Assembly: GCA_022866045.1 (NCBI GenBank)
Contig: JALHTW010000049.1
Location: 11,041 to 75,040, forward strand
Length of the DNA stretch: 64,000 nt
Direction of reading: 5' to 3'
Source of the DNA: Candidatus Aminicenantes bacterium
GTDB lineage: Bacteria > Acidobacteriota > Aminicenantia > Aminicenantales > UBA4085
Shown here: positions 1 to 64,000 of the stretch, in pieces
Position numbering within the stretch: position 1 is the stretch's first letter
Layout of the letters: the number at the start of each line of letters is the position of its first letter
Notes under the pieces: model-generated
Databases searched by the model: none
What the model was told of the DNA's origin: nothing
The model's input: the letters and a program-made list of their open reading frames with translations, nothing else
Position numbers and translations under genes: made by a program

Positions 1-324
1 AGCCGCGACGAATTCCTTAGAGAACACGGGAATTCTTGAGATTCCCGTTTCCCGGCTGATTCCGTCTTGGAGGTTCTGGCGTCTCTGCACGTTACAACCC
101 GGAAATCCCCTCAACAAGATAATTATTAAACAGCGGCTTTCTTGGAAAAACCCTGGATGTCTTTTGACAGTTATTATGCATAGCTGGGGATGCGGGAGAA
201 ACCGTGGCAAGAAATATTCAACTTTCCTCATTCAAACGAAATCTTTGATACATTATCTCAAGCGAAAGAATTTTCGTTTTTGGACTTTGCAGGAAATAAG
301 ACAGAAAGTTATGGGAGAGGATAA

Positions 325-978
325 ATGAAATCCGATTCCCTAAAAAAGTTTTATGATGAAAATGCTTTAAAATGGCTAAAAATAAAAAAATCAAGGTCCA
401 TCGATAGAGTGGGAAAACTCCTCATCCAGACTCTGCCCATTAAGCGAGAGGCTGCTCTTGATTTGGGCTGTGGAACAGGAGTTTACGGTGAATTTCTTGG
501 GGGAAGGTTTAAAAAAGTCTGGGGCATAGACATTTCGCTTGAAATGCTTAAATTGGGAGAAGGATACCGTCGATCTATGGATTTCATCCAGGCGGATGCT
601 CTGCTCCTCCCATTTAAGAATAGTTCCGTCGACATTATTATTAGTTCAGGCTTAAGTGAGCATTTAAAGAAAGTAGAAGGATTATTTAGTGAAGTTTTTC
701 GCATTTTAAAACCCGAAGGATTGTTTTCCTTGAGCGTTTTGAATAAAAGCTCCATCTGGAATCGATATGGCTCATGGAACTATCCCTCAGGGCTTTACTA
801 TCATAGCTTCCATGAAATCAATAGGGCCGCTCAAGAGAACGGCTTAAAAAATAAAAAATTAAATTATTTGCTTTGGGCGGGGCCCTTTTCATCTCATCTG
901 CCCTCCTGCCTCGATAGGCTTGATTTTTATCTCCCCAGTTTCTTTTGTCATCGCTTTGTCGCTCTTTACTCAAAATAA
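325..978 (+). CDS. class I SAM-dependent methyltransferase (Methyltransf_11-like)
   Basis: Motif LDLGCGTGVYGEFL (SAM-binding motif I) followed by an acidic D/E loop and VDIIISSGLSEHL. Sits in the AT-rich segment. Confidence 0.7.
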   Translation: MKSDSLKKFYDENALKWLKIKKSRSIDRVGKLLIQTLPIKREAALDLGCGTGVYGEFLGGRFKKVWGIDISLEMLKLGEGYRRSMDFIQADALLLPFKNSSVDIIISSGLSEHLKKVEGLFSEVFRILKPEGLFSLSVLNKSSIWNRYGSWNYPSGLYYHSFHEINRAAQENGLKNKKLNYLLWAGPFSSHLPSCLDRLDFYLPSFFCHRFVALYSK

Positions 979-1140
979 TATTAAGCCGAATTTTCCCTCC
1001 ATTCGTTGTGCTCGTCATGCCTTTGAACGTATTTTCGCTGAGGAATCAGGTGGACTGGCTAATGCACCATTCCATCCCAAGAGTCAATCGCCGCCACCCG
1101 AGCCTCAACTCGAATTGAACTTGGGTTAATTCAGACAATT

Positions 1141-2148
1141 ATGACAAAATTTATGGAAAATGTCTGTGTTCGCCAAATTGAGAGAGACCGGTGGGAAGAA
1201 GTCATAAATCATTTTCCTTATAACCTTTATAACACTCTTTCAATGATTGATGTCATTTGTAATTCCTATAACGGAGAAGCAATTTTTCTGACTTTTTGGC
1301 GAAAAGATAATCTTGTGGGATGCATGAATTTAATCTTGGTGAAAGAACTTTATTTAAAATCCGCCTTTGCTCCCATGACTCGGCTCTGGGGACGCCCGAC
1401 CCTTCTTCTCTTAGAGGCTGAAAAAAATAATATTAAAATGTTTGTGGACTTGCTTTGCCGATACTTAAAACAAATGAACGTTGACGTCCTTCACATCTAT
1501 TTCCTCTTGCCTCAGGATTATCCTTATTTGATTAAGCGTCTGGACACAAAAATCATTTCCTTAGAGGATAAACCTGAAAATTTGTGGAAAAGGGTTCATC
1601 CTACGGGGAAGCGTCGATATGTTCAATATGCCCTAAAATATGGAGTTAATGTTAGGCCGTTAGAAAGCTATCGGGACCTCGAGACCTTCTATCAGATGTA
1701 TACCGAGGTCTGGAATAAGATGGATATTTCCCGCTATTTCCGTAAGAAACATACACTCGCGTACTTTCAGAATTTAATCAACAATCCCCAAAATATCCTC
1801 TGGCTGGCTTATCGGGAGAAGACATTGCTGGCTGGGACACTGGTAACATCTGGAAATGGCACGGCCTACTATCAGCACAACGCCTCATTTAGCAAGTATC
1901 AAAAATATTTCCCAAACCACTTGCTGATGTGGAACGCCATAAAATCCGCTGCCGCGAGCGGAAACCAGTATTTTGACTTAGCTGGAGTGTATCTAAATAT
2001 GAAAAGAGGAATTTTTAAAAGTGGTTGGGGAAAGTCATGCCAAGAATCATATTATTACTATTCCATCCCTCTAAGCCAGAAAGGAAAGATTCTTGTCAAA
2101 ACCTTCAAATTCGAGAATAAGCTTTACAATATTTTCATTAAAAGATGA
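1141..2148 (+). CDS. FemAB/BioF2-like GNAT-fold acyl/aminoacyl transferase (Acetyltransf_6-like)
   Basis: C-terminal signature GTAYYQHNASF...LLMWNAIKSAAASGNQYFDLAGV...FKSGWG is typical of the FemAB-like family. Overlaps the next gene by ATGA at 2145. Confidence 0.45.
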   Translation: MTKFMENVCVRQIERDRWEEVINHFPYNLYNTLSMIDVICNSYNGEAIFLTFWRKDNLVGCMNLILVKELYLKSAFAPMTRLWGRPTLLLLEAEKNNIKMFVDLLCRYLKQMNVDVLHIYFLLPQDYPYLIKRLDTKIISLEDKPENLWKRVHPTGKRRYVQYALKYGVNVRPLESYRDLETFYQMYTEVWNKMDISRYFRKKHTLAYFQNLINNPQNILWLAYREKTLLAGTLVTSGNGTAYYQHNASFSKYQKYFPNHLLMWNAIKSAAASGNQYFDLAGVYLNMKRGIFKSGWGKSCQESYYYYSIPLSQKGKILVKTFKFENKLYNIFIKR

Positions 2149-3467
2149 AACTTTTTAAGAATTTTGTTCGTTTTGTGGTTTCCCATAGGGAAAAGACAAA
2201 AAATCTTTTTAAAAATATTTTTCTTTTAGGCAGTGCGAATTTCATCGAACAAATTCTTTTTTTTATCCTTTATGTTTGGATTGCCAGAAAATTCGATCCC
2301 CAGCAATACGGCTATTTTTTTACCGCACTTGTCTTTTCCAGGATTGCTTTTAGGATATCAGAATTCGGCATAAACACAGTCATTACTCGCGATATCTCGC
2401 GAAATCACGAGCTTGCACCCAGCTATTTAGGAAATATTTTCACCTTGAGAGGTTTTATCTGCGTAATGACCTTATTCCTTATCCAACCCTTGATATACAT
2501 TATTGGCTATGAGCATCCCATTATAATAAGCGTGGAGTTTCTTTCAATTTACATAATTATCTGGGGATTTTCGCAATCCATTGGGGCCGCCTTTAGGGGC
2601 TTAGAAAGACAAGATATTGTGGCTTTGATAATTGTTTCTGGAATTATTCCACTCTTCATGCTCCTGGGGCTTGCTTTAATGGCCGGAACGACCATTCATA
2701 CGATAGAATTTTTATTCATTTTGGGAGCAGGAATACAACTCTACGTTGGATACATGTTAATGACTCATCTTGTGGGTAAATTTAAGCTCTCATACGATAT
2801 TGGTCTTTGGAAAAAAACATTAAAAGACTCCTTACCCTTAGGATTGGCTGGGATGTTTGCCTTAGTCTATTTTCGTATAGATACATTGATATTGTCCTTT
2901 TATTTCCCGCAAGGAAAAATCGTCGGATTATATAATACGGCCTACAATATTTTTGTCGCCCTTACTTTTTTACCCTTTATTTTCTATCAGATAGCTCTCC
3001 CTCTCTTTTCAAGGCTAGCTTTAAAATCTCTATCAAAACTCCGCTCTTATTATTATTACTCTCTTTTCGGCATTGGCCTTTGCGCCTTTAGCATTTCAGC
3101 CGCGGTATTTTTTTGTGCGAAGCCCCTCACTTTTTTTGTTTACGGTGAGAAGTATCTTGCTTCGGTGGAAGCGCTCAAAATTCTGTCTCCAGCAAGCATC
3201 TTGACATCATTAGGTTTTGTCTCCATGTCTGTGCTGACAGCGCTGAATCTTTCAAAAAAGTTATTAAAAGCAACCTTTGTTGCGGTCATAACAAATATTG
3301 TCCTGAACTTAATATTGATTCCTCATCTAGGTATGACAGGGGCTGCAGTGAATACGATCATTACCGAAGGCACATTTTTTGCCATATGCTCCCGCGACAT
3401 CGCGCTATTTTTTAACCGAGCACAGCGTGCGGATTATTGCGTAAGCTTGAAGAGCACCGAGGTGTAA
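2145..3467 (+). CDS. Wzx-like oligosaccharide flippase (MOP/polysaccharide biosynthesis protein family)
   Basis: 440 aa with about 12-14 hydrophobic helices, in glycan-locus context. Confidence 0.55.
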   Translation: MKLFKNFVRFVVSHREKTKNLFKNIFLLGSANFIEQILFFILYVWIARKFDPQQYGYFFTALVFSRIAFRISEFGINTVITRDISRNHELAPSYLGNIFTLRGFICVMTLFLIQPLIYIIGYEHPIIISVEFLSIYIIIWGFSQSIGAAFRGLERQDIVALIIVSGIIPLFMLLGLALMAGTTIHTIEFLFILGAGIQLYVGYMLMTHLVGKFKLSYDIGLWKKTLKDSLPLGLAGMFALVYFRIDTLILSFYFPQGKIVGLYNTAYNIFVALTFLPFIFYQIALPLFSRLALKSLSKLRSYYYYSLFGIGLCAFSISAAVFFCAKPLTFFVYGEKYLASVEALKILSPASILTSLGFVSMSVLTALNLSKKLLKATFVAVITNIVLNLILIPHLGMTGAAVNTIITEGTFFAICSRDIALFFNRAQRADYCVSLKSTEV

Positions 3468-3469
3468 AG

Positions 3470-5425
3470 ATGCTCAGTAAGCAAAGAATTATTAAGGAGC
3501 TTATACCTTTAATCATAGTCGTTTCCATCTCCTTCATTGTTCTCCCGGTTTCGGGCGTTAATGTCGGCAATAATACAGCCAAAATCCTCCATGAAGCACA
3601 TCAAGTATCCCATGGCAAAACTCTCAATATGACTTTTGAAGATCAACAGGCAACCAGAGGACCGCTTTTGCCGTTGATCCTGGCTTTGAGCTTTAAATTG
3701 GGAGGGAAGGATGTCCAGGCTGCCTCGTTGGCGGCAAGGAGTTTTTTTACCCTAATTATTATTTTAGCTTATCTTCTAGGAAGGATATTATTTAGCGCAG
3801 GTGTAGGTTTTCTCTTTAGCAGTCTTGTTCTGACATCATATGGCATCAATGAAGCAGCCGTCGCCATTAATACGGACATTATCCATCCTTTTTTCAACTT
3901 GCTCTTTGTGCTTTTATTTTATCTCGCCAAGAAAAAATCAAGTTGCACGTGGGCTGTTCTTTCTGGGTTCATCTTGGGGCTGGCCTTGATGGTTAAAGAA
4001 TCAGCTATTTTCTGTTTAGGTGTTCCTTTGGCTATGGCTGTCTTTGCCCCTCCCCAAAAAAAGAAGGAGGGGATCAAACTCGCTTTTTGGGTGATAATAG
4101 CGGTAACATTGACGTTAAGTCCCTGGGCTTTTTACATATTTAAAAACCATGGCTCATTGCTTCCCATGCTTGGTGTTGCACATCCCCAATATCAAATGGC
4201 GACGGCAAAGCAGATTGGCTATCATAGCCCCTTCGCCTATTGGGTTTCCCTGTTTTCGACGGGCTTGCTCAAAGCAATATTCAACTTTTATCAGAACGTA
4301 TTACAAAAAGTTACTCCCCTGTCTCCTTTATTGATAGTCTCCTGCCTATTTGCCTTTATCCGGGCAGTGTTCTTCAGAAAGCTCAGCGACCTGCTCCTGG
4401 TAATTTCTTTGATTTGTTTCTTACCTTTGATTCTAAGAGTAGGCGATCTGGGGCTGAGATTGGGCCAAACAGTTATGATCTATATGTTATTATATCTTTT
4501 CCTGGCCATTTTTATCATCTCAAGCATAAATTTTCTCGTGGAATATGTCCCTAAGGTTCTGAGAGGATCTAACTTTTTTCTATTTAAAAAGATTTTAAAG
4601 CCAATCCGGTCGCCTTTAGCCTCAAAAAAACGCGATGCTAAACTATCTTCCTTGAATAAAAAGAAGTTAACCGTTAGTTTATTGATAACTTTGGTCGGAT
4701 TCTTCCTCATTATGAATCAATTGATTGGAAAGAACCGTACATGGGAAATGTGGAAATCCGGAGAGCACGCTCTCGCTATCTTCTCAAAAAAGTCATTCGA
4801 GGTTCGCGGCCGGTATACTACCCGGCAACAGAAGGCAGCCGAATGGCTAAAAATGAATGCCACAAAACAGGCTAAGCTTGCAGCCGATGGATTCACCCAG
4901 GAGGCATTAGATTTTTTTGACGCCTCAAACAATGAAGTCTCTGTATTTCACACCGCAAAAGAAATTGTCGTGCCCATTGACATTATAAAAAAAAGAGATG
5001 ACAATTCCCGACTCCTTTTCTTAATAACTTATCATTCTTTCTGTAACGGCCCTGAGAGACTCCGTGCCATGTTCCTCATATTTGAGGACGATATCTTGAA
5101 TTTTCTGAGAAAAGATAAACCAGATTATCTTATTATTTCAGGAAGAGGCCTATTCATGAGAATCTACTTAGACCGAGCTTATTGGGCTCATTTGAGATTT
5201 GACAATAAAGATCTTCGAATCTATGAAATTAACCATGAGAAAATAGGGCCTGTGATATTTGAACACATTGGTGTAAATGAAACGATTAATGAGCACCTCG
5301 CCTGGCTGAGTAAGAATCATCCTGAGGAGTATTTGTTATTCAAAGAAAAAATTGCCATTTTGGGATTAAATGTAGAGATGCTTGTGAATAGTCCATATAA
5401 ACTCCAGAGCGGAGAGGTCTACTGA
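3470..5425 (+). CDS. polytopic membrane protein with large C-terminal soluble domain, possibly a GT-C fold (ArnT/PMT-like) glycosyltransferase
   Basis: N-terminal ~400 aa with multiple TM helices, then a ~250 aa soluble domain. Start moved to ATG 3470, abutting the upstream stop. Confidence 0.3.
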   Translation: MLSKQRIIKELIPLIIVVSISFIVLPVSGVNVGNNTAKILHEAHQVSHGKTLNMTFEDQQATRGPLLPLILALSFKLGGKDVQAASLAARSFFTLIIILAYLLGRILFSAGVGFLFSSLVLTSYGINEAAVAINTDIIHPFFNLLFVLLFYLAKKKSSCTWAVLSGFILGLALMVKESAIFCLGVPLAMAVFAPPQKKKEGIKLAFWVIIAVTLTLSPWAFYIFKNHGSLLPMLGVAHPQYQMATAKQIGYHSPFAYWVSLFSTGLLKAIFNFYQNVLQKVTPLSPLLIVSCLFAFIRAVFFRKLSDLLLVISLICFLPLILRVGDLGLRLGQTVMIYMLLYLFLAIFIISSINFLVEYVPKVLRGSNFFLFKKILKPIRSPLASKKRDAKLSSLNKKKLTVSLLITLVGFFLIMNQLIGKNRTWEMWKSGEHALAIFSKKSFEVRGRYTTRQQKAAEWLKMNATKQAKLAADGFTQEALDFFDASNNEVSVFHTAKEIVVPIDIIKKRDDNSRLLFLITYHSFCNGPERLRAMFLIFEDDILNFLRKDKPDYLIISGRGLFMRIYLDRAYWAHLRFDNKDLRIYEINHEKIGPVIFEHIGVNETINEHLAWLSKNHPEEYLLFKEKIAILGLNVEMLVNSPYKLQSGEVY

Positions 5426-5592
5426 CAGAATAAACTCAAAATAACGCCTCCTCAGCGCTCTTGAAGAAGAAAAGTGGCGATCAAAGTATAATGCTTAACG
5501 AGAAAATCAGGAAACGGAGACTCTCCATCGAGGCCTAAAAAACAGCCGGTGCCGGTTCCCCCGGGGACAAATCTATTAAAGGATTTCTTCAT

Positions 5593-7143
5593 ATGATCGG
5601 AAAAGATCGCATCCAGGAGATTTTACGGGAAAAACGTCCGGCTTTCGAACTGATCGTCCTATGCTTGGCCGCCCTTCTTCTTGGCCTGCTTTTTATTAAG
5701 AATCTTATGTTTTTTCTTCTTTTTTGTGTCGCCGTGGCGGGGCTCGCCCTGTTCTTATGGTTGAGCTCGGTCCGCAAGGAAACGCTCCTCACTTTCGCTC
5801 TCATGATCATGCTCTGGCTCGGATTCCTCCATGCTCCCTTCACTTCGGGCAATTATGTATTCTGGCTGCAGGAGCTGTTGATCCTGGCTTGTTTAAGCGT
5901 AATGATGATGCGGAGAGGAAAACATACGCGGCCGGCGTTCTGGCCCATTCTGATTCCCTACGGAATCGTCTGTTTTATGACGCTCGTACCCACCCTCAAT
6001 AACGAATCCCTCGTCACTTACCTAAACGGCGTGAGACGAATCGCCATCGCTCCCCTGCTGTTCATTCTGGGACAATTGCTGGCCCAGGAGAGATCTTCCC
6101 GAACGGCCTTTCGGGTTTTCCTCTGGACATTCGTCCTTCAGCTTCCCGCCTGCTTGATCCTGATCTATTGGCACACCGGGTCCTTTTTCCAACTTCCGGG
6201 AGCGGACCTGCTGACGGGCACGTTCGGACGCGGCGGGACAGGATATATCGTCATCTTCATGTCCGCCGTTCTCGGTATATCCGTGTGGCTGTTTGCCAAG
6301 CGGCAGCTTTCCTTAAAGATTCTGGCCCTTCTGAGCGGAATCTTTCTAGTGTTGGGAAGATGGTCTGATCTCAAATTTATTTATCTCCTCCTTCCTTTGA
6401 CCTTAGGCGTCGCCTTTCTTCTCGTGGTGAGGCAGCGGTCGTCCTCCAGGAAATGGAAGGCTCTCGTGGCCGAGTTGGCCGGCCTGACCATCCTCTTTGT
6501 CGTCCTTCTCTTGGTTATTTCGGCTTCTTCGGTCCGCTTCCACTCCGGCACTCTTGCAATTTCCTCCATGTTCAACCCGGACTATATACGTCAAGCTCTC
6601 TTTGTCGACTCAAAGGGAATCGTCACCTCAAACGAAGGGCGGGAATTCAGCCGCTATGGGGTTCTCGTCTATGCCTTGAATTTCATCTCTCGCGATTTCG
6701 TGACCCGAGCGGCGGGGCATGGTTTGGGGAGCACCGCCACCGAGGGCGCCTTGGGAGAGACCAAGCTGGGCCAGATGGTGGGCATAAGAAATATTGATTA
6801 TTCAACGCTATCCGTTCTTTTATTTGAGACTGGAATAGGGGGGACGCTTCTCTATCTTGCCCCTTTTTGCATCCTGATGGCGTCGGCTTTCTTTTCTTTG
6901 CGAAAAAAGAAGGTGTTGGGTACGGACCTGGAAATATTGAGCGGCATGGTCGTTCTCTACGGTTTCTGTCTTCTGGCCAGTCTTCCTTACAACGGTTTTG
7001 CCGTGACGCCGCGGGGAGGCGGAGTTTTCTGGCTGTTGGGGGGTCTCTGGTATGCCGCCCGCCGGAAAGCGTTTTCTAAGGCCGAAGGTCTTCCCCATGA
7101 TACTGATGAGCAGGGAGTTCAACATGCTCCTCCCAAATCTTGA
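5593..7143 (+). CDS. polytopic membrane protein, putative O-antigen polymerase/ligase-like (Wzy-like)
   Basis: 516 aa, more than 10 TM segments, glycan-locus context. The AT-rich to GC-rich transition occurs just upstream. Confidence 0.35.
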   Translation: MIGKDRIQEILREKRPAFELIVLCLAALLLGLLFIKNLMFFLLFCVAVAGLALFLWLSSVRKETLLTFALMIMLWLGFLHAPFTSGNYVFWLQELLILACLSVMMMRRGKHTRPAFWPILIPYGIVCFMTLVPTLNNESLVTYLNGVRRIAIAPLLFILGQLLAQERSSRTAFRVFLWTFVLQLPACLILIYWHTGSFFQLPGADLLTGTFGRGGTGYIVIFMSAVLGISVWLFAKRQLSLKILALLSGIFLVLGRWSDLKFIYLLLPLTLGVAFLLVVRQRSSSRKWKALVAELAGLTILFVVLLLVISASSVRFHSGTLAISSMFNPDYIRQALFVDSKGIVTSNEGREFSRYGVLVYALNFISRDFVTRAAGHGLGSTATEGALGETKLGQMVGIRNIDYSTLSVLLFETGIGGTLLYLAPFCILMASAFFSLRKKKVLGTDLEILSGMVVLYGFCLLASLPYNGFAVTPRGGGVFWLLGGLWYAARRKAFSKAEGLPHDTDEQGVQHAPPKS

Positions 7144-7164
7144 TGAGGACCGCATTCTCGAGAG

Positions 7165-8397
7165 ATGAATAGATGTTTATCGATTCTGTCCATTGCCGAC
7201 AGGCGTTTTCCCACGACCCAGTCTTTCCTGGGAGAGGTGATGGCCAAAATCCTGCCGGCGCGCGGACACCGGGTGAGATGGATCCTCCAGTCGGACTCTC
7301 CCCTCCGGGAGCCTCGAAAAGTTCGGTGGCACGGCAGCGATGTTTTCCTCTTGCCGTCCAAGACGAGAAATTCATTGCCGGAGAAGGTCCTCGACTGGAT
7401 TCCCAGGGCTTTCAACACCATCCGTTGCTTCAATAGGCTGGTGAAGATCGAACGTCCGGACATCATTCAGATCCGCAACGACTGGATCTCGGGATTATGG
7501 GCCCTCCGTATTCGCCGTAAATACGGGATCCCCTTTGTCTTTCAATATTCAAGGCCAGGGCCGGGATATCACCTGCAGAGGGCTCAAAAGGCCTCTCTCA
7601 CTTCCCGCCTCGGACTGATTTTCCGGGGACGTCTCGAAAATAGACTTGTTCATCGGATTTTGCGGCAGGCCGATCACGTCCTGCCCATCAGCGAGTGGAT
7701 GAAGGAAGCACTTGCCGCGTGGGGAATTCCTGATGACCGGATGACTCCCTTTCCCTTGGGATTCAACATCGACGTCTCTCCCGACAAAGTTTCAGGAAGC
7801 AGAATCAGGGAGAAGTATGGATTGGGCCGCGTCCCCGTCGTACTCTATTTCGGGGAGCTTGCCAGATTTAGAAAATTGGATTTTTTGCTCCGAACCATTA
7901 AACTGGTTATCCAAAAGATCCCTCAGACAAAGCTTTTAATCGTCGGAGGCAGCGAACGAAGCGGCGATGTGGCCAGTCTCAAAAAGGAGGCCGAGGAATT
8001 GGGATTAAAAGACCAGGTCATTTTTACGGGAAAAGTGCCGCGAGAAGAGATTCCCGAGTACATTGTCGCTTCCGACGTGGGCGTTTCGCCCATCCCCCCC
8101 ATTCCCATTTACTGGATCAGCTCACCCACCAAGCTCATTGAGACCATGGGCATGGCCCGGGCTGCGGTGGCCAATGATATCCCGGAACAAAAAGCGGTTC
8201 TGGAGGAGAGCGGCGCCGGCCTATGCGTGCCTTATGAGGAACAGGCCTTTGCCGAGGCGATTCTCTCTCTCCTGCGGTCTCCGGAGCTGGCCCGCAAAAT
8301 GGGATTGAAGGGCCGCCGGTACGTAGAAAACAAGCGGAGCTATCAGGACATGGCTGGCAAGCTCGAAAATATTTATTTATCGTTGGTGAGCAGATGA
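7165..8397 (+). CDS. glycosyltransferase family 4 (GT-B, Glycos_transf_1)
   Basis: N-terminus FPTTQSFLGEVMAKILPARGHRV matches the GT4 N-domain. C-terminal motifs EELGL..VIFTG and E..G..LLEAMA-like are present. Confidence 0.7.
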   Translation: MNRCLSILSIADRRFPTTQSFLGEVMAKILPARGHRVRWILQSDSPLREPRKVRWHGSDVFLLPSKTRNSLPEKVLDWIPRAFNTIRCFNRLVKIERPDIIQIRNDWISGLWALRIRRKYGIPFVFQYSRPGPGYHLQRAQKASLTSRLGLIFRGRLENRLVHRILRQADHVLPISEWMKEALAAWGIPDDRMTPFPLGFNIDVSPDKVSGSRIREKYGLGRVPVVLYFGELARFRKLDFLLRTIKLVIQKIPQTKLLIVGGSERSGDVASLKKEAEELGLKDQVIFTGKVPREEIPEYIVASDVGVSPIPPIPIYWISSPTKLIETMGMARAAVANDIPEQKAVLEESGAGLCVPYEEQAFAEAILSLLRSPELARKMGLKGRRYVENKRSYQDMAGKLENIYLSLVSR

Positions 8398-9296
8398 ACG
8401 AAAAGATGATTCCTCCAAAAAAATTGGGAAGATACTATAAAGCGTTCGCCGACAAACTCTCGCCGAAAACCCTTGATGAAAACGGAGTTCCTCTTTTGCC
8501 CTTTGGGCCTCCTCTGGGACCTCAATATTCTCCCGTCCTGGTTTCTCAGTATGCCCTGGGGCTTTTCAATCGATACATCGAGAAAGGAAGAGAGGAAGAC
8601 CGTGAGTCCTTTCTTGCTCTGGCCGACTGGTTCGTCCGGTCTGCGGTCCGGAGGAACGATTTCTTGGTTTGGGAATACAGATACGACCTCTGGAAATATA
8701 ACGCCCGAGCGCCCTGGATTTCGGGGATGGCCCAGGGGGAAGCCCTGTCCGTGCTGCTGAGGGCTTATGAATTGACGGAGCAGGATGTCTATCGGGACGC
8801 GGCGACCCAGTCTCTCGGGAGCTTCGAGCATGAGATCGAGAAAAGGGGCGTCCGCTCTCGGGACCGGCAAGGCCGAGTTTTCTACGAAGAAGTCGCCGCC
8901 GATCCGCCGGCTCACATTCTCAACGGCTTCATCTCGGCCTTGTGGGGATTGGAGGAGTATCACCGAGTCTTTAATGACTCGAGAAGCTTGAGCTTGTTCA
9001 ATGCGGGGATTCAGACTCTCAACGAACGGCTTGCCGATTACGACAATGGCTATTGGACCCGTTACTCTCTTTTTTATCCGAATCAAATCGCTTCGACGCA
9101 CTATCATCGAGTTCACATTCTTCAGATGGGAACCCTTTTTGCCATCACCGGTCAGGAGGTCTTTGGGGAATGGGCAGAGCGATGGCGGCGTTATCAGCAT
9201 AACGTCTTCAGCCGCATGAAGCAGGCGGTCGCCTATCGTTGGTTCCGCCTCTTCTATCTTATCCGGAGACTCCGGACGTTCCTCTCTTTATCCTGA
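8394..9296 (+). CDS. D-glucuronyl C5-epimerase C-terminal-domain-like protein
   Basis: Motifs VLVSQYALGLF and APWISGMAQGEALSVLLRAY resemble the PF06662 family. ATGA overlap with the upstream GT4. Confidence 0.4.
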   Translation: MNEKMIPPKKLGRYYKAFADKLSPKTLDENGVPLLPFGPPLGPQYSPVLVSQYALGLFNRYIEKGREEDRESFLALADWFVRSAVRRNDFLVWEYRYDLWKYNARAPWISGMAQGEALSVLLRAYELTEQDVYRDAATQSLGSFEHEIEKRGVRSRDRQGRVFYEEVAADPPAHILNGFISALWGLEEYHRVFNDSRSLSLFNAGIQTLNERLADYDNGYWTRYSLFYPNQIASTHYHRVHILQMGTLFAITGQEVFGEWAERWRRYQHNVFSRMKQAVAYRWFRLFYLIRRLRTFLSLS

Positions 9297-9305
9297 GATC
9301 GACCC

Positions 9306-10307
9306 ATGCGAGTGCTCGCGCTTGCCGACCTTCCCTCGGAAGGGACACACGTCGAAGGCATCTTCATCCAAAGGCAAATCGAATCCCTTCGCCGGCTGGG
9401 TGTTCAGGTCGATGTCATGTCTATCGGAGGGAAGAAGAATTCGTTGAATTACGTTCGATTGATTGGTAGACTATTGCACCGGAAAATTCCGCGAGGTTTC
9501 GACCTCGTTCATGCGCATTACGGCCTGACCGGATTTTTCGCCCGTTTTCAGCGGAAGCTGCCCTTGGTCGTGACATATCGCGGGTCTGATGTTTTCGGTA
9601 TTGTGGGCTCGAATTTCCAATATACTCTGAAAGGACGAATCATTGTCATGTTGAGCCTGAGAGCGGCCCGTTGGGCCGACGGCGTCATCGCCGTCTCCCG
9701 GAAAATCTCCGAGAGAATTCCGGCGAGAGTTCCGGTTCACATCATTCCCTCGGGCGTGGACCTTGACCGGTTCCGGCCTATGTCCAGGCAGGAAACGAGA
9801 GAAATCCTGGGGCTCCCGGGAGAAGGTCGTCTCGTCCTCTTCGCCGCCAATCCCCGGGAACCGCATAAGCGATTTGACCTGGCTCAGGACGCTGTAAACC
9901 GGCTTCGCGGGCAAGGCCTGGATGATGTGAAATTGATCGTCCCCTATCCCGTCCCCCCAGACCGGATGCCCCTTTACATGAATGCCTGTAACGTTCTCCT
10001 TCTCACGTCTCTCCATGAAGGGTCTCCAAACGTCGTCAAAGAAGCCCTGGCCTGCAATCTTCCCGTCGTCTCCACGGCCGTGGGAGACGTTCCGGAGCTG
10101 CTGGCGGGCCTCGAAGGCTGTTTTTTGTGCGGTTTTTCGGCCGAAGAAATCGCTGCCAGACTGAGACTGGCCCTTGAAGCCGGAGCGCTCTCCGGGGGGA
10201 GAGCCAAAATGGAACAGATCAGCACTTCCAAGACCGCGGAACAGGTCCTCGAGGTATATCGGGAAACTCTGCAGAGGTGGGAAAAGCGGCGGAGGATAGC
10301 ATCATGA
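9306..10307 (+). CDS. glycosyltransferase family 4
   Basis: GT-B two-domain architecture with C-terminal EGSPNVVKEALACNLPVVST (E-x7-E-like motif). Confidence 0.7.
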   Translation: MRVLALADLPSEGTHVEGIFIQRQIESLRRLGVQVDVMSIGGKKNSLNYVRLIGRLLHRKIPRGFDLVHAHYGLTGFFARFQRKLPLVVTYRGSDVFGIVGSNFQYTLKGRIIVMLSLRAARWADGVIAVSRKISERIPARVPVHIIPSGVDLDRFRPMSRQETREILGLPGEGRLVLFAANPREPHKRFDLAQDAVNRLRGQGLDDVKLIVPYPVPPDRMPLYMNACNVLLLTSLHEGSPNVVKEALACNLPVVSTAVGDVPELLAGLEGCFLCGFSAEEIAARLRLALEAGALSGGRAKMEQISTSKTAEQVLEVYRETLQRWEKRRRIAS

Positions 10308-11359
10308 AGCTTGTCTCCGTCGTAGGGACTCGTCCGAACTTCATTAAAGAGGTGCTGATCAACCGCAGGCTGAAAGCCCTGGGGGTTCATGAGGTCCTCG
10401 TACACACGGGCCAGCATTACGACCAGGCCATGTCCACGGACTTCTTCGATCAACTGGAGATCCCAACCCCGGATTATCTATTTAAAGTCCCCACGGATAG
10501 CGCTGCAAAACAAACGGCCGTCATCCTTATTAAAGTCGAGGACATTCTGCTGAAAGAAAAACCGGATGTGACGCTCGTCTATGGAGACGTCACGTCCACG
10601 CTGGCCGGGGCCCTCGCTTCGGCCCGGCTTCGCATTCCGGTGGCCCACGTCGAAGCCGGGATCAGAACGGAAGCCAGGCACAATCCGGAAGAAATAAACC
10701 GCCGGCTGACCGACCATCTTTCCTCCCTCCTGATGACGAATACCGAAGACGCCACCGCGGCCCTCCTGAAGGAAGGATTCTCTCCGTCGGATGTCGTCCA
10801 GACTGGGGATGTGATGCAGGATATCCTGATGCAGACGATCGACCGCATGAAACTGCAAATCCGCCGCGGCGACTATCATCTGGCCACCGTCCACAGGGCC
10901 GAAAACGTGGATGATCCGGTTCGCCTCAAAGAGATCGTGGAAGGCTTTATCAACTCGGGGGAGCGCATCCTGTTTCCCGTTCATCCCCGGACGAAAAAGC
11001 GTCTGGTCGAATTCGGGCTGATGGAAAGGCTCAAGAAAAGCGGAAACGTTAAAATCCTGCCGCCACTTGGATACAAAGAGTTCGTCCCCCTTTTGGCGGA
11101 AGCGGATAAGGTCCTGACGGATTCCGGGGGGGTGAGAAGAGAGGCCTACATTCTCGGGAAGCCCGTTATCGTCCTGATCGAGATCACCTGGTTCCCGGCC
11201 ATCGCCGACTGCGGATGGAAGAAGATCGCCGGCGCGAACCGGGCGGCCATCGTGGACGCCATCAGGAACTTTGTTCCTCCCGCCGAGCACCCGTCCCTCT
11301 TTGGGGACGGCCTGGCCCACGAGCACATCGTGGACGCCATCATCTCGAGATTTTCCTGA
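10304..11359 (+). CDS. wecB: UDP-N-acetylglucosamine 2-epimerase (non-hydrolysing), WecB/MnaA family
   Basis: MKLVSVVGTRPNFIKE...VHTGQHYDQAMSTDFFDQLEIPTPDYLFKV is the canonical WecB N-terminus. ATGA overlap with the upstream GT. Confidence 0.8.
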   Translation: MKLVSVVGTRPNFIKEVLINRRLKALGVHEVLVHTGQHYDQAMSTDFFDQLEIPTPDYLFKVPTDSAAKQTAVILIKVEDILLKEKPDVTLVYGDVTSTLAGALASARLRIPVAHVEAGIRTEARHNPEEINRRLTDHLSSLLMTNTEDATAALLKEGFSPSDVVQTGDVMQDILMQTIDRMKLQIRRGDYHLATVHRAENVDDPVRLKEIVEGFINSGERILFPVHPRTKKRLVEFGLMERLKKSGNVKILPPLGYKEFVPLLAEADKVLTDSGGVRREAYILGKPVIVLIEITWFPAIADCGWKKIAGANRAAIVDAIRNFVPPAEHPSLFGDGLAHEHIVDAIISRFS

Positions 11360-11366
11360 AGTCAAA

Positions 11367-12566
11367 ATGATCAAGGGCAAAATGAGAGTCTTGATGATCG
11401 TCCAGTCTATTTATCTCAACGACCCGCGGGTCCGCCGGGAGGCGGAGCTTCTGGCCAGGGAGGGCTGTCGGGTCGACGTCGTCTCTTTGAGAAACGAGCA
11501 GGAACCGTTCCTTCGCATCGTCAATAATGTGCGCATATATGGGATAAAACTGGGCCGGAGGTATGGAAGCAAATTCCGCTATCTCTATGAGTATGCCGCT
11601 TTTCAGGTCCTGGCCGCGTTCCTGACCGTGCGGCTGACCCTGGTCCATCGCTACGACCTGGTTCAGATCCACAACCTGCCCGATACCCTGATCTTTTGCG
11701 CCCTTTTTCCGAAGCTCCTCGGCGCCAAAGCGGTTTTTGACGCGCATGAAGCGATGCCGGAATCCCTCAGGATTAAATACGGGCTGAGCGAGGAAAGCCG
11801 GACCACGCGCTGCCTCAAGATCCTTGAACGTTTCTGCATGTCCCTGGCCGATCACGTCTTGACGATCCATGAGCCCATCCGCCAGCTCTTTATCTCCCGG
11901 GGGATACCCGCGGGGAAAATCTCCGTGGTGATGAATCTGCCTGACCCGGGACTTTTTCGTCCTCTTTGCGACAAGCCGGCGGAACGGCCGCTCCGGACGG
12001 AATTCGCCCTGATCTACGCGGGAACGATTGCCGAGCGATACGGCCTGCAGACCGCCATCAAAGCCCTTCCTCTGTTGCGCGCGGACATCCCGGGAATTCG
12101 TTTCCAAGTCTACGGCAAGGGCGATTTCCAGGCTCCGCTGGAGCGCCTGGCCGTTGAGCTGGACGTCAGAGACCGCGTTTTTTTCAAGTCCCCCGTTCCT
12201 CACTCGGACATGGCCGCTGTCTACGGTTCCGCCGACATAGGCATTTCGCCGCACGAGAACGATCTCTTCGGAGACATCTATTTCTCGACCAAGGTCGCGG
12301 AATACATGGCCTGCGGATTGCCCGTCATCGTCTCCCGGACGCGCGTCATGAATCATTATTACACCGACTCTCAAGTTGCCTTTTTTTCCCCGGGTGATTA
12401 TAATGACTTTGCTAAACGCGTCTTTGACATTTATCTGAATCCCGTTTACCGGCGTCAGCTCATTCAGAACGGCTTGAAATTGTGCGAGGAGTGGAGTTGG
12501 GCTCAAGAAGGCCGGAACTATATAGATGCGCTTGGCAAGTTCGGTCGACGGAGGCTTTTGTCATGA
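11367..12566 (+). CDS. glycosyltransferase family 4
   Basis: RVLMIVQSIYLNDPRVRREAELLAREGCRVDVVS N-domain; C-terminal GT1/4 domain with STKVAEYMACGLPVIVS. Confidence 0.7.
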   Translation: MIKGKMRVLMIVQSIYLNDPRVRREAELLAREGCRVDVVSLRNEQEPFLRIVNNVRIYGIKLGRRYGSKFRYLYEYAAFQVLAAFLTVRLTLVHRYDLVQIHNLPDTLIFCALFPKLLGAKAVFDAHEAMPESLRIKYGLSEESRTTRCLKILERFCMSLADHVLTIHEPIRQLFISRGIPAGKISVVMNLPDPGLFRPLCDKPAERPLRTEFALIYAGTIAERYGLQTAIKALPLLRADIPGIRFQVYGKGDFQAPLERLAVELDVRDRVFFKSPVPHSDMAAVYGSADIGISPHENDLFGDIYFSTKVAEYMACGLPVIVSRTRVMNHYYTDSQVAFFSPGDYNDFAKRVFDIYLNPVYRRQLIQNGLKLCEEWSWAQEGRNYIDALGKFGRRRLLS

Positions 12567-13618
12567 CGTCGAGTTCATCCCCGGACGGAATGTTGCGGAT
12601 CGCTCAAATCGGCTGCGGATACTGGGGGATCAATCTTCTGCGGTGCTTTCTCCAAAATCCTCGGGTGAGCCTCGTCGGAGTTGCCGAGCTGAGTCAGAAG
12701 AGGATCGGTGACCTGGCCAAACGATATCCGGCCATTCCTGCCACATCCGAACATAGAGAACTGATCAACGGACCGGCCGATGCGGTCGTTATTGCCACTC
12801 CGGCCGCCAACCATTTCGAGCTCGCGAAAGAATGCCTGCTCAAGGACAAGCATGTGTTCGTCGAAAAACCCATCGCTCTCAATGTCCGCGATGCCGAAGA
12901 GCTCGTACGCCTCGCCGAAGGCCGGAACTTGAGGTTGATGGTCGGCCATACCTTCGAGTACAACGCAGCGGTGAGGATGTTGCGCAACTATTTAGAAAAA
13001 GGCGAAGTGGGGGAGGTTTATTATCTCTATGGCGCCAGGTTGAACCTGGGGCGCGTTCAATCAGACATCAATGCCATGTGGAGCCTGGCCCCCCACGATC
13101 TGTCCATCCTCCTTTATATCCTCCAGAAGATGCCCGTTGCCGTCGCGGCCAGGGGCTTTTCGTTTTTGCAGCCCGGGATCGAGGATATCGTCTTCATGAT
13201 CCTGGATTTTCCCGGCGACGTTCATGCTCATATCCACGTGAGCTGGCTCGATCCCAATAAAGCACGGCTTTTGACAGTGGTGGGAAGCGAAAAAATGATC
13301 GTCTATGACGACACCAGCCTCGACGCCAAGATCCGCATTTTCGACAAGGGGATCACCCGGAACGCCGTCGATCAATCTCTGGGCGAATACGATTCCTTCG
13401 AGAAATTCCAGTTGATCCTCCGGGCCGGAGATGTCGCCGTGCCACATTTTATCTTTCCCGAACCCCTTCAGGTGGAGTGCGATCATTTCGTGGAGTGCAT
13501 CGAGAAACGACAGACCCCCTTGACCGACGGCAGGGACGGGCTTCATGTGGTGAATATCTTGGAAGCCGCCCAGCAATCCTTGAAAAGCGGCGGCGAGAAA
13601 GTGAATATTCCATGGTGA
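12563..13618 (+). CDS. Gfo/Idh/MocA-family NAD-dependent sugar dehydrogenase (WbpB-like UDP-GlcNAcA 3-dehydrogenase candidate)
   Basis: IAQIGCGYWGINLL Rossmann motif and EKP catalytic region. ATGA overlaps at both ends, and it is followed by acetyltransferase and aminotransferase genes. Confidence 0.7.
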   Translation: MTSSSSPDGMLRIAQIGCGYWGINLLRCFLQNPRVSLVGVAELSQKRIGDLAKRYPAIPATSEHRELINGPADAVVIATPAANHFELAKECLLKDKHVFVEKPIALNVRDAEELVRLAEGRNLRLMVGHTFEYNAAVRMLRNYLEKGEVGEVYYLYGARLNLGRVQSDINAMWSLAPHDLSILLYILQKMPVAVAARGFSFLQPGIEDIVFMILDFPGDVHAHIHVSWLDPNKARLLTVVGSEKMIVYDDTSLDAKIRIFDKGITRNAVDQSLGEYDSFEKFQLILRAGDVAVPHFIFPEPLQVECDHFVECIEKRQTPLTDGRDGLHVVNILEAAQQSLKSGGEKVNIPW

Positions 13619-14283
13619 ATCAACAAAGCCGGGAGAATCCTCTTTCGAGAATCTATCCCCGGGTCCGGCTGGGAGACAAGTCCCAGATCGGCGACTTCTG
13701 CGTCATCGGCCTCCCCGCCGGCGGCCATCAACCCGGGGAAGTGGAAACCATCATCGGCGACGACGCCATCATCCGCTCGCACACCGTTATATATGCCGGA
13801 AACAGGATCGGCTCCGGGTTCCGCGCGGGACACGGCGTCCTCATCCGCGAGGACAACCAGATCGGTCATAACTGCAGCATCGGCTCTCACACGGTGATCG
13901 AGCATCACCTCCAAATCGGGAACGGTGTGCGCATCCATTCCCAAGCGTTCGTCCCGGAATTCACGATCCTGGAAGACGGGTGCTGGATCGGTCCGAACGT
14001 CGTTTTCACCAATGCCTATCATCCCTTGTGCCCGAAAGTTAAGCAATGCCTCAAAGGAGCCACGGTCAAGCGGGGAGCCAAGGTCGGCGCCAATGCGACG
14101 ATTCTGCCCGATTTGGAGATCGGGGAGTTCGCCCTTGTCGGCGCCGGCGCCGTAGTCATTGGCAATGTGCCCGCTTACTCCGTTGTTGCGGGCAATCCGG
14201 CCAAGGTCGTCAAGAAGATCGCCGATCTGACCTGCCCCTACGACTTGATCGATCATCCCTATCCCATGAAACCGGAGAAATAA
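13613..14283 (+). CDS. left-handed beta-helix hexapeptide-repeat N-acetyltransferase (WbpD-like)
   Basis: Repeated [LIV]G-x-x-x-x hexapeptide units, for example [22 protein letters not shown] and IGPNVVFTN. Confidence 0.7.
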
Positions 14284-15395
14284 TGATGAACATCCCCCTC
14301 AACGATCTGAAAGCCCAGTATCTCACGATCAAAGATGAAATCGACGCCGCCATGAACGAGGTGATACTGAATTGTTCTTTTGTCGGCGGGAAAACCCTCG
14401 AAGCCTTTGAGCGAAGCTTCGCGGAATTTTGCGAGGTCCCTTACGCCGTGGGCGTCGGCAACGGGACGGACGCTCTCCAGCTCGCCCTCATGGCCTGCGG
14501 CGTGGGACCGGGCTCGGAAGTCATCACGGTCTCTCACACCTTTACCGCCACCGCCGAGGCCGTTGTCAACGTCGGAGCCAGGCCCGTGTTCGTCGATGTG
14601 GACGACTCCTATACCATGAACGTTGACCAGGCCGCGCGCCATATTACCCCGAGAACGAAGGCCATCCTTCCCGTCCATCTTTATGGACAGCCCGCCGACA
14701 TGGAACCCCTGATCGGCCTGGCCAAAAAAAACGGATTGGTCGTCATCGAAGACGCCGCCCAGGCCCACGGAGCCCGCTACAAGGGAAAAAGAGTCGGCTC
14801 CCTGGGTGATGCGGCCTGCTTTAGCTTTTATCCGGGCAAGAACTTGGGCGCCTATGGAGACGGCGGGGCCGTCGTGACGAACAACCAGGAAATTGCCCAA
14901 AGTGTCCGCATGCTGCGAGATCACGGGCGAACGCAAAAATATATCCACAAGAAAACCGGCTTTAACAGCCGCTTGGATACGCTTCAAGCCGCCATCCTCC
15001 GGGTGAAGCTCGGCCACCTTGAGGAATGGAATAAGCTTCGCCGGACGCATGCGGCCCTCTACAGCCGGCTTCTCTCCAAGATCCCGAATGTCGCGCTCCC
15101 TCCGAACTCCCCAGATACGGAACATGTTTATCACCTGTATGTGATTAGAATCCCCGACCGGGACAAAATTCAGGCAGCCCTTAAGTCGGCCGGAATCCAA
15201 ACGGGGATTCACTATCCGCTCCCCCTGCACGAACAGCCCGCCTACGCTTTCTTGGGTTATCGACCCGATGACCTTCCCCATACCCATGCCGTCGCTTCGG
15301 AGATCCTATCCCTGCCCATGTATTCGGAACTCGCGGAAGATCAGGTTCATCATATCGTCGCCGCCTTGAAGCAAAACCTCCCCGCAACCAGCTAG
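14284..15395 (+). CDS. DegT/DnrJ/EryC1/StrS PLP-dependent sugar aminotransferase (WbpE-like)
   Basis: [13 protein letters not shown]..., [44 protein letters not shown] (PLP-lysine region), [12 protein letters not shown]. Confidence 0.85.
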
Positions 15396-15456
15396 ACGGT
15401 TGTCGACAAGTCACGTTCCTGTATTGCCATGAAGGATTAAATCGATTTTTACGCCC

Positions 15457-16896
15457 GTGTTTAAAAAATATCCTTCGGTAAAGATTTATCTGGTGGCTTT
15501 TGATTTCGTTCTTCTGCTGCTTTCTCTGAGGGTCACTTTTATCCTGAGGTATCGGGTGCTGGAAGGACCCCTTCCTATCCCGAAGCTTGTCTTCGTCGTT
15601 TACGTCCTCCTCCTTCTCCCCTATGCCTTTATCTTTCGGCTGAACAATCTGTATAAACAGAGAATCTTCCTGAGCTCTTATGAGCAGATGCTGCAAATCG
15701 TTAAATCCCTGCTGTCCCTGCTGGGTCTTTATATCCTGGCCGTTTTCGGCCTTCGCAATCTCCTCATCGAGAAAAGCCGCGTCCTTCTTATCCTGTTCTT
15801 CATCATTGCCTTTTTCTTTTTGGCCCTGGGCCGCGTTTTCGTTTTCAGGAAGCTTTATAAAATCTTCAAGGGAAATGAAGCCCTGGACCTCAAAAGGCGC
15901 ATCATCGTCGTCGGCGCCGGTCAAGCCGGGACCGATCTCTTGACGAAAATCAAGGAAAGCCCGTATGAGGGGATCAAAATCCTGGGTTTCTTTGACGATG
16001 ACCCGGCAAAAAAGGGAAAGGAGATCCTGGGAGTGCCCGTTCTGGGGGCTATCCAAGACATGGATTACTATCTCCAGACGTTGAAGATATCCGTTGACGG
16101 GATCTATATTTGTATCAGCCTGATCGACCACCAAGCCCTCCTCGACCTGATTCAGCGGATCAAAGCCTACGGCTATCCCGTCTATCTGGATTCCCAGCCA
16201 TTCAAGGTGATCAATGACCGGATAAACGTCCACGAATTCGAATCGCTCCTTTCGGCCTCCGTCCATGGAGCTTCCAATGCCTTTTATACGGACTTCCTGA
16301 AGAGAATCATGGATGCCGTCTTCTCGGCTCTCTTCCTCCTGCTCCTCTCTCCGTTTTTTCTGGTCGTCTCGGTCTTGATCAAAATGACGTCCAAGGGAAC
16401 CGTGATTTACAAATCGCGGGTGGTCGGTAAAAACGAGAAACAGTTCACTTGGTACAAATTCAGAACCATGCGCGTGGGCCAAGATTCCGCGAAACACGAT
16501 ACTCTCATGTACGAATTGATCAAGAAAAAAAAGAAAGAGGGAACGCTGAAAATCAAGGACGACGAGCGAATCACCCGAGTGGGGAAGTTTTTGCGCAAGT
16601 TCAGCCTGGATGAACTGCCCCAGCTCGTCAACGTCCTCAAAGGACAAATGAGCCTTATCGGCCCACGGCCCTGTTCGCCGTACGAATTCAGTCTCTACGA
16701 AGAATGGCATAAAAAAAGATTCGCCGTTCTGCCGGGGATCACCGGTCTGTGGCAGGCCTTTGGCCGCAGTTATGTCGGATACGACGACATGATCATCATG
16801 GACGTTTATTACATCGAGAAAATGTCTTTCTGGCTCGATTTAAAAATCCTCTTCAAGACAGCCGAGGTCGTCCTCCTGGGAAAGGGAGCCTATTAA
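15457..16896 (+). CDS. polyprenyl-phosphate sugar phosphotransferase (initiating Bac_transf family, WbaP/EpsL-like)
   Basis: N-terminal TM helices, CoA-binding-like middle, then C-terminal SLIGPRP and ...YIEKMSFWLDLKIL signature. Confidence 0.85.
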   Translation: MFKKYPSVKIYLVAFDFVLLLLSLRVTFILRYRVLEGPLPIPKLVFVVYVLLLLPYAFIFRLNNLYKQRIFLSSYEQMLQIVKSLLSLLGLYILAVFGLRNLLIEKSRVLLILFFIIAFFFLALGRVFVFRKLYKIFKGNEALDLKRRIIVVGAGQAGTDLLTKIKESPYEGIKILGFFDDDPAKKGKEILGVPVLGAIQDMDYYLQTLKISVDGIYICISLIDHQALLDLIQRIKAYGYPVYLDSQPFKVINDRINVHEFESLLSASVHGASNAFYTDFLKRIMDAVFSALFLLLLSPFFLVVSVLIKMTSKGTVIYKSRVVGKNEKQFTWYKFRTMRVGQDSAKHDTLMYELIKKKKKEGTLKIKDDERITRVGKFLRKFSLDELPQLVNVLKGQMSLIGPRPCSPYEFSLYEEWHKKRFAVLPGITGLWQAFGRSYVGYDDMIIMDVYYIEKMSFWLDLKILFKTAEVVLLGKGAY

Positions 16897-16897
16897 G

Positions 16898-17873
16898 GAT
16901 GAATAAGATCAACGTCGGCGTCGTCGGGCTTGGCTGGTGGGGACCCAAGCTGGTTAAAAACTTTCGGAAGCATCCTCTGGTCGACAAAGTCTATGGCTGG
17001 GACATCTCCGAAAAGGCCGTTGAAAACGCCCTGAACTCGGGCCTCCTGTTTGAGCCCGTCCGTCGTCAGGACGATCTCTTCAGGGACGAAATCTCTTCAT
17101 TGATCATTGCCACTCCCCCAAAGACCCATTTCTCCTATGCTCAAGCAGCCCTGGAAAGGGGGAAACATGTCCTGGTGACAAAACCCCCCGTGGAAACGAA
17201 GGCGGAACTGGATTTGCTTGCCTCCCTCATCAAGGAAAAAAAATTGACCTTCATGGTCGATGCGACTTATGTCTTTAACCCTGGCCTGGAAAATATCGTT
17301 TCTTTGGCCCGGGAAAGGGGATTTCAAAATCTTAGGCTCCTGCGGATCGTCCGTTTCGGCGACGTCCTGCGGCTTCGCCATAAGAATCGCCTGGTCCAGA
17401 CGATGTTTGCCAACAAGGTCAATATCATCAAGGACCTTATCTTCCACGACCTCTCTGTTCTCTGCTCCTTATTTCCCGGCGACATCACCGTCGAATCTGT
17501 CGAAGAATTCCGCAATCTAGACGAAGAGTGCAGCGATTCGGCCGTCCTCATCCTTAGAGCCGAGAATATTCCAGTCCTCATCGAGTACAGTTGGATCTAC
17601 CCCGAGAGAAAATCCGAATATCAGTTTTATTACCATGATCATTTTTTAATCTTTGACGATTTCAGCCCGGGCGACAAAGTCTGGGAGTTCACTTATGACA
17701 ATCAGCAGAGACGGGCGTTCCCCGTCGAGAGCGCCGAACCCCTCTTCCGGGTCGTCGACCATTTTCTTTCCTGCATAGCGTCCGGAAAAGAGCCCCGGAC
17801 GGGGATTGAATTTGCCAAAAAAGTCATGGTCTCCACGGAGAAAATTAATCGAACCATGGAGAGGCGCCGATGA
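16898..17873 (+). CDS. Gfo/Idh/MocA-family oxidoreductase
   Basis: MNKINVGVVGLGWWG Rossmann start. First gene of a second dehydrogenase/aminotransferase/acetyltransferase module. Confidence 0.65.
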
Positions 17874-18982
17874 AAGTCCCATTTGTCGATCTGAAGGGCC
17901 AGTACCTCCGTCTTAAACCCGAGATCGACGCCGTTTTCGAAGACATCTTTGAACGTGCCGCGTTCATTTGCGGGAAATACGTCTCCGCTTTTGAGAAAGA
18001 GTACGCCAGGGCCCAGAAGGTGAATTTTTTCGTCGGCTTGAGCTCGGGGACTGATGCCGTTCATCTCATGCTCTGGGCTTCCGGCATCGGAGCGGGGGAC
18101 GAGGTCATCGTTCCCGTGAACACGTTCATCGCCACGGCCGAAGGGATTTCTCTCTGCGGCGCCACGCCGGTCTTCGTCGACAACGATCCCGAGACCTACA
18201 CCATCGACGTCCGTCAAATCGAGGACAGAATCACGCGAAAAACGGCGGCCATCCTCCCCGTCCATCTCTACGGGCAGCCGGCCGACATGGATCCCATCCT
18301 CGATCTGGCTTCCCGGCACGAGCTGGCCGTTTTCTAGGATGCCTGCCAGGCTCACTTGGCGGAATATAAGGGAAGGGCGGTAGGCGGTTTTGGACGGGCG
18401 GCGGCCTTCAGCTTTTTCCCCGGAAAAAATTTGGGGGCCTACGGTGAGGCCGGGGGGCTGGCGACGAGCGACGATGCCTTATATCAAAAAATTCTCCGCA
18501 TGAGAGGCCACGGCTCGGTGGAAAGGTACGTTCACGAGGTCGTCGGCCATAATTACCGGATGGAAGAGATTCAAGCGGCCGTCCTGCTCGTTAAGCTGAA
18601 ATACCTCGAAGAATGGACGCGCAAGCGAAGGGAGATTGCCGTTTTGTACAATTCCCTGTTGAACGACGTGGAGGGAATCGTCCTCCCCGTGGAAGCGAGC
18701 GGATCTCGTCATGTCTATCATCTCTACGTCGTCAGGGTCCGGAACGGGAAAAGAGACGGCTTGAAAGAGTTCCTAAAAAAGCAAGACATCGATACCGGGC
18801 TTCACTACCCTATCCCTATCCATCTGCAGAAAGCCTACGAGGATCTGGGCTACAAAAAAGGCAGTTTTCCGGTGGCGGAAGAGCAATCGTCCGAATGGCT
18901 GTCTTTGCCCCTTTATCCTGAGATGGAGAACGATAAAGTCGAATACGTCTGTGATAAAATCAGGAGTTTTTTCCATGCCTAA
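17870..18982 (+). pseudogene. DegT-family sugar aminotransferase interrupted by an in-frame TAG at 18335-18337
   Basis: ORFs 17870-18337 and 18356-18982 are in the same frame and together align to a full DegT protein. The stop falls in the conserved V-I-E-D-A motif (read here as V-F-*-D-A-C-Q-A-H), consistent with GAG to TAG. Confidence 0.6.
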
Positions 18983-19547
18983 GCCGGAGAACGTCTTCAT
19001 CCATCCCCAGGCTCTCGTGGAGAGCGAGAAGATCGGGCCCAAAACCCGGATCTGGGCTTTTGCCCATGTTTTGAAAGGCGCACGGATCGGCAGCAACGTC
19101 AATATCGGGGATCATTGTTTCATCGAAAACGACGTCGTCATCGGGAACAATGTGGTCATCAAAAACGGCATTTCCATCTGGGACGGGATCTCCATCGAGG
19201 ACGGAGCCTTTCTTGGCCCTAACGTCGTCTTGACCAATGAATTGTTACCTCGAGCCGGCTTCCCGAAGGGACTTGAGCGGACGGTCATAAGGAGGGGAGC
19301 CACTATCGGGGCCAACGCTACCATTATGACCGGAATCACGCTCGGCGAGCACTGCACCGTCGGCGCCGGCTCCGTGGTCACGAAGAACGTTATCCCCCAT
19401 GCTTTGATGTACGGAAATCCCGCCAGGCAGAAAGGCTGGGTATGTATCTGCGGATTGAAACTATCGTTTGATGAAAGGAATGCCGCCGTATGTTCCTGCC
19501 GGAGGGAATTCGTCCTCAAGAACGGCAAGGTCAAGCTGATCAAATAG
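18951..19547 (+). CDS. hexapeptide-repeat (LbH) acetyltransferase
   Basis: IGSNVNIGDHCFIENDVVIGNNVVIKNGISIWDG hexapeptide repeats. Confidence 0.7.
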   Translation: MIKSGVFSMPKPENVFIHPQALVESEKIGPKTRIWAFAHVLKGARIGSNVNIGDHCFIENDVVIGNNVVIKNGISIWDGISIEDGAFLGPNVVLTNELLPRAGFPKGLERTVIRRGATIGANATIMTGITLGEHCTVGAGSVVTKNVIPHALMYGNPARQKGWVCICGLKLSFDERNAAVCSCRREFVLKNGKVKLIK

Positions 19548-19560
19548 CGCGTCGTCGGAT

Positions 19561-20523
19561 ATGGAAAAGAAGATTCTGATTACCGGTGTAGCGGGTTTCA
19601 TCGGTTCCAACCTGGCTCTGTATCTGGCTCATGGCGGCCGGAGTGAGGAATCCCGGGAACATTTCGAGGTTATCGGAATTGATAATCTGAGCTATGGGTT
19701 AAGGGACAACGTCCCCCCTCAAGTGAATTTCCATGAACTGGATATCCGGAGCGAAGAGATTTTCGATCTTTTCCACGGCGTGGACACGGTCTTTCATCTT
19801 GCGGCGAAAAATTGCATCAGCGACTGCCAGCTCGATCCGGTGGAAACCGCGGACGTCAACGTCACGGGGACGGTGAACGTTTTCGAAGCGGCCCGGCGGG
19901 CGAAGATCAGAAAAATCGTCTATGCCGAGTCTTCGGCGTTGTATGAAGGAAGCCGTCTCTTCCCAACCCCCGAAGAGGAAAACAAGCCCGAGAGTTTCTA
20001 TGCGGTCAGTAAGCTTTCTTCCCGCTCCTTCGCTCAGGCGTACCGGCGGTATTATGGCATGACGTTCACGGCCCTTCGCTATTTCTGCGTATACGGGCCG
20101 GTTCAGGATTATCGCCGGACCATTCCCCCGGTGATGAGCGCCTTCATCATCAAGCTGCTCAAGGGCGAGCCGCCCATCATTTATGGAACGGGGACAAAGA
20201 GGCGAGACTTCGTCTATGTCGATGATGTAACTGAATTCCATCTTAAATGCCTCATCGATCCGAGGACGGATAACAAGACGTTCAATCTCGGCTCAGGGAC
20301 CAATCATTCTGTGCTCGAGATCTATGAGATCATCTCTGCGCTCCTGGGAAAAAGGATTGAGCCGCTCTTGAGGCCTGACTTGCCCGGTGAGGCCGAGGCC
20401 ACCCTGGCCGATATCTCCGAGGCCAGAAAATTGGGGTGGGCACCAAAAACTGATTTAAAAAGCGGCCTTCTCAAGGCCATCGAATATATCAAGGGCGAAA
20501 TGGAGAAAGGGAGAATCCCCTAA
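19561..20523 (+). CDS. NAD-dependent epimerase/dehydratase (extended SDR, GalE-like)
   Basis: ILITGVAGFIGSNL Rossmann motif and YAVSK (YxxxK) catalytic motif. Confidence 0.8.
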   Translation: MEKKILITGVAGFIGSNLALYLAHGGRSEESREHFEVIGIDNLSYGLRDNVPPQVNFHELDIRSEEIFDLFHGVDTVFHLAAKNCISDCQLDPVETADVNVTGTVNVFEAARRAKIRKIVYAESSALYEGSRLFPTPEEENKPESFYAVSKLSSRSFAQAYRRYYGMTFTALRYFCVYGPVQDYRRTIPPVMSAFIIKLLKGEPPIIYGTGTKRRDFVYVDDVTEFHLKCLIDPRTDNKTFNLGSGTNHSVLEIYEIISALLGKRIEPLLRPDLPGEAEATLADISEARKLGWAPKTDLKSGLLKAIEYIKGEMEKGRIP

Positions 20524-20525
20524 GC

Positions 20526-21260
20526 TTGCCGGGAGCCATAAAAGCCGTTGTTTTGGCCGCGGGAAAAGGGACGAGGCTCAAGCCCCTCACCGAAACCCTG
20601 CCCAAGGTGATGATTCCCGTGGCCGGGAAACCTGTCCTGGAGTACCATCTCGAACAACTGGCGGCGGCCGGCATCCGGGACGTTTTCATCAACCTCCATC
20701 ATCTGGCGGAGACAATCAAAGCTTATTTCGAGGATGGCCGTCGATGGGGAATCCGGATCACCTATTCTTATGAACCGGACATTCTGGGCACGGCCGGAGC
20801 CGTCAAGAATCTCGAGGACAAGCTGGGCGCAGCCCCGTTTTTAGTGGTTTATGGGGATAATTTCCTAAGCATGGACTACAAGGATTTTATCTCCTTTTCG
20901 GCATCCAGGGCCGGAATCGGAACCATAGGCGTTTTTGAAAAATCCGATGTGAGAGGAAGCGGGATTTTGTCCTTCGACAAGGATCACAGAGTCATCCGCT
21001 TCAAGGAAAAACCGAGGGAGGAGGAGATTTTCAGCCATTGGGTGAGTGCCGGCGTTTTCTATTTCCAAAAGTCCGTCATGGAGCATATTAAGCCCGGGAT
21101 TTCGGATTTCGGATTTAATGTCCTTCCCGAGTTGATCCACGACGGGGAAAAAATATTTGCGTATCCCTTGACAAACCCGGTCTGGGCCCTCGACGATCCT
21201 CAGCTCCTCCATGAGTTGAAAGCGCAGACAGAAAGAACGGGGGCAAAGGAAAAAAGATAA
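20526..21260 (+). CDS. hddC: sugar-1-phosphate nucleotidyltransferase (HddC-like D-glycero-alpha-D-manno-heptose-1-P guanylyltransferase candidate)
   Basis: AVVLAAGKGTRLKPLTETLPKVMIPVAGKPVLEY NTP-transferase motif. TTG start directly after the upstream stop. Adjacent to an HddA-like kinase. Confidence 0.6.
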   Translation: MPGAIKAVVLAAGKGTRLKPLTETLPKVMIPVAGKPVLEYHLEQLAAAGIRDVFINLHHLAETIKAYFEDGRRWGIRITYSYEPDILGTAGAVKNLEDKLGAAPFLVVYGDNFLSMDYKDFISFSASRAGIGTIGVFEKSDVRGSGILSFDKDHRVIRFKEKPREEEIFSHWVSAGVFYFQKSVMEHIKPGISDFGFNVLPELIHDGEKIFAYPLTNPVWALDDPQLLHELKAQTERTGAKEKR

Positions 21261-21295
21261 GGACGGCCTAAGTCGTTCCTTGTGGGAGAAGAAAT

Positions 21296-22297
21296 ATGAT
21301 CATCGTCAGAACTCCTTTCAGGATCACCCTCGGAGGCGGAGGAACAGACCTGCCCTCTTATTATTCCAAATTTGGAGGATTCATCTTTGCCGCCGGCATC
21401 AACAAATATATGTTCATCAGCGTGAACCGGCCCGTCGTCGACGATCTCGTGCGGGTCAAATATTCGAAATCGGAGATCGTCTCTCACCGGGACGAACTCC
21501 AACACGACATTGCCCGGGAAGCCATGAGAATGATGGAGATCGATAGGGCGTTGGAAATCGTTTCAATGGCCGATGTCCCGGCTGGAACGGGTCTGGGCTC
21601 TTCGAGCTGCTATGCCGTAGGGCTTCTCAATGCCTTGCACACGATGAAAAGGGATTACGTAACCCTTCAGCAGGTGGCTGAAGAGGCGTGCCACTTGGAA
21701 ATCGAGGTCCTGGGCAAGCCGATCGGGAAACAGGACCAGTACATGGCCGCCTTCGGGGGCCTGTCTGTGCTGGAGATCGGGAAGGACGGAAACGTCAAGG
21801 TGAGAAAGGCCAATATCTCCGAGACAACGATTGATGATCTCAACCAGAATCTGATCATATGGTATACAGGCACATCTCGCAGTGCCGACGAGATTCTCTC
21901 CGAACAAAGCCGGGGCGCTCAGGAGCAAAGAAAAGAAGTTCTGGAAAGCATGCATGACATCAAAGATATTGGCTACGAAATCCTTAAGGCCGTCGAAAGC
22001 GGCAATTTGACGGACGTCGGCTTGATGTTTGACCGCCACTGGCAATACAAAAAAAAGATCTCGGCCAAAATGTCAAACTCCCGCTTCGATCAGATCTATG
22101 AGGCCGCCAAAAAGAACGGAGCGCTGGGGGGCAAAATCCTGGGAGCTGGCGGAGGAGGATTCTTCCTGTTCTATGTCGAGGAACATCACGGTCGATTTCG
22201 GGAGAAAATGAAAGAGCTGGGCTTGAGGGAAATGCGCTACAGGTTTGAGTTCGAAGGAACAAAGGTATTGGCCAATTTCATGGACGGTGTCCGATGA
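21296..22297 (+). CDS. hddA: GHMP kinase, D-glycero-alpha-D-manno-heptose 7-phosphate kinase-like
   Basis: MIIVRTPFRITLGGGGTDLPSYY N-terminus and PAGTGLGSSSCYAVGL GHMP motif. Confidence 0.7.
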   Translation: MIIVRTPFRITLGGGGTDLPSYYSKFGGFIFAAGINKYMFISVNRPVVDDLVRVKYSKSEIVSHRDELQHDIAREAMRMMEIDRALEIVSMADVPAGTGLGSSSCYAVGLLNALHTMKRDYVTLQQVAEEACHLEIEVLGKPIGKQDQYMAAFGGLSVLEIGKDGNVKVRKANISETTIDDLNQNLIIWYTGTSRSADEILSEQSRGAQEQRKEVLESMHDIKDIGYEILKAVESGNLTDVGLMFDRHWQYKKKISAKMSNSRFDQIYEAAKKNGALGGKILGAGGGGFFLFYVEEHHGRFREKMKELGLREMRYRFEFEGTKVLANFMDGVR

Positions 22298-23157
22298 TTC
22301 ATCGTTTGAAACGTCTGGAAGGAAAGAACATCGTCATTACGGGAGGAAGTCTAGGGATCGGCTATGAGGTCGCCCTGAAGTGTGCGGAGAACGGGGCCAG
22401 GATCGCCATCGTCTCCCGGACGGAGAAAGATCTTCGGGCCGCTTGGGAAAAGCTTCGCAGCATGTCCCGGCAGGAACATCTCTGCCGGACCCTCAATGTC
22501 GGCGAAAAGGATCACGTCCGAGCATTTGCGGAAGAGATAAGGGCCGCCTGGGGCTCGGTCGACGGGCTGGTGAACTGCGCGGGAGTCCTTGGCCCGATCG
22601 GACGCATCAATGACATCGACATGGAGATGTTCGTCGAGGCCATCCGGATCAATCTGTTGGGCACGGCCTTCATGTGCCATTATTTCGTTCCTCTTATGAG
22701 GAATCGGGATGCCAGGATCGTCAATTACAGCGGCGGGGGAGCGACCGAATCCTTGCCCAACTATTCGGCCTACGCGGCAAGCAAGGCCGCCGTCGTCAGG
22801 CTGACGGAAAACCTGTCCAAGGAATTGTCCATCTGGGATATTGCGGTCAACGCCATCGCCCCCGGTTTTGTCGTGACCAGACTGCATCAGGAAACGCTCA
22901 AGGCCGGAGAAAAGGCGGGGCCTCTTTATTTGAAAAGGACAAAGGACCAGATCGGAAAAGGAGGCGTTCCTCCCGAGAAGGCGGCCGAACTGACTGTTTT
23001 CCTGCTTTCCGGGGAATCCCGAGGCATCACCGGAAAGCTCATCAGCGCACCCTGGGACCCTTGGCAGGAATCATCATTTCTAGAAAGGCTCAGGAAAGAA
23101 GAACACCTGGCCACTCTTCGTCGCATCGACGACAAGATATTCTTTGAAAAAAGATGA
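22294..23157 (+). CDS. short-chain dehydrogenase/reductase (classical SDR)
   Basis: ITGGSLGIGYEVAL (TGxxxGIG) and YSAYAASKAAV (YxxxK). Confidence 0.8.
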   Translation: MIHRLKRLEGKNIVITGGSLGIGYEVALKCAENGARIAIVSRTEKDLRAAWEKLRSMSRQEHLCRTLNVGEKDHVRAFAEEIRAAWGSVDGLVNCAGVLGPIGRINDIDMEMFVEAIRINLLGTAFMCHYFVPLMRNRDARIVNYSGGGATESLPNYSAYAASKAAVVRLTENLSKELSIWDIAVNAIAPGFVVTRLHQETLKAGEKAGPLYLKRTKDQIGKGGVPPEKAAELTVFLLSGESRGITGKLISAPWDPWQESSFLERLRKEEHLATLRRIDDKIFFEKR

Positions 23158-24224
23158 GTTCACAAGTGTCCTCCAGTCACGTATTCGGCGTCGGCGTCAT
23201 CGGCGCCGGCCTCATCGGGAACAAGCGGGCCGAGGCCGTCAGACAACTGGCCATGGGCCGGATTCTGGGAGTCGCGGATGTGGATCGGGAAAAAGCCTCG
23301 ACCTTTGCTGACAAGTTCGGCTGTCCCTCCTATTCCGATCCTCAAGAGCTCCTGAAAAGCAGGGACGTCGAGATCGTGATTGTCGCAACCGTTAACAAGT
23401 TCCTAGCTCCCCTCAGCTGTTCCGCTCTCGATCAGGGAAAACACGTTCTCTGTGAAAAACCCCTCGGCCGCAACGCCGATGAATCTCGAGAGATCGTGAC
23501 CTGCGCGGCTAGGAACAAGGTCGTGCTGAAGACGGGTTTCAATCACAGGCATCATCCTGCCGTCTGGAAGGCCAAACAGCTGGTGGACGAGGGCCGGCTC
23601 GGGCCCCTCTATTTCCTCCGCTGCTCTTATGGGCATGGCGGACGCTCGGGCTACGAAAAAGAATGGCGGGCCGATAAAGACCTCTGCGGAGGGGGAGAGC
23701 TGCTGGACCAAGGAGTTCATGTTGTTGACCTCTTCAGGTGGTTTGCGGGCGATTTTGAGGAAGTGTTCGGGGTCCTCCCCACGTATTATTGGGACATGAA
23801 GGTCGAGGATAACGCCTTCGCCGTCCTGAGAACGCCAAAGAAACAGACGGCCGTCATGCATACGAGTTGGACCCAATGGAAGAATAAATTCCGGTTTGAG
23901 ATTTTCGGGGAAAAGGGATATCTCGCCGTGGACGGCCTGGGCGGTAGCTATGGAATGGAGAAACTGGTCGTCGGGAAACGAAGAGTATCGGCCGAAAGCG
24001 GTCACCCAATATACCTCAGTGGCCCCCCCGATGAGGAGGTCATCGAATTCCCGGGCCCGGATATCTCATGGATGGAAGAATGGAAAGAATTTGTTCAAGC
24101 TATTGTGGGAAAAAGAGTTCCATGCGGGTCCGGATATGATGGTCTGATGGCCAACAGACTGATCGATGCGGTGTATCGATCGGCCAGGATCAACAGCCCG
24201 GTCAAGGTCGGGAATGAAGACTAG
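23154..24224 (+). CDS. Gfo/Idh/MocA-family oxidoreductase
   Basis: VGVIGAGLIGNKRAEAV Rossmann and EKP region. ATGA overlap with the upstream SDR. Confidence 0.65.
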   Translation: MSSQVSSSHVFGVGVIGAGLIGNKRAEAVRQLAMGRILGVADVDREKASTFADKFGCPSYSDPQELLKSRDVEIVIVATVNKFLAPLSCSALDQGKHVLCEKPLGRNADESREIVTCAARNKVVLKTGFNHRHHPAVWKAKQLVDEGRLGPLYFLRCSYGHGGRSGYEKEWRADKDLCGGGELLDQGVHVVDLFRWFAGDFEEVFGVLPTYYWDMKVEDNAFAVLRTPKKQTAVMHTSWTQWKNKFRFEIFGEKGYLAVDGLGGSYGMEKLVVGKRRVSAESGHPIYLSGPPDEEVIEFPGPDISWMEEWKEFVQAIVGKRVPCGSGYDGLMANRLIDAVYRSARINSPVKVGNED

Positions 24225-25413
24225 GATCGGTATCCTGACGGGCGGCGGCGACGTCCAGGCCCTCAACGCCGTTTTAGCGGCGGCTCAAAAAAAGGCCCAT
24301 TCTTTGGGCATCGAGCTTCTGGGATTCATCCGAGGATGGGAAGGCGTTCTGAAGGAAGAGTGGGTCGGCCTTTCCTCCCTTTCCTTTTCGCCCCGACTGG
24401 GCGGGACGGTCCTGAAATCCTCGCGCCTCAACTTCCAAAAGATTCCCAGGAGCCCGGAAATCGTCCTTGAGAAATTGGCCAAGAACCGCATCACGGGATT
24501 GATCGTCATCGGCGGTGAAGACACCCTGTCCAATGCCTTTTTGATCAAATCATTTCCCCTTGTCCTCATTTCAAAAACGATCGACAACGATGTTGGACAG
24601 ATCGGTCCCGGCGACAGAGAATTCAAAAAGGAAGAGGTCTTCAACTATTTCACCCTTGGCTTCCCCACGGCCGCCGGAAAAATCGTCTCTTTTGTCAGTT
24701 TGAAAGAAGGATTGAGGACGACCGCGTATTCCCATGAACGGATCATCGTCGTCGAATCCATGGGTATGCACGCGGGCTGGCTGGCCCTGGCCTCGGGTCT
24801 AGGGCATCCCGATTTCATCATCATCCCCGAATTTCCTCTTAATTATGATCTCTTGCTGGAGAAGGTAATCCGCGCCTATGAATCGCAGAGACACGTCATC
24901 ATCGTCGTGGCCGAAGGAGCCCGCTGGGAAGATGGGTCAAATGTGTACTCGGAGAAGGACGAGAGCGAGGAATTCGCCCATCCCCGTTTTGGAGGATCGG
25001 CCGCCGCTCTGAAAAAGAGGCTGAAGAATGATTTGTCTCCTTATTTTGATACGAGAAACGTTAATTCCGTCAATCCTTCCTATCTTTATCGGTCCGGAGC
25101 TCCCTGTCCGTTGGACCTCCGGTGGGCTCAAAGAATAGGAGAAAAGGCGGTCTCTCTTCTGGCCGGCCGGGCTCAAGAAAGTTCTTTTCTGGCGATCCAA
25201 AAGATCCCCTCGGGTTTCCGCCTGCAGATCGCGAGTCTCTCCCGGTTCGGGTCCATTGACGAACTGCACAGGTTTGTTGATAATAGGTTCTACGATCCCC
25301 GGGAATTCCGGATTACGGCGAAGGGCATGGCCTATTTGAAACCGATCGTCAAGGAAATTTCTCCGGATGATTCCTACGGGATCAGGAAGCCGGAACCGGC
25401 GCGGAAGGATTAA
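24215..25413 (+). CDS. phosphofructokinase-family sugar-phosphate kinase
   Basis: MKTRIGILTGGGDVQALNAVL and IGGEDTLSNA (PFK GGDGS-like) motifs. Context is heptose/sedoheptulose metabolism. Confidence 0.55.
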
Positions 25414-25420
25414 GAAAAGA

Positions 25421-26017
25421 ATGGATCATGTCGACACGTATCTCCTTGAGGTGAAAGAGATCATCGATAAAATCGATAAAAATCAAATTACAAAGATGAT
25501 TAGCCTGCTCCAAAAGGTCAGGGACGGAAAAGGAAGGGTTTTCTTTCTGGGAGTCGGGGGAGGAGCGGCCAACGCCTCCCATGCGGTGAACGACTTCCGG
25601 AAAATCTGCGGTTTCGAGGCTTATACCCCCCTGGATAATGTGGCCGAATTGACGGCCCGAACGAACGATGATGGGTGGGAGACCGTCTTCGTCCATTGGC
25701 TCCGGCAAAGCCGCCTCAATGAAAAGGACGCCCTCTTCATTTTCTCCGTGGGCGGGGGAAATTCGGAGAAGAACGTCAGCCGGAACCTGGTCCGGGCTAT
25801 CGACTTCGCAAAAAAAGCCGAAGCCAAGATCCTGGGGATCGTCGGCCGAGACGGAGGCTATACGGCCCAAAAGGCGGATGCCTGCATCGTTGTCCCCACC
25901 GTCAACCCCAAGGCCGTCACGCCGCACACGGACTCGTTCCAGTCCATCATCTGGCACATGATCGTCAGTCATCCGGAGATGAAGGCGTGTGAGATGAAAT
26001 GGGAATCCGTTAAATGA
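25421..26017 (+). CDS. gmhA: SIS-domain sedoheptulose-7-phosphate isomerase (GmhA-like)
   Basis: GRVFFLGVGGGAANASHAVNDF SIS motif, about 200 aa. Confidence 0.7.
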   Translation: MDHVDTYLLEVKEIIDKIDKNQITKMISLLQKVRDGKGRVFFLGVGGGAANASHAVNDFRKICGFEAYTPLDNVAELTARTNDDGWETVFVHWLRQSRLNEKDALFIFSVGGGNSEKNVSRNLVRAIDFAKKAEAKILGIVGRDGGYTAQKADACIVVPTVNPKAVTPHTDSFQSIIWHMIVSHPEMKACEMKWESVK

Positions 26018-26029
26018 TAGGAGAAGGGC

Positions 26030-26722
26030 ATGGCGATATTTCTTGATACCGGCAGGATCGAAGACGTCCAGAAATTCATGAATATGGGAATTATCCGAGG
26101 GGTGACGACAAACCCCTCGATTCTTCTGAAATCCGGCGTAACGGGAGGTCCGGCGGCCATCAAAAAAAGGTCCATCGAGATCGCCAACCTTATTAAGCCT
26201 TACCCGCTCTCCGTCGAAGTCACAACCAACGATCCCCCCCAAATGATCGAACAGGCAAAAGAATTTGCCGGCTGGGCCGAGAATATCAACGTCAAAATCA
26301 CCGTCCATGGCCCCCAGGGTGAGTTGGACAATTTCGAAGTCGCCCATCTGTTGGAAAAAAAATTCGATATCCGGGTGAATATGACGGCGATAATGAGCGC
26401 TCAGCAGTGCCTCTTGGGAGCCCTGGCCGGCGCCACATACGTCTCTCTTTTCGGGGGGAGAGTCAACAACATGGGCTACAACTGCGTCGAGGAAATCCGG
26501 AAAGCCCGGATCGTCCTGGATGATCAACAATTGAAGGCGAAAATCATCGTCGGATCGACCAGGGAAATCCTCAACGTCATCGAGTGGCTTGAGGCCGGAG
26601 CTCACATCGTAACCGTCGTGCCCGAACTCCTCCAGGGAATGATCGTCCATCCTTACAGCAAAGAAACGGTCCAGATGTTTCTGGACGACGCCAGAAAAGC
26701 TGAGGAAAAACTCAAGGCTTAG
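26030..26722 (+). CDS. transaldolase / fructose-6-phosphate aldolase family (TalC/Fsa)
   Basis: MAIFLDTGRIEDVQKFMNMGIIRGVTTNPSIL, about 230 aa. Can supply sedoheptulose 7-phosphate to the heptose branch. Confidence 0.75.
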   Translation: MAIFLDTGRIEDVQKFMNMGIIRGVTTNPSILLKSGVTGGPAAIKKRSIEIANLIKPYPLSVEVTTNDPPQMIEQAKEFAGWAENINVKITVHGPQGELDNFEVAHLLEKKFDIRVNMTAIMSAQQCLLGALAGATYVSLFGGRVNNMGYNCVEEIRKARIVLDDQQLKAKIIVGSTREILNVIEWLEAGAHIVTVVPELLQGMIVHPYSKETVQMFLDDARKAEEKLKA

Positions 26723-26783
26723 GGCATCTCCAGGCCTCGGCGACATTCCGAATCCCCTTTACTTTACTCCCAAGGGAACGCTT

Positions 26784-28049
26784 TTGGGAAAAAGAATCGT
26801 CAGCAAAATTGGACTTCGACCCTGGCTGGGAGTTCTCTGTTGTTCCGTGGCCATTTACCTCACCGTTCCCCTGGCGAGAAGGATCCAAAGATTTGTTTAC
26901 GTGAGATGGGGAAGAGAGGTCTTTCTCTATTTTGTCTTGAGTGTCCTGGCTCTCGGCTTTCTCATCTTGCTCTCCGTCTTGATCGTCAAGTTGAAGATCA
27001 AGACTCCATCCAACTACATCTGGCTGCTGATCACGGGCGGGCTGTATGCTTATTTCGCCCTGCAATTAAAAAGTTCTCCGGAAGAGGCCGTTCATTTTCT
27101 TGAATACGGGTTGCTGGGGTATTTCCTTTTCCGGGCCCTCAATCTTTCCATCAGGGATAAGAGCGTTTATCTCTCGGCCACCCTTTTTGCCCTCCTGATC
27201 GGGACCTTCGACGAGATCCTCCAATGGATCATTCCTTTGAGATATTGGGATTTCCGCGATGCGGGTCTCAACGGTCTATCGGGAGGATTGTTCCAATTGG
27301 CTGTCTGGAAGGTGGTCAAGCCGAAGACCACGCGGGATAAATTTTCGAGAAGAAGCTACCGGACCCTGACCATCATTTTCAGCGTCTGTCTAGCCCTCTT
27401 TGCTCTCTGCGCTTCCAATACTCCAAAGAGAGTCGCCGTCTACACAAGGTGGCTCCCCATTTTATCCTTCCTGCAAAAGGAAGAACCCATGAGCGAGTTC
27501 GGATTCAAGCACAGAGACCGGGACATCGGCATATTCTACTCCCGGTTGAGTCTCGCCGAGCTCAAAAAAACCGACGCAACCCAGAGTGATTATTGGGCCC
27601 CGATTCTCGATACCTCCAAGGATATCCGGTATGATGATTTTTTGGCAAAATATCCTCCCCTGACATTCCCCTTTCTTTATGAGCTCCGGGTTCACACATA
27701 CCGCAGGAACACTTATTATGGAAAGGCCGATTCGGCCTCAAGCCCCAAAGACAGAAAGGAGTTCTGCTGGATTGCCTACAAAGAAGACCTTATTTTAAGG
27801 AAATATTTTTCCCAGACCTATGCCAAGTCGCTCTACAGATGGGATGATAGCGTTTTTTCGAACATCTGCGGAGCCGTGGATAAGTCCAAACCCTATAAGA
27901 GCGCGGTTAGCGCGAGACTGATCACCGCCTTCTCCGAAAGAACGATGTGGGCGGTCGTATTGAGCGTCATCCTGATTCTCAATATAATCAATAGGATATG
28001 GAGATTCCAGGAACGTAGACGGGAGAGCCCTCGCCAGCCAGTTTCTTAG
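26784..28049 (+). CDS. VanZ-like domain membrane protein with C-terminal extension
   Basis: Four N-terminal TM helices with the EEAVHFLEYGLLGYFLFRAL motif typical of the VanZ family. Confidence 0.4.
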   Translation: MGKRIVSKIGLRPWLGVLCCSVAIYLTVPLARRIQRFVYVRWGREVFLYFVLSVLALGFLILLSVLIVKLKIKTPSNYIWLLITGGLYAYFALQLKSSPEEAVHFLEYGLLGYFLFRALNLSIRDKSVYLSATLFALLIGTFDEILQWIIPLRYWDFRDAGLNGLSGGLFQLAVWKVVKPKTTRDKFSRRSYRTLTIIFSVCLALFALCASNTPKRVAVYTRWLPILSFLQKEEPMSEFGFKHRDRDIGIFYSRLSLAELKKTDATQSDYWAPILDTSKDIRYDDFLAKYPPLTFPFLYELRVHTYRRNTYYGKADSASSPKDRKEFCWIAYKEDLILRKYFSQTYAKSLYRWDDSVFSNICGAVDKSKPYKSAVSARLITAFSERTMWAVVLSVILILNIINRIWRFQERRRESPRQPVS

Positions 28050-28086
28050 GTTTGAGACAGGCAGAATTTGATATAAGGATGATGGA

Positions 28087-30147
28087 ATGAACAAAAACAA
28101 GAGACACCGGCTTCTTCTCGGGTTCACGCTCCTCCTTTACGTCGGTGGTTTCACTCTTTTTTATTCCCGATATGTCCCGCTCCTAAAATCCTTTCAGATC
28201 GCTCTTGTCGTTCCTCTCCTCATCAATTTCATCCTGGCCTGCCTGAAAAAGGAATGGGGAATTCTCTTCTTTGTCGGGGCCTTCCCTTTGATCAATAATC
28301 TTCCCTATATGTTCGGCATCTTCGAGACTTCTCCCCATGCCCCGACGGCCCTCGTCCTGTTTTTGGCCTTCTTCCTGGGATACCTCATCAATCAGATGAT
28401 CCATCCGGCCGAAGCCGAAAGTCCCGGGAATCCTGATATCCTGAAACCCCTCCTCCTGTACTCGGGGGTCATCGCGGCTTCCGGGATCATCACGTTCATC
28501 AAGTATGCCAACTTCACGCCTCTCCTGTCGGACCGGATCTACGAACTCATCGTCAACACCAACATGGTCACGGCGGGCGGGGCCCTGATGAGCGTCGTCT
28601 TCAATTCGCTGAATTATCTGACCGGATTCCTTTTTTTCTTCATCCTGGCCAAATCATTGAAGACCAGAGAATTCCTGAACGCTGCCCTCGTTCTTCTTTC
28701 CCTATCGACTTTCATCGCCCTCGTCTTTTCCCTTGTTCAAAAATTTCTTTCCCTCTCCCTCGGGAATACGCCTCATTGGATTAATGCCCAACAAATCAAT
28801 GCTACGTTCAAGGACCCGAATTCGTTCGGGGTTTTTCTCTCCTCGTGTCTCCCCTTGTTTCTTGGCCTAGCCTTCTTCGGCTCCAAAGCGATGAGGTTGT
28901 TCTCCTCCGTCCTTATCGTTTTTTCCCTCTTCGTTTTTCCTTCGATCGGATCGCGAAGCGCCTTCCTCGGGCTTATCACGGCGTTCGGTCTTTTCTTTCT
29001 CTTGACCTTCCTCAAAGGAGGATTCGTCAGGAAAAAGGGCACTCATTTAGCCGTCATTCTGACGATCGCCCTTGTCGTCATCGTCGTGGCCGCCGTTTTA
29101 TTCAGGAACACCAAGCTGTATTCCCGACTCAGCTCAAACGTGAAAGACCTCAGGACAAATTTCTCCGTCAACCTCCTGTTCTCGGGGAAGCCGGGTTTCT
29201 GGTCCGTGGCGTCCCGCATGGCCGGAAGCTATCCCCTTACGGGAGTCGGCATCGGAGGTTTCATTGTCGAATTGCCGAACTATTACAAATTGAAGGGCCT
29301 CCCCCTGGATCAAACGGATGCCGCGGAAAACTATTTGTTTCAAGTTTGGTCTGAGCTGGGGTTGCTCGGTCTTCTCCTGGTTTTTTGGCTGTTCGTGACC
29401 ATCATCAAAGAGATGAGAAAAAGCTTTTCAAGAATTCCCCGCGGCGATAAGTCCATATTCCTACTCAACGGAGCCATCGCCGGCGTCGTTTCCTTTTTCG
29501 TCAATTTCCAATTCCATACCTACATCGGAAGCTATGAGGCAAAATATATGTTCTGGTTCCTTGTGGGGATCATCTTTGCTCTTGGCCGAATTTATCAGAA
29601 GCCTGAGGAGGAAGAAGAAAAGAATCTATTCAGCATAAAGTTCAAAATCGCCGGAGCGATTCTCATCCTGACTTTCGCTTCCGTCCATCTCTGGAACTCC
29701 GCTCATTCTCTCTCCCTCAAAACCAGCACGGCCCGATACGGCCTCCAGCAGGATTTCGGCGTGGACAAGCTGGAAAAAACGGATGACGGGCGGGAATTCC
29801 GCTGGACCCGAAGCTACGGCGGCCTGACCCTCAAGGTCGAAAAGCCGGTCATGGAGATTTCCCTCCTCGCCTCCCATCCGGATATCCGGAAAAATCCCGT
29901 CCGGGTGAAGATCTACATCGTCAAAGGTTTCTTTAAAGAGAAAAAGCTTTTAGCCGAGCTCACACTCAAGTATAGCATCTGGGAAAAGTACGAATTTTCC
30001 ATTCCGGAAGATTTAAATCAGACCGTGATCCTCCTCATCAAAGTGAGCCGGACGTGGAACCCCCTCAAGACATTCGGCACCCCGGACCCCAGGAATCTGG
30101 GGGTGGCCGTCGGTCCGATTCAGTTTAAAGATAAATCCGGCCCCTAA
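28087..30147 (+). CDS. large polytopic membrane protein, putative O-antigen ligase/polymerase-like (Wzy_C-like) with C-terminal periplasmic domain
   Basis: About 12 TM helices over ~500 aa, then a soluble ~170 aa tail. Last plus-strand gene of the glycan locus. Confidence 0.35.
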   Translation: MNKNKRHRLLLGFTLLLYVGGFTLFYSRYVPLLKSFQIALVVPLLINFILACLKKEWGILFFVGAFPLINNLPYMFGIFETSPHAPTALVLFLAFFLGYLINQMIHPAEAESPGNPDILKPLLLYSGVIAASGIITFIKYANFTPLLSDRIYELIVNTNMVTAGGALMSVVFNSLNYLTGFLFFFILAKSLKTREFLNAALVLLSLSTFIALVFSLVQKFLSLSLGNTPHWINAQQINATFKDPNSFGVFLSSCLPLFLGLAFFGSKAMRLFSSVLIVFSLFVFPSIGSRSAFLGLITAFGLFFLLTFLKGGFVRKKGTHLAVILTIALVVIVVAAVLFRNTKLYSRLSSNVKDLRTNFSVNLLFSGKPGFWSVASRMAGSYPLTGVGIGGFIVELPNYYKLKGLPLDQTDAAENYLFQVWSELGLLGLLLVFWLFVTIIKEMRKSFSRIPRGDKSIFLLNGAIAGVVSFFVNFQFHTYIGSYEAKYMFWFLVGIIFALGRIYQKPEEEEEKNLFSIKFKIAGAILILTFASVHLWNSAHSLSLKTSTARYGLQQDFGVDKLEKTDDGREFRWTRSYGGLTLKVEKPVMEISLLASHPDIRKNPVRVKIYIVKGFFKEKKLLAELTLKYSIWEKYEFSIPEDLNQTVILLIKVSRTWNPLKTFGTPDPRNLGVAVGPIQFKDKSGP

Positions 30148-30250
30148 ATTCTTCCCGCTTTTTGACGCCCTTCCCTGTTATTTCTCCCACTTTTAAGAAA
30201 AGAGAGGAGGCTTTTAGTCTCGAGAAATAATCCCATCCAAATACATTAGA

Positions 30251-30280
30251 ATGAGCGGCCTACGGGCCGCTCATTTTTTT
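30251..30280. terminator. bidirectional rho-independent terminator between convergent genes
   Basis: Perfect 10-bp stem atgagcggcc/ggccgctcat with a 4-nt loop, followed by TTTTTTT. Lies between the 3' ends of genes at 30147 (+) and 30319 (-). Confidence 0.75.
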
Positions 30281-30318
30281 ATGCCGGGCCTGTTCCAGGG
30301 CCGGGAGGCGTGTCTTTG

Positions 30319-31257
30319 TCACTGAATGTTCATCCTATTCCAGGCAACGGTTCGTCGAAGCCCTTCTTCGAACTCAACGGACGGTGTGTAGCCCAAGAAT
30401 TGTCCGGCCATGGACACATCGGCCAGGGAATGCTTGACGTCGCCGATCCGGGTTTGGGCATGTCGGGGAGTAAGGGCCGTTCCCAAGATCCGGTTCAACT
30501 TATCCACCAATTCTAAAAGGGAATATCTCGCTCCGCAGGCAATATTGAACACGCGACCTGGCGCATGAATGGCCTTGATCGCCAGCAGGTTTGCTTCAAC
30601 GACGTTCGCGACATAAGTAAAATCCCGGGATTGGCTTCCATCGCCGAAAATCGTCGGCCTTTCGTTCTTGAGCATGGATTTAATGAACAGCGGGATGACC
30701 GCGGCGTATTGCGAATCCGGATTCTGCCGGGGGCCGAAGATGTTAAAATATCGGAGGCATACGGTCTCCAGCCCGTAGACGCTGTGAAAGACCCGGCAGT
30801 AATACTCGCCTGCCAGCTTGGAAACGGCGTACGGCGAATATGGATTGGGAGGTATCGTCTCTATTTTCGGCAGCGTCGGCGTATCGCCGTAAACGGAGGA
30901 GGACGAGGCATAAACGACTCTCTTCACCGAAGCGTCCTTAGAGCACATCAGCAGGTTGAGCGTTCCGGCGACGTTGGTCTCGTTTGATGAGACCGGGTCT
31001 TTCACCGAACGTGAAACAGAGGCCAAGGCGCCAAGATGCAGAACATAATCCACACCGTCCACGGCCTTTCGGACCATCGCCGGGTCTCGAAGATCCCCTT
31101 CCTGTAATTCGATAACGTTCATGAACGGCGCCAGGTTTTCCCTGCGCCCCGTCGAAAAGTTGTCAAGCACCCTTACTCGTTCGCCTTGCTTCAGCAGCTC
31201 CTCAACGATATTCGATCCGATGAAACCGGCTCCGCCCGTGACCAGATACAAAGCCAT
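30319..31257 (-). CDS. UDP-GlcNAc/UDP-GlcNAcA 4-epimerase (WbpP/TviC-like extended SDR)
   Basis: MALYLVTGGAGFIGSNIVEELLKQGERVRVLDNFSTGRRENL closely follows the WbpP/TviC N-terminus. YAVSK catalytic motif. Confidence 0.75.
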   Translation of the reverse strand: MALYLVTGGAGFIGSNIVEELLKQGERVRVLDNFSTGRRENLAPFMNVIELQEGDLRDPAMVRKAVDGVDYVLHLGALASVSRSVKDPVSSNETNVAGTLNLLMCSKDASVKRVVYASSSSVYGDTPTLPKIETIPPNPYSPYAVSKLAGEYYCRVFHSVYGLETVCLRYFNIFGPRQNPDSQYAAVIPLFIKSMLKNERPTIFGDGSQSRDFTYVANVVEANLLAIKAIHAPGRVFNIACGARYSLLELVDKLNRILGTALTPRHAQTRIGDVKHSLADVSMAGQFLGYTPSVEFEEGLRRTVAWNRMNIQ

Positions 31258-31519
31258 TTCGTCCTCCTCTTCAAAAGCGATCCTTAAGGAATTGATAAGG
31301 AATTACTTTTCTGCTGCGCTGGCTGAATGAGCATTCATGCGCCAATTTTGCCTCATCCCATAGTCAGGGATGATAAATCGCAGCGTGATCGGATGTCAAG
31401 TTGAGTAAAACCCAATTTTTCGGTTGATAATTCAGAAACAATGCAATTAAATCGTCAAGCCTTCTTTAAGGACGCCAAAACCAACTTGACTTTTTATCTC
31501 TAATTTTCCTTGACACGAA

Positions 31520-31548
31520 ATGTAAAATCGGCTAAATTTGTTGCGTGT
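31520..31548 (+). promoter_or_regulatory. candidate sigma70-type promoter for the precursor-peptide operon
   Basis: TTGACA (31520-31525) - 17 nt - TAAATT (31543-31548) in the AT-rich divergent intergenic region. (TA)n tract at ~31597-31606. RBS AAAGGAGGT 7 nt before ATG 31644. Confidence 0.3.
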
Positions 31549-31643
31549 CACTTCTTGGAAAATGGGAGGTTGGAGTCGCCTTAGGATGGCTAAATAGATA
31601 TATATATAAGAGATAGCTACATTTAGAAAAAGGAGGTATCCAA

Positions 31644-31952
31644 ATGTCAAAGTACGAAGCGCCAATCCTTGTCCCCTTAGGGGAGATCGCCAAAGGGTCT
31701 GGAGTCTGTTCAGTTGGAACTGCAGTTGTCGGCGGCAACTGGGGCGGAATCGGTACCTGTACTGTGGGTGCTTGTTTTGATGCCCTCTTTCCTGGAATAA
31801 CTGATTGTACGGCGGGTCCTAATGCAACACAGGATTGCTCGGCGGGTCCTACAGCAAATCGGGATTGCACGGCCGGCACTTGCGCACTCAGGGATTGCAC
31901 GGGCGGTACTGCTGCAACAGATGTGACTTGCTCGGCAGGCGGGGCTGTATAG
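31644..31952 (+). CDS. Cys/Gly-rich repetitive RiPP-like precursor peptide (102 aa, 9 Cys)
   Basis: Strong SD sequence; first gene of an operon with PqqD-like and rSAM/SPASM genes. C-terminal half consists of D-C-(T/S)-A-G-x-x-A-x-x decapeptide repeats. Confidence 0.6.
   Translation: MSKYEAPILVPLGEIAKGSGVCSVGTAVVGGNWGGIGTCTVGACFDALFPGITDCTAGPNATQDCSAGPTANRDCTAGTCALRDCTGGTAATDVTCSAGGAV
31797..31946 (+). repeat. 30-nt in-frame tandem repeats (4 full + 1 partial) inside the precursor ORF
   Basis: gattgtacggcgggtcctaatgcaacacag / gattgctcggcgggtcctacagcaaatcgg / gattgcacggccggcacttgcgcactcagg / gattgcacgggcggtactgctgcaacagat / gtgacttgctcggcaggcggggctgta. Confidence 0.85.
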
Positions 31953-32186
31953 GTACTTTATTATAGCAGATTGCACTGCCGGCAGCGGCATGTAAGAGAC
32001 CGCATGACGGCCTACCTGGCTCTTTAATGCTATTTCGGCGAGAATGATTTTTCCAAGCCGAAAGCAGCGTTAGGCTTGAGAGCGATATTTTCTGGAACAA
32101 TCGCTCAAGACCGAGGGGACTCATCTTTTTGGCGGGATGTCAAGCGGCGTTGTTGCCACGAATGAAATAAATGGAGGAAATGATCC

Positions 32187-32474
32187 ATGAATCAAACGGA
32201 CAGACCGATTGCCAATCCCATCGTTGTGCTCCGGGAGGAATTCGATGACTGGGCCGTACTCTTCAATCCCGATACGGCCGAAGCCGTGGGAACCAATCCC
32301 GTCGGTGTAGCGGTATGGAAACGGATGGACGGCAAGAGGAGCATCGAGGATATAGCGGCGGAGATCAAAAACAGCTTTGAAGACGCTCCGGACGCCGCCT
32401 TCAAAGAGATCGCCGCCTTCGTTAACAGGCTTGCTGAAAACGGTTTTGTGGGGCTGGAACTGGAGAGCAAATAG
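32187..32474 (+). CDS. PqqD-family peptide chaperone (RiPP recognition element)
   Basis: 95 aa with W-x-x-(L/M)DG-x-R-(S/T)-x-x-(D/E)-I core (VWKRMDGKRSIEDIAAEI) and C-terminal FVNRLAENGFV. GGAGG RBS. Confidence 0.75.
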   Translation: MNQTDRPIANPIVVLREEFDDWAVLFNPDTAEAVGTNPVGVAVWKRMDGKRSIEDIAAEIKNSFEDAPDAAFKEIAAFVNRLAENGFVGLELESK

Positions 32475-32477
32475 CGG

Positions 32478-33608
32478 ATGCCCGAGGAACTCAAGGACAA
32501 GACAGAACCAACGGTGTCAAAGGTTATGCGTACCCCGCGCAGCCTGATCATTGAAATCACCTCCCGCTGCAATCTGCGCTGCCGCTACTGCTACTTCTTC
32601 AACAACCCGGCGATGGTTTACCGGGATCTGCCTGCCAACGAATGGCTCACCTTCTTCGACGAACTGGGGTCGCTCGGCGTGATGAAAGTCACCCTGGCAG
32701 GCGGAGAGCCGTTTATCCGGGAGGACCTGCCCGTACTCCTTGAGGGTATTGTCCGCAACCGGATGCGCTTCTCTTTCCTGTCCAATGGCGGGCTGATCAA
32801 CGATGAAATCGCCGCTTTCATGGCCGGCACAGGCCGCTGTGAGTATGTTCAGGTGTCGGTGGATGGTTCGTGCGCAGAGGTCCACGACTCCTGTCGCGGG
32901 CAAGGCTCTTTTGACGGTGCGATACGCGGCATTCGCACCCTGCAGCGCCATCGGATTAGGGTGGCAGTGCGGGTCACGATTCATCGGAACAACGTGCATG
33001 ATTTGGAGAACATCGCTCACTTTCTTCTGGATGAGCTGGGCCTGCCGGATTTCGGCACTAACTCTGCAGGATACATGGGCACGTGCTGCGGGAACGCGGA
33101 TGATGTGCTGCTGAACATAGAGGAACGGAAGGAGGCCATGGCGACCTTGCTGCGCCTCACGGCGAAATACGATGGACGCATCTCGTCAAACGCCGGCCCA
33201 TTGACGGATGGGCGCATGTGGCGCCGGATGGAGGAGGCACGGGCACAGGGCAAGCCGGCCTTTCACAACGGTGGCCGCCTCACCGCGTGCGGCTGTCCGA
33301 ACAACAAGATCTCCGTGCGCGCCGATGGCGCAATCGTTCCCTGCAATATGTTAGCCCATGTCGAATTAGGGCGCATCAACCATGATTCTCTGGCAGAAAT
33401 ATGGCAAAACAGCCCGGCTCTGAACCAACTCCGCAACCGACATTCGATCCCGTTGACCGGGTTTGAGTTCTGCGCCGGTTGTTCATACATCCCTTATTGC
33501 ACAGGCAACTGTCCGGGATTGGGCTACACGTTAACAGGTATGGTTGACCATCCCAGTCCGGATGCTTGTTTGCGCCGCTTTCTCGAGGAAGGTGGGGCCA
33601 TCGCATGA
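32478..33608 (+). CDS. radical SAM / SPASM-domain peptide-modifying enzyme
   Basis: CNLRCRYCYF (CxxxCxxC) near the N-terminus, GGEP motif, and a C-terminal Cys-rich SPASM region (CGCPNN...PCN...CAGCSYIPYCTGNCPG). Confidence 0.85.
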   Translation: MPEELKDKTEPTVSKVMRTPRSLIIEITSRCNLRCRYCYFFNNPAMVYRDLPANEWLTFFDELGSLGVMKVTLAGGEPFIREDLPVLLEGIVRNRMRFSFLSNGGLINDEIAAFMAGTGRCEYVQVSVDGSCAEVHDSCRGQGSFDGAIRGIRTLQRHRIRVAVRVTIHRNNVHDLENIAHFLLDELGLPDFGTNSAGYMGTCCGNADDVLLNIEERKEAMATLLRLTAKYDGRISSNAGPLTDGRMWRRMEEARAQGKPAFHNGGRLTACGCPNNKISVRADGAIVPCNMLAHVELGRINHDSLAEIWQNSPALNQLRNRHSIPLTGFEFCAGCSYIPYCTGNCPGLGYTLTGMVDHPSPDACLRRFLEEGGAIA

Positions 33609-34765
33609 GCATTTTGAGCGATATGAAACAGCGGAAGACGGGACAGGCTGGAATGCGGACGATCAACACTTTGTATTTCTACTTGACCGAAGGGTGTAAC
33701 CTCGCCTGCCGCCATTGTTGGATGGGTCCCCGGTTCGACGCCACAGGCAACCATTATCCCACCCTGCCGGTTGAGTTGTTCGAGACGGCCATCCGTGAAG
33801 CCAAGCCTCTGGGGCTGAGTGGTGTCAAACTTACCGGCGGCGAGCCGTTGTTGCATCCCCACTTCACTCGTTTGCTGGAGATTGTCCGGCGTGAAGAGTT
33901 GAAGCTGACGATCGAGACCAACGGCCTGCTGTGCACGCCGGAGATCGCCGCTGAGATCGCCAAATCTCCCAACCGATTCGTATCCGTAAGTATCGACGGA
34001 ACTGATGCAGCGACCCACGAATGGGTGCGCGGTGTACCGGGAGCCTTTGAAGCGGCCCGCCAGGCGGTGCGCAGCCTTGTGGCCGCCGGCACCAGGCCGC
34101 AGATCATTTTCACGGTGATGCGCAGCAATGCCGGCCAGGTGGACGCCATGGTCCGAATGGCCGAAGAACAGGGTGCGGCCTCACTCAAGTTCAACGTGGT
34201 GCAGCCCACGGCACGAGGCGAGAAGTTGCATGAAAACCAGGAGACCCTGAACATCGGCGACCTCATCGAGTTGGGGCGGCACGTGGAACAGGAACTGGCG
34301 CCTAAGACCAAGTTGAAGATCTTCTTTCATTACCCACACGCTTTTAGAGCCCTCCATCGCATCGCCAGCGGGGATGGGTGCAGCGCCTGCGGGATCTTCG
34401 GCATCCTGGGCGTCATCGCCAGCGGACACTATGCCCTGTGCGGGATCGGCGAGCAGGTGCCGGATCTGATCTTTGGCGCGGTAGGGAAAGCCAGGCTGGA
34501 AGAGGTATGGCGAGAAAACGCCATCTTGAAGGCTCTCCGGGAGGGACTGCCCGAGCGACTGGAAGGGGTCTGCGGTCGGTGCCTGATGAAAGGGCGCTGC
34601 CTGGGCGCGTGCATTGCCCAGAACTACTACAGCAAGGGCAGCCTGTGGGCGCCATACTGGTTCTGTGAACAGGCGGAAGAAGCGGGTCTCTTTCCAACGT
34701 CACGTCTGGGAACAAGACCTACACAGTCTCCACTTATCACTATCGGCAATGCCGCTTCAGAATAG
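33605..34765 (+). CDS. radical SAM / SPASM-domain peptide-modifying enzyme (second copy)
   Basis: CNLACRHCWM, GGEPLLHP, and SPASM cysteines (CSACGIF...CG...CGRCLMKGRCLGACIA). ATGA overlap with the upstream rSAM. Confidence 0.85.
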   Translation: MSILSDMKQRKTGQAGMRTINTLYFYLTEGCNLACRHCWMGPRFDATGNHYPTLPVELFETAIREAKPLGLSGVKLTGGEPLLHPHFTRLLEIVRREELKLTIETNGLLCTPEIAAEIAKSPNRFVSVSIDGTDAATHEWVRGVPGAFEAARQAVRSLVAAGTRPQIIFTVMRSNAGQVDAMVRMAEEQGAASLKFNVVQPTARGEKLHENQETLNIGDLIELGRHVEQELAPKTKLKIFFHYPHAFRALHRIASGDGCSACGIFGILGVIASGHYALCGIGEQVPDLIFGAVGKARLEEVWRENAILKALREGLPERLEGVCGRCLMKGRCLGACIAQNYYSKGSLWAPYWFCEQAEEAGLFPTSRLGTRPTQSPLITIGNAASE

Positions 34766-36311
34766 TAACGGGAATGTCCCGGGGGCCATGTTCTTCGCTG
34801 CTTATGTCGGCCCGAGCATGAATCCGACTCTGCGCGAGCCGGAGATCATGGAGATCCTGCCTTATGACAAGAGGCCCTTGCGCGTTGGCGATGTGGCCTT
34901 TTTTCTGCCACCGGAGGCTGATCAGCCGGTCGTACACCGCATTATACGTGTGACCCCCGCAGGTATATCCACACTCGGTGACAACAACACCCAAGAGGAT
35001 ACTCTTCTCTTGCAGCCAAAGAGCATTAAAGGCCGGGTGGTGGCCGCCTGGCGTGGTCAAAAGCGGCGGAAGATCGCGGGCGGGTACCAGGGCCGGTTGA
35101 TAGGCCGCTGGCTTCATTGGCGACGCGTCCTTGACCGTGGCGTGTCTCCTCTGCTGCACCCCCTTTATCAAGCCCTATCTCACTGGGGATTGATCGCCTG
35201 GGTGTTGCCTGCTCCATTCCGGCCGCGAGTCGTCGTTTTCCAGGCCCAAGGTCGGGATCAGTTTCAGCTTCTGCTGGGACAGCGTATCATTGGGCGATAT
35301 GATGACCACAGGCATCAATGGCAGATCCAACGACCCTTTCACTTGTTTGTGGATGGAAGGGCGCTTCCAAGTAAACAGGATAGGGACCGAGTGAACCGGA
35401 AAGTTTTGACTGAACGGCGACGAACCATGAACCATCTACTGACGCAGGGAGTGCGGCATGACCTCGTCCTGGCTGATGGGAGTCATTGGGAAATTGCCGC
35501 CGAGGACAAGGAGGCCGCATCCATCGTTTCACAACTGGGATGCGCGATGCAGTTGCGCATGACACCAGGCGCAATCGAACCTTCTCATCACGGCAATCTG
35601 TGCCGACTGCTCGTCCAGGTTGACGCACAGACGTCCGTGGCGGATTGCTATGTCCCGTTGGCATCAGAAAATGACGGCGTCGTGGTCTGCATTCTAAGTC
35701 CATGCGATCACTGGGGCGGCCCGTTCGTCAATCTTATGAGATTATCGCTCGTCTTTGCTCGCGAAGCGCAGGCCCATGGAGGAGTCCTCATACACGGTGC
35801 GCTCTCTGAACGGGACGGCAGCGGTGTGATCCTGGCTGCGCCGGGCGGGGCGGGAAAGACCACGGCCAGCAATCGGCTTCCGGCCCCGTGGCGCTCGCTG
35901 TGCGACGATACCACGCTGGTGGTGCGGGACCCGCAAGGCAACTACTGGGCGCACCCCTGGCCCACCTGGAGCCGTTTCCTGGACGGGGGACCGGGCGGTA
36001 CGTGGGACGTGCAGAGCGCTGTGCCTCTCAAGGGCATCTTCTTCCTGGCCCAGGCGGTTGAAGATCGGGTGGAACGGGTAGGCCCCGGGCATGCGGTCAG
36101 CCTGCTCGGGGAGTGCGTAGGACAGGCCTCAATGTTCATGCCACTGGGCCTATTAAAAGAAGAACTCCGCGCCCTGCATCTGGAACGGTTCAATAACCTT
36201 TGCGCCTTGGCCCGGGTCGTACCCGCACACTTGCTTTACATCAGCCTGACCGGTACCTTCTGGCAAGAGATCGAGCAGGCGCTTGAGGGAGGACATTGTG
36301 AAGACACGTGA
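34749..36311 (+). CDS. fusion protein: N-terminal S26/S24-type (signal-peptidase-I-like) peptidase domain + C-terminal HprK-related P-loop kinase-like domain
   Basis: N-terminus VGPSMNPTLREPEIMEILPY...VGDVAFF...VVHRIIRV (SPase I box B GxSMxPTL). C-terminus GGVLIHGALSERDGSGVILAAPGGAGKTTASNRL resembles the HprK C-domain Walker A. Start at ATG 34749 is inferred. Confidence 0.55.
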   Translation: MPLQNSNGNVPGAMFFAAYVGPSMNPTLREPEIMEILPYDKRPLRVGDVAFFLPPEADQPVVHRIIRVTPAGISTLGDNNTQEDTLLLQPKSIKGRVVAAWRGQKRRKIAGGYQGRLIGRWLHWRRVLDRGVSPLLHPLYQALSHWGLIAWVLPAPFRPRVVVFQAQGRDQFQLLLGQRIIGRYDDHRHQWQIQRPFHLFVDGRALPSKQDRDRVNRKVLTERRRTMNHLLTQGVRHDLVLADGSHWEIAAEDKEAASIVSQLGCAMQLRMTPGAIEPSHHGNLCRLLVQVDAQTSVADCYVPLASENDGVVVCILSPCDHWGGPFVNLMRLSLVFAREAQAHGGVLIHGALSERDGSGVILAAPGGAGKTTASNRLPAPWRSLCDDTTLVVRDPQGNYWAHPWPTWSRFLDGGPGGTWDVQSAVPLKGIFFLAQAVEDRVERVGPGHAVSLLGECVGQASMFMPLGLLKEELRALHLERFNNLCALARVVPAHLLYISLTGTFWQEIEQALEGGHCEDT

Positions 36312-36393
36312 GACACGATCAGCAAGAATGAATCAGAATCAAAGCAGCAGAGCGCTGGATGATTACATTTAATTATGCAAGAGCAGGTTAATT

Positions 36394-38214
36394 ATGCAAG
36401 AGCAGGCTGAATCGATAAAACTGAAAATACAACGCGCCCTACAGCTTGGTCGCGCCGTGCGTTTTGTCTGGCAGAGCGCGAAAAGCTGGACAATAGCGAA
36501 CGGGGCTCTCATTGTGGTCCAAGGAATATTGCCGTTACTCCCGCTGTATCTCATGAAGCTCATGGTGGACGCCGTGACCGCGGGGCTGGCGGCTCCTGAC
36601 AAAGGGGCCGCTCTTAGACACGTGCTGTTGCTTGTTGGCTTTATGGGGGCAGCAACCCTGTTTGCCTTCTTGATCCGCCTGATAGCGGGACTGGTTAGCG
36701 AATGGCAGGGTTACATTGTCACGGATCACATGAACGACGTCCTCCTTGCCAAGTCCATTGAGGTAGATCTGGAGTATTACGAGAGTGCGCGATACTACGA
36801 CACCCTTCATCGCGCCCAACGCGAAGCCCCTTATCGCCCTATGAATATCGTTAATGGTTTGGCCCAGATTGGTCAGAACGGAATCTCGCTGCTGGCAATA
36901 GCAGGACTGCTCGTGTCATTTCATTGGCTCATCGCGGCAATCCTATTCACTGCCGTTATTTCCGGGACCGCAGTGCGATTAAGATATACCCGCAAGATGT
37001 ATCGCTGGCAACGTGAGCAGACATCCACGGAACGGCAAGCCGGCTACCTCAATTGGATTCTCACCGACAGCAGCCACGCCAAGGAAATCCGCCTGTTTGA
37101 CCTTGGACCTCTGTTCATGCGCCGGTTTCGCGATATCCGCCGGAAACTCCGCAAGGGAAGGCTGGCCATCACGCGCAGGCGTTATATCGCTGATTTTGCG
37201 GCTCAGACCTTTGCCACCGCGGCCATCTACGGTTCGTATGCTTATGTTGCTTCTCAGGCGGTGTGGGGGAAGATCACGTATGGTGATCTGGTGATGTATT
37301 ATCAGGCATTTCAGCGCGTCCAGGGATTTCTTCAGGGGATATTGGGCAGTCTGGCAGGACTGTATGCAGACAACCTGTTCCTTTCAAATCTCTACGAGTT
37401 TCTTGATCTGAAACGTACAGTCATCGAACCGGCTCATGCCAGCCCTGTGCCTCAGCCGATGCAACGCGGCATCGTGCTGGACCATGTGAGTTTTCAGTAT
37501 CCCACAGGCACCAGAAAGGTTTTTGAGGATATTTCCCTCACCATCCGGCCGGGAGAAGTGGTGGCTTTGGTGGGTGAGAATGGCTCGGGTAAGACGACTT
37601 TGATCAAGTTGTTGTGTCGATTGTACGATCCGACAGGTGGGACCATTACCATCGACGGGGTAGATCTGCGCCAGTTTGAAACAAAAGCGTTAAGACACGA
37701 AATCGCTATCATTTTTCAGGACTATGCCCACTACCATCTGACGGCCCGAGAGAACATCTGGTTTGGGAATACCGCCCTTCCGCCCGACCATGAACGTGTC
37801 ATCGCCGCTGCGCGCCGCTCGGGGGCTGACGACGTCATCAGCGCGTTGCCTCATGGCTATGATACGATTCTGGGAAAGTGGTTCGAGGACGGGGAGGAAC
37901 TAAGCATTGGCGAGTGGCAGAAAGTGGCCCTGGCCCGCGCCTTCATGCGCGATGCACAGATCATCGTCCTTGACGAACCGACAAGCTCTATGGACGCCAA
38001 GGCGGAATATGAGGTCTTCAAGAGTTTTCGCCAACTGGTGTCCGGTCGAACAGCCATCCTGATCAGTCATCGCTTTTCCACCGTCCGGATGGCCGACCGC
38101 ATTTATGTGCTGAAGCATGGAAGCATCATCGAAGGTGGCACCCACGAAGAGCTCCTTCGCGTGGGAGGAACCTATGCCCGGTTGTTCGAAATGCAAGCCC
38201 AGCATTACCGGTGA
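36394..38214 (+). CDS. ABC exporter, fused permease + ATPase (type I exporter, no peptidase domain)
   Basis: Six N-terminal TM helices. Walker A GENGSGKTTL, signature LSIGEWQKVALARA, Walker B IIVLDEPTSSMD. Confidence 0.9.
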   Translation: MQEQAESIKLKIQRALQLGRAVRFVWQSAKSWTIANGALIVVQGILPLLPLYLMKLMVDAVTAGLAAPDKGAALRHVLLLVGFMGAATLFAFLIRLIAGLVSEWQGYIVTDHMNDVLLAKSIEVDLEYYESARYYDTLHRAQREAPYRPMNIVNGLAQIGQNGISLLAIAGLLVSFHWLIAAILFTAVISGTAVRLRYTRKMYRWQREQTSTERQAGYLNWILTDSSHAKEIRLFDLGPLFMRRFRDIRRKLRKGRLAITRRRYIADFAAQTFATAAIYGSYAYVASQAVWGKITYGDLVMYYQAFQRVQGFLQGILGSLAGLYADNLFLSNLYEFLDLKRTVIEPAHASPVPQPMQRGIVLDHVSFQYPTGTRKVFEDISLTIRPGEVVALVGENGSGKTTLIKLLCRLYDPTGGTITIDGVDLRQFETKALRHEIAIIFQDYAHYHLTARENIWFGNTALPPDHERVIAAARRSGADDVISALPHGYDTILGKWFEDGEELSIGEWQKVALARAFMRDAQIIVLDEPTSSMDAKAEYEVFKSFRQLVSGRTAILISHRFSTVRMADRIYVLKHGSIIEGGTHEELLRVGGTYARLFEMQAQHYR

Positions 38215-38245
38215 AGGCTTGATGATCTCGGAGGCGTAAAAAAGT

Positions 38246-39526
38246 ATGCCAGATTTTTTTAAGGAACGCAGCGTGACCATGGATAAGCGGTATACCGGAG
38301 ACGGCAAAAATACTTTGAAGCGCATTCTTGACTTATCGTGGCGAATTTCTGTCTATGCGCCTCCAATGAAGCCATTTATCCGCTTCTCGAAGCACGCAGA
38401 TACACTATACAAGGGAAAAACAAACAGCTACAAACATTTCTTCTGGGATTTCGACGACGCTTTGCAGAGGGTTCTTTTAGGCATGGCCCGTACCATAGCA
38501 ACACCCTCGGAGATTGCTGAAGCGTGCATCGAACGATGGAAAATTAACCTTGAGAAGTTCTACCAAAGAAGGAAGAGACAATTGGAAGAGTTGCGAAAAA
38601 ATGGCGAGGTTCCCCAATTTCGATACACGCCGCGCAACGAGTTTATCTTCTCACGGGTTGAGCCTGGCAGCCGCTTGCTTTATGTAGGATGTGGCACTGG
38701 AACAGAATGCCTCGGCTTGGCGCAGAGAGGCTATGAGGTTATCGGAATTGATACGGACGAACAACTGATTGAGATTGCAAATGAGTGGGCGGAATATCTT
38801 AAGCTTCCTTTTCAGGCAGTTTGCATGGATGCTGACAACATCGGTTTTTCGCCAGGATCTTTTGATGGCTTTTTATTGGAATTTTATGGATTTCAGTCTT
38901 CCCTGGTTCAGGCGTTGGCTCTTCAAAGAGGCCTCGCAAGTGTACTGAATGACAATGGAAAAGGGTTTATCTCAGCACCCCGCAAAAAATATGCCTCTCT
39001 CTGGTACAGGATGCCGAATCTTGGGTATCCAGAATCCATGTTTCATTGGCTGACAAGCCAATGCCGATTGGACCACTACTTTTCACAGATGGATGCGTGT
39101 GAAGAGAAGCTCGCTTTTGGACTGTATATCCGGAGCCATACTGTAGACTCTCTGTCTCGCGAATTGGGTGGCGTTTTCGATGTGCAAGAATGTATGTATG
39201 AAAAATATGATCCGCGCTATCTGATAAGTGTGGTCAAAAGAAAGGGCCGTTTTTCGGATTCATCCCCGACCTCAGAGAATGACGATACCGAGGATTGGAC
39301 AAAGCAGGAATATCTGCAAAGGGAGGGGGTGTCCATTGAAGATGTCTTGTACGAGATTCACGCTATTTGCGATCTACTTGAATTACAGAAGGAGAGAGTC
39401 GAGCGGTTTTTCCTCAATGGTGATGTTTCTGGGGGAAAAAGCCCTCTATCCATGGTGGATACGGATCTTCCAAGGTTTATCGAGCTTCTCGAGCATACCT
39501 ACGGAATGCGGCCCTTCCGCTCTTAG
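38246..39526 (+). CDS. class I SAM-dependent methyltransferase with N-terminal accessory domain
   Basis: LLYVGCGTGTECLGLAQRGYEVIGIDTDEQLIEIA (motif I plus acidic loop). Lower GC than the rSAM genes. Confidence 0.65.
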   Translation: MPDFFKERSVTMDKRYTGDGKNTLKRILDLSWRISVYAPPMKPFIRFSKHADTLYKGKTNSYKHFFWDFDDALQRVLLGMARTIATPSEIAEACIERWKINLEKFYQRRKRQLEELRKNGEVPQFRYTPRNEFIFSRVEPGSRLLYVGCGTGTECLGLAQRGYEVIGIDTDEQLIEIANEWAEYLKLPFQAVCMDADNIGFSPGSFDGFLLEFYGFQSSLVQALALQRGLASVLNDNGKGFISAPRKKYASLWYRMPNLGYPESMFHWLTSQCRLDHYFSQMDACEEKLAFGLYIRSHTVDSLSRELGGVFDVQECMYEKYDPRYLISVVKRKGRFSDSSPTSENDDTEDWTKQEYLQREGVSIEDVLYEIHAICDLLELQKERVERFFLNGDVSGGKSPLSMVDTDLPRFIELLEHTYGMRPFRS

Positions 39527-39540
39527 GGGGGAATATAGAA

Positions 39541-39692
39541 AAAGAGTGTCACGCTTGTCGTTAGCAGCCAAACGTCGCCAAATAGGTGTCAACCTGTTTT
39601 CCGCTGTATCTCGTGAAGTTCATGGTGGACGCCGTGACCGCCAGGGTGTTTACGCTGACCTCTTTGAGAAGCAAGCCCGGTCCTATCGTTAG
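39541..39692 (+). pseudogene. collapsed remnant of a second ABC exporter paralog (5' fragment joined out of frame to last 16 codons)
   Basis: 39601-39643 is ~95% identical to 36541-36582 of the ABC gene. 39644-39692 encodes GVYADLFEKQARSYR*, versus GGTYARLFEMQAQHYR* at the ABC C-terminus. Confidence 0.6.
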
Positions 39693-39715
39693 CCGCAAGA
39701 ACTGGAGGACTTATC

Positions 39716-40963
39716 ATGGAACAAAGAGAAGCGGGCAGACTTTTATGCGATTTTCTTTCAGGTAGAAAAATACCAGAAGCCAGGCTCGAAAAATTATCGC
39801 CGGCTGATGGGGAGAGTCTGGCAGACTTGGCGCTGCGTTTTAAAGTGGGGGGGTTGTTCTATCGGGAAATAAAGTCCCGTAACATTCCGACTGAGCTTAT
39901 CCCGGTTGATGTCAGAAACAGACTCAGGGACGCCTACCGCAACCTGGCCACTGTGAACACGAGTCTTTTTCTTGATGCCTCAAAAGTTCTTAAGTCTCTG
40001 GCCGACAATCAACTGCCGGTCATTGCGCTCAAAGGTCTTTCGCTGGCAAAAAATATCTATGGTGATATCGCTTTAAGACCAATGTCCGATATGGATCTTT
40101 TAGTGAAAGAAGAAGATCTGGTCAGGGCCGGCCGGATACTGCTGGCTCTTGGCTATAAGCCGCATTTTTCTGCTTGGGAGAGCATGTTGAAGACTCGCCG
40201 TCATTTGCCGCCTTTTACGAATAAAAGCGGGGCGATGATAGAACTTCACTGGAATATTGTGACTCCGGATAGCCCCATTGAAGTAGATCTTGACGGGTTG
40301 TGGGAGAGAGCGTGTCTTATCAAAGTGGATAATGTCGAGGTCCGGGCTTTTTCTCCGGAGGATTTATTTTTACATTTGTGTATCCATGCTGGTCATCATC
40401 TGCAGACCGGAATAGACTTGATTCCTTTCTGTGATATGGCCGGATTGATAAAAACATCCGGAGATAAAATCGACTGGCAAATAGTCATTGAGAGGGCCAC
40501 CCGGTGGGGCGGCCAAAAGTGTGTTTACCTGATGTTGCTTCTGGTCCGGGAATTGCTGGGAGCGGCGCCGCCGGATAAAATTATGTCAGAAATAAAACCC
40601 GATGATTACCGGTCTGTTTTTTTTGATGAAGCCCTGGAACAGATTTTTGATGTAAGCCCGGCAGGTCAGCTGTTTAGAATAAGAATCGGCAAACTTTCAA
40701 AAATAAAAAAAGTTAAAGGGATTAGAGGTAAAGTTTTGGCTCTTTTAAAAGGAGTTTTTCCGTCAAGGGAGAATCTGGCCCGCATCTATCCGGTGTCGGT
40801 TTCTTCCCCGAAGATATATCTGTGTTATTTATTTCGCCTGGGCCGCATGATTGTCTACTATACGATTGTGCTTCTTCGGTTATTCCGCCGTGATCAATCG
40901 GTTATAAAAGCGGTCCATCAGGAGCATCGGGTGAGCGCGGTTTCCGACTGGATGTTTTCATAA
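39716..40963 (+). CDS. nucleotidyltransferase-family protein (PF14907-like, HPr-rel-A-system-type NTase)
   Basis: Pol-beta-like motif GDIALRPMSDMDLLVKEED (hG..x9-13 DxD). About 415 aa. Sits in a neighbourhood with PqqD-like and HprK-like genes. Confidence 0.5.
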   Translation: MEQREAGRLLCDFLSGRKIPEARLEKLSPADGESLADLALRFKVGGLFYREIKSRNIPTELIPVDVRNRLRDAYRNLATVNTSLFLDASKVLKSLADNQLPVIALKGLSLAKNIYGDIALRPMSDMDLLVKEEDLVRAGRILLALGYKPHFSAWESMLKTRRHLPPFTNKSGAMIELHWNIVTPDSPIEVDLDGLWERACLIKVDNVEVRAFSPEDLFLHLCIHAGHHLQTGIDLIPFCDMAGLIKTSGDKIDWQIVIERATRWGGQKCVYLMLLLVRELLGAAPPDKIMSEIKPDDYRSVFFDEALEQIFDVSPAGQLFRIRIGKLSKIKKVKGIRGKVLALLKGVFPSRENLARIYPVSVSSPKIYLCYLFRLGRMIVYYTIVLLRLFRRDQSVIKAVHQEHRVSAVSDWMFS

Positions 40964-41147
40964 TGATCTGTGCCCAGAAATAAAATCTTAAAAATGGGGA
41001 CAGCTGTACGAGCTCACTCATTCGGTAACTTTTCGTGGTTTATCAAAAGGTGTTTCATAGTTCAGGTCTCCATGTTTCCTCAGGTGGTTATATTCCAAAC
41101 ATGGAATATTTTTCCGAGGTTCTTTTGTTCAGACGATTACTAAAGTA

Positions 41148-42287
41148 TTAAGCTGCGATTTTCTTTTTATTTTTTTTGAGATATTCCAAGAAAAACGTGA
41201 GGAACCCAAAGATGGTCAAACCAATCAGGCCGGCGATTAACACATTCATTTTTTTCTTTGGCGCTACTGGACCTGGAGATGGCGTTGGTTCTTTTATGAG
41301 CTGGGCATAGTCGATTCTCGTTTTTCGTTCGATCAGGAGCTCGATCTGTTTTTTGAAGTTTTCCGTAGAGTTGCTGATCTTAGCGGCAGCATTTTTGTAC
41401 TTTTCAATCTGGGCGTCGATTTCCTTAAGATTTTCAGTTTTTATTTTAATCTCTAACTTCAGGGACTCTTGAAGGTTTTTTTCCACGCTCAAATTTCCGT
41501 CGAGTGTACCGTAATACTGGAGGTTGCTCTGGACATAGCTCATATATAAAAGCAGGCCGATGGATTCTCCCGTTTCGCGTTGTTCCGCCAAGGTTTTTTT
41601 TAGCTGTTCCTCTAAGGCTTCCATTCTTTTTTTGACGGATCCCATTTCTTCAGAAATGTTTTTGGCACGCTCTTCGGAAATATTTATTCTATTTTCATCC
41701 GTCGATATTTCCTGCCTGGTTTTCGTCTTTTGAATGTCCAAGAGCTTGATTTCATTGTAGTTATCTTTGATTATCAACTCATTTTGTTTGATGGCATTTT
41801 CGTTTGAGGCGATCTGCGTATCGAGACCCTTGATTTGCACGTCGAGTTTTCTGTCCAGCTCATTTTTGAGATGTCGGAAAAGAGAATTTAATATCTTAAT
41901 TCCTCGGTCGATATTGGAGTCCCTTATCCAAAACCTCACAAGCTTTGTGTCCTTGAGGTTCTCCGCTTTAATGGCGGATAATGTTCTGGGGTCGAGATTT
42001 AATTCCGCGGCGATAAGGTCACTGTAGGCATGCTGATTGATTTGGCCGGCGATCTGTCTTGGGTCAACGACGAGGACCTCTAAAAATTGGACATTCTCAG
42101 CCTGAACGTAAAATTTACTGGGCTGGATGATGGCGTCGACTTCCCAGACAGGAGTTATAAAAAAGCTGACGATCCCCGCTGTAACCGCAATAATAAGCGT
42201 TGGGACGATGATCATCCATTTTCTTCTCCAAAGGACTTCCAAATATTCCATGAGATTGATTTCTTCATTATGCTCGGTCTCGTTCAT
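41148..42287 (-). CDS. wzz: Wzz / polysaccharide co-polymerase chain-length determinant
   Basis: N-terminal EINLMEYLEVLWRRKWMIIVPTLIIAVTAGIVSFF TM helix, long coiled-coil periplasmic region, C-terminal TM helix. AT-rich. Confidence 0.7.
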   Translation of the reverse strand: MNETEHNEEINLMEYLEVLWRRKWMIIVPTLIIAVTAGIVSFFITPVWEVDAIIQPSKFYVQAENVQFLEVLVVDPRQIAGQINQHAYSDLIAAELNLDPRTLSAIKAENLKDTKLVRFWIRDSNIDRGIKILNSLFRHLKNELDRKLDVQIKGLDTQIASNENAIKQNELIIKDNYNEIKLLDIQKTKTRQEISTDENRINISEERAKNISEEMGSVKKRMEALEEQLKKTLAEQRETGESIGLLLYMSYVQSNLQYYGTLDGNLSVEKNLQESLKLEIKIKTENLKEIDAQIEKYKNAAAKISNSTENFKKQIELLIERKTRIDYAQLIKEPTPSPGPVAPKKKMNVLIAGLIGLTIFGFLTFFLEYLKKNKKKIAA

Positions 42288-42358
42288 GGGGTCCTCGCCA
42301 TATTAAAAATAAGAAGTTATGATACGTGATTTGGAATAAAATTCAAGAGAAAATATTC

Positions 42359-42901
42359 TCACTTCTCTTTTACCATAAATTCTAGGGCGAATTGATAATT
42401 ATTATAATCATCGATGGGGACTCGACCCGCTTTAGACCAATCTCCCTTTGGGAGAAACGTGGCTTTTGCAAAGGGCCTGCAATCTTCGGGCTTCCCGGTT
42501 AATTCGTTTTCATAAAAAAGGTGGGCGGTAAAACTATGGTAGGTATTCGGATATTTCTCTATGGTGGCCTTGATAATTTCCCGGACCAGCTCTTCGACTT
42601 TTTTTTGAGGTGTTTGATCGGGAACGCAGACCCAGAGGAATTTGTGAATAGGCGCGGAACCTAGGGCTTGGGTCTTGATGATCCTGCAGCGGATGCCTGT
42701 CCGAGCCGTGATGTCCTGCGTGTTGATTTCGGAAGCTGTCACGTGGGCTTGAGTGTCTGCCGGTTTGGGCGGAGCCGCTCTTTTACAGCCGGTAAGAACG
42801 CAAAGAGAAAGAAATCCTATGGCCAGTCCGATTCTCAGGGAAAGAGAAACCCCCGATTTTTTCATTTCCGCCTCCACATAACGAGGTTCCCCAAAACTCA
42901 A
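42359..42901 (-). CDS. hypothetical lipoprotein
   Basis: Signal peptide with lipobox LTGC (…CVLTGCKRA). 180 aa. Confidence 0.45.
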   Translation of the reverse strand: MSFGEPRYVEAEMKKSGVSLSLRIGLAIGFLSLCVLTGCKRAAPPKPADTQAHVTASEINTQDITARTGIRCRIIKTQALGSAPIHKFLWVCVPDQTPQKKVEELVREIIKATIEKYPNTYHSFTAHLFYENELTGKPEDCRPFAKATFLPKGDWSKAGRVPIDDYNNYQFALEFMVKEK

Positions 42902-43245
42902 AATTGTGACTTATTCTTTATCACAATCGGCCTACGCCTGTCAATTTATTGAAGTTGTCCACTTTTAAAACACAGAGGGAATACGCCTATCGAATTCCCA
43001 TGTTTTCATGATCATCGAAAGAGCAGATGTCAACGGAATTCAGTTTTTGCACCTAAAGAAGGGAGCTACTCAACGGGCCGGCTAATCTGTCGCTTAAAAG
43101 AACGAATAGCTGATTGAAACAAAATCGATCGCGTTCCAATTAATTTGATGCTCCAACAAGGTCCCCAATAAAGATTGGGCCGAACGGGAGATTAAACCAA
43201 GAAGTGAAAAACAACGTCCTTTCGATCCTCTTCGGTTATTCGTTC

Positions 43246-43392
43246 AATTGAGGACGAGGGGGACACGATCCCAAATTCCGTAGAATTTGGGTCATGTCCC
43301 CGAATTCGGCGCCCGGCTGAAAATTCAGGATCTGGAGATACAACGTAATTCATGAATAATTCAGGTTAGTGATTGAATGGGATTCTTCGCTG
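43246..43392. repeat. REP-like palindrome-rich intergenic repeat, copy A
   Basis: Near-identical to 56792-56937. Contains the hairpin ggggacacgatcccaaattc-cgt-agaatttgggtcatgtcccc and the palindrome aattcatgaataattca. Confidence 0.7.
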
Positions 43393-43419
43393 CGCTCAGA
43401 ATGACAGGGGGAGGTGATT

Positions 43420-44409
43420 TTACCCTTTGTCGTTTTCCCGCTCGAGCGCCTTCAATAATTCCTCGGGCGAGCAGACGGCTGTGCCGATCTTTCCCACAAC
43501 GACGCCCGCAGCGGCGTTGGCCATGGCCGCCGCCTCTTGGATCGTCGCGCCCGCCAGCAGCCCCAGCGCCGCCGTCGCGATCACGGTATCGCCCGCGCCC
43601 GTGACATCGAAAACCTCCCGGGCGATGGTCGGAATGTGGACGGGCTTTTTTCCCTTCTCGAAGATGGACATGCCCTGTTCGCCGCGCTTGATGATCAAGT
43701 AGCGGCTCGCCGCCAGGGCCAGGATCTCCCGCCCCGCGCGCTCGATGTCCGCGTCCGAATGGCAGGCGTGATGGACAATCCGCTCGGCTTCTTGATGGTT
43801 GGGAGAGAGGAAGGTTACGGGAGAATAGAGCGCGAAATTCTCCACCTTGGGGTCGACAAACACCGGGATCTTCCGCTTTAAGGCGAAAGGCAGCACGCGT
43901 TCCATCAGCGTCCGCGTCACGATGCCCTTGTTGTAATCCGAGATGACGATCCCTTCGTATTTTTCTTTCTCGATGAAACCGGCGATCTTCTCTTCGATCT
44001 CGGACGCGACGGGCTTCTTTTTCTCCTGGTCTACCCGGACGACCTGCTGGTGTTGGGCGATGATGCGCATTTTGACCGTCGTCGGCCGTTCCGCGTCGAT
44101 GAATATTCCGCGGCTTTCGCCAACGTAGCGCTTGATCCAGGCTCCTTCCTCGTCATCGCCCACGACGCCCACGAGGATCGGCGACGCGCCCAGGGACCCG
44201 AGGTTTTGGCTGACGTTGCCGGAGCCGCCAAGGCAGGAGGTGCTCTTGCGGACCTCCACGACGGGCACCGGCGCTTCGGGCGAAATGCGGGAGACGTCGC
44301 CCCAGATATACCGGTCGAGCATCACGTCGCCGAGGACGAGCACCCGCCGGCCTTTGAATTTCCTGATGAGACGTTGAGTTTTTTGGATATTCAAAGAAAG
44401 CGCGGTCAT
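43420..44409 (-). CDS. hldE: D-glycero-beta-D-manno-heptose 7-phosphate kinase (HldE/RfaE domain I, PfkB family)
   Basis: RVLVLGDVMLDRYIWGDVSRISPEAPVPVVEV is the canonical RfaE domain I N-terminus. C-terminal GAGDT motif. ATGA overlap with the upstream PHP gene. Confidence 0.8.
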   Translation of the reverse strand: MTALSLNIQKTQRLIRKFKGRRVLVLGDVMLDRYIWGDVSRISPEAPVPVVEVRKSTSCLGGSGNVSQNLGSLGASPILVGVVGDDEEGAWIKRYVGESRGIFIDAERPTTVKMRIIAQHQQVVRVDQEKKKPVASEIEEKIAGFIEKEKYEGIVISDYNKGIVTRTLMERVLPFALKRKIPVFVDPKVENFALYSPVTFLSPNHQEAERIVHHACHSDADIERAGREILALAASRYLIIKRGEQGMSIFEKGKKPVHIPTIAREVFDVTGAGDTVIATAALGLLAGATIQEAAAMANAAAGVVVGKIGTAVCSPEELLKALERENDKG

Positions 44410-45518
44410 CGGTTTTCCCTTCCAAAATAGATCGGATTGGACAAGATCCACGGAACGCCGGGGGCGAGGGGCGTCCGCTCACGGAGATAGACTTCGGCGC
44501 GATAGACGCCGGGTCCGCTGAGAGGGAGCGTCACTTCGTTATCGCGCGTCTGGTGAATCATTTTGCCGTCATGAATGATAACTATTTCGTGGGCGAATGA
44601 AAAGGGCGCGATGGCGCGAAGCGAGCCGGCCTCGAGCCAGAAGCGGAAGCCGCGCGCGTCAGCGGCCGCGTCCACCGCGCTGTAAAAGCTACCGCGGCGG
44701 AGCGCATCGAAGACCTGCCGCCGGGCCGTCTCAAAATCCGCGGACCGCGGTTTGTCGAGCAGGACGTGCAGATGAAAGACCGGAAAGATGGCGCCGTAGA
44801 GCAGGTGGGCATCGGCGCTGAAAAAGCCGAGGGCCGGCCGCCGGCTCAACAGCTGGTCCCACTTGCGCAGAGCCTGCTCCGGCGGGTCGATCATCTTCAG
44901 CAGGGCGAATCCCGGCTTGATGAGAAGCGCGGGAAGATAGGACAGGGTGCGGACCGGATGGCGTTTCAGCATGGTGTCCGCGTCGATGATCTCAATGCCG
45001 GCGTATTCGAAGAGATCGCCCCACGACCAGCGGACTTTGGAATAGGGGTGGGCGATGATCGCGAAGCCGCCGAGGGCCGCGATCTCCCGGACAGCGACTT
45101 CGGCGTCCCGGGAGAATGCCGTGGAGTCTTTGGGGCGGTCGAATCCTAGGGCGACCAGATGTCCGCGGTTCGTGGAGAGCTCGGAGCCGGCCAGAACGAG
45201 CAGGCCATGGTTCCATCCCTGGGCGTCGAGCGTCGCGTAGTTCGGCTTGCCGTGATCGGCGAGGATGATGAAGTCCAGCCCGGCGCCGGCGGCCGTTTCG
45301 GCGATCTTGTCCACGGTCTTCCAGCCGTCCGAATAGCGCGAATGGATGTGATAGACGCCCGAGAATTCGTAAAGAGGAGGAACGGGCAAGGCTGCCTGCG
45401 CTGTTGTTGAGATGGGGGATTCGTATCGCTTGAATCGAGCGATCTGCCAGCCCAGCCAGAGGACATAAAGTCCAAATGCGGCCAGGACAGTGCGCCCGAG
45501 GATCTTTTTAATTCTCAT
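44406..45518 (-). CDS. PHP-domain metal-dependent phosphoesterase with N-terminal membrane anchor
   Basis: GVYHIHSRYSDGWKTVDKIAETAAGAGLDFIILADHG is the PHP His/Asp motif cluster. Confidence 0.55.
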   Translation of the reverse strand: MRIKKILGRTVLAAFGLYVLWLGWQIARFKRYESPISTTAQAALPVPPLYEFSGVYHIHSRYSDGWKTVDKIAETAAGAGLDFIILADHGKPNYATLDAQGWNHGLLVLAGSELSTNRGHLVALGFDRPKDSTAFSRDAEVAVREIAALGGFAIIAHPYSKVRWSWGDLFEYAGIEIIDADTMLKRHPVRTLSYLPALLIKPGFALLKMIDPPEQALRKWDQLLSRRPALGFFSADAHLLYGAIFPVFHLHVLLDKPRSADFETARRQVFDALRRGSFYSAVDAAADARGFRFWLEAGSLRAIAPFSFAHEIVIIHDGKMIHQTRDNEVTLPLSGPGVYRAEVYLRERTPLAPGVPWILSNPIYFGRENR

Positions 45519-45537
45519 TTATTGTCCCTGAAGGATT

Positions 45538-46746
45538 TCATTGCGAGGCGTTTTGCGCCGCGGCCGCCTCGCCATTTTTAAGCCGCTCCAAGGCGAACGG
45601 AATGGTGATGATGAACAATAAAAGCGTTGAGACCTCTGAATCGCCGAAGTTATACTCGAAAAATCCGGCGGCGATGAAAGCCGCCAGCGCCGCGAGCGCG
45701 CCGGCCGCCGGAGCCAAAAGCCCCTTCGCCCTTTTCTTCACCAGCCTGGCCAACGAGACAAATACCGTCACAACAAAAGTCAGCCAGGCGAGAAGGGTCG
45801 CGATCCCCCGTTCGGCCGCGATCTGAATGATGTTATTGTGGAGATGGACGTTCCGCTTATAACTCTCCTCGAGGCCGTACTTCGGGTTTTGAAAGACCAT
45901 GTCCACGGTGTCGGGGCCTGTCCCGAGCCAAGGAAAATCTTTGATGATCTTGATCCCGGCATGGATATATTCGACACGGGCCATGTTGGAGAATTCGCGG
46001 AAGCTGAAAATGCTCAGGGCCCGGTCTTTGACCGGTTTCGGGCTGACGAAGAAGATGAGCCCGGCAAGGACGGGAACGAGGATGAGCGTTTTCGGCTTCC
46101 AGAGGAGAAGGCTGACGCACAGGGCCACGGCCAGGCCGATCCATCCGCTCCGCGTCAGCGTCAGGATCAGGGCGATCGAGGAGAGGACGAGCCCGGAGGC
46201 CCAGAGAAGCCGCTGGCGGCCCCGGCCCAAGAAAATAAATCCCATGGCGACCGCCCCGAACAGGATAAGGAGCCCGGCCTGGGTCATGTAATGGCCCATG
46301 AATCCCTTGACCCGCTGGCCAGGATCGGCCTTAAAAATAAAATAGGCGATGGAATAGGCGGCGTTGATGAAACCCGAGCCGAGAAGGGCGACGAACAAAA
46401 GTTCGATATCATCCCTGCACGTAAAGGCGGTGAAGACGATGAGGATGAGGACATAGAGAAGGAGCTCCCGCGAATCCTTGAAGCTCATTTCCGTGTTCAC
46501 CGAATAGATCGAGGAAACGAGGGACAGCCAGGCGTAGACGAGGAGAGGCCAGAAGAACGAGGGAAAAGCGAGCCGGCGCTTTTTCTGGAGGAGAAGAAGG
46601 AGCCAGGATAAGAGAGCGAGGGTCAAAAAGATCTGGACGATTGAGATCGAGATCTGGGAGAACAGAAGACAGATTGCGAGGGAGAAAAGAAGCGAGATTT
46701 CCCAAGGGGTCTTGCCGGTCGTGAGTTTATGGAAATAATCTCTCAT
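45538..46746 (-). CDS. O-antigen ligase-like (Wzy_C / WaaL-like) polytopic membrane protein
   Basis: About 10-12 TM helices with a periplasmic loop. LPS core context. Confidence 0.45.
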   Translation of the reverse strand: MRDYFHKLTTGKTPWEISLLFSLAICLLFSQISISIVQIFLTLALLSWLLLLLQKKRRLAFPSFFWPLLVYAWLSLVSSIYSVNTEMSFKDSRELLLYVLILIVFTAFTCRDDIELLFVALLGSGFINAAYSIAYFIFKADPGQRVKGFMGHYMTQAGLLILFGAVAMGFIFLGRGRQRLLWASGLVLSSIALILTLTRSGWIGLAVALCVSLLLWKPKTLILVPVLAGLIFFVSPKPVKDRALSIFSFREFSNMARVEYIHAGIKIIKDFPWLGTGPDTVDMVFQNPKYGLEESYKRNVHLHNNIIQIAAERGIATLLAWLTFVVTVFVSLARLVKKRAKGLLAPAAGALAALAAFIAAGFFEYNFGDSEVSTLLLFIITIPFALERLKNGEAAAAQNASQ

Positions 46747-46867
46747 AACCCGCCTATTATATCATTTTATGTATTCGCGAATAAAAGGAGCTTTTCATTT
46801 TAATTCCGGAAAAAGAGACGCTTCCTTTTCATCTTATTCTCCCCCTTTTTAAAGAGAAGAGGAGGGA

Positions 46868-47905
46868 TCATAGATACGGCCGGCAGGCGGCGAAAACCTC
46901 TTCGGGCGTGATCGTGAGCAGGCACCGGAAATCGTTCGTGACGCACTCCCGCTGCTTGCACGGCCGGCAAGGGACATCTTTTTCGAGGATCACGGTCCGG
47001 CTCCCTTTTGTCCGCCAGGGGGCGAAATTCGAGGGCAAGGTCGGGCCGAAATAGGCCACGATCGGCGTTGCCGTGGACGCGGCAATGTGCATCGGGCCGC
47101 TGTCCGGTCCGACGAAAAGCGCGGCGCGCGCGATCAATTCTTTGATCTCGATGAGGTTCAGCCGGCCGGCGAGAGGGACGGCGATATTCTTCGTTGTGGT
47201 GAGGAGTTCGGCCTCGGCCCTCTGATCGTCTTCCCCTCCGATGAGGGCAACTTTCACGGCCGGGATTTGGCCGAGACGCTTTATCAGCGCCGCGATATGG
47301 GGCAATCCCCAGTCCCGGAACCGGTTTCCGGCGCCAATGTGAAGAACGACGACCTTCGCCTCTTCGGCGCCGCCCGCTCCGGCCTTCCCCAGAATACCCT
47401 GGACGCGTTTGATTTCCTCCGCATCCGGCTCGGGGAGAAAGAGGGGCGGGATATCGGTCTCGTCAAACGCGGCCCCGAGGGCCCGGACGAGATTGGCGTG
47501 ATTCTGAACGCTGTGGATGGGGCCGTTCGGTCCTTGCCGCGAGACCTGGATGTCGTAGAGAAAGCTTTTATTCTTGATCGTGTAACCGACCTTGAGCCTT
47601 GCCCCGCTCCAGAACGTGATCCAGGACGCGCGCGGCCCGCCGTGAAAATCCAGGAGAACATCATACTTTTCTTTCCGGACCTCGCCGATGAGCCGGATGA
47701 AGTCTTTGAACTTTTGTCTACGCGGCGTGGCGATGACCCGGTCGAGGTGCGGGTTCCCTTCGACGAGCCTTCGATACGGCTCTTCGACAAGATACGTCAG
47801 CGACGTCTCGGGGAAATGCTTTTTAAGGAGCGCCACGGCGGGCGTCGTCATCACGACGTCACCGATGCGGCGCAGCCGGATGAGCAGGATTTTGGACGGG
47901 GTCAA
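46868..47905 (-). CDS. glycosyltransferase family 9, ADP-heptose:LPS heptosyltransferase-like
   Basis: KILLIRLRRIGDVVMTTPAVALLKKHFP is the classic GT9 N-terminus. Confidence 0.8.
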   Translation of the reverse strand: MTPSKILLIRLRRIGDVVMTTPAVALLKKHFPETSLTYLVEEPYRRLVEGNPHLDRVIATPRRQKFKDFIRLIGEVRKEKYDVLLDFHGGPRASWITFWSGARLKVGYTIKNKSFLYDIQVSRQGPNGPIHSVQNHANLVRALGAAFDETDIPPLFLPEPDAEEIKRVQGILGKAGAGGAEEAKVVVLHIGAGNRFRDWGLPHIAALIKRLGQIPAVKVALIGGEDDQRAEAELLTTTKNIAVPLAGRLNLIEIKELIARAALFVGPDSGPMHIAASTATPIVAYFGPTLPSNFAPWRTKGSRTVILEKDVPCRPCKQRECVTNDFRCLLTITPEEVFAACRPYL

Positions 47906-48120
47906 TTTTTCGTCGGGCGGTTGGGCTCGATCGTGGCCTCTTCGATCAGCATGACCGGGATGTCATCCTTGATCTGATAGACGCGGTGGCATTTCACGCA
48001 TTTCAGCCCTTTCTCATCCGCCGTGAGCTTCACGTCCGCCTTGCACTGGGGACAGGCCAGGATGTCGAGAAGTTGGGGATCAAGTGCCATGTCGGCTCTC
48101 CTGTTTGATTTTATTGGCAA
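47902..48120 (-). CDS. Trm112/YcaR-like small zinc-ribbon protein (DUF343)
   Basis: LLDILACPQCKADVKL...LKCVKCHRVYQIKDDIPVMLIEEA. Confidence 0.75.
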   Translation of the reverse strand: MPIKSNRRADMALDPQLLDILACPQCKADVKLTADEKGLKCVKCHRVYQIKDDIPVMLIEEATIEPNRPTKN

Positions 48121-48215
48121 TAAAAATAATTCGGAAATAGGATATCCTAGAATGTCCCGAGCGTCAACCTTGACAAAAAGCGCTTAATCGATTAATCTAC
48201 GCGAAGGAGGATTTT

Positions 48216-48467
48216 ATGATGAACACGGCAACCATCCGCATCCCTGAAGATAAAAAGAACATGCTAAAAGCCGTATCCTGCCTGGAGAACAAAAAGATCA
48301 ACGAGATCATCGTCGAGCTCATTGAAGAATATCTCCAACGGCACAAAGAGACGATCGAACTCCTTTCGATCCCCGGACTCTCTGAACGTGTCGCGGCCGC
48401 CTCGGCGGAATTCCGCAAGGGGAAGGGAATCAGCCTGAAAAATGGGCGAAAAGAACTGGACCGTTGA
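48216..48467 (+). CDS. type II antitoxin (partner of RelE/ParE toxin)
   Basis: 83-aa ORF immediately upstream of, and overlapping, the RelE/ParE-like gene. Strong AGGAGG RBS. Confidence 0.55.
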   Translation: MMNTATIRIPEDKKNMLKAVSCLENKKINEIIVELIEEYLQRHKETIELLSIPGLSERVAAASAEFRKGKGISLKNGRKELDR

Positions 48468-48717
48468 GCTTTCCAAAGATACATTGAAATATCTGAAGAA
48501 GTTGAGCCGGAACACGGCCCAAAGGATCCTCGACAGCCTTGAGCGACTCGAATCCACGAAAAATCCGGCATTTCACAAAGACGTTAAACCTCTCACGGGA
48601 AAGCTCAAAGGGTGTTACCGGCTGAGGGTCGGAGATTATCGCCTGATTCTTGAGCTGGATAACGATAATAGAAGGATCGGCATTCTTATCATTGTCCCGC
48701 GAGGAGACGCGTACTGA
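48442..48717 (+). CDS. RelE/ParE-family type II toxin
   Basis: 91 aa with LKYLKKLSRNTAQRILDSLERL and YRLRVGDYRLILELDNDNRRIGILIIVPRGDAY, the canonical RelE/ParE C-terminal pattern. Confidence 0.75.
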   Translation: MGEKNWTVELSKDTLKYLKKLSRNTAQRILDSLERLESTKNPAFHKDVKPLTGKLKGCYRLRVGDYRLILELDNDNRRIGILIIVPRGDAY

Positions 48718-48724
48718 TTTTTAA

Positions 48725-49807
48725 ATGAGATTCACGTTTTTCGGAGCCTATGATCCTGCTTACCCGCGGAGCGCTGTCATCCGGAAAGGCCTGAAGCTCC
48801 ACGGGGTGGAGGTTCGGGAGTGTCGTTCAACGCCGAAATTGAAATTCTGGGCCCGTTACCCTCTCCTGCTTTTTAAATGGAGGGGCGACTCGGACCTCAT
48901 TTTTGTCCCCGAATTTTGCCAAAAGGACGTTCCCCTGGCCAAGTTTTTGGGGTTGCTGACAGCGACGGGGGTGATCTTCGATCCCCTCGCGGCGCGCTAT
49001 GAGACCAAGATCATCGATTGGAAAAGAAAATCCGCCGATTCGCTCTCGGCCTGGTGGAATCTCCAGATCGACCGGGCAGCGTTTGCTGCGGCCGGTCTCA
49101 TCCTGGCCGATACGGCGGCGCATAAAGCCTACTACGTCGACGCCTACGGACTGAAACCGGAGAAGGTTGAGGTTCTGCCGCTCGGTTATGATGACGAATT
49201 CTTCAGGCCGAGGGAGGACGGCGGGGAGCCCGCTCCAGGACAAGCTTCCCCAACGTTTGAAGTTTTGTTCTTCGGCTCGTTCCTGCCGCTCCACGGGACG
49301 GACGTGATCGTCGAAGCGGCGAAGATCGTCGCCGGCAAAGACCCGTCGGTCCATTTCAAGCTTATCGGCTCCGGGCAGACGCTGGACAAAGTCCGGGCGG
49401 CGGCCTCGGGGTTGAGCAATGTTGAGTTCATCGGATGGCTGCCGGCCCGGGAACTTCCGGGTGTCATCGGGGCGGCGGACGTCTGCCTCGGCATTTTCGG
49501 CCGCACGGAGAAGGCCCGCCGCGTCGTCCCTCATAAGATCTATCAATCCATGGGCATGCGGAAGGCGGTGATCACCGCTCGGACGCCGGCCGCTGAAGAA
49601 TTTTTTAAGCATGGGGAAAATATCCTCTTCTGCGACGAACCGCTGGCGGAATCCCTGGCCGAGGCCGTCCTGGAGCTAAAAAACGATACGGACTTAAGGA
49701 CCGGCATCGCCGGCCGCGGGTTCGAACGGGTCAAGGAGAATTATTCTCCGAAGGCCATCGGCCGCTGCCTGCTCGAGATTGTCGGGAAACATTTCGGCAA
49801 GAAATAA
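48725..49807 (+). CDS. glycosyltransferase (GT-B, GT4-like)
   Basis: C-terminal Glycos_transf_1-like region (FFGSFLPLHGTDVIVEAAKIV...KIYQSMGMRKAVI). Confidence 0.55.
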   Translation: MRFTFFGAYDPAYPRSAVIRKGLKLHGVEVRECRSTPKLKFWARYPLLLFKWRGDSDLIFVPEFCQKDVPLAKFLGLLTATGVIFDPLAARYETKIIDWKRKSADSLSAWWNLQIDRAAFAAAGLILADTAAHKAYYVDAYGLKPEKVEVLPLGYDDEFFRPREDGGEPAPGQASPTFEVLFFGSFLPLHGTDVIVEAAKIVAGKDPSVHFKLIGSGQTLDKVRAAASGLSNVEFIGWLPARELPGVIGAADVCLGIFGRTEKARRVVPHKIYQSMGMRKAVITARTPAAEEFFKHGENILFCDEPLAESLAEAVLELKNDTDLRTGIAGRGFERVKENYSPKAIGRCLLEIVGKHFGKK

Positions 49808-49817
49808 GATAGTCGTC

Positions 49818-50636
49818 ATGAAAAGCTGTCCACTTGACCTGCCGCCTTACTCGGGCGAGATCGCCGAGGAATATGCCACGCCCGAGGTCCTCGCCCTATT
49901 CGCCGGCCCGCATAAGCTCCTGGCCGGGCCGGGCGCCGAAATCCTGCTCGAAGGCCGGAACCGCGTTGGCGCGGTGAAGATCGCGGCCGGGAGGGCCGGA
50001 ACAACGGAGATCGTCGTTAAAGAATATCTTTCCTACGGGATCAATAAACTTAAAAGCCGCGTCCAGCCGTCCAAGGCGGCGAAGGCCTGGCGAGGCGCGC
50101 GCGTCCTCTTGGACGCGGGTTTTGAAACACCTTTCCAGATCGCCTTCCTGGAAAAAAGAAAAGGCGGCTTTGTCGATGAGGGCTATTTTATCGCCGAGCG
50201 GATCTTCGCTGCCGGCGAGATCAGACATCTCCTTCGCCGGCTTTCCGAGGAAGATCTCCGGCCGCTCTTGGCGGAGCTTGCCCGGACACTCTTCCGGCTC
50301 CATGAGAAGGGAATCCTCCACCGCGACCTTTCGGACGGCAATGTCCTTGTCGGGAAAGAGGCGGGCGGGTCTCATTTCTTTTTCCTCGACACCAATCGCA
50401 TCCGCCGGCGGAGGTCCCTCGGCGCCGCGGCGCGGGCGAAAAATCTCATCCGCCTCGGCGTTCCGCCCCTTCTCCAGCGTTTCTTTCTAGAGGAATATGC
50501 CGCGGCCGGCAACCATCCCCTTCGCAGATCGTTCGTCTTCTGGTATAAATTATCGAAGAACACATTCTCGGCCTGGGTCAGATTGAAAAAAGTCCTACGC
50601 CTTAAGAGATTAGGGAGAAAGCTGAGAATACAATAG
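49818..50636 (+). CDS. Kdo/WaaP-family lipopolysaccharide kinase-like protein
   Basis: Kinase catalytic loop ILHRDLSDGNVLV and FLDTNRI metal-binding region. Start set to the internal ATG after the upstream stop. Confidence 0.65.
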   Translation: MKSCPLDLPPYSGEIAEEYATPEVLALFAGPHKLLAGPGAEILLEGRNRVGAVKIAAGRAGTTEIVVKEYLSYGINKLKSRVQPSKAAKAWRGARVLLDAGFETPFQIAFLEKRKGGFVDEGYFIAERIFAAGEIRHLLRRLSEEDLRPLLAELARTLFRLHEKGILHRDLSDGNVLVGKEAGGSHFFFLDTNRIRRRRSLGAAARAKNLIRLGVPPLLQRFFLEEYAAAGNHPLRRSFVFWYKLSKNTFSAWVRLKKVLRLKRLGRKLRIQ

Positions 50637-50788
50637 AGTCCGATGGAGACGGGTTCGAAATGAAAAGAGGGGACAGATCACTTTTTCCCCAAACAAGGCC
50701 GATCTATTCCATGATTCGGGAGCGAAAAAAGCCGTGTGTCCGCGTTTTTCGATTGGGCCTGACGACAGGATGAACAAGGGTCCATAAA

Positions 50789-52066
50789 ATGACATTCAAA
50801 TTCGAATGGAACGAGTTCGCCGACCAGCCCCACAATGTCGTGCCGCGGTCCGAGCGGATGCGCCACCATTTCCGGCACTGGCGGGCATATTTTTCGCTGG
50901 CCTGGGCCGACATCCTGCGCGGCGTTCCAGGTCTGTTCCTTTACCGCCGCTACCGGAAGCGGATGTTCCGCCGTCCGGTGAAGATCGAATGCGATATGTT
51001 CGCCGTTTCGGCTTCGCCGCGCGCCGGACGCGATGAAGATATTGTCGCGCTCTTAGGAGAGGCCGGCGTCCGCCAAACGCTCGTCCGCATCCCGTCCTGG
51101 GAGAAGGAAAAGCTCGATGCCTACGAAAGATTCGTCAGGCTTCTCCGCGGCCAGGGCATCGGCCTGACCATCGCTCTGCTCCAGCGGCGCGAGGATGTCT
51201 TCGAGGCGGCGGCCTGGAGGCGCTTCCTGGAAGAAGTCTTTGCCCGCTTCCATTCCCTCTGTCCGTTCTATGAGGTCGGACACGCCTGGAACAGGACGAA
51301 GTGGGGCGTTTGGGATTACACGGAGTACCTGAAGCTGGCCAGACCCGCTTTCGAGCTCCGCGAAAAATACGGGGTGAAGCTCGTCGGCCCGGCTGTGATC
51401 GATTTCGAATACCACCTCTATCCGCCGACGCTCCGTGTCCTTCCTTTCGATAAAGCAAGTGCCCTTCTCTATGTGGACCGGGTGGGTGCGCCTGAGAACG
51501 CCCAGTTCGGCTGGACGGCGGCCATGAAGGTCGCCCTGTTTAAAGCGATTTCGGACAGCTCGGCCCGGAAGCCGGTCGACTGCTGGATCACCGAGATGAA
51601 TTGGCCGCTCGAGGGGACCGGAAAATATTCGCCGGCCTCGGGGAAGCCGAACGTTACAGAGGACGAACAGGCGAATTATCTGGTGCGGTATTATATTATT
51701 TGCCTGGCGAGCGGGCTCATCGAACGCGTTTTCTGGTGGCAGCTTGTTGCTCCGGGGTATGGCCTTATCGACAGCCGCGAGGAGGCGTGGAGGAGGAGGC
51801 CCGGTTTCTTCGCCTTCAAAACGATGATCGACATCCTCGCCGGGAGCACGTTCACCGGCAAGGCGGAGACCGGCGGGGCGGAGATCTTTTGTTTCGAAAA
51901 GGAGGGGAGAGAGTTCGCTGTAGGCTGGACGAACGGCCCTCCGGTTGAACATGAATTTTCGAGGCCGGTGGAAAGGGTCTTGAGCCGGGACGGGTTCGAC
52001 GCGGCCGTCCGCGGCGGACGGATCGAACTTGGCGGGAATCCCAAATATGTCTTCTTCAAACCGTAG
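50789..52066 (+). CDS. hypothetical protein, possible TIM-barrel clan GH-A glycoside-hydrolase-like fold
   Basis: Candidate nucleophile motif CWITEMNWP and alternating beta/alpha pattern. No firm family assignment. Confidence 0.25.
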   Translation: MTFKFEWNEFADQPHNVVPRSERMRHHFRHWRAYFSLAWADILRGVPGLFLYRRYRKRMFRRPVKIECDMFAVSASPRAGRDEDIVALLGEAGVRQTLVRIPSWEKEKLDAYERFVRLLRGQGIGLTIALLQRREDVFEAAAWRRFLEEVFARFHSLCPFYEVGHAWNRTKWGVWDYTEYLKLARPAFELREKYGVKLVGPAVIDFEYHLYPPTLRVLPFDKASALLYVDRVGAPENAQFGWTAAMKVALFKAISDSSARKPVDCWITEMNWPLEGTGKYSPASGKPNVTEDEQANYLVRYYIICLASGLIERVFWWQLVAPGYGLIDSREEAWRRRPGFFAFKTMIDILAGSTFTGKAETGGAEIFCFEKEGREFAVGWTNGPPVEHEFSRPVERVLSRDGFDAAVRGGRIELGGNPKYVFFKP

Positions 52067-52709
52067 CAGCGAAAGCTCGAAATTCACCGAGCAGGGCGTC
52101 GGGGAATACGAGCGCCGGCGCTATCGAGGGATCGACCAGAGGATCGTCCATGCCCGGGAAGTCCATCTCATCAAAAGATTGTTCGACGCCATCCGCCTCG
52201 CCGAGGGGGGGAGAACTGACGGGCCGGTCTTGGACCTGCCCTGCGGCTACGGCCGGTTCACGGATTTTTTACGAACGCGGACGAGTGGCATCGTCAACTG
52301 CGACCTATCCTTCGAAATGGTCTGCCGGGCCGGAGAAAAGCTCGGGAGACCGGGCGTCGTGGCGAACGCGAAACGAGGGCTGCCTTTTAAAGAGGGCGTC
52401 TTCGGCGCTGTCTTTTCGGTCCGGTTCTTCCACCACATCCATGACCCCGCGGACCGGGAAGCCATCCTTCGTGAATTTCGCCGCGTTTCGTCCGGATGGG
52501 CGATCCTTTCTTTTTATAGAATGAACGGCCTCCATGTTTTGCAGCGCCGCGTCCGCCGATTGTTCAATAAAAGCCGGGCCAATATCAAGATGAGTGAGCC
52601 CGGTTTATTCGAGAAGGAAACCGCGGCGGCCGGTTTTGAGCTGGTTCGGGTATGGCCGCTTTTTCGCGGGCTCCACGCCTACCACATCGCGTTGCTTAGA
52701 AAAAAATAG
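52047..52709 (+). CDS. class I SAM-dependent methyltransferase
   Basis: VLDLPCGYGRFTDFL (motif I) and AVFSVRFFHHI (motif II region). Confidence 0.6.
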   Translation: MSSSNRSSESSKFTEQGVGEYERRRYRGIDQRIVHAREVHLIKRLFDAIRLAEGGRTDGPVLDLPCGYGRFTDFLRTRTSGIVNCDLSFEMVCRAGEKLGRPGVVANAKRGLPFKEGVFGAVFSVRFFHHIHDPADREAILREFRRVSSGWAILSFYRMNGLHVLQRRVRRLFNKSRANIKMSEPGLFEKETAAAGFELVRVWPLFRGLHAYHIALLRKK

Positions 52710-52762
52710 GTTCTCATCCATAATGGGAGCAAGGCTGTTCCAGGATCTTCTCCGATCCAGGC

Positions 52763-53959
52763 TTAAAACTTGATTTTGATCCCTGCCCGCAGAGACATCC
52801 CCGAGAAATCGACAGTGGCCTCGCGCGCGTTCTCGACATATGCGTCATGGGCGGGGTTCTGTCTGCGGATGAGAAGAAGGGGAGAGATCGTCTTGCCGGA
52901 CTCCGTGTAATCGTAGGCGTAGAGCTTTCCTTCTTCCGTGACCGGATCGGGTGACTGGGAACTCTGAGAGGTCCCGGTGCCCTCAAATCCTTTGATCGGA
53001 GCATACTGGCCCGTCGCCTCGATAACCAGGGAAATATTCCTGGCAAACGCCAATTCGAACCCCAGGCTTCCCCAAAGGCCGAGGCCGCTCGCGGTAGCGT
53101 CGCCCTCCTGCTCCTGCCAGAATTTGTCTTGTTCGTAGCGGTAATAATAGCCGCACTTAGCGAAATAGTAGGCTACGCCCACTTTGAAGTAGAGGAATTC
53201 GGAGGGATAGAACATGACCGCCAATCTCACCGGTACGGCCTGAAACTTGGGCTTTGTCGTGAACGTGGCGGCGGGGGTCGCCTTGGGATAGGAGATCAGG
53301 CTTTCTTTCGAGCTGCTGAAGAATTCGGCGCCGACTGTGACATATAAGCGGGAGAGGAGTGAAATGGCGATCTCTCCTCCGAAGAGGTAGCTCAGGCGCG
53401 CCGGATCCGTTTCTTTATCGGCCGCGCCGCCCGACTTTGTTTCGTAGAAATCGGCGAACCCCTGGGCTCCCTTGTTCAGATCGCCCCCGAGGGAATAGTT
53501 CCCTCCGGCCATAAGCATGATCGTCCAGGATGCGGGCAGGGAGGTTTCTTCTCCGGTCTCCGTCGTCTGCGTTTCCGAGGAGATGACTTCCGTTCTCCGC
53601 GGCCGTTCAGCCTCTTTCTCTTTTTTAACTGCGGGTTCGACGATCTGAGGTTTCCGTTCCGTTTTGGGGGTCTCTCCGAGCGGAAGGACGAGGCTTTCGT
53701 GGACATACCCTGAGGTCAGACCGCTCTCGTCGGGCTCGAACGTGACCAGGTACCATTCGCCCTCCTGGCGGATGGCTTCGAGGACGGTGCCCTCGGGGAA
53801 TTGACGGATGATGACGCTGCTGATCGAAGGCTTCTGCCGGATGTTGGCCAGCTCGGCCGTGACCTTCAATTTAATGGGAGCGGCGGAGAGGGCCAATGCT
53901 CCTCCAAGGACCACCAAGAATGAAACAAAACCGAACGCTCTCGCTTTCCTCTTGTTCAT
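52763..53959 (-). CDS. outer-membrane beta-barrel protein (putative)
   Basis: Signal peptide MNKRKARAFGFVSFLVVLGGALALSA, alternating amphipathic strands, C-terminal aromatic residue (…GIKIKF). Confidence 0.45.
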   Translation of the reverse strand: MNKRKARAFGFVSFLVVLGGALALSAAPIKLKVTAELANIRQKPSISSVIIRQFPEGTVLEAIRQEGEWYLVTFEPDESGLTSGYVHESLVLPLGETPKTERKPQIVEPAVKKEKEAERPRRTEVISSETQTTETGEETSLPASWTIMLMAGGNYSLGGDLNKGAQGFADFYETKSGGAADKETDPARLSYLFGGEIAISLLSRLYVTVGAEFFSSSKESLISYPKATPAATFTTKPKFQAVPVRLAVMFYPSEFLYFKVGVAYYFAKCGYYYRYEQDKFWQEQEGDATASGLGLWGSLGFELAFARNISLVIEATGQYAPIKGFEGTGTSQSSQSPDPVTEEGKLYAYDYTESGKTISPLLLIRRQNPAHDAYVENAREATVDFSGMSLRAGIKIKF

Positions 53960-54160
53960 AAATCGCCCTTTTATCCGACCCGAATTATAGCATGAAAATT
54001 TGGGGACACAACACATTTCCTCATGAGAAAAAAACTTCAGCCCGCCGTTCCCTTATATCTCATTGTCTGGCGCATTTCAAGGTGTCCGCAGGGGACCGGC
54101 TGGATCGAACTTGCTAATTGACCCGAAAAAGTGTAATTTTTAAGTCCTGGGGAGGCCGAT

Positions 54161-54943
54161 ATGAGAAAGAAGGTCTGTCAAAAATTCACGGCCGCTTTGA
54201 TCGGCGTTCTGGCCATCGCGCTGGCCTCGGGCGTCTTTGCCTCAAGCGCCAAAAAGCCTAAGATCGTCTTCAAGGAAGCCGCAAAGAATTTCGGTAAGAT
54301 CAAGCAGGGCGACGTCCCGACCTACGAGTTCATTTTCAAGAACGAGGGCGATGATGTCCTGACCATCGGGAACGTTGAAACCTCGTGCGGCTGCACCGCG
54401 GCCCTTGTTTCGGAGAAGAAGGTCGAGCCGGGCAAAACGGGCAATATCAAGGTCGCCTTCAACTCGCGGGGCTACCAGGGTGAAGTGACGAAATACATCT
54501 ACGTCAGTTCCGACGACCCTTCGGCGCCGCGCGTCGAGCTCAAGATCACGGCCGCTGTGGACGTACCTCCCCAGCCGCGGATCGAGCTCGACCGATATTC
54601 CTTTGATGCCGGCCTCCTCGTCGAGGGCGACGACCTCTTCGCCAGCGTCGTCGTGAAGAACAGGGGAGAGCTCGAACTGAAGTTCGAATGCGCCCTCCAG
54701 AGCGCGAGCTTCCTCGTGGACGGGAAGCCGGCCAAGTTCCCGGTCAAGGTCGCAGCGGGGAAGGAGATCGAGGTAGGAGTGAAACTGGCCCTTCCTGGCC
54801 GCATCGGCCCGGTCCGGGAGTTCATGCTGTTCAAGACGAACGACCCGCTGCGAGCCACGATCTCGATGAACCTCAACGGCTACATCGTCACCAAGGACGA
54901 GCTCAAGAAGCTCTTCGAAAAGTATAAAAACATCATAAAGTAA
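54161..54943 (+). CDS. DUF1573-domain secreted protein (tandem Ig-like domains)
   Basis: Signal peptide followed by FGKIKQGDVPTYEFIFKNEGDDVLTIGNVETSCGCTA, the DUF1573 signature. Confidence 0.65.
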   Translation: MRKKVCQKFTAALIGVLAIALASGVFASSAKKPKIVFKEAAKNFGKIKQGDVPTYEFIFKNEGDDVLTIGNVETSCGCTAALVSEKKVEPGKTGNIKVAFNSRGYQGEVTKYIYVSSDDPSAPRVELKITAAVDVPPQPRIELDRYSFDAGLLVEGDDLFASVVVKNRGELELKFECALQSASFLVDGKPAKFPVKVAAGKEIEVGVKLALPGRIGPVREFMLFKTNDPLRATISMNLNGYIVTKDELKKLFEKYKNIIK

Positions 54944-55071
54944 GCATTGAGAGAAACCCATTTTAAGGCGCGGAACCACTTCTTTTGAATCGGAGGAAAT
55001 CCTCTCTTTCCCCCTTTAAAAAAGGGGGTTCCGGGGGGATTGGAAGTTTCTTCTCGAGGCAACATTTAGGG

Positions 55072-55344
55072 ATGCCTGTGCATATCACGGTCAAGGTCCA
55101 GCCCCGCTCATCGAAGCCGGGCATCGAAAAGACCGGAGAGAGAGAGTACAAGGTCCGGGTGAAGGCGTCGCCGGACAAGGGTCAAGCGAATGCCGAGGTC
55201 ATCGAGCTTATAGCCCAACACTTCCACATCCCCCGCTCATGCGTCAAAATTGCGCGCGGCCAGACGTCGCGGATTAAAATGTTAATAATCGACACAGAAG
55301 CTGACAGGACCCGGGCCTCATTTATTGTAAAGGACGACGCATGA
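55072..55344 (+). CDS. DUF167 (YggU-like) protein
   Basis: VKVQPRSSKPGIEK...YKVRVKASPDKGQANAEVIELIAQHFHIPRSCVKIARGQTSRIKMLII. Confidence 0.65.
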   Translation: MPVHITVKVQPRSSKPGIEKTGEREYKVRVKASPDKGQANAEVIELIAQHFHIPRSCVKIARGQTSRIKMLIIDTEADRTRASFIVKDDA

Positions 55345-56651
55345 GCATTTATAACTTCGTCAGCTTCCTCGGCATCTTCGTTCTCGCCTTCATCGCCTGG
55401 CTCTTCTCGAGCGACAAAAAGGTCGTCAATTGGCGGGCCGTTCTCTGGGGTATCGGACTCCAGCTCCTCTTCGCCTTTTTCATCTTCGTCGTTCCGGTCG
55501 GAACCAAGGTCTTCATCTTCATGAACGACGCCGTGGTCAAAGTCCTGGAGAGCGCCCAAGCCGGGACGCGGTTTCTGTTCGGCCGGCTGGCCCTCCCGCC
55601 CGGCACGACGAACGAGGCCGGCGAGACGTCGCTCGGATATTTCCTGATCTTTCAGGGGCTTTCGACGATCGTCTTTTTCGCCGCGCTCATGGGCGTTCTC
55701 TATTATCTGAAGGTCATGCCCTTCTTTATCCGGGTCTTTGCCCGCGTCTTCACCAAATCGATGAGGATCAGCGGAGCCGAAGCCCTCAGCGTTTCGGCCA
55801 ACATCTTCGTCGGAGTGGAATCATCGCTTGTCGTCCAGCCGCATCTGGCCGAAATGACCTTGTCCGAGCTGGCGACGATCATCACCGCAGGCATGGCCAC
55901 CGTCGCTTCCACGGTCCTGGCCATTTATGTCATGTTTCTCCAGAAGCAGCTTCCGACCATTGCCGGCCATTTGATGTCGGCTTCCTTCATCGCCGCGCCC
56001 GCATCCATCGTCATGGCCAAGCTCATTGTCCCCGAAACCGGGAAACCGGCGACGCTGGGGACGGACGTGAAACCTTATTACCAGCGGGAAAATAATCTGA
56101 TTGAGGCGATCATCAACGGGGCGAACTCCGGCCTGAAGCTCCTCGGCGGGATTGTTACGCTGCTGCTTGCTTTCCTCGGGCTGCTCGCTCTTCTCGATAT
56201 CGTCCTGGGCTTTGGCGGCGGTTACTTGAACAAGCTCTTGGGGATTCATTTTGAGTGGTCCATAAGGTCTCTCCTCGGATATCTTTTCTATCCCTTCGCG
56301 GCCGTTTTGGGCATTCCGCCTTCGGACATCATGCCCGTGGCCAAGATCCTCGGAGAGAGGGCCGTCGCCACCGAAGTCGTCGCTTATCAGCATCTGGCCG
56401 ATTTGATGGCCAAAGGAGAGTTGGCCTCCCCCCGCTCGGCCGTTATCGCTTCCTATGCTTTGTGCGGGTTCGCCCACTTCGCTTCGCTTGCGATTTTCGT
56501 CGGGGGAACAGGTGCCCTCGCTCCGAGCCGGCTTAAGGACCTGTCTAAGATTGGATTGCGGGCCTTGCTCGCCGCGACGCTCGCAACCTTGATGACCGCG
56601 GCAGTCGCCGGCACGTTTTTCAACGGCAGCACGATCCTATTGGGCGGGTAA
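55341..56651 (+). CDS. nupC: concentrative nucleoside transporter, NupC family
   Basis: MSIYNFVSFLGIFVLAFIAWLFSSDKKVVNWRAVLWGIGLQLLFAFFIF matches the NupC N-terminal domain. About 12 TM segments. Confidence 0.7.
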   Translation: MSIYNFVSFLGIFVLAFIAWLFSSDKKVVNWRAVLWGIGLQLLFAFFIFVVPVGTKVFIFMNDAVVKVLESAQAGTRFLFGRLALPPGTTNEAGETSLGYFLIFQGLSTIVFFAALMGVLYYLKVMPFFIRVFARVFTKSMRISGAEALSVSANIFVGVESSLVVQPHLAEMTLSELATIITAGMATVASTVLAIYVMFLQKQLPTIAGHLMSASFIAAPASIVMAKLIVPETGKPATLGTDVKPYYQRENNLIEAIINGANSGLKLLGGIVTLLLAFLGLLALLDIVLGFGGGYLNKLLGIHFEWSIRSLLGYLFYPFAAVLGIPPSDIMPVAKILGERAVATEVVAYQHLADLMAKGELASPRSAVIASYALCGFAHFASLAIFVGGTGALAPSRLKDLSKIGLRALLAATLATLMTAAVAGTFFNGSTILLGG

Positions 56652-56791
56652 AAAGTAATTCCCCTGAACTCCCCTTTAACAAAGGGGAGAAATAGAGAAT
56701 GAAAACAAACACCATCTTCTGACTTCTTTTCAAGCTAGAATTATTCATAAATTGCGTCTTTTCCTCGAGAGAGAATGCGCAGATGGCGCCG

Positions 56792-56937
56792 AATTCAAGA
56801 CGAGGGGGACACGATCCCAAATTCCGGAGAATTTGGGTCATGTCCCCGAATTCAGCGTCCGTCTGCAAATTCATGGCGGGAGAGATAACGTAATTCATGA
56901 ATAATTCAGACTAGAGGGGGAAAGAGGGATTCGTGAT
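56792..56937. repeat. REP-like palindrome-rich intergenic repeat, copy B
   Basis: Aligns with 43246-43392 (same hairpin and aattcatgaataattca core). Confidence 0.7.
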
Positions 56938-56975
56938 AATTCTGCCCATCCCCGACGTCTATTAATTTTGAAGGC

Positions 56976-57318
56976 TCTCTTCCATTTTGTGCGGTTAAAA
57001 TGAGGAAGAAGATCCGGGAACAGCCGCAGCGACCGTGGAAGGTTTAGCCTTCTCGAACCGTCCTTGAGGGAACCCGGCTGAGCCGGGCGCCGCGGATGTT
57101 TGAGCTTGCTCTGGAGAAGGGAGACGCCCAGATGAAAAAAATGGGAGTTTTGGGGCCCCATTTTTTAAAACATCTTATTGATGCCGATATCTTTCGTGCG
57201 AGTTCCGCGGCACCGAAAAGGGCGGTGAGAGAACGGCGTTAAAAACCTGGATGGGAGCTAGGCTGTTTCCGGATCTTCTCCCATCATAATTAACCCACCC
57301 AAAATGGAAGAGTACCAA
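56976..57318 (+). repeat. ~345-bp TIR-bounded repeat element (MITE-like or structured leader RNA), copy 1, ending 9 nt before the dprA ATG
   Basis: About 85-90% identical to 61829-62174. Left end tctcttccattttgtgcggttaa; right end ttaacccacccaaaatggaagag. Internal ggggcccc stem followed by a T-run. Confidence 0.7.
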
Positions 57319-57326
57319 TTTGAAAA

Positions 57327-58427
57327 ATGGACGACCGTCATGTTTCTTGGCTGGCCCTGAACCTGGCCCTTTGGGACAGCCTCAAGCTCATGGGGAAGGC
57401 CCTCGGGCGCTTTTCCTCGCCGGCCGAAGCCTTCCGCGCGTCTCATTTCGAGCTCCTCGGCCTCGGTTTTGACGAAGAGCGCGCGAAACGCTTCAAGTCT
57501 CCGAGTCTTGTCTCGCAAGCCGACAAAGAATTTGACAGACTCAAAAAGAAAGGCTATTCTCTTGTAACCTTTGGGGATATCGAATATCCGGCTTACCTCA
57601 GAGAAATATTCGACCCTCCCTGTGTCTTGTATTGTAAGGGACGCCTGGAGATGCTCCAGGCCCCGGCTGTCGCCATCGTCGGCACGCGGAAGCCTTCCCC
57701 TTACGGAAGGGCCGTCGCCGAGCGGCTGGCTGAGGACCTTGCCTCGCGGGGAGTCGTGGTCGTGAGCGGGCTGGCCGTGGGCATCGATTCAACCGCCCAC
57801 TGGGGAGCCCTTAGAGGAGGACAAACGATCGCCGTGTTAGGATCGGGATTGGAAAATTTATATCCAAAGGAGAACCGCAGGCTCATGGACAAGATCGCGG
57901 AAAACGGGACGGTCGTATCCGAATTTCCGTTGGACACGGAGCCGTTCGCCGGAAATTTTCCGCGGCGCAATCGGATTATCAGCGGGCTGGCGCAGGCGGT
58001 CGTCGTCGTTGAGGCCGCCGAAAAAAGCGGTTCCCTTATCACGGCCCGATTCGCTCTTGACCAGGACCGTGAGGTCATGGCCGTTCCCGGGAACATCACC
58101 TCGGACCTGAGCCGGGGCGCGAACAGACTGATCAAGATGGGCGCGAAGCTCGTCGAGGGCTGGGAGGATGTGGCCGAGGAATTGCCGTCTCCTCTCCGCG
58201 AACGGCTTCTGGCCCAACGGGAAGGCGAAACGCAGCCTCTTCCGCTGATGACCGACGAAGAGGCGGCCGTTTATAGATTGTTGAAAACGGATGAGCTCAT
58301 TCATATCGATGAACTTTCAGAACAAGGCCGTCTTTCAATTTCCGAGCTGCTGGTTCTTCTCCTGAACCTCGAGATCAAGGGATTGATCACGCAGAGCCCG
58401 GGCAAGTATTACCAGAGGAGAATGTGA
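57327..58427 (+). CDS. dprA: DNA processing protein A (DprA/Smf)
   Basis: VAIVGTRKPSPYGR...VVSGLAVGIDSTAHWGAL...VLGSGLENLYPKEN...SEFPLDTEPFAGNFPRRNRIISGL is the canonical DprA Rossmann-like domain. Confidence 0.9.
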   Translation: MDDRHVSWLALNLALWDSLKLMGKALGRFSSPAEAFRASHFELLGLGFDEERAKRFKSPSLVSQADKEFDRLKKKGYSLVTFGDIEYPAYLREIFDPPCVLYCKGRLEMLQAPAVAIVGTRKPSPYGRAVAERLAEDLASRGVVVVSGLAVGIDSTAHWGALRGGQTIAVLGSGLENLYPKENRRLMDKIAENGTVVSEFPLDTEPFAGNFPRRNRIISGLAQAVVVVEAAEKSGSLITARFALDQDREVMAVPGNITSDLSRGANRLIKMGAKLVEGWEDVAEELPSPLRERLLAQREGETQPLPLMTDEEAAVYRLLKTDELIHIDELSEQGRLSISELLVLLLNLEIKGLITQSPGKYYQRRM

Positions 58428-60698
58428 ATGGACAAGGTGCTTGTCATCGTCGAATCCCCGGCCAAGGCGAAGACCATCAACCGCTATCTCGGCCCGGACT
58501 ATGAGGTCATGGCCTCGATGGGCCACGTGAGGGACCTCCCGAAGAGCAAGCTGGGCGTCGATGTCGAAAAGAATTTCGAACCCCAATATGTCGTCATCCC
58601 CGAACGGCTCAAGGTCGTCGCCGAGCTTAAGAAAGCCGCCGAGAAGGCCGGCTCGATCATCCTGGCGGCCGACCCGGACCGCGAAGGCGAGGCCATCTGT
58701 TGGCACCTGAGCGCCCTGCTCGAGGACGCGAACAAGAACATCTACCGGGTGATGCTCCACGAGATCACGAAGCCCGCGGTCGAGGAGGCGATCCAGCACA
58801 TGGGGAAGCTCGACCAGAACATGTTCAACGCCCAGCAGACGCGACGGATCCTGGACCGGCTTGTCGGCTACCTCATCAGCCCTCTGCTGTGGAAGAAGGT
58901 CGGACGGGGGCTGAGCGCCGGCCGCGTCCAGTCCATCGCTCTGCGCCTGATCTGCGAGCGTGAGAAAGAGATCAAGGCCTTCGTCACGGAAGAGTATTGG
59001 TCGATCTTCGCTCATCTCGCGGCCTCGAACCCGCCGCCGTTCAAGGCCGCTCTGGCCAAGATCGACGGCAAAAAAGCCAAGATTGAGGACGGCAAGAGCG
59101 CGGAAGCGATCGTCGGCGAGCTCAAAGGCGCGGATTTCATCCTGAACAAGGTCAAGGTCCAGGAGAAGAAGAAAACCCCTCCTCCGCCGTACATCACGAG
59201 CACGCTCCAGCAGGACGCGTTCCGCCTTCTTCACTTCCCGGTCAAGAGGACGATGTTCATCGCCCAGAAGCTGTATGAAGGTCTGTCCATCGGCGAGCGG
59301 GGGCCCGTCGGCCTCATCACGTATATGCGCACGGATTCGGTGCGCGTTTCGAATGAGGCTCAGGCTTGGGCCCGGAAATACATCGAGCAGAAATATTCGG
59401 CCAAGCACGTGCCGGCCAAGCCGCATTTCTACAAGAATAGGAGCCAGGCGCAGGACGCGCACGAGGCCATCCGTCCCACGTCGCCCGATCTTGTGCCCGA
59501 GGCCGTCAAGCCCTATCTCAAGAGAGAGGAATTCAGCCTCTACCAGCTCATCTGGAACCGTTTCCTCGCCTCCCAGATGAGCGCGGCCGTGGTCGAAGAG
59601 ACCGCGTTCGAGATTACGGCCTCGAAATATCTCTTCACGGCCAAGGGCGAAGTCCTAAAGTTTGCCGGGTACTTGTCCCTTTATCCCAACCGGGAAAACA
59701 GCGAGAAGGAAACGCTGCCGGACGCCGCGGCCGGCGAGAAGCTGAGGCTGGCCGGGACGGGCCTCGAATCCAAGCAGAATTTCACCCAGCCGCCTCCGCG
59801 CTACACGGAAGGCACGCTGGTCAAAGAACTCGAGGCCAAGGGCATCGGCCGGCCTTCGACATATGCCCCGATCATCACCACGCTCCAGAACCGCGTCTAT
59901 GTCGTCAAGGACCAGGGAAGGTTCGTCCCGACCGACCTGGGCATGTTTGTCACGGATTTCCTCGTCCAGAACTTTCCCGACCTCATGGAGGTCAAATTCA
60001 CTGCCCAGATGGAAGAGGAACTCGACCGCATCGGCGAGGGCGGCCAGGACTGGCTCGCCTCGCTCAAAAATTATTATGAGAAGCTCGACAAAGACCTCAA
60101 GGAGGGCATGAAGGTCGAGAGCGTCGCGGGAACGGGCATCCCGACGAAGGAGGTCTGCCCGAAATGCGGCAAGCCGGTCATGCTTAAAAGCGGAAGATTC
60201 GGCCCGTTCAAGGCCTGCTCCGGCTATCCGGAATGCGACTTCAAGGAGGACATGATCAAAAAGGAAGTGACGCCGCTCGAGGAGAAATGCCCGGTCTGCG
60301 GCGCTCAGCTCGTCCAGCGCTGGGGCCGGTTCGGCTCATTCATCGCCTGCTCGGATTATCCGAAGTGCAAGTACATTAAAAAGGAGCAGACGGACACGGG
60401 CATCGCCTGTCCGAACGCCTGCGGCGGGACGATCCTCAAGCGCAAAACGCGGCGCGGAAAATTCTTCTACGGCTGCAGCCACTTCCCGAAATGCCGGTTC
60501 GCCACATGGGACGAGCCCCTGACAAAACCATGTCCCACGTGCGGGAAGCCGTTTTTGCTCCAGAAAATTTCCAAGAAGGACGGGACATACCTTCACTGCT
60601 GGGACGAAAAATGCGGGTACCGGGACCCGGCCAAGCCCGAGCCGGCTCTTAAAAAAGAGAAACAGACCAAAGAAAGCGTGCCTCCGGCCGCGGAGTAG
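58428..60698 (+). CDS. topA: DNA topoisomerase I
   Basis: MDKVLVIVESPAKAKTI TOPRIM N-terminus, active-site region ITYMRTDS, and multiple C-terminal C4 zinc ribbons (CPKCGK..., CPVCGA..., CPNACGG..., CPTCGK...). Confidence 0.95.
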   Translation: MDKVLVIVESPAKAKTINRYLGPDYEVMASMGHVRDLPKSKLGVDVEKNFEPQYVVIPERLKVVAELKKAAEKAGSIILAADPDREGEAICWHLSALLEDANKNIYRVMLHEITKPAVEEAIQHMGKLDQNMFNAQQTRRILDRLVGYLISPLLWKKVGRGLSAGRVQSIALRLICEREKEIKAFVTEEYWSIFAHLAASNPPPFKAALAKIDGKKAKIEDGKSAEAIVGELKGADFILNKVKVQEKKKTPPPPYITSTLQQDAFRLLHFPVKRTMFIAQKLYEGLSIGERGPVGLITYMRTDSVRVSNEAQAWARKYIEQKYSAKHVPAKPHFYKNRSQAQDAHEAIRPTSPDLVPEAVKPYLKREEFSLYQLIWNRFLASQMSAAVVEETAFEITASKYLFTAKGEVLKFAGYLSLYPNRENSEKETLPDAAAGEKLRLAGTGLESKQNFTQPPPRYTEGTLVKELEAKGIGRPSTYAPIITTLQNRVYVVKDQGRFVPTDLGMFVTDFLVQNFPDLMEVKFTAQMEEELDRIGEGGQDWLASLKNYYEKLDKDLKEGMKVESVAGTGIPTKEVCPKCGKPVMLKSGRFGPFKACSGYPECDFKEDMIKKEVTPLEEKCPVCGAQLVQRWGRFGSFIACSDYPKCKYIKKEQTDTGIACPNACGGTILKRKTRRGKFFYGCSHFPKCRFATWDEPLTKPCPTCGKPFLLQKISKKDGTYLHCWDEKCGYRDPAKPEPALKKEKQTKESVPPAAE

Positions 60699-60875
60699 CC
60701 GGAGGATGAACTCCTTCCAGGCGAAAATCCCTCAAACTCTACTTCTCAGTCGGCCCAGAATAATCCCCCCGTTTTCCCTTGGGAAAGACGGATCCAGGGG
60801 GATTTGCCCTTTTATTGCGTCTTGTTTTCTGAACCTTTAAAATAACGATGAATCGGATCATAATAGGTCGTAATA

Positions 60876-61769
60876 ATGAGGAAGGAACTCGGAGAATTCC
60901 TGGCTTATCTTCAGCACGAGCGAAACGCGTCCCCTCACACCATATCCAGCTATCGCATAGATCTGACCCAGCTCGCTGATCATCTCCAGGCGAAAAAGAT
61001 CAAGCTGATCCAGGTGGATAATGTCGTCCTCCGCGGCTTCCTTGTCGAGCTTTACCGGAGAAGTCTGACGAAGACCTCGGCGGCCCGGAAGCTCGCCGCC
61101 ATCCGCTCTTTTTTCGAGTATGGCGTCAGACAAAAGTGGGCCGCGGACAACCCGGCCAAAATCGTGGCAACGCCCAGGCTTGACCGGCACGTGCCGGCGT
61201 TCCTCTCCGAAGAGGAGATGGAAAAACTGCTTGAGATCCCGGTGACGGATAACGCTCTCGGTCTTCGGGACCGGGCGGTCCTCGAGCTTTTTTATGCCAC
61301 CGGAATGCGGGTCAGCGAGCTCGTCGGGGTCGATCTCGAAGACGTGAGCTTGGATGAGAAGATGATCCGGGTGCGCGGCAAGGGCAAAAAGGAGCGGCTC
61401 ATACCCTTCGGCCGGAAGGCCGCGGAAAGTCTGGAAGCGTATCTGCGCGTCCGGCATACGTTCCCTTTGGCCCTCGGAGAGAAAGCACTGTTTCTGAATT
61501 ACCAGGGAACGCGAATCACGGCGCGCTCGGTGCAGAGGCTCGCCGGGAAATATTTCAAGAAGGCCGCGCTGAGGAAAAAGATGAGCCCCCACGCGCTGCG
61601 CCATTCGTTCGCCACGCATCTTTTAAGCCGGGGCGCGGACCTTCGTGTCATCCAGGAACTCTTGGGTCACGAGAGCTTGGCCACGACCCAGAAATACACA
61701 CATGTGGACGTCAAGCAATTGCTCGATGTTTACCGCAAGAGCCACCCGCGCGCAGGGAGTTCGGGGTAA
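60876..61769 (+). CDS. xerC: tyrosine site-specific recombinase XerC/XerD family
   Basis: SAP-like N-terminal core-binding domain. Catalytic residues in RVSEL..., HALRHSFATHLLSRGADLRVIQELLGHESLATTQKYTHV. dprA-topA-xerC synteny. Confidence 0.85.
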   Translation: MRKELGEFLAYLQHERNASPHTISSYRIDLTQLADHLQAKKIKLIQVDNVVLRGFLVELYRRSLTKTSAARKLAAIRSFFEYGVRQKWAADNPAKIVATPRLDRHVPAFLSEEEMEKLLEIPVTDNALGLRDRAVLELFYATGMRVSELVGVDLEDVSLDEKMIRVRGKGKKERLIPFGRKAAESLEAYLRVRHTFPLALGEKALFLNYQGTRITARSVQRLAGKYFKKAALRKKMSPHALRHSFATHLLSRGADLRVIQELLGHESLATTQKYTHVDVKQLLDVYRKSHPRAGSSG

Positions 61770-61828
61770 GCCGCTTAAAAGCGCGCCGGCAAGCTTGGAC
61801 GGAATTCGCCATTTAATAAAAGCGTGGT

Positions 61829-62174
61829 TCTCTTCCATTTTGTGCGGTTAAAAATGACGGAGAAGGTCCGGGAATGGCCGCAGCGACCGTGGAAGGTTTA
61901 GCCTTCTCGAATCGCCCTTGAGGGTACCCGGCCAAGCCGGGCGCCGCGGATGTCTGAGCTTGATCCAAATGAGGAAAACGCCCAGATGAAAAAAATGGGA
62001 GTTTTGGGGCCCCATTTTTTAGAACATATGTTTGATACCGAAATCTGCTGTGCGAGTTCCGCGGCGCTGAAAAGGGCGGTGAGAGAACGGCGGTAAAAAC
62101 CTGGATGGGAGCAAGGCCGTTTCCGGATCTTCTCCAATAATCCTTAACCCACACAAAATGGAAGAGAACCAAAA
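61829..62174 (+). repeat. ~345-bp TIR-bounded repeat element, copy 2, upstream of comEA
   Basis: Homologous to 56976-57318 with the same terminal inverted repeats and internal terminator-like hairpin. Confidence 0.7.
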
Positions 62175-62328
62175 GCGTTAACTTATGTCTGCATTGAGAG
62201 CCTTTATCCGTAAACGACGGTATACGCAGCGGCAAATGAGAATTTTGTAACTTGTTGATATCAAAAAAGAAAAAAGCTCGGACCTCCTGGCATTGGACTT
62301 GCATTAATCAGAGCGAAAGGAGGTCCTC

Positions 62329-62625
62329 ATGAAAGAACTCATTTTCAAAGGACTGGCGTTCAGTCTCATCCTCAGCCTTTTTGTTTTCCCTCTTCTCGCC
62401 CAGCAGCAGGCCCAGACCGGGAAATCCGCGGCTGAAAAGATCAACCTCAACACGGCGACGCTCGAAGAGCTCCAGAAGCTGCCCCGGATCGGCGCGAAAG
62501 TCGCTCAGCGGATCATCGATTACCGGAAGCAGAACGGGAACTTCAAAAAGATCGAAGAGATCATGAAGGTCCGCGGCATCGGGGAGAAGACGTTCGCCAG
62601 GATGAAAGACCTGCTCACGGTCTAG
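62329..62625 (+). CDS. comEA: ComEA-family helix-hairpin-helix DNA-binding competence protein
   Basis: Signal peptide, then INLNTATLEELQKLPRIGAKVAQRIIDYRKQNGNFKKIEEIMKVRGIGEKTFARMKDLL. Confidence 0.85.
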   Translation: MKELIFKGLAFSLILSLFVFPLLAQQQAQTGKSAAEKINLNTATLEELQKLPRIGAKVAQRIIDYRKQNGNFKKIEEIMKVRGIGEKTFARMKDLLTV

Positions 62626-62671
62626 GCCTTGGTCCTCTAGCGCCCTCACAGGGTGCGCCCTCCACCCTACG

Positions 62672-62709
62672 CTGTCCCCCTTCCCTACGAAGGGGGACAG
62701 CCTTTTTTT
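62672..62709 (+). terminator. rho-independent terminator after comEA
   Basis: Stem ctgtccccctt / aagggggacag (11 bp) with loop ccctacg, followed by TTTTTTT. Overlaps the last codons of convergent rdgB. Confidence 0.6.
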
Positions 62710-63311
62710 AGATCATCCTCGAGGAAGGCCTTCATTTTCTTCAATGCGCGACCGCGGTGGCTGACGGCATTCTTTTCTTTGGGCCGCAGTTCGCCGAACG
62801 TTTTTCGCAAAGGCTTGAAAAAAAAGATCGGGTCGTAGCCGAAGCCGAGGCCCCCCTTTTTGTCGAAGGCGATCATTCCCCGGACTTGGCCTGTGACGGT
62901 CTTGACGATCGTGCCGTTCCGTGACAGGACCATACAGCAGACGAACCGCCCGCGCCGGTTGTCTTCGGCGACGCCCTTCATCAGAAGCAAAACCTTTTGG
63001 ATGTTTTTCTCGTCCGTGGCCCGGCGTCCGGAAAATCGGGCCGAATATACGCCGGGCGCTTCGCCCAGGGCTTCGACCTCAAGGCCCGAGTCTTCGGCCA
63101 GAGTCAGGAACCCGGACCGGCGGCTGTAGAACAGGCTTTTCCCTCTTGCATTCTCATAGAACGACGGACCCTTTTCCGGAAAGGGTGTTCGGATGCCGAG
63201 GTCGGCCAGGGTGATGACTTTCAGCGGTAGATCGAGAAGAGCGTTCCGGATCTCCCGGGCTTTTCCCTCGTTCGTGGTCGCCAGGACAAGGACGGTCTTT
63301 TTTGGCTTCAC
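62685..63311 (-). CDS. rdgB: non-canonical purine NTP pyrophosphatase (RdgB/HAM1 family)
   Basis: VLVLATTNEGKAREI and FGYDPIF motifs characteristic of dITP/XTP pyrophosphatases. Confidence 0.85.
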   Translation of the reverse strand: MKPKKTVLVLATTNEGKAREIRNALLDLPLKVITLADLGIRTPFPEKGPSFYENARGKSLFYSRRSGFLTLAEDSGLEVEALGEAPGVYSARFSGRRATDEKNIQKVLLLMKGVAEDNRRGRFVCCMVLSRNGTIVKTVTGQVRGMIAFDKKGGLGFGYDPIFFFKPLRKTFGELRPKEKNAVSHRGRALKKMKAFLEDDLKKGCPPS

Positions 63312-63318
63312 GGTGGAC

Positions 63319-64000
63319 CTACTGCCCGATCGTATCTATGAAATAGGACAGGACGAACATCAGGATCAGGACGATGGCCAGGAGCGCGAACTTGGGGCTG
63401 ATCAGCAATTTTTCCGGCTCTTCCATGACTTCGGCCTCGCTCATGGTCTTCAGAAAGAAGAGGAAGAAGAGGACGAGCAGGAAAGGCAAGATCATGTAGA
63501 ATGTCTGCAGCTTGAGCGAATGCGCGAGATACAGGAAGGACAGGAGGCAGATCGCAGCGCTGGCCGCCATCCCGAAGAGGAGGTAATTCCGGGTGTATCG
63601 TTTGTGCGAGGTCCGGTAGTCGCCTGCCTTTTCTTTGAGAAAACGGAACTCCGAAAGCCGCTTGGCAACCATCAGGAAGTTCCCGAACGACCACCAGCTT
63701 AGGAGGAGGCTTACGGGCGGAAAGATGCCTTTAGGCGCAAAAGCAAACCAGCCGATGAGGAACCGGATGGGGTTGTTGGCTGACTCCGAGATGGAATCCA
63801 GGAAGGGGATGTCCTTGGCCCGGATGGGTTTTACGTTATAGACGATCCCGGCCCCAAAAAGGGCGAGGATCGAGAAAAAGAACGGGCCAGCGAAGATTGC
63901 GTAGGACGCGGCGAGGCTGACGCAGATGATCAGGATGCCAAAGAGGGCGAACGGGAATTTTTTGATCTCGCCCTGAACGAGAGGCCGGAAGCGTTTGGTC
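63319..64000 (-). CDS. UbiA-family prenyltransferase-like polytopic membrane protein (partial, N-terminus beyond window end)
   Basis: The reverse-strand reading frame stays open to the window edge. Asp-rich motif RAKDIPFLDSISESANNP sits between TM helices. Confidence 0.4.
   Translation of the reverse strand, partial: TKRFRPLVQGEIKKFPFALFGILIICVSLAASYAIFAGPFFFSILALFGAGIVYNVKPIRAKDIPFLDSISESANNPIRFLIGWFAFAPKGIFPPVSLLLSWWSFGNFLMVAKRLSEFRFLKEKAGDYRTSHKRYTRNYLLFGMAASAAICLLSFLYLAHSLKLQTFYMILPFLLVLFFLFFLKTMSEAEVMEEPEKLLISPKFALLAIVLILMFVLSYFIDTIGQ

Follow-up and report, generated by a model that had tools for sequence, protein, structure and literature searches.

The question raised by this locus is how a methyltransferase (MT) gene and a nucleotidyltransferase (NTase) gene came to follow the radical SAM and ABC exporter genes of a peptide-maturation cluster, and whether the two constitute a single tailoring module appended to the core at a later time, as an earlier note on this DNA had proposed. 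The window, i.e., the whole stretch of 64,000 nucleotides that was analyzed, belongs to an Aminicenantes metagenome-assembled genome (MAG), and the loci with which it was compared are designated here by L numbers. Our analysis makes it fairly likely that 31.6–41.0 kb of the window constitutes one extended SCM-type peptide-maturation operon, in which the NTase is resident and the MT was recombined in from a second SCM sub-lineage, and for which we infer the tailoring steps.

Identity and layout of the cassette

The markers ScmC, ScmD, ScmE, and ScmF were found contiguously on the + strand at 32187–36311, and because all four models exceed their curated cutoffs, profile comparison identifies this cluster of the Aminicenantes MAG as a SynChlorMet (SCM) cassette. 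The core features are as follows:

31644–31952, + strand: candidate precursor peptide, 102 aa; its leader is conserved (KYE[AS]P.L.PLGE.AKGSG), and motifs of the DC[TS]AG type recur through its core
32187–32474, + strand: ScmD, PqqD-family peptide chaperone (TIGR04248, 108.5 bits vs a cutoff of 100; PF05402, E 5.8e-15)
32478–33608, + strand: ScmE, radical SAM/SPASM maturase (TIGR04250, 559.7 bits vs a cutoff of 400)
33566–34765, + strand: ScmF, second radical SAM/SPASM maturase (TIGR04251, 531.4 bits vs a cutoff of 400)
34614–36311, + strand: fusion of an N-terminal S26 signal peptidase-like domain with a C-terminal ScmC domain, the latter carrying an HprK-like P-loop, APGGAGKTT

Within the fusion protein, the ScmC part (residues 374–557) scores 187.4 bits against the TIGR04249 cutoff of 125, and the peptidase part (residues 64–142) matches Signal peptidase I with an E-value of 4.7e-9. 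A match to HprK_rel_A (TIGR04352) is weak, at 26.4 bits vs a cutoff of 200, and is confined to the P-loop stretch (residues 385–436). The candidate precursor yielded zero Pfam or NCBIfam matches; of the 88 loci compared, 18 have homologous open reading frames (ORFs) on the upstream side of their PqqD gene. A promoter/terminator scan of the operon gave no signal above shuffled sequence, and an Rfam scan of the region upstream of the precursor matched nothing.

NCBIfam models returned no match whatever for the NTase, and the MT matched only unrelated methyltransferase models, weakly and below their cutoffs; neither enzyme thus belongs to the cassette as the SCM models define it, and the membership of both rests on a neighborhood conserved across loci rather than on dedicated family models. 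By that conservation, the placement of MT and NTase in a peptide-maturation cluster as plausible tailoring enzymes, as first proposed, is supported. SCM cassettes are common in anaerobic sediment and peat bacteria. Literature searches on SynChlorMet, ScmC, ScmE, and ScmF returned unrelated matches only, two radical SAM RiPP reviews omit the cassette, and the product or chemistry of any SCM cassette was not found in the literature searched.

A resident nucleotidyltransferase

Downstream of the fusion gene, the following features were delineated, the MT and NTase ORFs both being intact:

36394–38150, + strand: 5′ portion of the ABC exporter gene (ABC_tran and ABC_membrane domains), orthologous to that of MT-less cassettes
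38151–38214, + strand: substitute 21-codon ABC 3′ end, tail B (...GGTYARLFEMQAQHYR*), the left end of the insert
38246–39526, + strand: MT, class I SAM-dependent methyltransferase, 426 aa (Pfam Methyltransf_25, 47.2 bits vs a cutoff of 27; Methyltransf_11)
39527–39600, no strand assigned: non-coding, right-hand part of the insert, 3′ of the MT, its first 45–51 nt common to L010, L092, and L093
39601–39641, + strand: stray 41-nt copy of ABC codons 50–63, matching the window ABC gene (36541–36581) at 39/41 positions
39637–39692, + strand: displaced original ABC 3′ end, tail A remnant (...GVYADLFEKQARSYR*), between MT and NTase
39693–39715, + strand: original ABC-NTase spacer, 23 nt, with the ribosome-binding site GGAGGA; same spacing in L001, L002, and L003
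39716–40963, + strand: PF14907 NTase, 415 aa, a catalytic core with D125 and D127 followed by a C-terminal helical domain

The assignment of the last of these to PF14907 (NTP_transf_5), made in the earlier note together with a Pol-beta-type motif, was confirmed by a full-profile match (profile positions 2–249 of 249, residues 29–282, E 1.8e-59, 201.8 bits vs 31.2) and by the presence of the motif YGDIALRPMSDMDLLV. Residues G107, D125, D127, and H178 are invariant in type-1 and type-2 homologues, and E176 is invariant or nearly so. A PDB sequence search with the NTase profile gave only chance matches to glutathione S-transferases and was uninformative, so fold comparison was used instead; the nucleotidyltransferase fold was found, with neighbors that include ANT(2'') (4xje) and that align over the generic catalytic core only (145–192 of 415 residues).

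The gene order PqqD, ScmE, ScmF, ScmC, ABC, NTase, with MT absent, recurs in L001–L004, L009, L012, L014, and L016–L018, where the ABC-NTase spacer measures 23 nt (L001–L003, L009, and L012) or 16–390 nt (L004, L014, and L016–L018). NTase identity drops in step with that of the core genes (88% in L001, 77% in L003, and 67% in L004), and the NTase and the 23-nt spacer ahead of it have orthologues of 92–93% nucleotide identity in MT-less L001, L009, and L018. Judged by these comparisons, the NTase is a conserved resident of the cassette lineage and always follows immediately on the ABC exporter gene.

The methyltransferase and a recombination scar in the exporter gene

The MT has a helical domain of ~120 aa at its N-terminus, a helical extension at its C-terminus, and a VGCGTG motif, in which G148 is invariant and G150 and G152, like D169, are at least 90% conserved among 42 homologues. 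Its AF2 model (pLDDT 85) has a Rossmann-like fold, with PH0226, TehB-like proteins, and CypM retrieved by Foldseek at a probability of 1.00. Homologues recur in SCM-type clusters: the MT shares 93–96% nucleotide identity with L005, L092, L093, and L095, and distant homologues (39–43% identity) lie in clusters with ScmC, radical SAM, S26, ABC, and PF14907 genes in differing orders, MT and PF14907 genes occurring together in distant clusters L090, L091, L113, L124, and L125. A search for precursor features separating MT-bearing from MT-less cassettes found none.

According to the earlier note, an ABC-gene remnant separated these two genes from the core. That gene (36394–38214) proved to be intact, encoding a complete 606-aa exporter equal in length to its orthologues, and the real remnant lies at 39601–39692, between MT and NTase. 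The MT insert spans 1.49 kb (38151–39636) and lies within the terminal 64 nt of the ABC gene. Compared with L001, the 5′ portion of the exporter gene is 88–98% identical per 60-nt bin (95% across the first 1740 nt), whereas the tail region falls to an ungapped identity of 51–61% per 60-nt bin, and blastn found no match between tail B and L001. The tail B region (38134–38214) is instead 96–99% identical to L005, L092, L093, and L095 (96% for L005). The incoming segment supplies a replacement ABC tail, which keeps the exporter intact. On the far side of the insert, the stray ABC copy, which translates as PLYLVKFMVDAVTA against PLYLMKLMVDAVTA in the ABC protein, is joined to the old tail via the microhomology ACCGCC; the tail A remnant is no longer translated within any gene, and together with the spacer (39637–39715) it is 94–95% identical to the intact ABC 3′ ends and spacers of L001, L009, and L018.

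An independent MAG, L010, shares this hybrid structure, although its remnant is shorter and it has an 87-nt deletion of its own; elsewhere, the remnant is longer in L005 and absent from L007 and L008. The ABC tail type follows the NTase lineage. Its use as a marker of MT presence was ruled out by the MT-less tail-B cassettes L052, L035, L022, and L068. A large ABC duplication through Campbell-type integration was considered as the source of the remnant and set aside; insertion at 38150 of a segment bringing its own ABC tail would cover everything except the 41-nt fragment. The origin of this fragment is not accounted for by simple insertion. With its position in the 38151–39636 insert, the substitute ABC tail ahead of it and displaced tail A behind it, the MT, an optional accessory gene of the cassette, was demonstrably inserted later, and for this gene the later acquisition suggested at the outset holds.

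Base composition

The lower GC content of the two genes was borne out, at 46.7% for MT and 46.3% for NTase vs 54.5–59.5% for ScmD/E/F/C and the ABC gene, as was a difference in GC3 (0.50 and 0.48 vs 0.62–0.71 in the core). Relative to 51 long ORFs of the window (mean 0.642, SD 0.105), the GC3 z-scores are −1.3 for MT, −1.6 for NTase, and −0.2 to +0.65 for the core. The description of a low-GC module is accurate for both genes but not limited to them, since the low-GC block begins at 38.2 kb, extends beyond the cluster to ~43.2 kb, and takes in a divergent Wzz-like gene (41.8% GC) and a 180-aa ORF (48.3% GC).

Reading this composition as a sign of later acquisition did not withstand comparison with other genomes: of 19 related cassettes, 18 show the GC3 deficit in their NTase, and each of the four other MT-bearing loci that were compared shows it in the MT, in hosts that range from 44 to 69% GC. 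Because the deficit recurs in this way, low GC3 is no evidence of recent acquisition in the window; lower GC is an inherited property of MT and NTase wherever the cassette occurs, not a mark of recent arrival. The deficit of type-1 NTases is 0.12–0.24, with lower values in L004 and L016, whose hosts are GC-rich, while that of type-2 NTases is mostly 0.01–0.07 (five MT-less cassettes) and reaches 0.13 in L005. Given the larger deficit in type-1 NTases, the NTase may have entered the cassette lineage anciently from a lower-GC source.

Genomic neighborhood of PF14907 genes

The co-occurrence of PF14907 genes with HprK-like and PqqD-like genes in other genomes, which the earlier note had stated, was corroborated by a neighborhood analysis. 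Among 59 species genomes with enough flanking sequence, HprK/ScmC-like genes were found near the PF14907 gene in 43, PqqD genes in 39, ABC genes in 39, and lasso B2 genes in 12; these counts, like those of the gene neighbors in the related SCM cassettes and around the distant MT homologues, derive from phmmer searches with a few queries and describe the best-matching 80 loci, which are not a random sample. The calls in L023, L031, and L038 were confirmed by NCBIfam and Pfam. In L031 and L023, an HprK-related kinase gene, an S26 peptidase gene, and a PqqD gene stand beside the NTase gene; L031 is without a radical SAM gene, and L023 has only a weak radical-SAM-like match on the opposite strand. 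In L038, the PF14907 gene, whose product is a full-length homologue of the window NTase (32% identity over 395 aa), follows lasso B1/B2 genes near a sulfotransferase gene and a kinase-like gene.

In the lasso peptide pseudomycoidin, PsmK (HPr-kinase-like) and PsmN (a nucleotidyltransferase) form a tailoring pair (PMC6993621; review PMC8498205). PsmN is required for the addition of a hexose to phosphorylated pseudomycoidin, its in vitro activity not having been demonstrated, and ANT(2'') 4xje, also a neighbor of the window NTase, is given as its structural neighbor (PMC6993621). By analogy, the occurrence of PF14907 genes beside HprK/ScmC-like, PqqD, and ABC genes and in lasso clusters resembles this kinase/NTase pair. 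In the window, the NTase half of such a pairing is clear, and the kinase-like domain is seen only via ScmC and the weak HprK_rel_A P-loop match.

Weighing of alternative explanations

Two readings concern the history of the locus. That MT and NTase are a single lower-GC module, acquired together and appended after the core, is consistent with their shared low GC3, their adjacency at the 3′ end of the operon, the co-occurrence of MT with PF14907 genes in the five distant clusters named above, and the larger GC3 deficit of type-1 than of most type-2 NTases, which could reflect an ancient joining from a lower-GC source; nevertheless, we consider it quite unlikely. The NTase, spacer, and old ABC tail are 92–95% identical to those of loci that lack the MT (L001, L009, and L018), whereas the MT (93–96%) and new ABC tail match L005, L092, and L093, cassettes of a different NTase lineage whose NTase is only 31% identical to that of the window. 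Moreover, the ABC remnant sits between the two genes, the MT is missing from most of the close relatives that carry the NTase, and MT-less relatives keep the same ABC-NTase junction. Because NTase and MT thus match different sets of loci, one appended module is not supported, and sequence comparison points to separate histories, contrary to the joint acquisition proposed earlier. The hybrid could also be no true recombinant but a chimera, assembled from two strains that occur together, given that the window comes from a MAG and that close cassettes of both types share similar environments. We regard this as extremely unlikely, since the independent MAG L010 carries tail B, MT, a tail-A remnant, and a type-1 NTase with its own 87-nt deletion, and since the 41-nt ABC fragment and the microhomology are non-template features that would not arise in assembly.

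Other readings concern function. The NTase might serve self-protection or inactivation rather than tailoring, nucleotidylating the mature peptide or another antibiotic within the producing cell in the manner of ANT(2'')/LnuA or MenT toxins, and its gene does adjoin the exporter gene throughout. This appears unlikely: PADLOC gave no match for the NTase and an antitoxin-like partner gene is absent, PF14907 genes lie within operons of the RiPP type that also contain PqqD and kinase-like genes, PsmN, the only relative studied in a similar setting, decorates the product (PMC6993621), and the fold similarity is that of the generic catalytic core (145–192/415 residues). A defense-system reading was rejected, with no PADLOC match for NTase or ScmC and only a generic methyltransferase-domain match of the MT to mad2. 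Alternatively, both genes could be part not of the peptide cassette but of the low-GC polysaccharide locus around it, which has Wzz-like, O-antigen-ligase-like, and epimerase genes, and could act, for example, in the modification of a sugar or lipid carrier. The low-GC block at 38.2–43.2 kb does include the Wzz-like gene, L001 likewise has Wzy_C, Bac_transf, and GT4 genes at its flanks, and glycosyltransferase genes adjoin PF14907 genes in L090 and L137. Against this, homology to other cassettes stops ~100 nt past the NTase stop codon, NTase and MT are co-oriented and tightly spaced within the cassette whereas the Wzz-like gene is convergent, and linkage is conserved despite unrelated flanks that vary by locus (Mla genes in L003, ADH genes in L004, and RecO/FeoB in L007), which makes this explanation very unlikely.

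Proposed pathway and significance

For the extended SCM-type operon that we favor, the chemistry of the cassette steps is what we infer. ScmD would bind the leader of the Cys/Thr-rich precursor, after which ScmE and ScmF would install cross-links and the HprK-like ScmC domain, a putative kinase, would phosphorylate a Ser or Thr hydroxyl. The PF14907 enzyme may then add a sugar, as PsmN does to phosphorylated pseudomycoidin, or a nucleotidyl group to the phosphate or hydroxyl, and in cassettes carrying the MT, methylation would follow. Finally, the S26-like domain would cleave off the leader and the ABC protein would export the product. In terms of origin, the MT segment entered the end of the ABC gene by recombination with a second SCM sub-lineage, leaving the old tail dead before the original spacer and NTase. 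As a bolder and tentative proposal, the extended SCM cassettes might represent a new RiPP class of radical-SAM cross-linked Cys/Thr-rich peptides that are phosphorylated by ScmC, capped by PF14907 through a phosphodiester (sugar or nucleotide), and methylated in some lineages, with the ABC 3′ end acting as a recombination joint that swaps tailoring genes (two PF14907 lineages, with or without MT).

A near-constant PF14907 NTase and an optional partner from a dedicated MT family enlarge the gene set for co-expression toward a natural product, and as the window, which has the MT, and L001, which lacks it, share 93% identity elsewhere, they provide a ready-made pair for the role of the MT. The recombination scar indicates that tailoring genes move between related cassettes, the joint being the end of the ABC gene and the replacement tail being brought along. 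Tying the cassette to pseudomycoidin, the only studied kinase/NTase tailoring pair, predicts a phospho-linked decoration on a non-lasso scaffold.

Comparison with known systems

Compared with the SCM cassette defined by TIGR04248–TIGR04251, the window has all four markers, contiguous and in one orientation, but differs in the fusion of ScmC to an S26-peptidase-like domain and in the addition of an ABC exporter, a PF14907 NTase, and, in its own lineage, an inserted MT. The trio of functions of the HPr-rel-A system (TIGR04352 and TIGR04353) recurs beside PF14907 in L031 and L023. ScmD of the window gave no match to PqqD_rel_X (TIGR04353) at E ≤ 0.01, its best match being TIGR04248, and with ScmC at 26.4 vs 200 bits, the window therefore lies outside that system.

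As in the window, a single RiPP operon encodes, for pseudomycoidin, an "uncharacterised nucleotidyltransferase" together with an ABC exporter and proteins of the HprK-like P-loop and PqqD types; the likeness to PsmN runs through operon content, the L038 homologue, and a shared fold neighbor. In place of a lasso cyclase and B2 protease, the window has two radical SAM/SPASM enzymes, and lasso C or B2 models matched none of the ten cluster proteins; L038 is an example of a cluster of the lasso kind. Unlike the Ser-ending substrates of lasso kinases (paeninodin/pseudomycoidin type), the window precursor is Cys/Thr-rich and ends in ...CSAGGAV, the last residue of its relatives being V, I, Q, G, N, T, H, L, or P.

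Among individual enzymes, CypM (cypemycin, N-terminal) and LahSB (lanthipeptide, C-terminal) have a class I SAM fold and a RiPP-type cluster setting in common with the MT, the resemblance being that of a generic Rossmann core only (15–17% identity), whereas the ~120-aa N-terminal helical domain and C-terminal helices are peculiar to its own MT family. Similarly, ANT(2''), LnuA, and the MenT toxins, small-molecule or tRNA NTases of the Pol-beta superfamily, share 10–15% identity with the window NTase, which differs from them in an extra C-terminal helical domain of ~190 residues and in its genomic context.

Identity and gene content of the cassette

The cluster was recognised by NCBIfam as a SynChlorMet (SCM) cassette, with all four markers exceeding their curated cutoffs: ScmD of the PqqD family (TIGR04248, 108.5 bits, cutoff 100), the radical SAM/SPASM proteins ScmE (TIGR04250, 559.7 bits, cutoff 400) and ScmF (TIGR04251, 531.4 bits, cutoff 400), and ScmC (TIGR04249, 187.4 bits, cutoff 125). 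By these defining markers, the locus belongs to the SCM cassette family. A literature search for the SCM cassette found no paper on it, and the extended architecture (a peptidase-ScmC fusion, an ABC exporter, a PF14907 gene and an optional methyltransferase) is a new variant of a known, uncharacterised cassette.

Features of the cassette (window positions)
31644-31952, putative precursor ORF
32187-36311, core genes for ScmD, ScmE, ScmF and ScmC
36394-38214, ABC exporter gene
38246-39526, methyltransferase (MT) gene, 426 aa
39601-39641, stray copy of ABC codons 50-63
39637-39692, remnant of the original ABC tail
39716-40963, PF14907 nucleotidyltransferase (NTase) gene, 415 aa

The window's ScmC forms the C-terminal portion of a 565-aa protein whose N-terminal portion is signal peptidase I-like (E 4.7e-9). 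Its P-loop stretch matched HprK-related kinase A at 26.4 bits (cutoff 200), a weak match, and the assignment of ScmC as a putative kinase is correspondingly weak. Upstream of the core, the product of the putative precursor ORF is rich in Cys, Thr, Ala and Gly; its leader is conserved and it repeats a DC[TS]AG motif. Of the 88 loci compared, 18 have a homologue ahead of the PqqD gene. The window peptide and its homologues have in common the leader KYE[AS]P.L.PLGE.AKGSG and carry 4-6 C[TS]AG-centred repeats that vary in number and sequence, with no conservation at their C-termini.

Both tailoring ORFs are intact and lie where the earlier note had located them. The MT is a class I SAM-dependent methyltransferase (Methyltransf_25, 47.2 bits, cutoff 27) whose SAM-binding motif VGCGTG and D169 are conserved (42 homologues) and which resembles only generic class I methyltransferases, including CypM. 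The NTase is a full-length PF14907 member (E 1.8e-59, profile positions 2-249 of 249) bearing the motif YGDIALRPMSDMDLLV that had been quoted for it, in which D125 and D127 are invariant among homologues; an NTase 100% identical to it is recorded from a Candidatus Aminicenantes MAG.

Base composition of the tailoring genes

The GC difference between the tailoring genes and the core is real: the MT has 46.7% GC (GC3 0.50) and the NTase 46.3% (GC3 0.48), against 54.5-59.5% (GC3 0.62-0.71) for ScmD, ScmE, ScmF, ScmC and ABC. Measured against 51 long ORFs of the window (mean GC3 0.642, sd 0.105), the z-scores were -1.3 for the MT, -1.6 for the NTase and -0.2 to +0.65 for the core. The low-GC stretch had been thought to end at the NTase; it runs on to about 43.2 kb, taking in a 180-aa ORF as well as a convergent Wzz-like gene of 41.8% GC. 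A second, stronger low-GC block was observed at the left end of the window (325-5425), with four co-oriented ORFs of 38.5-40.7% GC (GC3 0.40-0.44, z about -2).

Taken by the earlier note as a sign of acquisition, this compositional step loses that meaning once related cassettes are compared. Of 19 related cassettes (host GC 44-69%), 18 have an NTase with GC3 below the core value, and in each of the four further MT-bearing loci compared the MT falls short by 0.12-0.17. For the window's NTase lineage (type 1) the deficit is 0.12-0.24 and smaller in high-GC hosts; for the second lineage (type 2) it is 0.01-0.07 in five MT-less cassettes, 0.09-0.13 in L008 and L005, and -0.05 in L022 (L numbers denote comparison loci from other genomes and MAGs). 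Since the same deficits recur in related cassettes, the step travels with the MT and NTase genes; it possibly reflects an ancient source of lower GC and is uninformative on any recent event in this genome.

Insertion of the methyltransferase and its scar

An ABC remnant had been placed between the core and the MT; the gene found there is a complete 606-aa exporter, and the true remnant lies between MT and NTase. The first 1740 nt of the window ABC are 95% identical to L001, an MT-less cassette, with 88-98% identity per 60-nt bin up to position 38150 (...CACGAAGA), and the gene switches type in its last 64 nt, the last 81 nt being 96% identical to L005 and 51-61% identical to L001. From 38151 onwards, nucleotide identity to L005, L092, L093 and L095 is 93-99% across the new ABC tail and spacer as well as the MT; past the MT stop, matches to the first 45-51 nt were limited to L010, L092 and L093 (80-84%). 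The stray copy of ABC codons 50-63 agrees with the window's own ABC at 39 of 41 positions and is joined through the microhomology ACCGCC to the remnant, in which 56 nt survive from the original 64-nt ABC tail of L001 type. Directly 3' of this remnant follow an unchanged 23-nt spacer and the NTase; identity to L001, L009 and L018 is 94-95% for remnant plus spacer and 92-93% for the NTase.

With the left and right boundaries thus mapped, the insert spans 38151-39636. The MT thus entered as an insertion that left a scar, and by supplying its own ABC tail the insert preserves an intact exporter gene. An assembly chimera was considered as the source of this hybrid and rejected, because the independent MAG L010 carries the same hybrid, with an additional 87-nt deletion in the remnant, and remnant deletions differ by lineage. 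In L005 an ABC remnant of 144 nt follows the MT, and L007 and L008 are compact without one; thus, the remnant decays by deletion in separate lineages.

Two sub-lineages and a probable exchange point at the ABC tail

The type of ABC tail follows the NTase lineage and not the MT. Tail A (GVYADLFE.QARSYR) pairs with the type-1 NTase, as in the window, and tail B (GGTYARLFEMQA.HYR) pairs with the type-2 PF14907 gene, 31-36% identical to type 1, a pairing also seen in the MT-less cassettes L052, L035, L022 and L068. The two PF14907 lineages fill the same slot after ABC in cassettes that are otherwise very similar (these four versus L001 and L009), and the last 21 ABC codons differ according to the lineage present. 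The cores of L052 and L001 are closely alike although their NTases belong to different lineages; the last 64 nt of ABC therefore appear to act as a joint, 3' of which cassettes exchange the tailoring end of the operon. The window, L010 and L007 are hybrids that combine tail B and the MT from sub-lineage 2 with the type-1 NTase from sub-lineage 1, and the MT and NTase do not form the joint module that had been proposed, although as separate modular tailoring genes both stand.

The nucleotidyltransferase as a resident of the cassette

More than 160 close homologues of the NTase were found, and those with enough flanking sequence show the order PqqD, ScmE, ScmF, ScmC, ABC, NTase, exemplified without an MT by L001-L004, L009, L012, L014 and L016-L018. 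ABC and NTase are separated by 23 nt in L001-L003, L009 and L012 and by 16 to 390 nt in L004, L014 and L016-L018, and NTase identity declines along with the core genes (L001 88%, L003 77%, L004 67%). Because flanks differ among the NTase-bearing loci, the cassette travels as one piece, NTase included, and the NTase is a conserved resident of it. Later acquisition, suggested for both genes, thus holds for the MT and fails for the NTase, and the earlier interpretation is partly supported overall.

Cassette proteins are 85-93% identical between the window and L001, L009, L010, L011, L015 and L018, with differing flanking genes. The MAGs concerned carry the labels Aminicenantes, Terriglobia, Thermodesulfobacteriota, Syntrophaceae, Anaerolineaceae and 'delta proteobacterium'; either whole cassettes are often transferred horizontally, or the bins and labels contain errors.

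The cassette sits among surface-polysaccharide genes (28087-30147, 30319-31257, 41148-42287 and 43420-46746), including O-antigen-ligase-like membrane proteins, an NAD-dependent epimerase, a Wzz-like chain-length determinant and a sugar-kinase-like gene; Wzy_C, Bac_transf and GT4 genes also lie downstream of the L001 cassette. Between the epimerase gene and the precursor ORF, a 110-nt segment (31294-31403) matches L001 3344-3235 at 81%, in an orientation opposite to that of the adjoining cassette homology. It contains a near-consensus promoter-like site (TTGACA-18-TATCAT, - strand), facing the epimerase gene in the window and the precursor in L001, together with a short hairpin, and is flanked by palindrome-containing repeats (31275-31290 and 31457-31472). 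Present as a single copy within the window and without a match in Rfam, this segment is possibly a shared promoter module, or else a stretch able to invert.

Neighbourhoods of the two tailoring families

MT homologues of 39-43% identity occur in clusters with other gene orders: radical SAM, ScmC, radical SAM, MT, S26 peptidase, ABC in L090, L113, L120, L124 and L125, and radical SAM, radical SAM, ScmC, ABC, PqqD, PF14907, MT in L091 (Omnitrophota). The PF14907 gene is next after ABC in L090 (behind a GT2 gene), L113, L124 and L125, and the L120 contig ends before that point. Judged by this gene context, the MT family is dedicated to such clusters. One 587-aa MT homologue, P0218, is fused to an added Peptidase_S26 domain (PF10502), a fusion that links the family to leader-peptidase function.

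The earlier note's expectation that PF14907 accompanies HprK-like and PqqD genes was borne out in 59 species genomes (flank of at least 6 kb, partners within 9 kb; best-matching phmmer loci, not a random sample), and the co-occurrence whose lack was to refute the proposal was thereby found.

Neighbours of PF14907 genes (genomes of 59)
HprK/ScmC-like, 43
PqqD, 39
ABC exporter, 39
S26 peptidase, 26
Radical SAM, 25
Lasso B2, 12

Three of these neighbourhoods were confirmed by family models. L031 (Thiomargarita, 8268-11185) and L023 (Electrothrix, 7992-11179) hold the same compact set of HprK-related kinase, S26 signal peptidase, PqqD and NTase; L038 holds a lasso cyclase, a kinase-like gene, a sulfotransferase, B1, B2 and NTase. 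A radical SAM gene is absent from L031, and L023 shows a weak radical-SAM-like match alone, on the opposite strand just downstream. Given this compact set, the window's peptidase-ScmC fusion, ScmD and NTase may work together as a unit without depending on ScmE or ScmF.

In L137 (= L013; 3175-11293), a type-1 NTase of 67% identity belongs to a different cluster, comprising PqqD, a 361-aa ORF, GT4, GT2, GT2, ABC and two tandem PF14907 genes. Pfam found no radical SAM or ScmC gene in this cluster; with phmmer, a weakly matching ScmC/HprK-like gene lay within 9 kb. These GT genes, and the GT2 adjoining the L090 NTase, hint at a sugar-related role.

Proposed function and comparison with known systems

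Among enzymes in a comparable setting, PsmN, from the lasso cluster for pseudomycoidin, is the only one to have been studied; it was described as an uncharacterised NTP transferase that has 4xje as structural neighbour (PMC6993621). PsmN is required for the 1-2 hexoses on the phosphate set by PsmK, an HPr-kinase-like enzyme that phosphorylates the C-terminal Ser of pseudomycoidin (PMC6993621; PMC8498205). By analogy with this pair, ScmC would phosphorylate a hydroxyl of the cross-linked peptide and the PF14907 enzyme would cap the phosphorylated site, while the MT, in cassettes carrying it, would add methyl groups.

Judged by their defining features, the window locus belongs to neither the HPr-rel-A system nor the lasso family, and while PsmK targets a C-terminal Ser, the window precursor ends in a different residue. 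The window NTase shares with PsmN the structural neighbour 4xje, and the locus plausibly works like the PsmK/PsmN pair.

Follow-up and report, generated by a model that had tools for sequence, protein, structure and literature searches.

The 189-nt gap at 39527-39715 of the 64,000-nt stretch analysed here (the window) separates the last two genes of a peptide-maturation cassette, a methyltransferase gene (MT) and an NTP_transf_5 family gene (NTP). We consider it probable that the gap is a non-functional relic, composed of an eroded, 5′-truncated copy of an ABC exporter gene (psiABC) and a patch templated by the intact exporter gene (ABC1) of the same cassette. The relic occupies all of the gap and extends beyond 39541-39692, where an earlier note, made from the letters alone, had seen the scar of a collapsed second ABC gene. 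That reading is partly supported, being right in kind and wrong on the ancestor and on the origin of a 41-nt stretch.

The gap lies within a SynChlorMet (Scm) radical-SAM/SPASM cassette, whose gene order is ScmD, ScmE, ScmF, ScmC, ABC exporter, MT and NTP. All four markers of the system (NCBIfam TIGR04248-TIGR04251: ScmD, ScmC, ScmE, ScmF) are present, adjacent and above their curated cut-offs, in one operon-like array spanning 32187-36311: the PqqD-like ScmD (32187-32474; 108.5 bits, cut-off 100), the radical SAM/SPASM proteins ScmE (32478-33608; 559.7 bits, cut-off 400) and ScmF (33566-34765; 531.4 bits, cut-off 400), and ScmC (34614-36311, forward strand; 187.4 bits, cut-off 125). ABC1 (36394-38214, forward strand; Pfam ABC_membrane and ABC_tran) is intact and was the reference in all comparisons; its 606-aa product has a transmembrane domain and a nucleotide-binding domain, with Walker A at residues 394-401, the signature motif at 503-509, Walker B at 523-528 and the H-loop at 557-560, and among homologues of solved structure the best are MsbA, Sav1866 and ABCB-type exporters. 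MT (38246-39526, forward strand; Pfam Methyltransf_25/11) borders the scar on the left; it encodes a class I SAM-dependent methyltransferase, and relatives have orthologues of 64-93% identity in the corresponding place. The window MT returned no record in an exact look-up. On the right flank stands NTP (39716-40963, forward strand; Pfam PF14907, E 1.8e-59), 69-90% identical to its orthologues in loci L028, L029, L035 and L039. The SynChlorMet library definition, unlike the window, is silent on the ABC, methyltransferase and NTP_transf_5 tail, and it is only this accessory part (ABC/MT/NTP) that the scar touches. No relevant literature was found on ScmC, SynChlorMet or the TIGR accessions.

For comparison, 44 related loci were gathered through MT homologues and relic ORFs. 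All comparison sequences come from metagenome assemblies, and the metagenome-assembled genomes among them are labelled Thermodesulfobacteriota, Syntrophaceae, Deltaproteobacteria, Desulfobacterales, Brocadiaceae and Verrucomicrobiota. Two loci that recur below, L038 and L043, are records Ga0480577_043939 and Ga0395639_028340.

All pieces of the gap lie on the forward strand. Directly after the MT stop comes a spacer (39527-39571), 89% identical over 46 nt to a consensus common to L014, L008, L033, L034, L039, L044, L001 and L040, in which it directly precedes psiABC at ABC nt ~1419; no copy of this spacer was found elsewhere in any of the 44 loci. At 39575-39590 a tentative piece may correspond to about ABC nt 1634-1649 (FRQLVS; TCGCCAAATAGGTGTC vs TCGCCAACT-GGTGTC), a match equalled by 117 of 5000 shuffles (p about 0.02). 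Ten bases (39591-39600), assigned to no source, separate it from the 41-nt patch (39601-39641), which is followed by the psiABC tail (39637-39692), which reads (N)RQGVYADLFEKQARSYR and ends in the stop codon TAG at 39690-39692. The remainder, 39693-39715, is the native spacer from the psiABC stop to the NTP start, kept together with the tail in L001, L035, L039, L040 and L043; it holds the ribosome-binding site of NTP (GGAGG, 39704-39708).

The patch and the tail are in different frames, as the earlier note had recognized: 39642-39692, read in frame from 39528, gives GVYADLFEKQARSYR and a stop, shifted by one base from the frame in which the 41-mer reads PLYLVKFMVDAVTA. The window relic has no intact reading frame and lacks Walker A, the signature motif, Walker B and the H-loop, which bears out the view that it is a dead remnant of ABC-exporter coding sequence. 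It also supplies the stop codon of a spurious 154-codon ORF (39228-39692, forward strand), which had been attributed to the scar; this ORF overlaps the MT 3′ end out of frame, has no Pfam match, and its frame is not kept in relatives, being closed by a TAA in L033 and out of frame with the tail in L001. It is not to be called as a gene.

A blastn search of the gap against the whole 64 kb gave a single non-self match, 39601-39641 against 36541-36581 (forward strand), with 39 of 41 positions identical (E 1.6e-13; 4e-15 with the ABC gene alone as target) and all remaining hits at E ≥ 2.2. The template, 3,060 nt upstream of its copy on the same strand, covers ABC1 codons 50-63 (PLYLMKLMVDAVTA), not 48-61 as first proposed. 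Apart from two private transitions, present in no ABC1 gene, the patch equals the ABC1 allele of the window and L036, the sole allele that differs from it by nothing beyond those two changes. Across all loci the patch matches the 5′ regions of ABC1 genes only, and neither the 41-mer nor any 5′ ABC sequence was found in the other relics of all loci compared; L039, L040, L043 and L038 run uninterrupted, and without an insert, through the interval that the patch replaces.

At the exit junction of the patch ABC1 reads ...GTGACCGC/GGGG and psiABC reads ...AAACCGC/CAGGG, and the window combines them as ...GTGACCGC/CAGGG, with a right-junction microhomology of 5 nt (ACCGC) common to ABC1 and the psiABC tail. 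The left junction, ...CCTGTTTTCCGC, is common to three independent records (L001, L002 and L012). L001 keeps this sequence, with only the first 4 nt of the patch (CCGC), and then jumps to TTTGAG; since this CCGC matches the patch and not the CAGC of L001's own ABC1, L001 descends from a window-like scar. Because the 41-mer lies 3′ of the spacer, it cannot be a leftover of sequence 5′ of the junction and is not collinear with a retained N-terminus. In view of its position, its absence from other relics, its match to the resident allele and the ACCGC microhomology, we favour a templated insertion at a deletion junction over a retained N-terminus as its origin. Templated insertions occur at microhomology-mediated deletion junctions, through template switching of the replication-slippage or MMBIR/FoSTeS kind. 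As in such filler-DNA events, 41 nt from a nearby same-strand template replace a deleted interval here, with microhomology of 5 nt at the one junction for which both parents are known; unlike in them, only one of the two switches is documented, from sequence alone.

The second ABC-like stretch needed the relatives for its identification. Aligned with ABC1's own tail, to which it had been compared, the window tail shows 29 of 63 nt identical (46%) and 11 of 20 aa, and it has no blastn match, so an alignment of the gap against 36394-38214, significant for the 41-mer, would alone be unconvincing for the tail. The relatives settle it as an ABC C-terminus: 39637-39718 of the window is 88% identical over 82 nt (E 5e-21) to an in-frame ABC 3′ end in L038, and longer versions of the tail occur in L035 (EGGTHEELINRQGVYADLFERQARSYR and a stop), L039, L040 and L043. 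Its terminal sequence, INRQGVYADLFE[KR]QARSYR followed by the stop, is common to the window, L001, L035, L038-L043 and the catalogue proteins P0101-P0107, and in all of these it lies ~23 nt 5′ of a canonical NTP gene.

At the MT-NTP site the relatives form a graded series. Outside the close subclade (L028, L029, L031, L007 and L013, with MT identities to the window of 71-76% for the first three, 81% for L007 and 64% for L013), only 0-15 nt separate MT from NTP, and no trace of ABC sequence is present. The NTP type of the window occurs in L028 and L029 (69-79% identity), and in such cassettes the two genes are 10-15 nt apart; the ancestral state is one with no gap between MT and NTP. Inside the close subclade, whose MT is 83-93% identical to that of the window, there is ABC sequence at the site, and each lineage has a different part of it. 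The whole 142-codon copy is found in L044 (5374-5802, encoding P0122) and in P0113, with the same start in both (SRLSLAAKRRSGADD; SRLSLAAKRRSGADDV...). L008, L033 and L034 keep ABC codons ~473-517 and L014 keeps codons 473-504; in L039 codons 473-480 are joined in frame to 568-606, and L040, L041 and L042 keep codons ~523-606. In the closest relative, L035 (MT 93%, NTP 90%), MT codon 421 is fused to ABC codons 580-606, and in L003 to L006 and L009 MT codon 422 is fused to codons ~548-606, with frameshifts. Only about 9 codons are left in L001, L002 and L012. Several of the deletion breakpoints lie in short repeats, such as GAD/D and MAD/R in L039 and TCGCGCTTGTCG vs TCGTGCTTGACG in L040.

Every lineage that keeps the left end has the same junction, consisting of the MT stop, the 46-nt spacer and ABC nt ~1419 (codon ~473). 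The shared spacer and junction indicate that the subclade ancestor carried a 5′-truncated copy of the ABC 3′ part, psiABC, covering nt ~1419-1821. In its 142-codon form psiABC has the signature motif, Walker B and the H-loop and lacks the transmembrane domain and Walker A. Relatives with MT 90-93% identical to the window's already differ in the pieces they retain, so the scar does record rearrangement of the cluster, as had been supposed. No full-length second ABC gene was found at the site in the 44 loci, where the longest copy has 142 codons and starts at codon ~473; in L038 and L043 the ABC frames are open to the contig ends, so both loci are uninformative on this point.

In the window lineage the 3′ end of psiABC differs in type from its body. 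When L033 and L038 are combined into a composite psiABC, its identity to the window ABC1 is 94.1% over nt 1419-1757 (339 nt, no gaps), and in 30-nt windows it shows 25-30 matches to ABC1, falling to 10-19 after nt ~1749. The last ~21 codons belong to a different, distantly related type (tail2: INRQGVYADLFEKQARSYR), and psiABC in the window lineage reads as a mosaic of an ABC1-like body and a foreign tail. A dN/dS of 0.04-0.25 on the L038 branch, from small counts, suggests that tail2 was long part of a working gene; among the clear relics the ratio is 0.3-0.7, against 0.1-0.2 for ABC1, from counts of only 1-8 substitutions, and P0122 has radical changes in conserved motifs. In L044, by contrast with this foreign tail, psiABC including its tail and post-stop spacer copies the 3′ end of L044's own ABC1 (85% identical), and a different NTP type adjoins. 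The L003 relic resembles an L014-type ABC and adjoins a third NTP type. Each tail type is thus paired with its own NTP type (tail2 with the canonical NTP; in L044, the ABC1-like tail and ABC1-MT-type spacer with an L007-like NTP), which makes the scar coincide with a homology breakpoint of the cassette: NTP identity is only 25-37% between cassettes whose other genes are 80-90% identical. In a representative library searched with P0111, generic ABC proteins predominated; the best single-domain match was 72% identical, in a library clustered at 50%. A word-index search for a full-length ABC protein ending in tail2 yielded only proteins of roughly the query's own length, which has no bearing on whether full-length forms exist.

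These observations can be arranged into the following history. The subclade ancestor gained, between MT and NTP, a ~142-codon, 5′-truncated ABC 3′ copy preceded by the 46-nt spacer. In the window lineage this psiABC is ~94% identical to ABC1 from nt 1419 to ~1757 and continues as tail2. It was eroded independently in different lineages by small deletions, several of them between short repeats. In the window lineage, a deletion of about codons 551-588 was then probably bridged by 41 nt from ABC1 codons 50-63, in a template-switch or filler-DNA event that reached 3.06 kb upstream and rejoined the psiABC tail via ACCGC; the patch would later have gained its two transitions. L001 and its duplicates derive from a window-like state that lost another 21 and 58 nt in two deletions. 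The window retains the spacer, possibly the 16-nt piece, the patch, the last ~18 codons with their stop, and the native ribosome-binding site of NTP. psiABC itself may have arisen by local partial duplication, which fits L044, or by recombination of an ...ABC-MT cassette with an ABC(tail2)-NTP cassette, which would agree with the foreign tail, with the pairing of tail and NTP types, and with the low dN/dS along the L038 branch.

The second of these origins leads to a wider explanation, in which the duplicated ABC 3′ segment came from recombination of two Scm-type cassettes, one giving ...ABC-MT and the other, without a methyltransferase, giving ABC(tail2)-NTP, by an unequal or Campbell-type event; the repeat could later mediate loss or swap of the MT gene or of the tail-plus-NTP module. 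The ABC 3′ end is indeed directly repeated on the two sides of MT, psiABC has a sharp left edge (nt 1419), and the pairing of tail2 and of the L044 and L003 kinds of tail with particular NTP types, together with the divergence of NTP where other cassette genes are 80-90% identical, points the same way, as does contig L033, which starts exactly at ABC codon 472, as expected for an assembly repeat boundary. Against this stand the L044 psiABC, a plain copy of its own ABC1 3′ end and downstream spacer that fits simple local duplication, and the 46-nt spacer, for which no source was identified in any locus; nor was a full ABC gene directly followed by an NTP gene found in any cassette of the 44 loci, where L038 and L043 start inside the ABC frame. 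We regard such an exchange as a possible but unlikely account. It is likewise speculative, and slightly more doubtful, that SynChlorMet-type cassettes exchange modules and that the segment is a footprint of this exchange and perhaps a homology handle that can be reused for it; if true, recombination within the ABC 3′ end would insert or swap MT or a tail-plus-NTP_transf_5 module, and the scar would mark a boundary of tailoring-gene shuffling between peptide clusters of uncultured Thermodesulfobacteriota and their neighbours. The earlier note had proposed another ancestor. A second, complete and paralogous ABC half-transporter gene, perhaps for a heterodimer partner, would have stood between MT and NTP until a single internal deletion, out of frame, reduced it to codons ~50-63 and the last ~17 codons. 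Its two pieces are both ABC-derived and in N-to-C order, tail2 shows signs of past purifying selection, and the frames open to the contig edge in L038 and L043 would suit a longer gene. The shared junction of the spacer with codon ~473 largely refutes it, however, since the window keeps this spacer with the 41-mer downstream of it; furthermore, no relative has more than 142 codons at the site, no other relic holds 5′ ABC sequence, and cassettes outside the subclade have no second ABC gene at all. One old paralogue would not be expected to be 95% identical to ABC1 in the 41-mer and 46% in the adjoining tail. The heterodimeric exporter pairs (NHLP bacteriocin ABC1/ABC2, TIGR03796/TIGR03797; TM287/288) resemble the present case in having a second ABC-like sequence close by in a peptide-maturation cluster; unlike in those pairs, no relative that would retain two full-length genes exists among the 44 loci (L038 and L043 end at the contig edge), the second copy lacks the transmembrane domain and Walker A, and the window ABC1, which matches the pair families weakly, has the look of a lone half-transporter, a kind that normally homodimerizes. 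Before the shared 5′ truncation there may have been a full-length ancestor; the collapse of a complete second gene in the window lineage we hold to be improbable.

A functional gap would fit the evidence much less well. It could encode a small protein (48 codons from GTG 39546, ending ...GVYADLFEKQARSYR) or act as a regulatory RNA or leader for NTP_transf_5, and one frame is open across the entire gap; the relic is in frame in L039 and L040, where gene callers predicted 53- and 74-aa ORFs. The frame is broken in L033 (TAA) and in L001, though, and the content varies from lineage to lineage; NCBIfam gives no match for the 48-codon ORF, and the fragment, lacking Walker A, could not bind ATP alone. 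In 39527-39715 we found no Rfam match and no terminator-like site, the folding is not unusual (z-score -0.64), and the one promoter-like site, on the minus strand, compares with 0.6 expected by chance. No sign of function was found in the gap, which we take to be non-functional, and a role for it as protein or RNA seems very unlikely; likely only the last ~25 nt, with the NTP ribosome-binding site, matter. Least credible of all is a chance similarity or, for the 41-mer, an assembly artefact. The window is probably a metagenome-type assembly, in which repeats can be mis-joined, but the E values (4e-15 for the 41-mer, 5e-21 for the tail), the left junction shared by L001, L002 and L012, and the two private substitutions in the patch, which would not be found in a duplicated read, make this extremely unlikely.

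The eroded psiABC copy with its probably ABC1-templated patch is a further instance of a known phenomenon, an ordinary evolutionary scar and a tidy example of stepwise gene erosion. Deletional bias is usual in bacterial genomes. Like other bacterial pseudogene relics, this one has homology to a working neighbour gene, has lost the essential motifs, keeps no conserved frame, and shows a lineage-specific series of small deletions among close relatives; it differs from them in that its source copy, to judge from the comparative series, was already only the last ~142 codons, and in that it holds a stretch inserted secondarily from elsewhere in the parent gene. The deletion series of this single partial duplicate runs from 142 codons to about 9, is unusually complete for a natural one and includes one likely templated-insertion event. 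It also marks the accessory end of an otherwise well-conserved cassette as a recombination breakpoint. For annotation, many catalogue entries of 41-142 aa named "ATP-binding cassette subfamily B protein" (P0101-P0107, P0111-P0113, P0122) are psiABC relics and not genes. On the chemistry or export of the peptide product the relic tells nothing new.

Other candidate similarities in and around the gap were tried and rejected. The spacer is not a duplicated NTP_transf_5 5′ end (ATGGGAAAAGAG vs ATGGAAAAAAGAG), a match that 213-1643 of 2000 shuffles score as well, and a derivation of 39586-39604 (TTTTCC) from the HRFST codons of psiABC is equalled by 4605 of 5000 shuffles. Tiny Cys-rich ORFs starting in the spacer (MGKECRACC and a stop in L001) were considered as precursor peptides and dropped, since neither the window nor L014 has the ATG and conservation of the frame is lacking. 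A likeness of the MT C-terminus (YEMQPHRR in L028) to ABC tails is visible only in L028 (11 of 21 nt in the window) and was taken as chance. The ~500-nt gaps in L010 and L014 were rejected as ABC relics and consist of repeat elements instead.

We note some further peculiarities of the cassettes. (i) The Brocadiaceae cassettes have these ~500-nt repeat-rich insertions at ScmC/ABC and ABC/MT (L010 1880-2500 and 4285-4830; L014 4400-4970 and 6750-7290); in part they are inverted copies of one another, and they resemble miniature mobile elements. (ii) In L044 an insertion sequence (3836-5373) sits exactly between the MT stop and the 46-nt spacer; it encodes a transposase with DUF772, has the terminal inverted repeats CAGTCCGTGG and CCACGGACTG, and is adjoined by a 30-nt relic of two inverted repeats (CAGCCCGTGG...CCACGGGCTG). 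(iii) At codon 540 of the otherwise intact ABC1 of L008 (6723-8543), an in-frame TAA stands in place of the GAG of the window, reflecting either inactivation or a sequencing error. (iv) The P0108 ORF, on a 1,494-nt contig, fuses the leader that precedes ABC1 (TRETRSARMNRNQSSRALDDYI, window ~36304-36372) to ABC codon ~556 and a tail2-type end; this lineage appears to have lost most or all of the exporter gene. (v) In the window itself, a perfect 19-nt tandem duplication (TTAATTATGCAAGAGCAGG twice, 36369-36406) spans the ABC1 start codon; its first ATG (36375) begins an out-of-frame ORF of 11 codons, whereas ABC1 itself starts at 36394. The 19-mer is single-copy in L003, L007, L028, L029, L036 and L037. 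(vi) The ScmC ORF has 565 aa, with its TIGR04249 (ScmC) match confined to residues 374-557 and a weak signal peptidase I match at residues 64-142; in some relatives ScmC is called as two ORFs or as a shorter ORF. (vii) Just 5′ of ScmD lies a 102-aa Gly/Cys-rich ORF (31644-31952, forward strand), without an NCBIfam match and with repeated D-C-[TS]-A-G motifs, which is probably the precursor peptide of the cassette.

Follow-up and report, generated by a model that had tools for sequence, protein, structure and literature searches.

The two repeats that precede the competence genes dprA and comEA in the window (the whole 64-kb stretch of Aminicenantes DNA that was analyzed) are, with a probability of roughly 0.88, non-autonomous copies of an ISL3-type MITE that lie beside these genes by chance. 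The identification follows from the ends, because the same ends bound both insertion sequences (IS) with an ISL3 transposase and many short elements flanked by TSDs. A first-pass annotation of this DNA had listed a MITE among its options, and that option was borne out by the terminal inverted repeats (TIRs), 8-bp TSDs, matching ISL3 IS, dispersed copies, and presence/absence polymorphism. The finding is chiefly one of clarification: the conspicuous repeats at the competence genes would be selfish insertions and not a regulon signal.

Copies, ends, and relatives of the MITE

The two copies have the same orientation and are 88% identical over ~345 nt (E ~1e-125; MAFFT and BLAST), in line with the ~85-90% originally noted. 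BLAST and nhmmer located only these two copies of the MITE in the 64-kb window, at 56973-57316 and 61826-62170. Since 8-bp TSDs abut at 56973/57316 and 61826/62170, the element ends are fixed at those positions. The TIRs had been recognized correctly beforehand; the true ends lie 3 nt farther outward on the left and 2 to 4 nt inward on the right.

56973..57316, + strand: MITE copy 1, 344 bp, with ISL3-type ends (alignment with copy 2, TIRs and TSD, nhmmer match to the family model, rod fold)
61826..62170, + strand: MITE copy 2, 345 bp, in the xerC/D–comEA gap (sequence, alignment, fold, nhmmer)
56965..56972, unstranded: left TSD of copy 1, ATTTTGAA, a 7/8 match to 57317-57324
57317..57324, unstranded: right TSD of copy 1, AATTTGAA
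61818..61825, unstranded: left TSD of copy 2, AAAAGCGT, an 8/8 match to the right TSD
62171..62178, unstranded: right TSD of copy 2, AAAAGCGT
56973..56994, + strand: left TIR of copy 1, GGCTCTCTTCCATTTTGTGCGG, also present at the ends of ISL3 insertion sequences in L038, L092, and L099
57295..57316, - strand: right TIR of copy 1, reverse complement GGTACTCTTCCATTTTGGGTGG

Both copies start with GG(C/T)TCTCTTCC and finish with GGAAGAG(T/A)ACC, and both have TIRs of ~22 bp. Ends of the form GG... and 8-bp direct repeats, features described for the ISL3 family (PMC11448079), were found at the two window copies. The TSDs are 8 bp each, lie in an A+T-rich target, and differ between copy 1 and copy 2. 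Removal of copy 1 together with one TSD gives gacgtctattaattttgaaaaATG, which resembles the uninterrupted sequence gacgtctattaaattcgggcatATG at L126, the best empty-site analogue. The TSD of copy 1 is imperfect (7/8), an observation that counts against the MITE assignment. No transposase or other conserved ORF was found inside the window elements, and the 64-kb window contained no ISL3 transposase gene, which also counts against the assignment. Because neither element nor window holds a DDE_Tnp_ISL3 ORF, the repeats are classed as an ISL3-type MITE and not as an IS.

TIR and core-motif scans yielded 240 loci among the matches listed. TIR loci numbered at least 115 in species-representative genomes, and core loci numbered at least 120 in metagenomes. 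Single MAGs contained at least ~8 to 13 TIR loci; the source genome has two copies within the 64-kb window. Pairs of TIRs delimited at least 57 short elements of 80 to 561 bp, with an 8-bp TSD that was perfect in 21 and matched at 7/8 in 13 of the 57. These short relatives are scattered between genes in Aminicenantes and other MAGs. The modal length of the family is 268 bp, and the window variant measures 344/345 bp. A third copy of that variant (L139) is as distant from the window copies as they are from each other. Neither the TIR, searched against viral contigs, nor the 24-nt apex sequence, searched against the genome collection, gave any match (0 each), and the 268-bp element had no match in the plasmid and phage collections. 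One short-read contig was seen to end within the element.

The same ends also bound full-length elements. In Marinobacter bryozoorum (L038), they enclose a 1,372-bp element with the TSD CTAAAACG/CTAAAAAG, whose 417-aa ORF matches PF01610 DDE_Tnp_ISL3 (2.8e-71), PF13542, and PF14690. A perfect TIR likewise adjoins an ISL3 transposase in an Aminicenantes MAG (JADHWO01; L092) and in a Syntrophotalea MAG (L099). From what is known of the family, a DDE transposase of the ISL3 family, encoded at another site in the genome, would bind both ends and mobilize the element in trans. The window copies would then be independent insertions, and their position beside dprA and comEA would be incidental. The TIR GGTTCTCTTCCATTTTGTGTGG offers a handle for locating the active transposase. 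The repeats belong to an ISL3-type MITE family that had not been described, in a phylum that has no cultured representatives; annotation pipelines and motif searches should mask it in Aminicenantes and related MAGs, and short-read assemblies are also broken by it.

The hairpin core and its shells

The whole element was predicted to fold into a single long rod in both copies (-170 to -177 kcal/mol, z = -11 to -12; copy 1, -170 kcal/mol, z = -10.8). This fold had escaped the first-pass annotation. Within the rod, the following features were mapped.

57002..57287, + strand: hairpin core of copy 1, with a left arm at ~57002-57105, a right arm at ~57199-57287, and a 93-nt variant-specific apex between them (nhmmer model positions ~46-240, covariation)
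57073..57087, + strand: side hairpin of copy 1 in the left arm, CCCGGC-TGA-GCCGGG, -11.4 kcal/mol; 5/5 pairs have two-sided changes across the family (helix 7)
61927..61941, + strand: side hairpin of copy 2, CCCGGC-CAA-GCCGGG, -11.6 kcal/mol
57106..57198, + strand: apex insert of copy 1, variant specific, with an A-run/T-run hairpin (57135-57166) and the first part of a spurious ORF of 36 codons

The CCCGGC-NNN-GCCGGG hairpin noted earlier is real: its loop differs between the copies (TGA versus CAA) and it covaries across the family. The reported "GC hairpin plus T-run" turned out to be a weak A-run/T-run stem (-11.9 kcal/mol, z = -1.1) that 27 of 200 shuffled sequences equaled in stability. 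The apex insert that contains it is shared by copy 2, L139, and L172 and is missing from modal 268-bp family members. Two candidate functions for this region were rejected. As an intrinsic terminator, the apex hairpin has its T-run paired with the A-run, the terminator scan was silent, and z was -1.1. As a small protein, the 36-codon ORF is common to both copies, but it has many nonsynonymous differences and an in-frame stop in L139.

The inner ~190 nt make up a rod-like hairpin that covaries strongly and has conserved motifs in its loops. This core was an unexpected finding and is the only unusual feature of the element. Among 35 ISL3-type sequences, 93.3% of cells were paired, compared with 83.4% in shuffles, and two-sided changes occurred in 36 of 51 pairs, compared with 19.5 +/- 2.3 in shuffled alignments and at most 23 in slid controls. 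The same covariation result was obtained with 65 cores from mixed shells. The structural covariation that the first-pass annotation had proposed to look for is therefore present, but it characterizes the mobile family and not the competence genes. Across the 65 cores, conservation was the same in loop columns (0.80) as in stem columns (0.81), with the loop motifs AGCGACCAUUGAAGAUUUAGCC, GGCGUUAAAAAUCUGAA, and AGCGAGUUACGCAG. The interior of the element is a long imperfect hairpin in which the pairing of the core has been kept by compensatory substitutions.

The same core was found inside ISL3-type ends, inside a second shell, inside a third TIR shell, and, in L172, bare. The second shell starts with G(T/G)AAGCATCTCC and has 8-bp TSDs, which match at 8/8 in L188, L134, L238, and L210; its GTAAGC ends and these TSDs suggest an IS66-type element. 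No full-length IS66 with the second TIR type, and no IS66 transposase with these ends, was found among the DNA examined. Core identity was as high between shells (0.73) as within them (0.72). Because the core also lies between the putative IS66-type and other ends, it behaves like a module swapped among MITE shells; the ends and TSDs are observed directly, and the IS66 label is probable. The ISL3 shell also houses quite different interiors, and mobility hence does not depend on any one core.

These properties raise the possibility, tentative and on balance doubtful, that the core is a functional structured nucleic acid, either a noncoding RNA or a strand-specific single-stranded DNA signal, with the MITE shells as vehicles and the core as the selected cargo. 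Its covarying stems, loops as conserved as the stems, occurrence in the ISL3-type, putative IS66-type, third, and bare forms, and equal identity between and within shells all argue in this direction. So does a strand preference: one strand folds better than the other (alifold, -34.5 versus -13.1 kcal/mol), and on pairs predicted from both strands G-U outnumbers A-C by 32:14. This bias falls to 89:57 when the union of pairs is counted, and the copies are related by descent; the strand test (RNA versus DNA) is suggestive only. Other results also weigh against a selected cargo. The copies show no orientation preference with respect to genes, no promoter or terminator was called in the window copies, no Rfam family was matched, and the ISL3 shell carries other interiors. 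In addition, imperfect palindromes can stay paired without selection, since template switching between the arms of a quasipalindrome maintains pairing.

The conserved loops and the one-strand excess of G-U over A-C go beyond what a passive MITE needs, and in this respect they count against a plain MITE. Selection of the core as cargo is compatible with the MITE assignment but shifts its emphasis. Under the MITE assignment itself, the conserved hairpin would most likely be under selection at the level of the element, and the single-stranded fold of one strand, as DNA or RNA, may join both ends or recruit a host factor and so favor spread or tolerance. It is conceivable, though we lean against it, that the ~190-nt core is an undescribed structured module (RNA or single-stranded DNA) that is under selection for its own sake and was repeatedly captured by, or swapped between, unrelated DDE-transposon shells (ISL3-type, putative IS66-type, and at least one more). 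If so, it would be a case of a structured module passing from one MITE family to another and would bear on the origin of MITEs and on why many of them are long hairpins.

The dprA-comEA neighborhood

The genes next to the two copies lie outside the element.

57327..58427, + strand: dprA (Pfam DNA_processg_A, 5e-82)
62329..62625, + strand: comEA-like helix-hairpin-helix gene (Pfam HHH_3, 7e-25)
62288..62303, + strand: predicted sigma-54-type promoter of comEA, TGGCAttggaCTTGCA, 3' of copy 2

A gap of 10 nt separates copy 1 from the dprA ATG, and one of 158 nt separates copy 2 from the comEA ATG. The proximity noted earlier thus stands, with small changes to the distances first given (9 and 155 nt). 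The consensus for sigma-54 promoters is TGGCAC-N5-TTGC, and by this consensus the comEA promoter is putatively of the sigma-54 type; its GG-N10-GC spacing is kept in L007, L003, L123, and L048.

The MITE is missing from relatives whose DprA proteins are 99%, 94%, 81%, 80%, and 76% identical. No element was found upstream of dprA in L002 (99% DprA identity), L247 (94%), L126, L003-6, or L123. Element-free relatives have the identical gene order, nupC-dprA-topA-xerC-comEA-ham1. The L002 spacer contains a different sequence and no clean empty site, so loss or replacement is indistinguishable there from never having been inserted; L247 likewise has other sequence at this position. ARAGORN detected no tRNA-like sequence in the L002 spacer. 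One relative (L007; 79%) has remnants only, namely 58 nt of the right end ahead of dprA and a 95-nt piece ahead of comEA. Both pieces are decayed, and the piece on the comEA side is inverted. The occurrence of remnants in both of the same spacers can be read as retention at the dprA and comEA loci.

Recruitment of the MITEs by the host to regulate dprA-topA-xerC and comEA, as promoter, terminator, insulator, or 5' UTR hairpin, appears improbable. Some ISL3 elements have documented outward promoters (PMC9330008), copy 1 at 10 nt from the dprA ATG would place the rod in the leader of any upstream transcript, and the L007 remnants occupy the same place before dprA and the spacer before comEA. These points are outweighed by the absence of the element from five relatives, one of them a 99%-identical strain, and by the decay and inversion seen in L007. 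Within the window copies, no sigma-70-like promoter or canonical terminator was called, and the apex hairpin was no better than shuffled sequences. The predicted sigma-54-type promoter, which is conserved, lies between copy 2 and comEA. Copy 1 had been proposed to supply the SD of dprA, but GGAAGAG forms part of the terminal helix at a distance of 14 nt from the ATG, and dprA lacks an SD in most element-free relatives. With no promoter or terminator called, an SD both misplaced and paired, and a putative promoter of its own for comEA, the broader proposal that the element donates regulatory signals found no support.

A conserved structured leader or riboregulator common to a competence regulon, the other reading offered in the first-pass annotation, is now highly implausible. 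Two same-orientation copies upstream of dprA and comEA and a stable, covarying fold would be expected of such a leader. However, the copies have TSDs and transposase-linked TIRs, and they are not kept upstream of dprA and comEA at orthologous loci, even in close relatives. The 88 genes that flank 54 other copies gave hits to 124 Pfam families with at most 3 members per family, and no competence family is among the 25 most frequent neighbor Pfam families. Orientation with respect to flanking genes is random (++ 10, -- 10, +- 11, -+ 7), and 11 copies lie between convergent genes. In a tblastn search of the 115 TIR-scan loci, dprA and comEA occurred together at only one locus among the matches listed (L048), where the TIR is downstream of comEA. 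The leader reading is refuted because copies adjoin unrelated genes, which the annotation that raised it had itself set down as a refuting outcome. The Rfam check returned no family at gathering for the whole window; at E <= 10, only chance-level matches appeared for the region and for four uninterrupted-core loci.

A local duplication, or a composite transposon carrying dprA-topA-xerC, would account for two direct copies around a 4.5-kb segment, but it can be dismissed with near certainty given that each copy has its own, different 8-bp TSD, that the nupC-to-ham1 order is conserved without the element, and that the copies are only 88% identical, with L139 equally distant.

Comparison with known elements

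Among the closest counterparts of the window MITE are the ISL3 IS, for example those of L038 and L092, which have the same TIRs (0 to 3 mismatches in 22 nt) and 8-bp TSDs. Those IS encode a DDE_Tnp_ISL3 transposase of ~417 aa, which is missing from the window elements, and the interiors are unrelated. REPIN/REP sequences are moved by RAYT transposases and have no signature of TIRs plus a duplication. They share with the window family a strand-specific hairpin as the conserved unit and a high intergenic copy number. Membership of the window copies in REPIN/REP was rejected, as the copies have TIRs and TSDs; only bare cores (e.g., L172) would fit the REPIN model.

The Correia elements of Neisseria, enterobacterial ERIC, and pneumococcal RUP and BOX are, like the window MITE, intergenic, multicopy, and imperfectly palindromic over their whole length, with other ends, duplications, and hosts. 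They form long RNA hairpins when cotranscribed, and effects on neighboring transcripts have been measured for them.

IS66 elements have GTAAGCG ends and 8-bp repeats (PMC11946415). The second type of core shell begins similarly, with G(T/G)AAGCATCTCC and 8-bp TSDs, and the window copies have other ends. The MITE of Microcystis aeruginosa is 187 nt long, with ISL3-type ends (GGCTCTTCG) and 8-nt repeats (PMC11448079). Like the window family, it is short and noncoding, forms a stem-loop, has ISL3-type ends and 8-nt direct repeats, and has ends that recur on elements with an ISL3 transposase. The two families occur in different phyla and show no sequence likeness beyond the first bases of their ends, GGCTCTTCG in Microcystis and GG(C/T)TCTCTTCC here. 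The window family is also longer (modal length, 268 bp; 344/345 bp at this locus) and contains a covarying core that is common to other shells.

Two copies of a hairpin-forming MITE beside dprA and comEA

The repeats lying upstream of dprA and comEA were 88% identical by repeat search and BLAST and aligned by MAFFT over ~345 nt, which confirms the repeat pair reported by the first-pass annotation with slightly shifted boundaries. No further copies were found within the 64-kb window. Genes were assigned by Pfam.

55341-56651, nucleoside transporter
56965-56972 and 57317-57324, 8-bp direct repeats of copy 1, ATTTTGAA and AATTTGAA
56973-57316, copy 1, 344 nt, ends reset from flank reading
57327-58427, dprA
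58428-60698, topA
60876-61769, XerC/D-type recombinase
61818-61825 and 62171-62178, 8-bp direct repeat of copy 2, AAAAGCGT on both sides
61826-62170, copy 2, ends reset from flank reading
62288-62303, putative comEA promoter, TGGCAttggaCTTGCA, between copy 2 and comEA
62329-62625, ComEA-like helix-hairpin-helix protein
Other strand, Ham1 protein

The nearest named homologues of this DprA are from Candidatus Aminicenantes MAGs. Both copies open with GG(C/T)TCTCTTCCATTTTGTGCGG and close with a near-identical 22-mer in reverse complement. Over its full length the element forms one long, imperfect hairpin by pairing of its left with its right half (-170 and -177 kcal/mol; z = -10.8 and -12.2 versus dinucleotide shuffles), and the fold of the opposite strand is weaker by 17-20 kcal/mol. 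A 36-codon ORF common to both copies was rejected as a small protein because the version in L139, a related locus from elsewhere, is interrupted.

Other repeats occur in the window. A 35-nt stretch at 52723-52757, immediately past the 3' end of the gene at 52763-54016 (-), matches right-arm positions 281-315 of the element (88%) and is probably left over from an older copy. The interval immediately upstream of copy 1 (56738-56907) holds a second, unrelated MITE-like element with 20-nt TIRs (GAATTATTCATAAATTGCGT / ACGTAATTCATGAATAATTC) and an inner hairpin (GGGGGACACGATCCCAAATTC...GAATTTGGGTCATGTCCCC); a partial relative, 91% identical, lies 13.5 kb away at ~43246-43350. Direct repeats at 14072-14158 / 19294-19380 (70%) and 36541-36588 / 39601-39648 (90% identical) appear to be paralogous coding segments.

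A TIR scan with TCTCTTCCATTTTGTGYGG, using one genome per species, returned at least 115 loci. Among the matches listed, hosts were Aminicenantes MAGs, MAGs labelled uncultured Eubacteriales, Auribacterota, a PVC-group MAG, Trichlorobacter, Syntrophotalea and Marinobacter, and TIRs paired in opposite orientation to give 57 elements of 80-561 bp. Flanking 8-bp duplications were perfect in 21 of these 57 and matched at 7 of 8 positions in 13 more; the duplicated targets were mostly A+T-rich. The element bounded by these ends in Marinobacter bryozoorum DSM 15401 (L038) is 1372 bp long, with the duplication CTAAAACG/CTAAAAAG, and its 417-aa ORF matches DDE_Tnp_ISL3 (2.8e-71), HTH_Tnp_ISL3 and Zn_ribbon_ISL3. 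An Aminicenantes MAG (L092) has a perfect TIR copy 17 nt past the end of an ISL3 transposase gene, and a Syntrophotalea MAG (L099) has a transposase gene between the same kind of ends. TIRs, 8-bp duplications and ends shared with ISL3 transposase elements therefore provide the sequence-level hallmarks of a MITE, one of the two readings offered initially, and the element has presumably been mobilised. The repeat pair was correctly seen and has an ordinary explanation: it belongs to an ISL3-type MITE family that had not been described before, two copies of which happened to insert around dprA-topA-xerC.

Several ISL3-type copies (in L085, L109, L196, L221, L058 and L157) lie within (G/A)ATAAATC or GATTTATC, as does the full IS in L092, which suggests a preferred target sequence. 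The order dprA-topA-xerC-comEA recurs on L048 (CAYTTR010000004.1), an "uncultured Eubacteriales" MAG contig, where the proteins share 52-63% of their residues with those of the window. Because the Eubacteriales label on this and other such MAG contigs may be mistaken, the core family's apparent spread across phyla calls for caution.

Competence genes and local regulatory signals

The same element had alternatively been read as a structured leader RNA of a competence regulon. Relatives' DprA loci were obtained through exact-protein look-up. The locus with a 99% identical DprA (L002) lacks the element, and the 128-nt spacer there differs in sequence; a 94% relative (L247) carries yet another insert at the site. 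L126 (81%), L003-6 (80%) and L123 (76%) lack the element at both sites; L126 reads gacgtctattaaattcgggcatATG versus gacgtctattaattttgaaaaATG for the window minus the element and one duplicate. Traces were present only in L007 (79%): the right-end 58 nt, terminating 11 nt before the dprA ATG, and an inverted 95-nt left-arm piece between xerC and comEA. These are decayed copies, either old insertions or independent hits in the same A+T-rich spots. Elsewhere, dprA and comEA occurred on 1 of the 115 TIR-scan loci listed (L048), where a solo TIR lies downstream of comEA. The 88 proteins flanking 54 other family members represented 124 different Pfam families with at most 3 members each, and the 25 most frequent of these included no competence family. 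Flanking-gene orientation relative to the element was random (++ 10, -- 10, convergent 11, divergent 7). Absence from close relatives, unrelated neighbors and random orientation refute the competence leader, also by the first-pass annotation's own standard that copies unconnected with competence genes would do so.

Among close relatives, the spacer between nupC and dprA is hypervariable (L002 1279-1415; L247 110-366; L123 6596-7000) and seems to collect small palindromic inserts. The L002 and L247 spacers share cgtctatttctaag...ttcgaacctccacc and differ by a ~150-nt hairpin-rich insert; an inverted repeat of 32 nt occurs in that of L123. Short-read contig L001 stops within the element, 98 nt short of dprA, and the contigs of two relatives (L124 and L125) end ~220 nt before dprA, which would fit repeats that break the assembly here.

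The local signals attributed to the copies fared no better. With copy 1 inserted, the start codon of dprA lies 10 nt beyond a 344-nt rod, which might affect expression. The GGAAGAG proposed as the SD of dprA stops 14 nt short of the ATG and is base-paired in the terminal helix, and most element-less relatives also have no dprA SD. What had been described as a GC hairpin plus T-run is an apex hairpin with an A-run/T-run stem (-11.9 kcal/mol), equalled by 27 of 200 shuffles and not called by a terminator scan. No sigma-70-like promoter was called within either copy. Outside the copies, TGGCAttggaCTTGCA at 62288-62303, which from the known consensus we take to be a sigma-54 promoter, lies ~25 nt upstream of the strong AGGAGG SD of the comEA-like gene. 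Its GG-N10-GC spacing is kept in four other lineages (L007, L003, L123 and L048), so this DNA-uptake gene may be under enhancer-dependent control in the clade.

A covarying core in different shells

Family members are most often 268 bp long; the window copies are this element plus a 93-nt insert at the apex, a form that L139 (88% identical) shares and that L172 has without TIRs. An alignment of 35 diverse ISL3-type members (A5) gave an RNAalifold consensus of 51 pairs, in which 93.3% of cells formed pairs versus 83.4 +/- 0.4% with partners shuffled, and 36 pairs had two-sided changes versus 19.5 +/- 2.3. Sliding partners by 1-3 columns reduced pairing to 40-55%, with at most 23 pairs changed on both sides. 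The left-arm side hairpin picked out by the first-pass annotation had two-sided changes in 5/5 pairs. The hairpin is conserved by compensation.

About half of nhmmer matches had limits at model positions ~46 and ~240, short of the ISL3 TIRs. A core-motif scan of metagenomes gave at least 120 additional loci, and among the matches listed 124 cores with both arms were classified by shell.

Shells of the 124 cores, among the matches listed
ISL3-type, both TIRs: 52
ISL3-type, one TIR only: 13
Starting G(T/G)AAGCATCTCCATTTCCGTGAT: 26
Neither TIR type: 28
At locus edges, unclassified: 5

Both G(T/G)AAGCATCTCCATTTCCGTGAT TIRs were present on 14 cores among the matches listed, with 8-bp duplications that are perfect in L188, L134, L238 and L210 and match at 7 of 8 positions in three others. 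L163 is likewise among the metagenome contigs with a core within such ends and 8-bp duplications. GTAAGC ends with 8-bp repeats typify IS66 (PMC11946415); this shell is tentatively IS66-type, because no IS66 transposase with such ends was found among the collected loci. The "neither" class included a third end type, GGCTCTCTGACGAAAAGTGGGG (L217, L193 and L216), diverged versions of the second type, and bare hairpins. Cores from different shell types were as alike (identity, mean 0.73, maximum 0.87) as those within the ISL3 type (0.72), which points to core exchange among shells and not one old split. The ISL3 shell also holds unrelated interiors of 80-162 bp. Across 65 non-redundant cores from all shells, pairing was 95.1% versus 84.1 +/- 0.4% in shuffles, 30 of 41 pairs had two-sided changes (versus 18.5 +/- 2.0), and column conservation was 0.80 for unpaired versus 0.81 for paired positions. 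The core matched no Rfam families, plasmid records or phage records.

Most likely, the hairpin is kept through element-level selection, with the single-stranded fold aiding transposition or persistence. One strand folds better (alifold energy, -34.5 versus -13.1 kcal/mol; G-U to A-C, 32 to 14 for pairs that both strands predict but only 89 to 57 for the union), a bias that is suggestive only because the copies are not independent. That the core acts independently, as RNA, is rather unlikely, and its lack of a consistent orientation towards genes argues against any part in host transcripts. It is possible that palindrome arms correct each other without selection, but the conserved asymmetric loops and side hairpin argue against arm correction alone. 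The shared, covarying core is the sole aspect that deserves follow-up. For ISL3-type ends and 8-nt repeats on a short non-coding hairpin, the Microcystis element (PMC11448079) provides a precedent.
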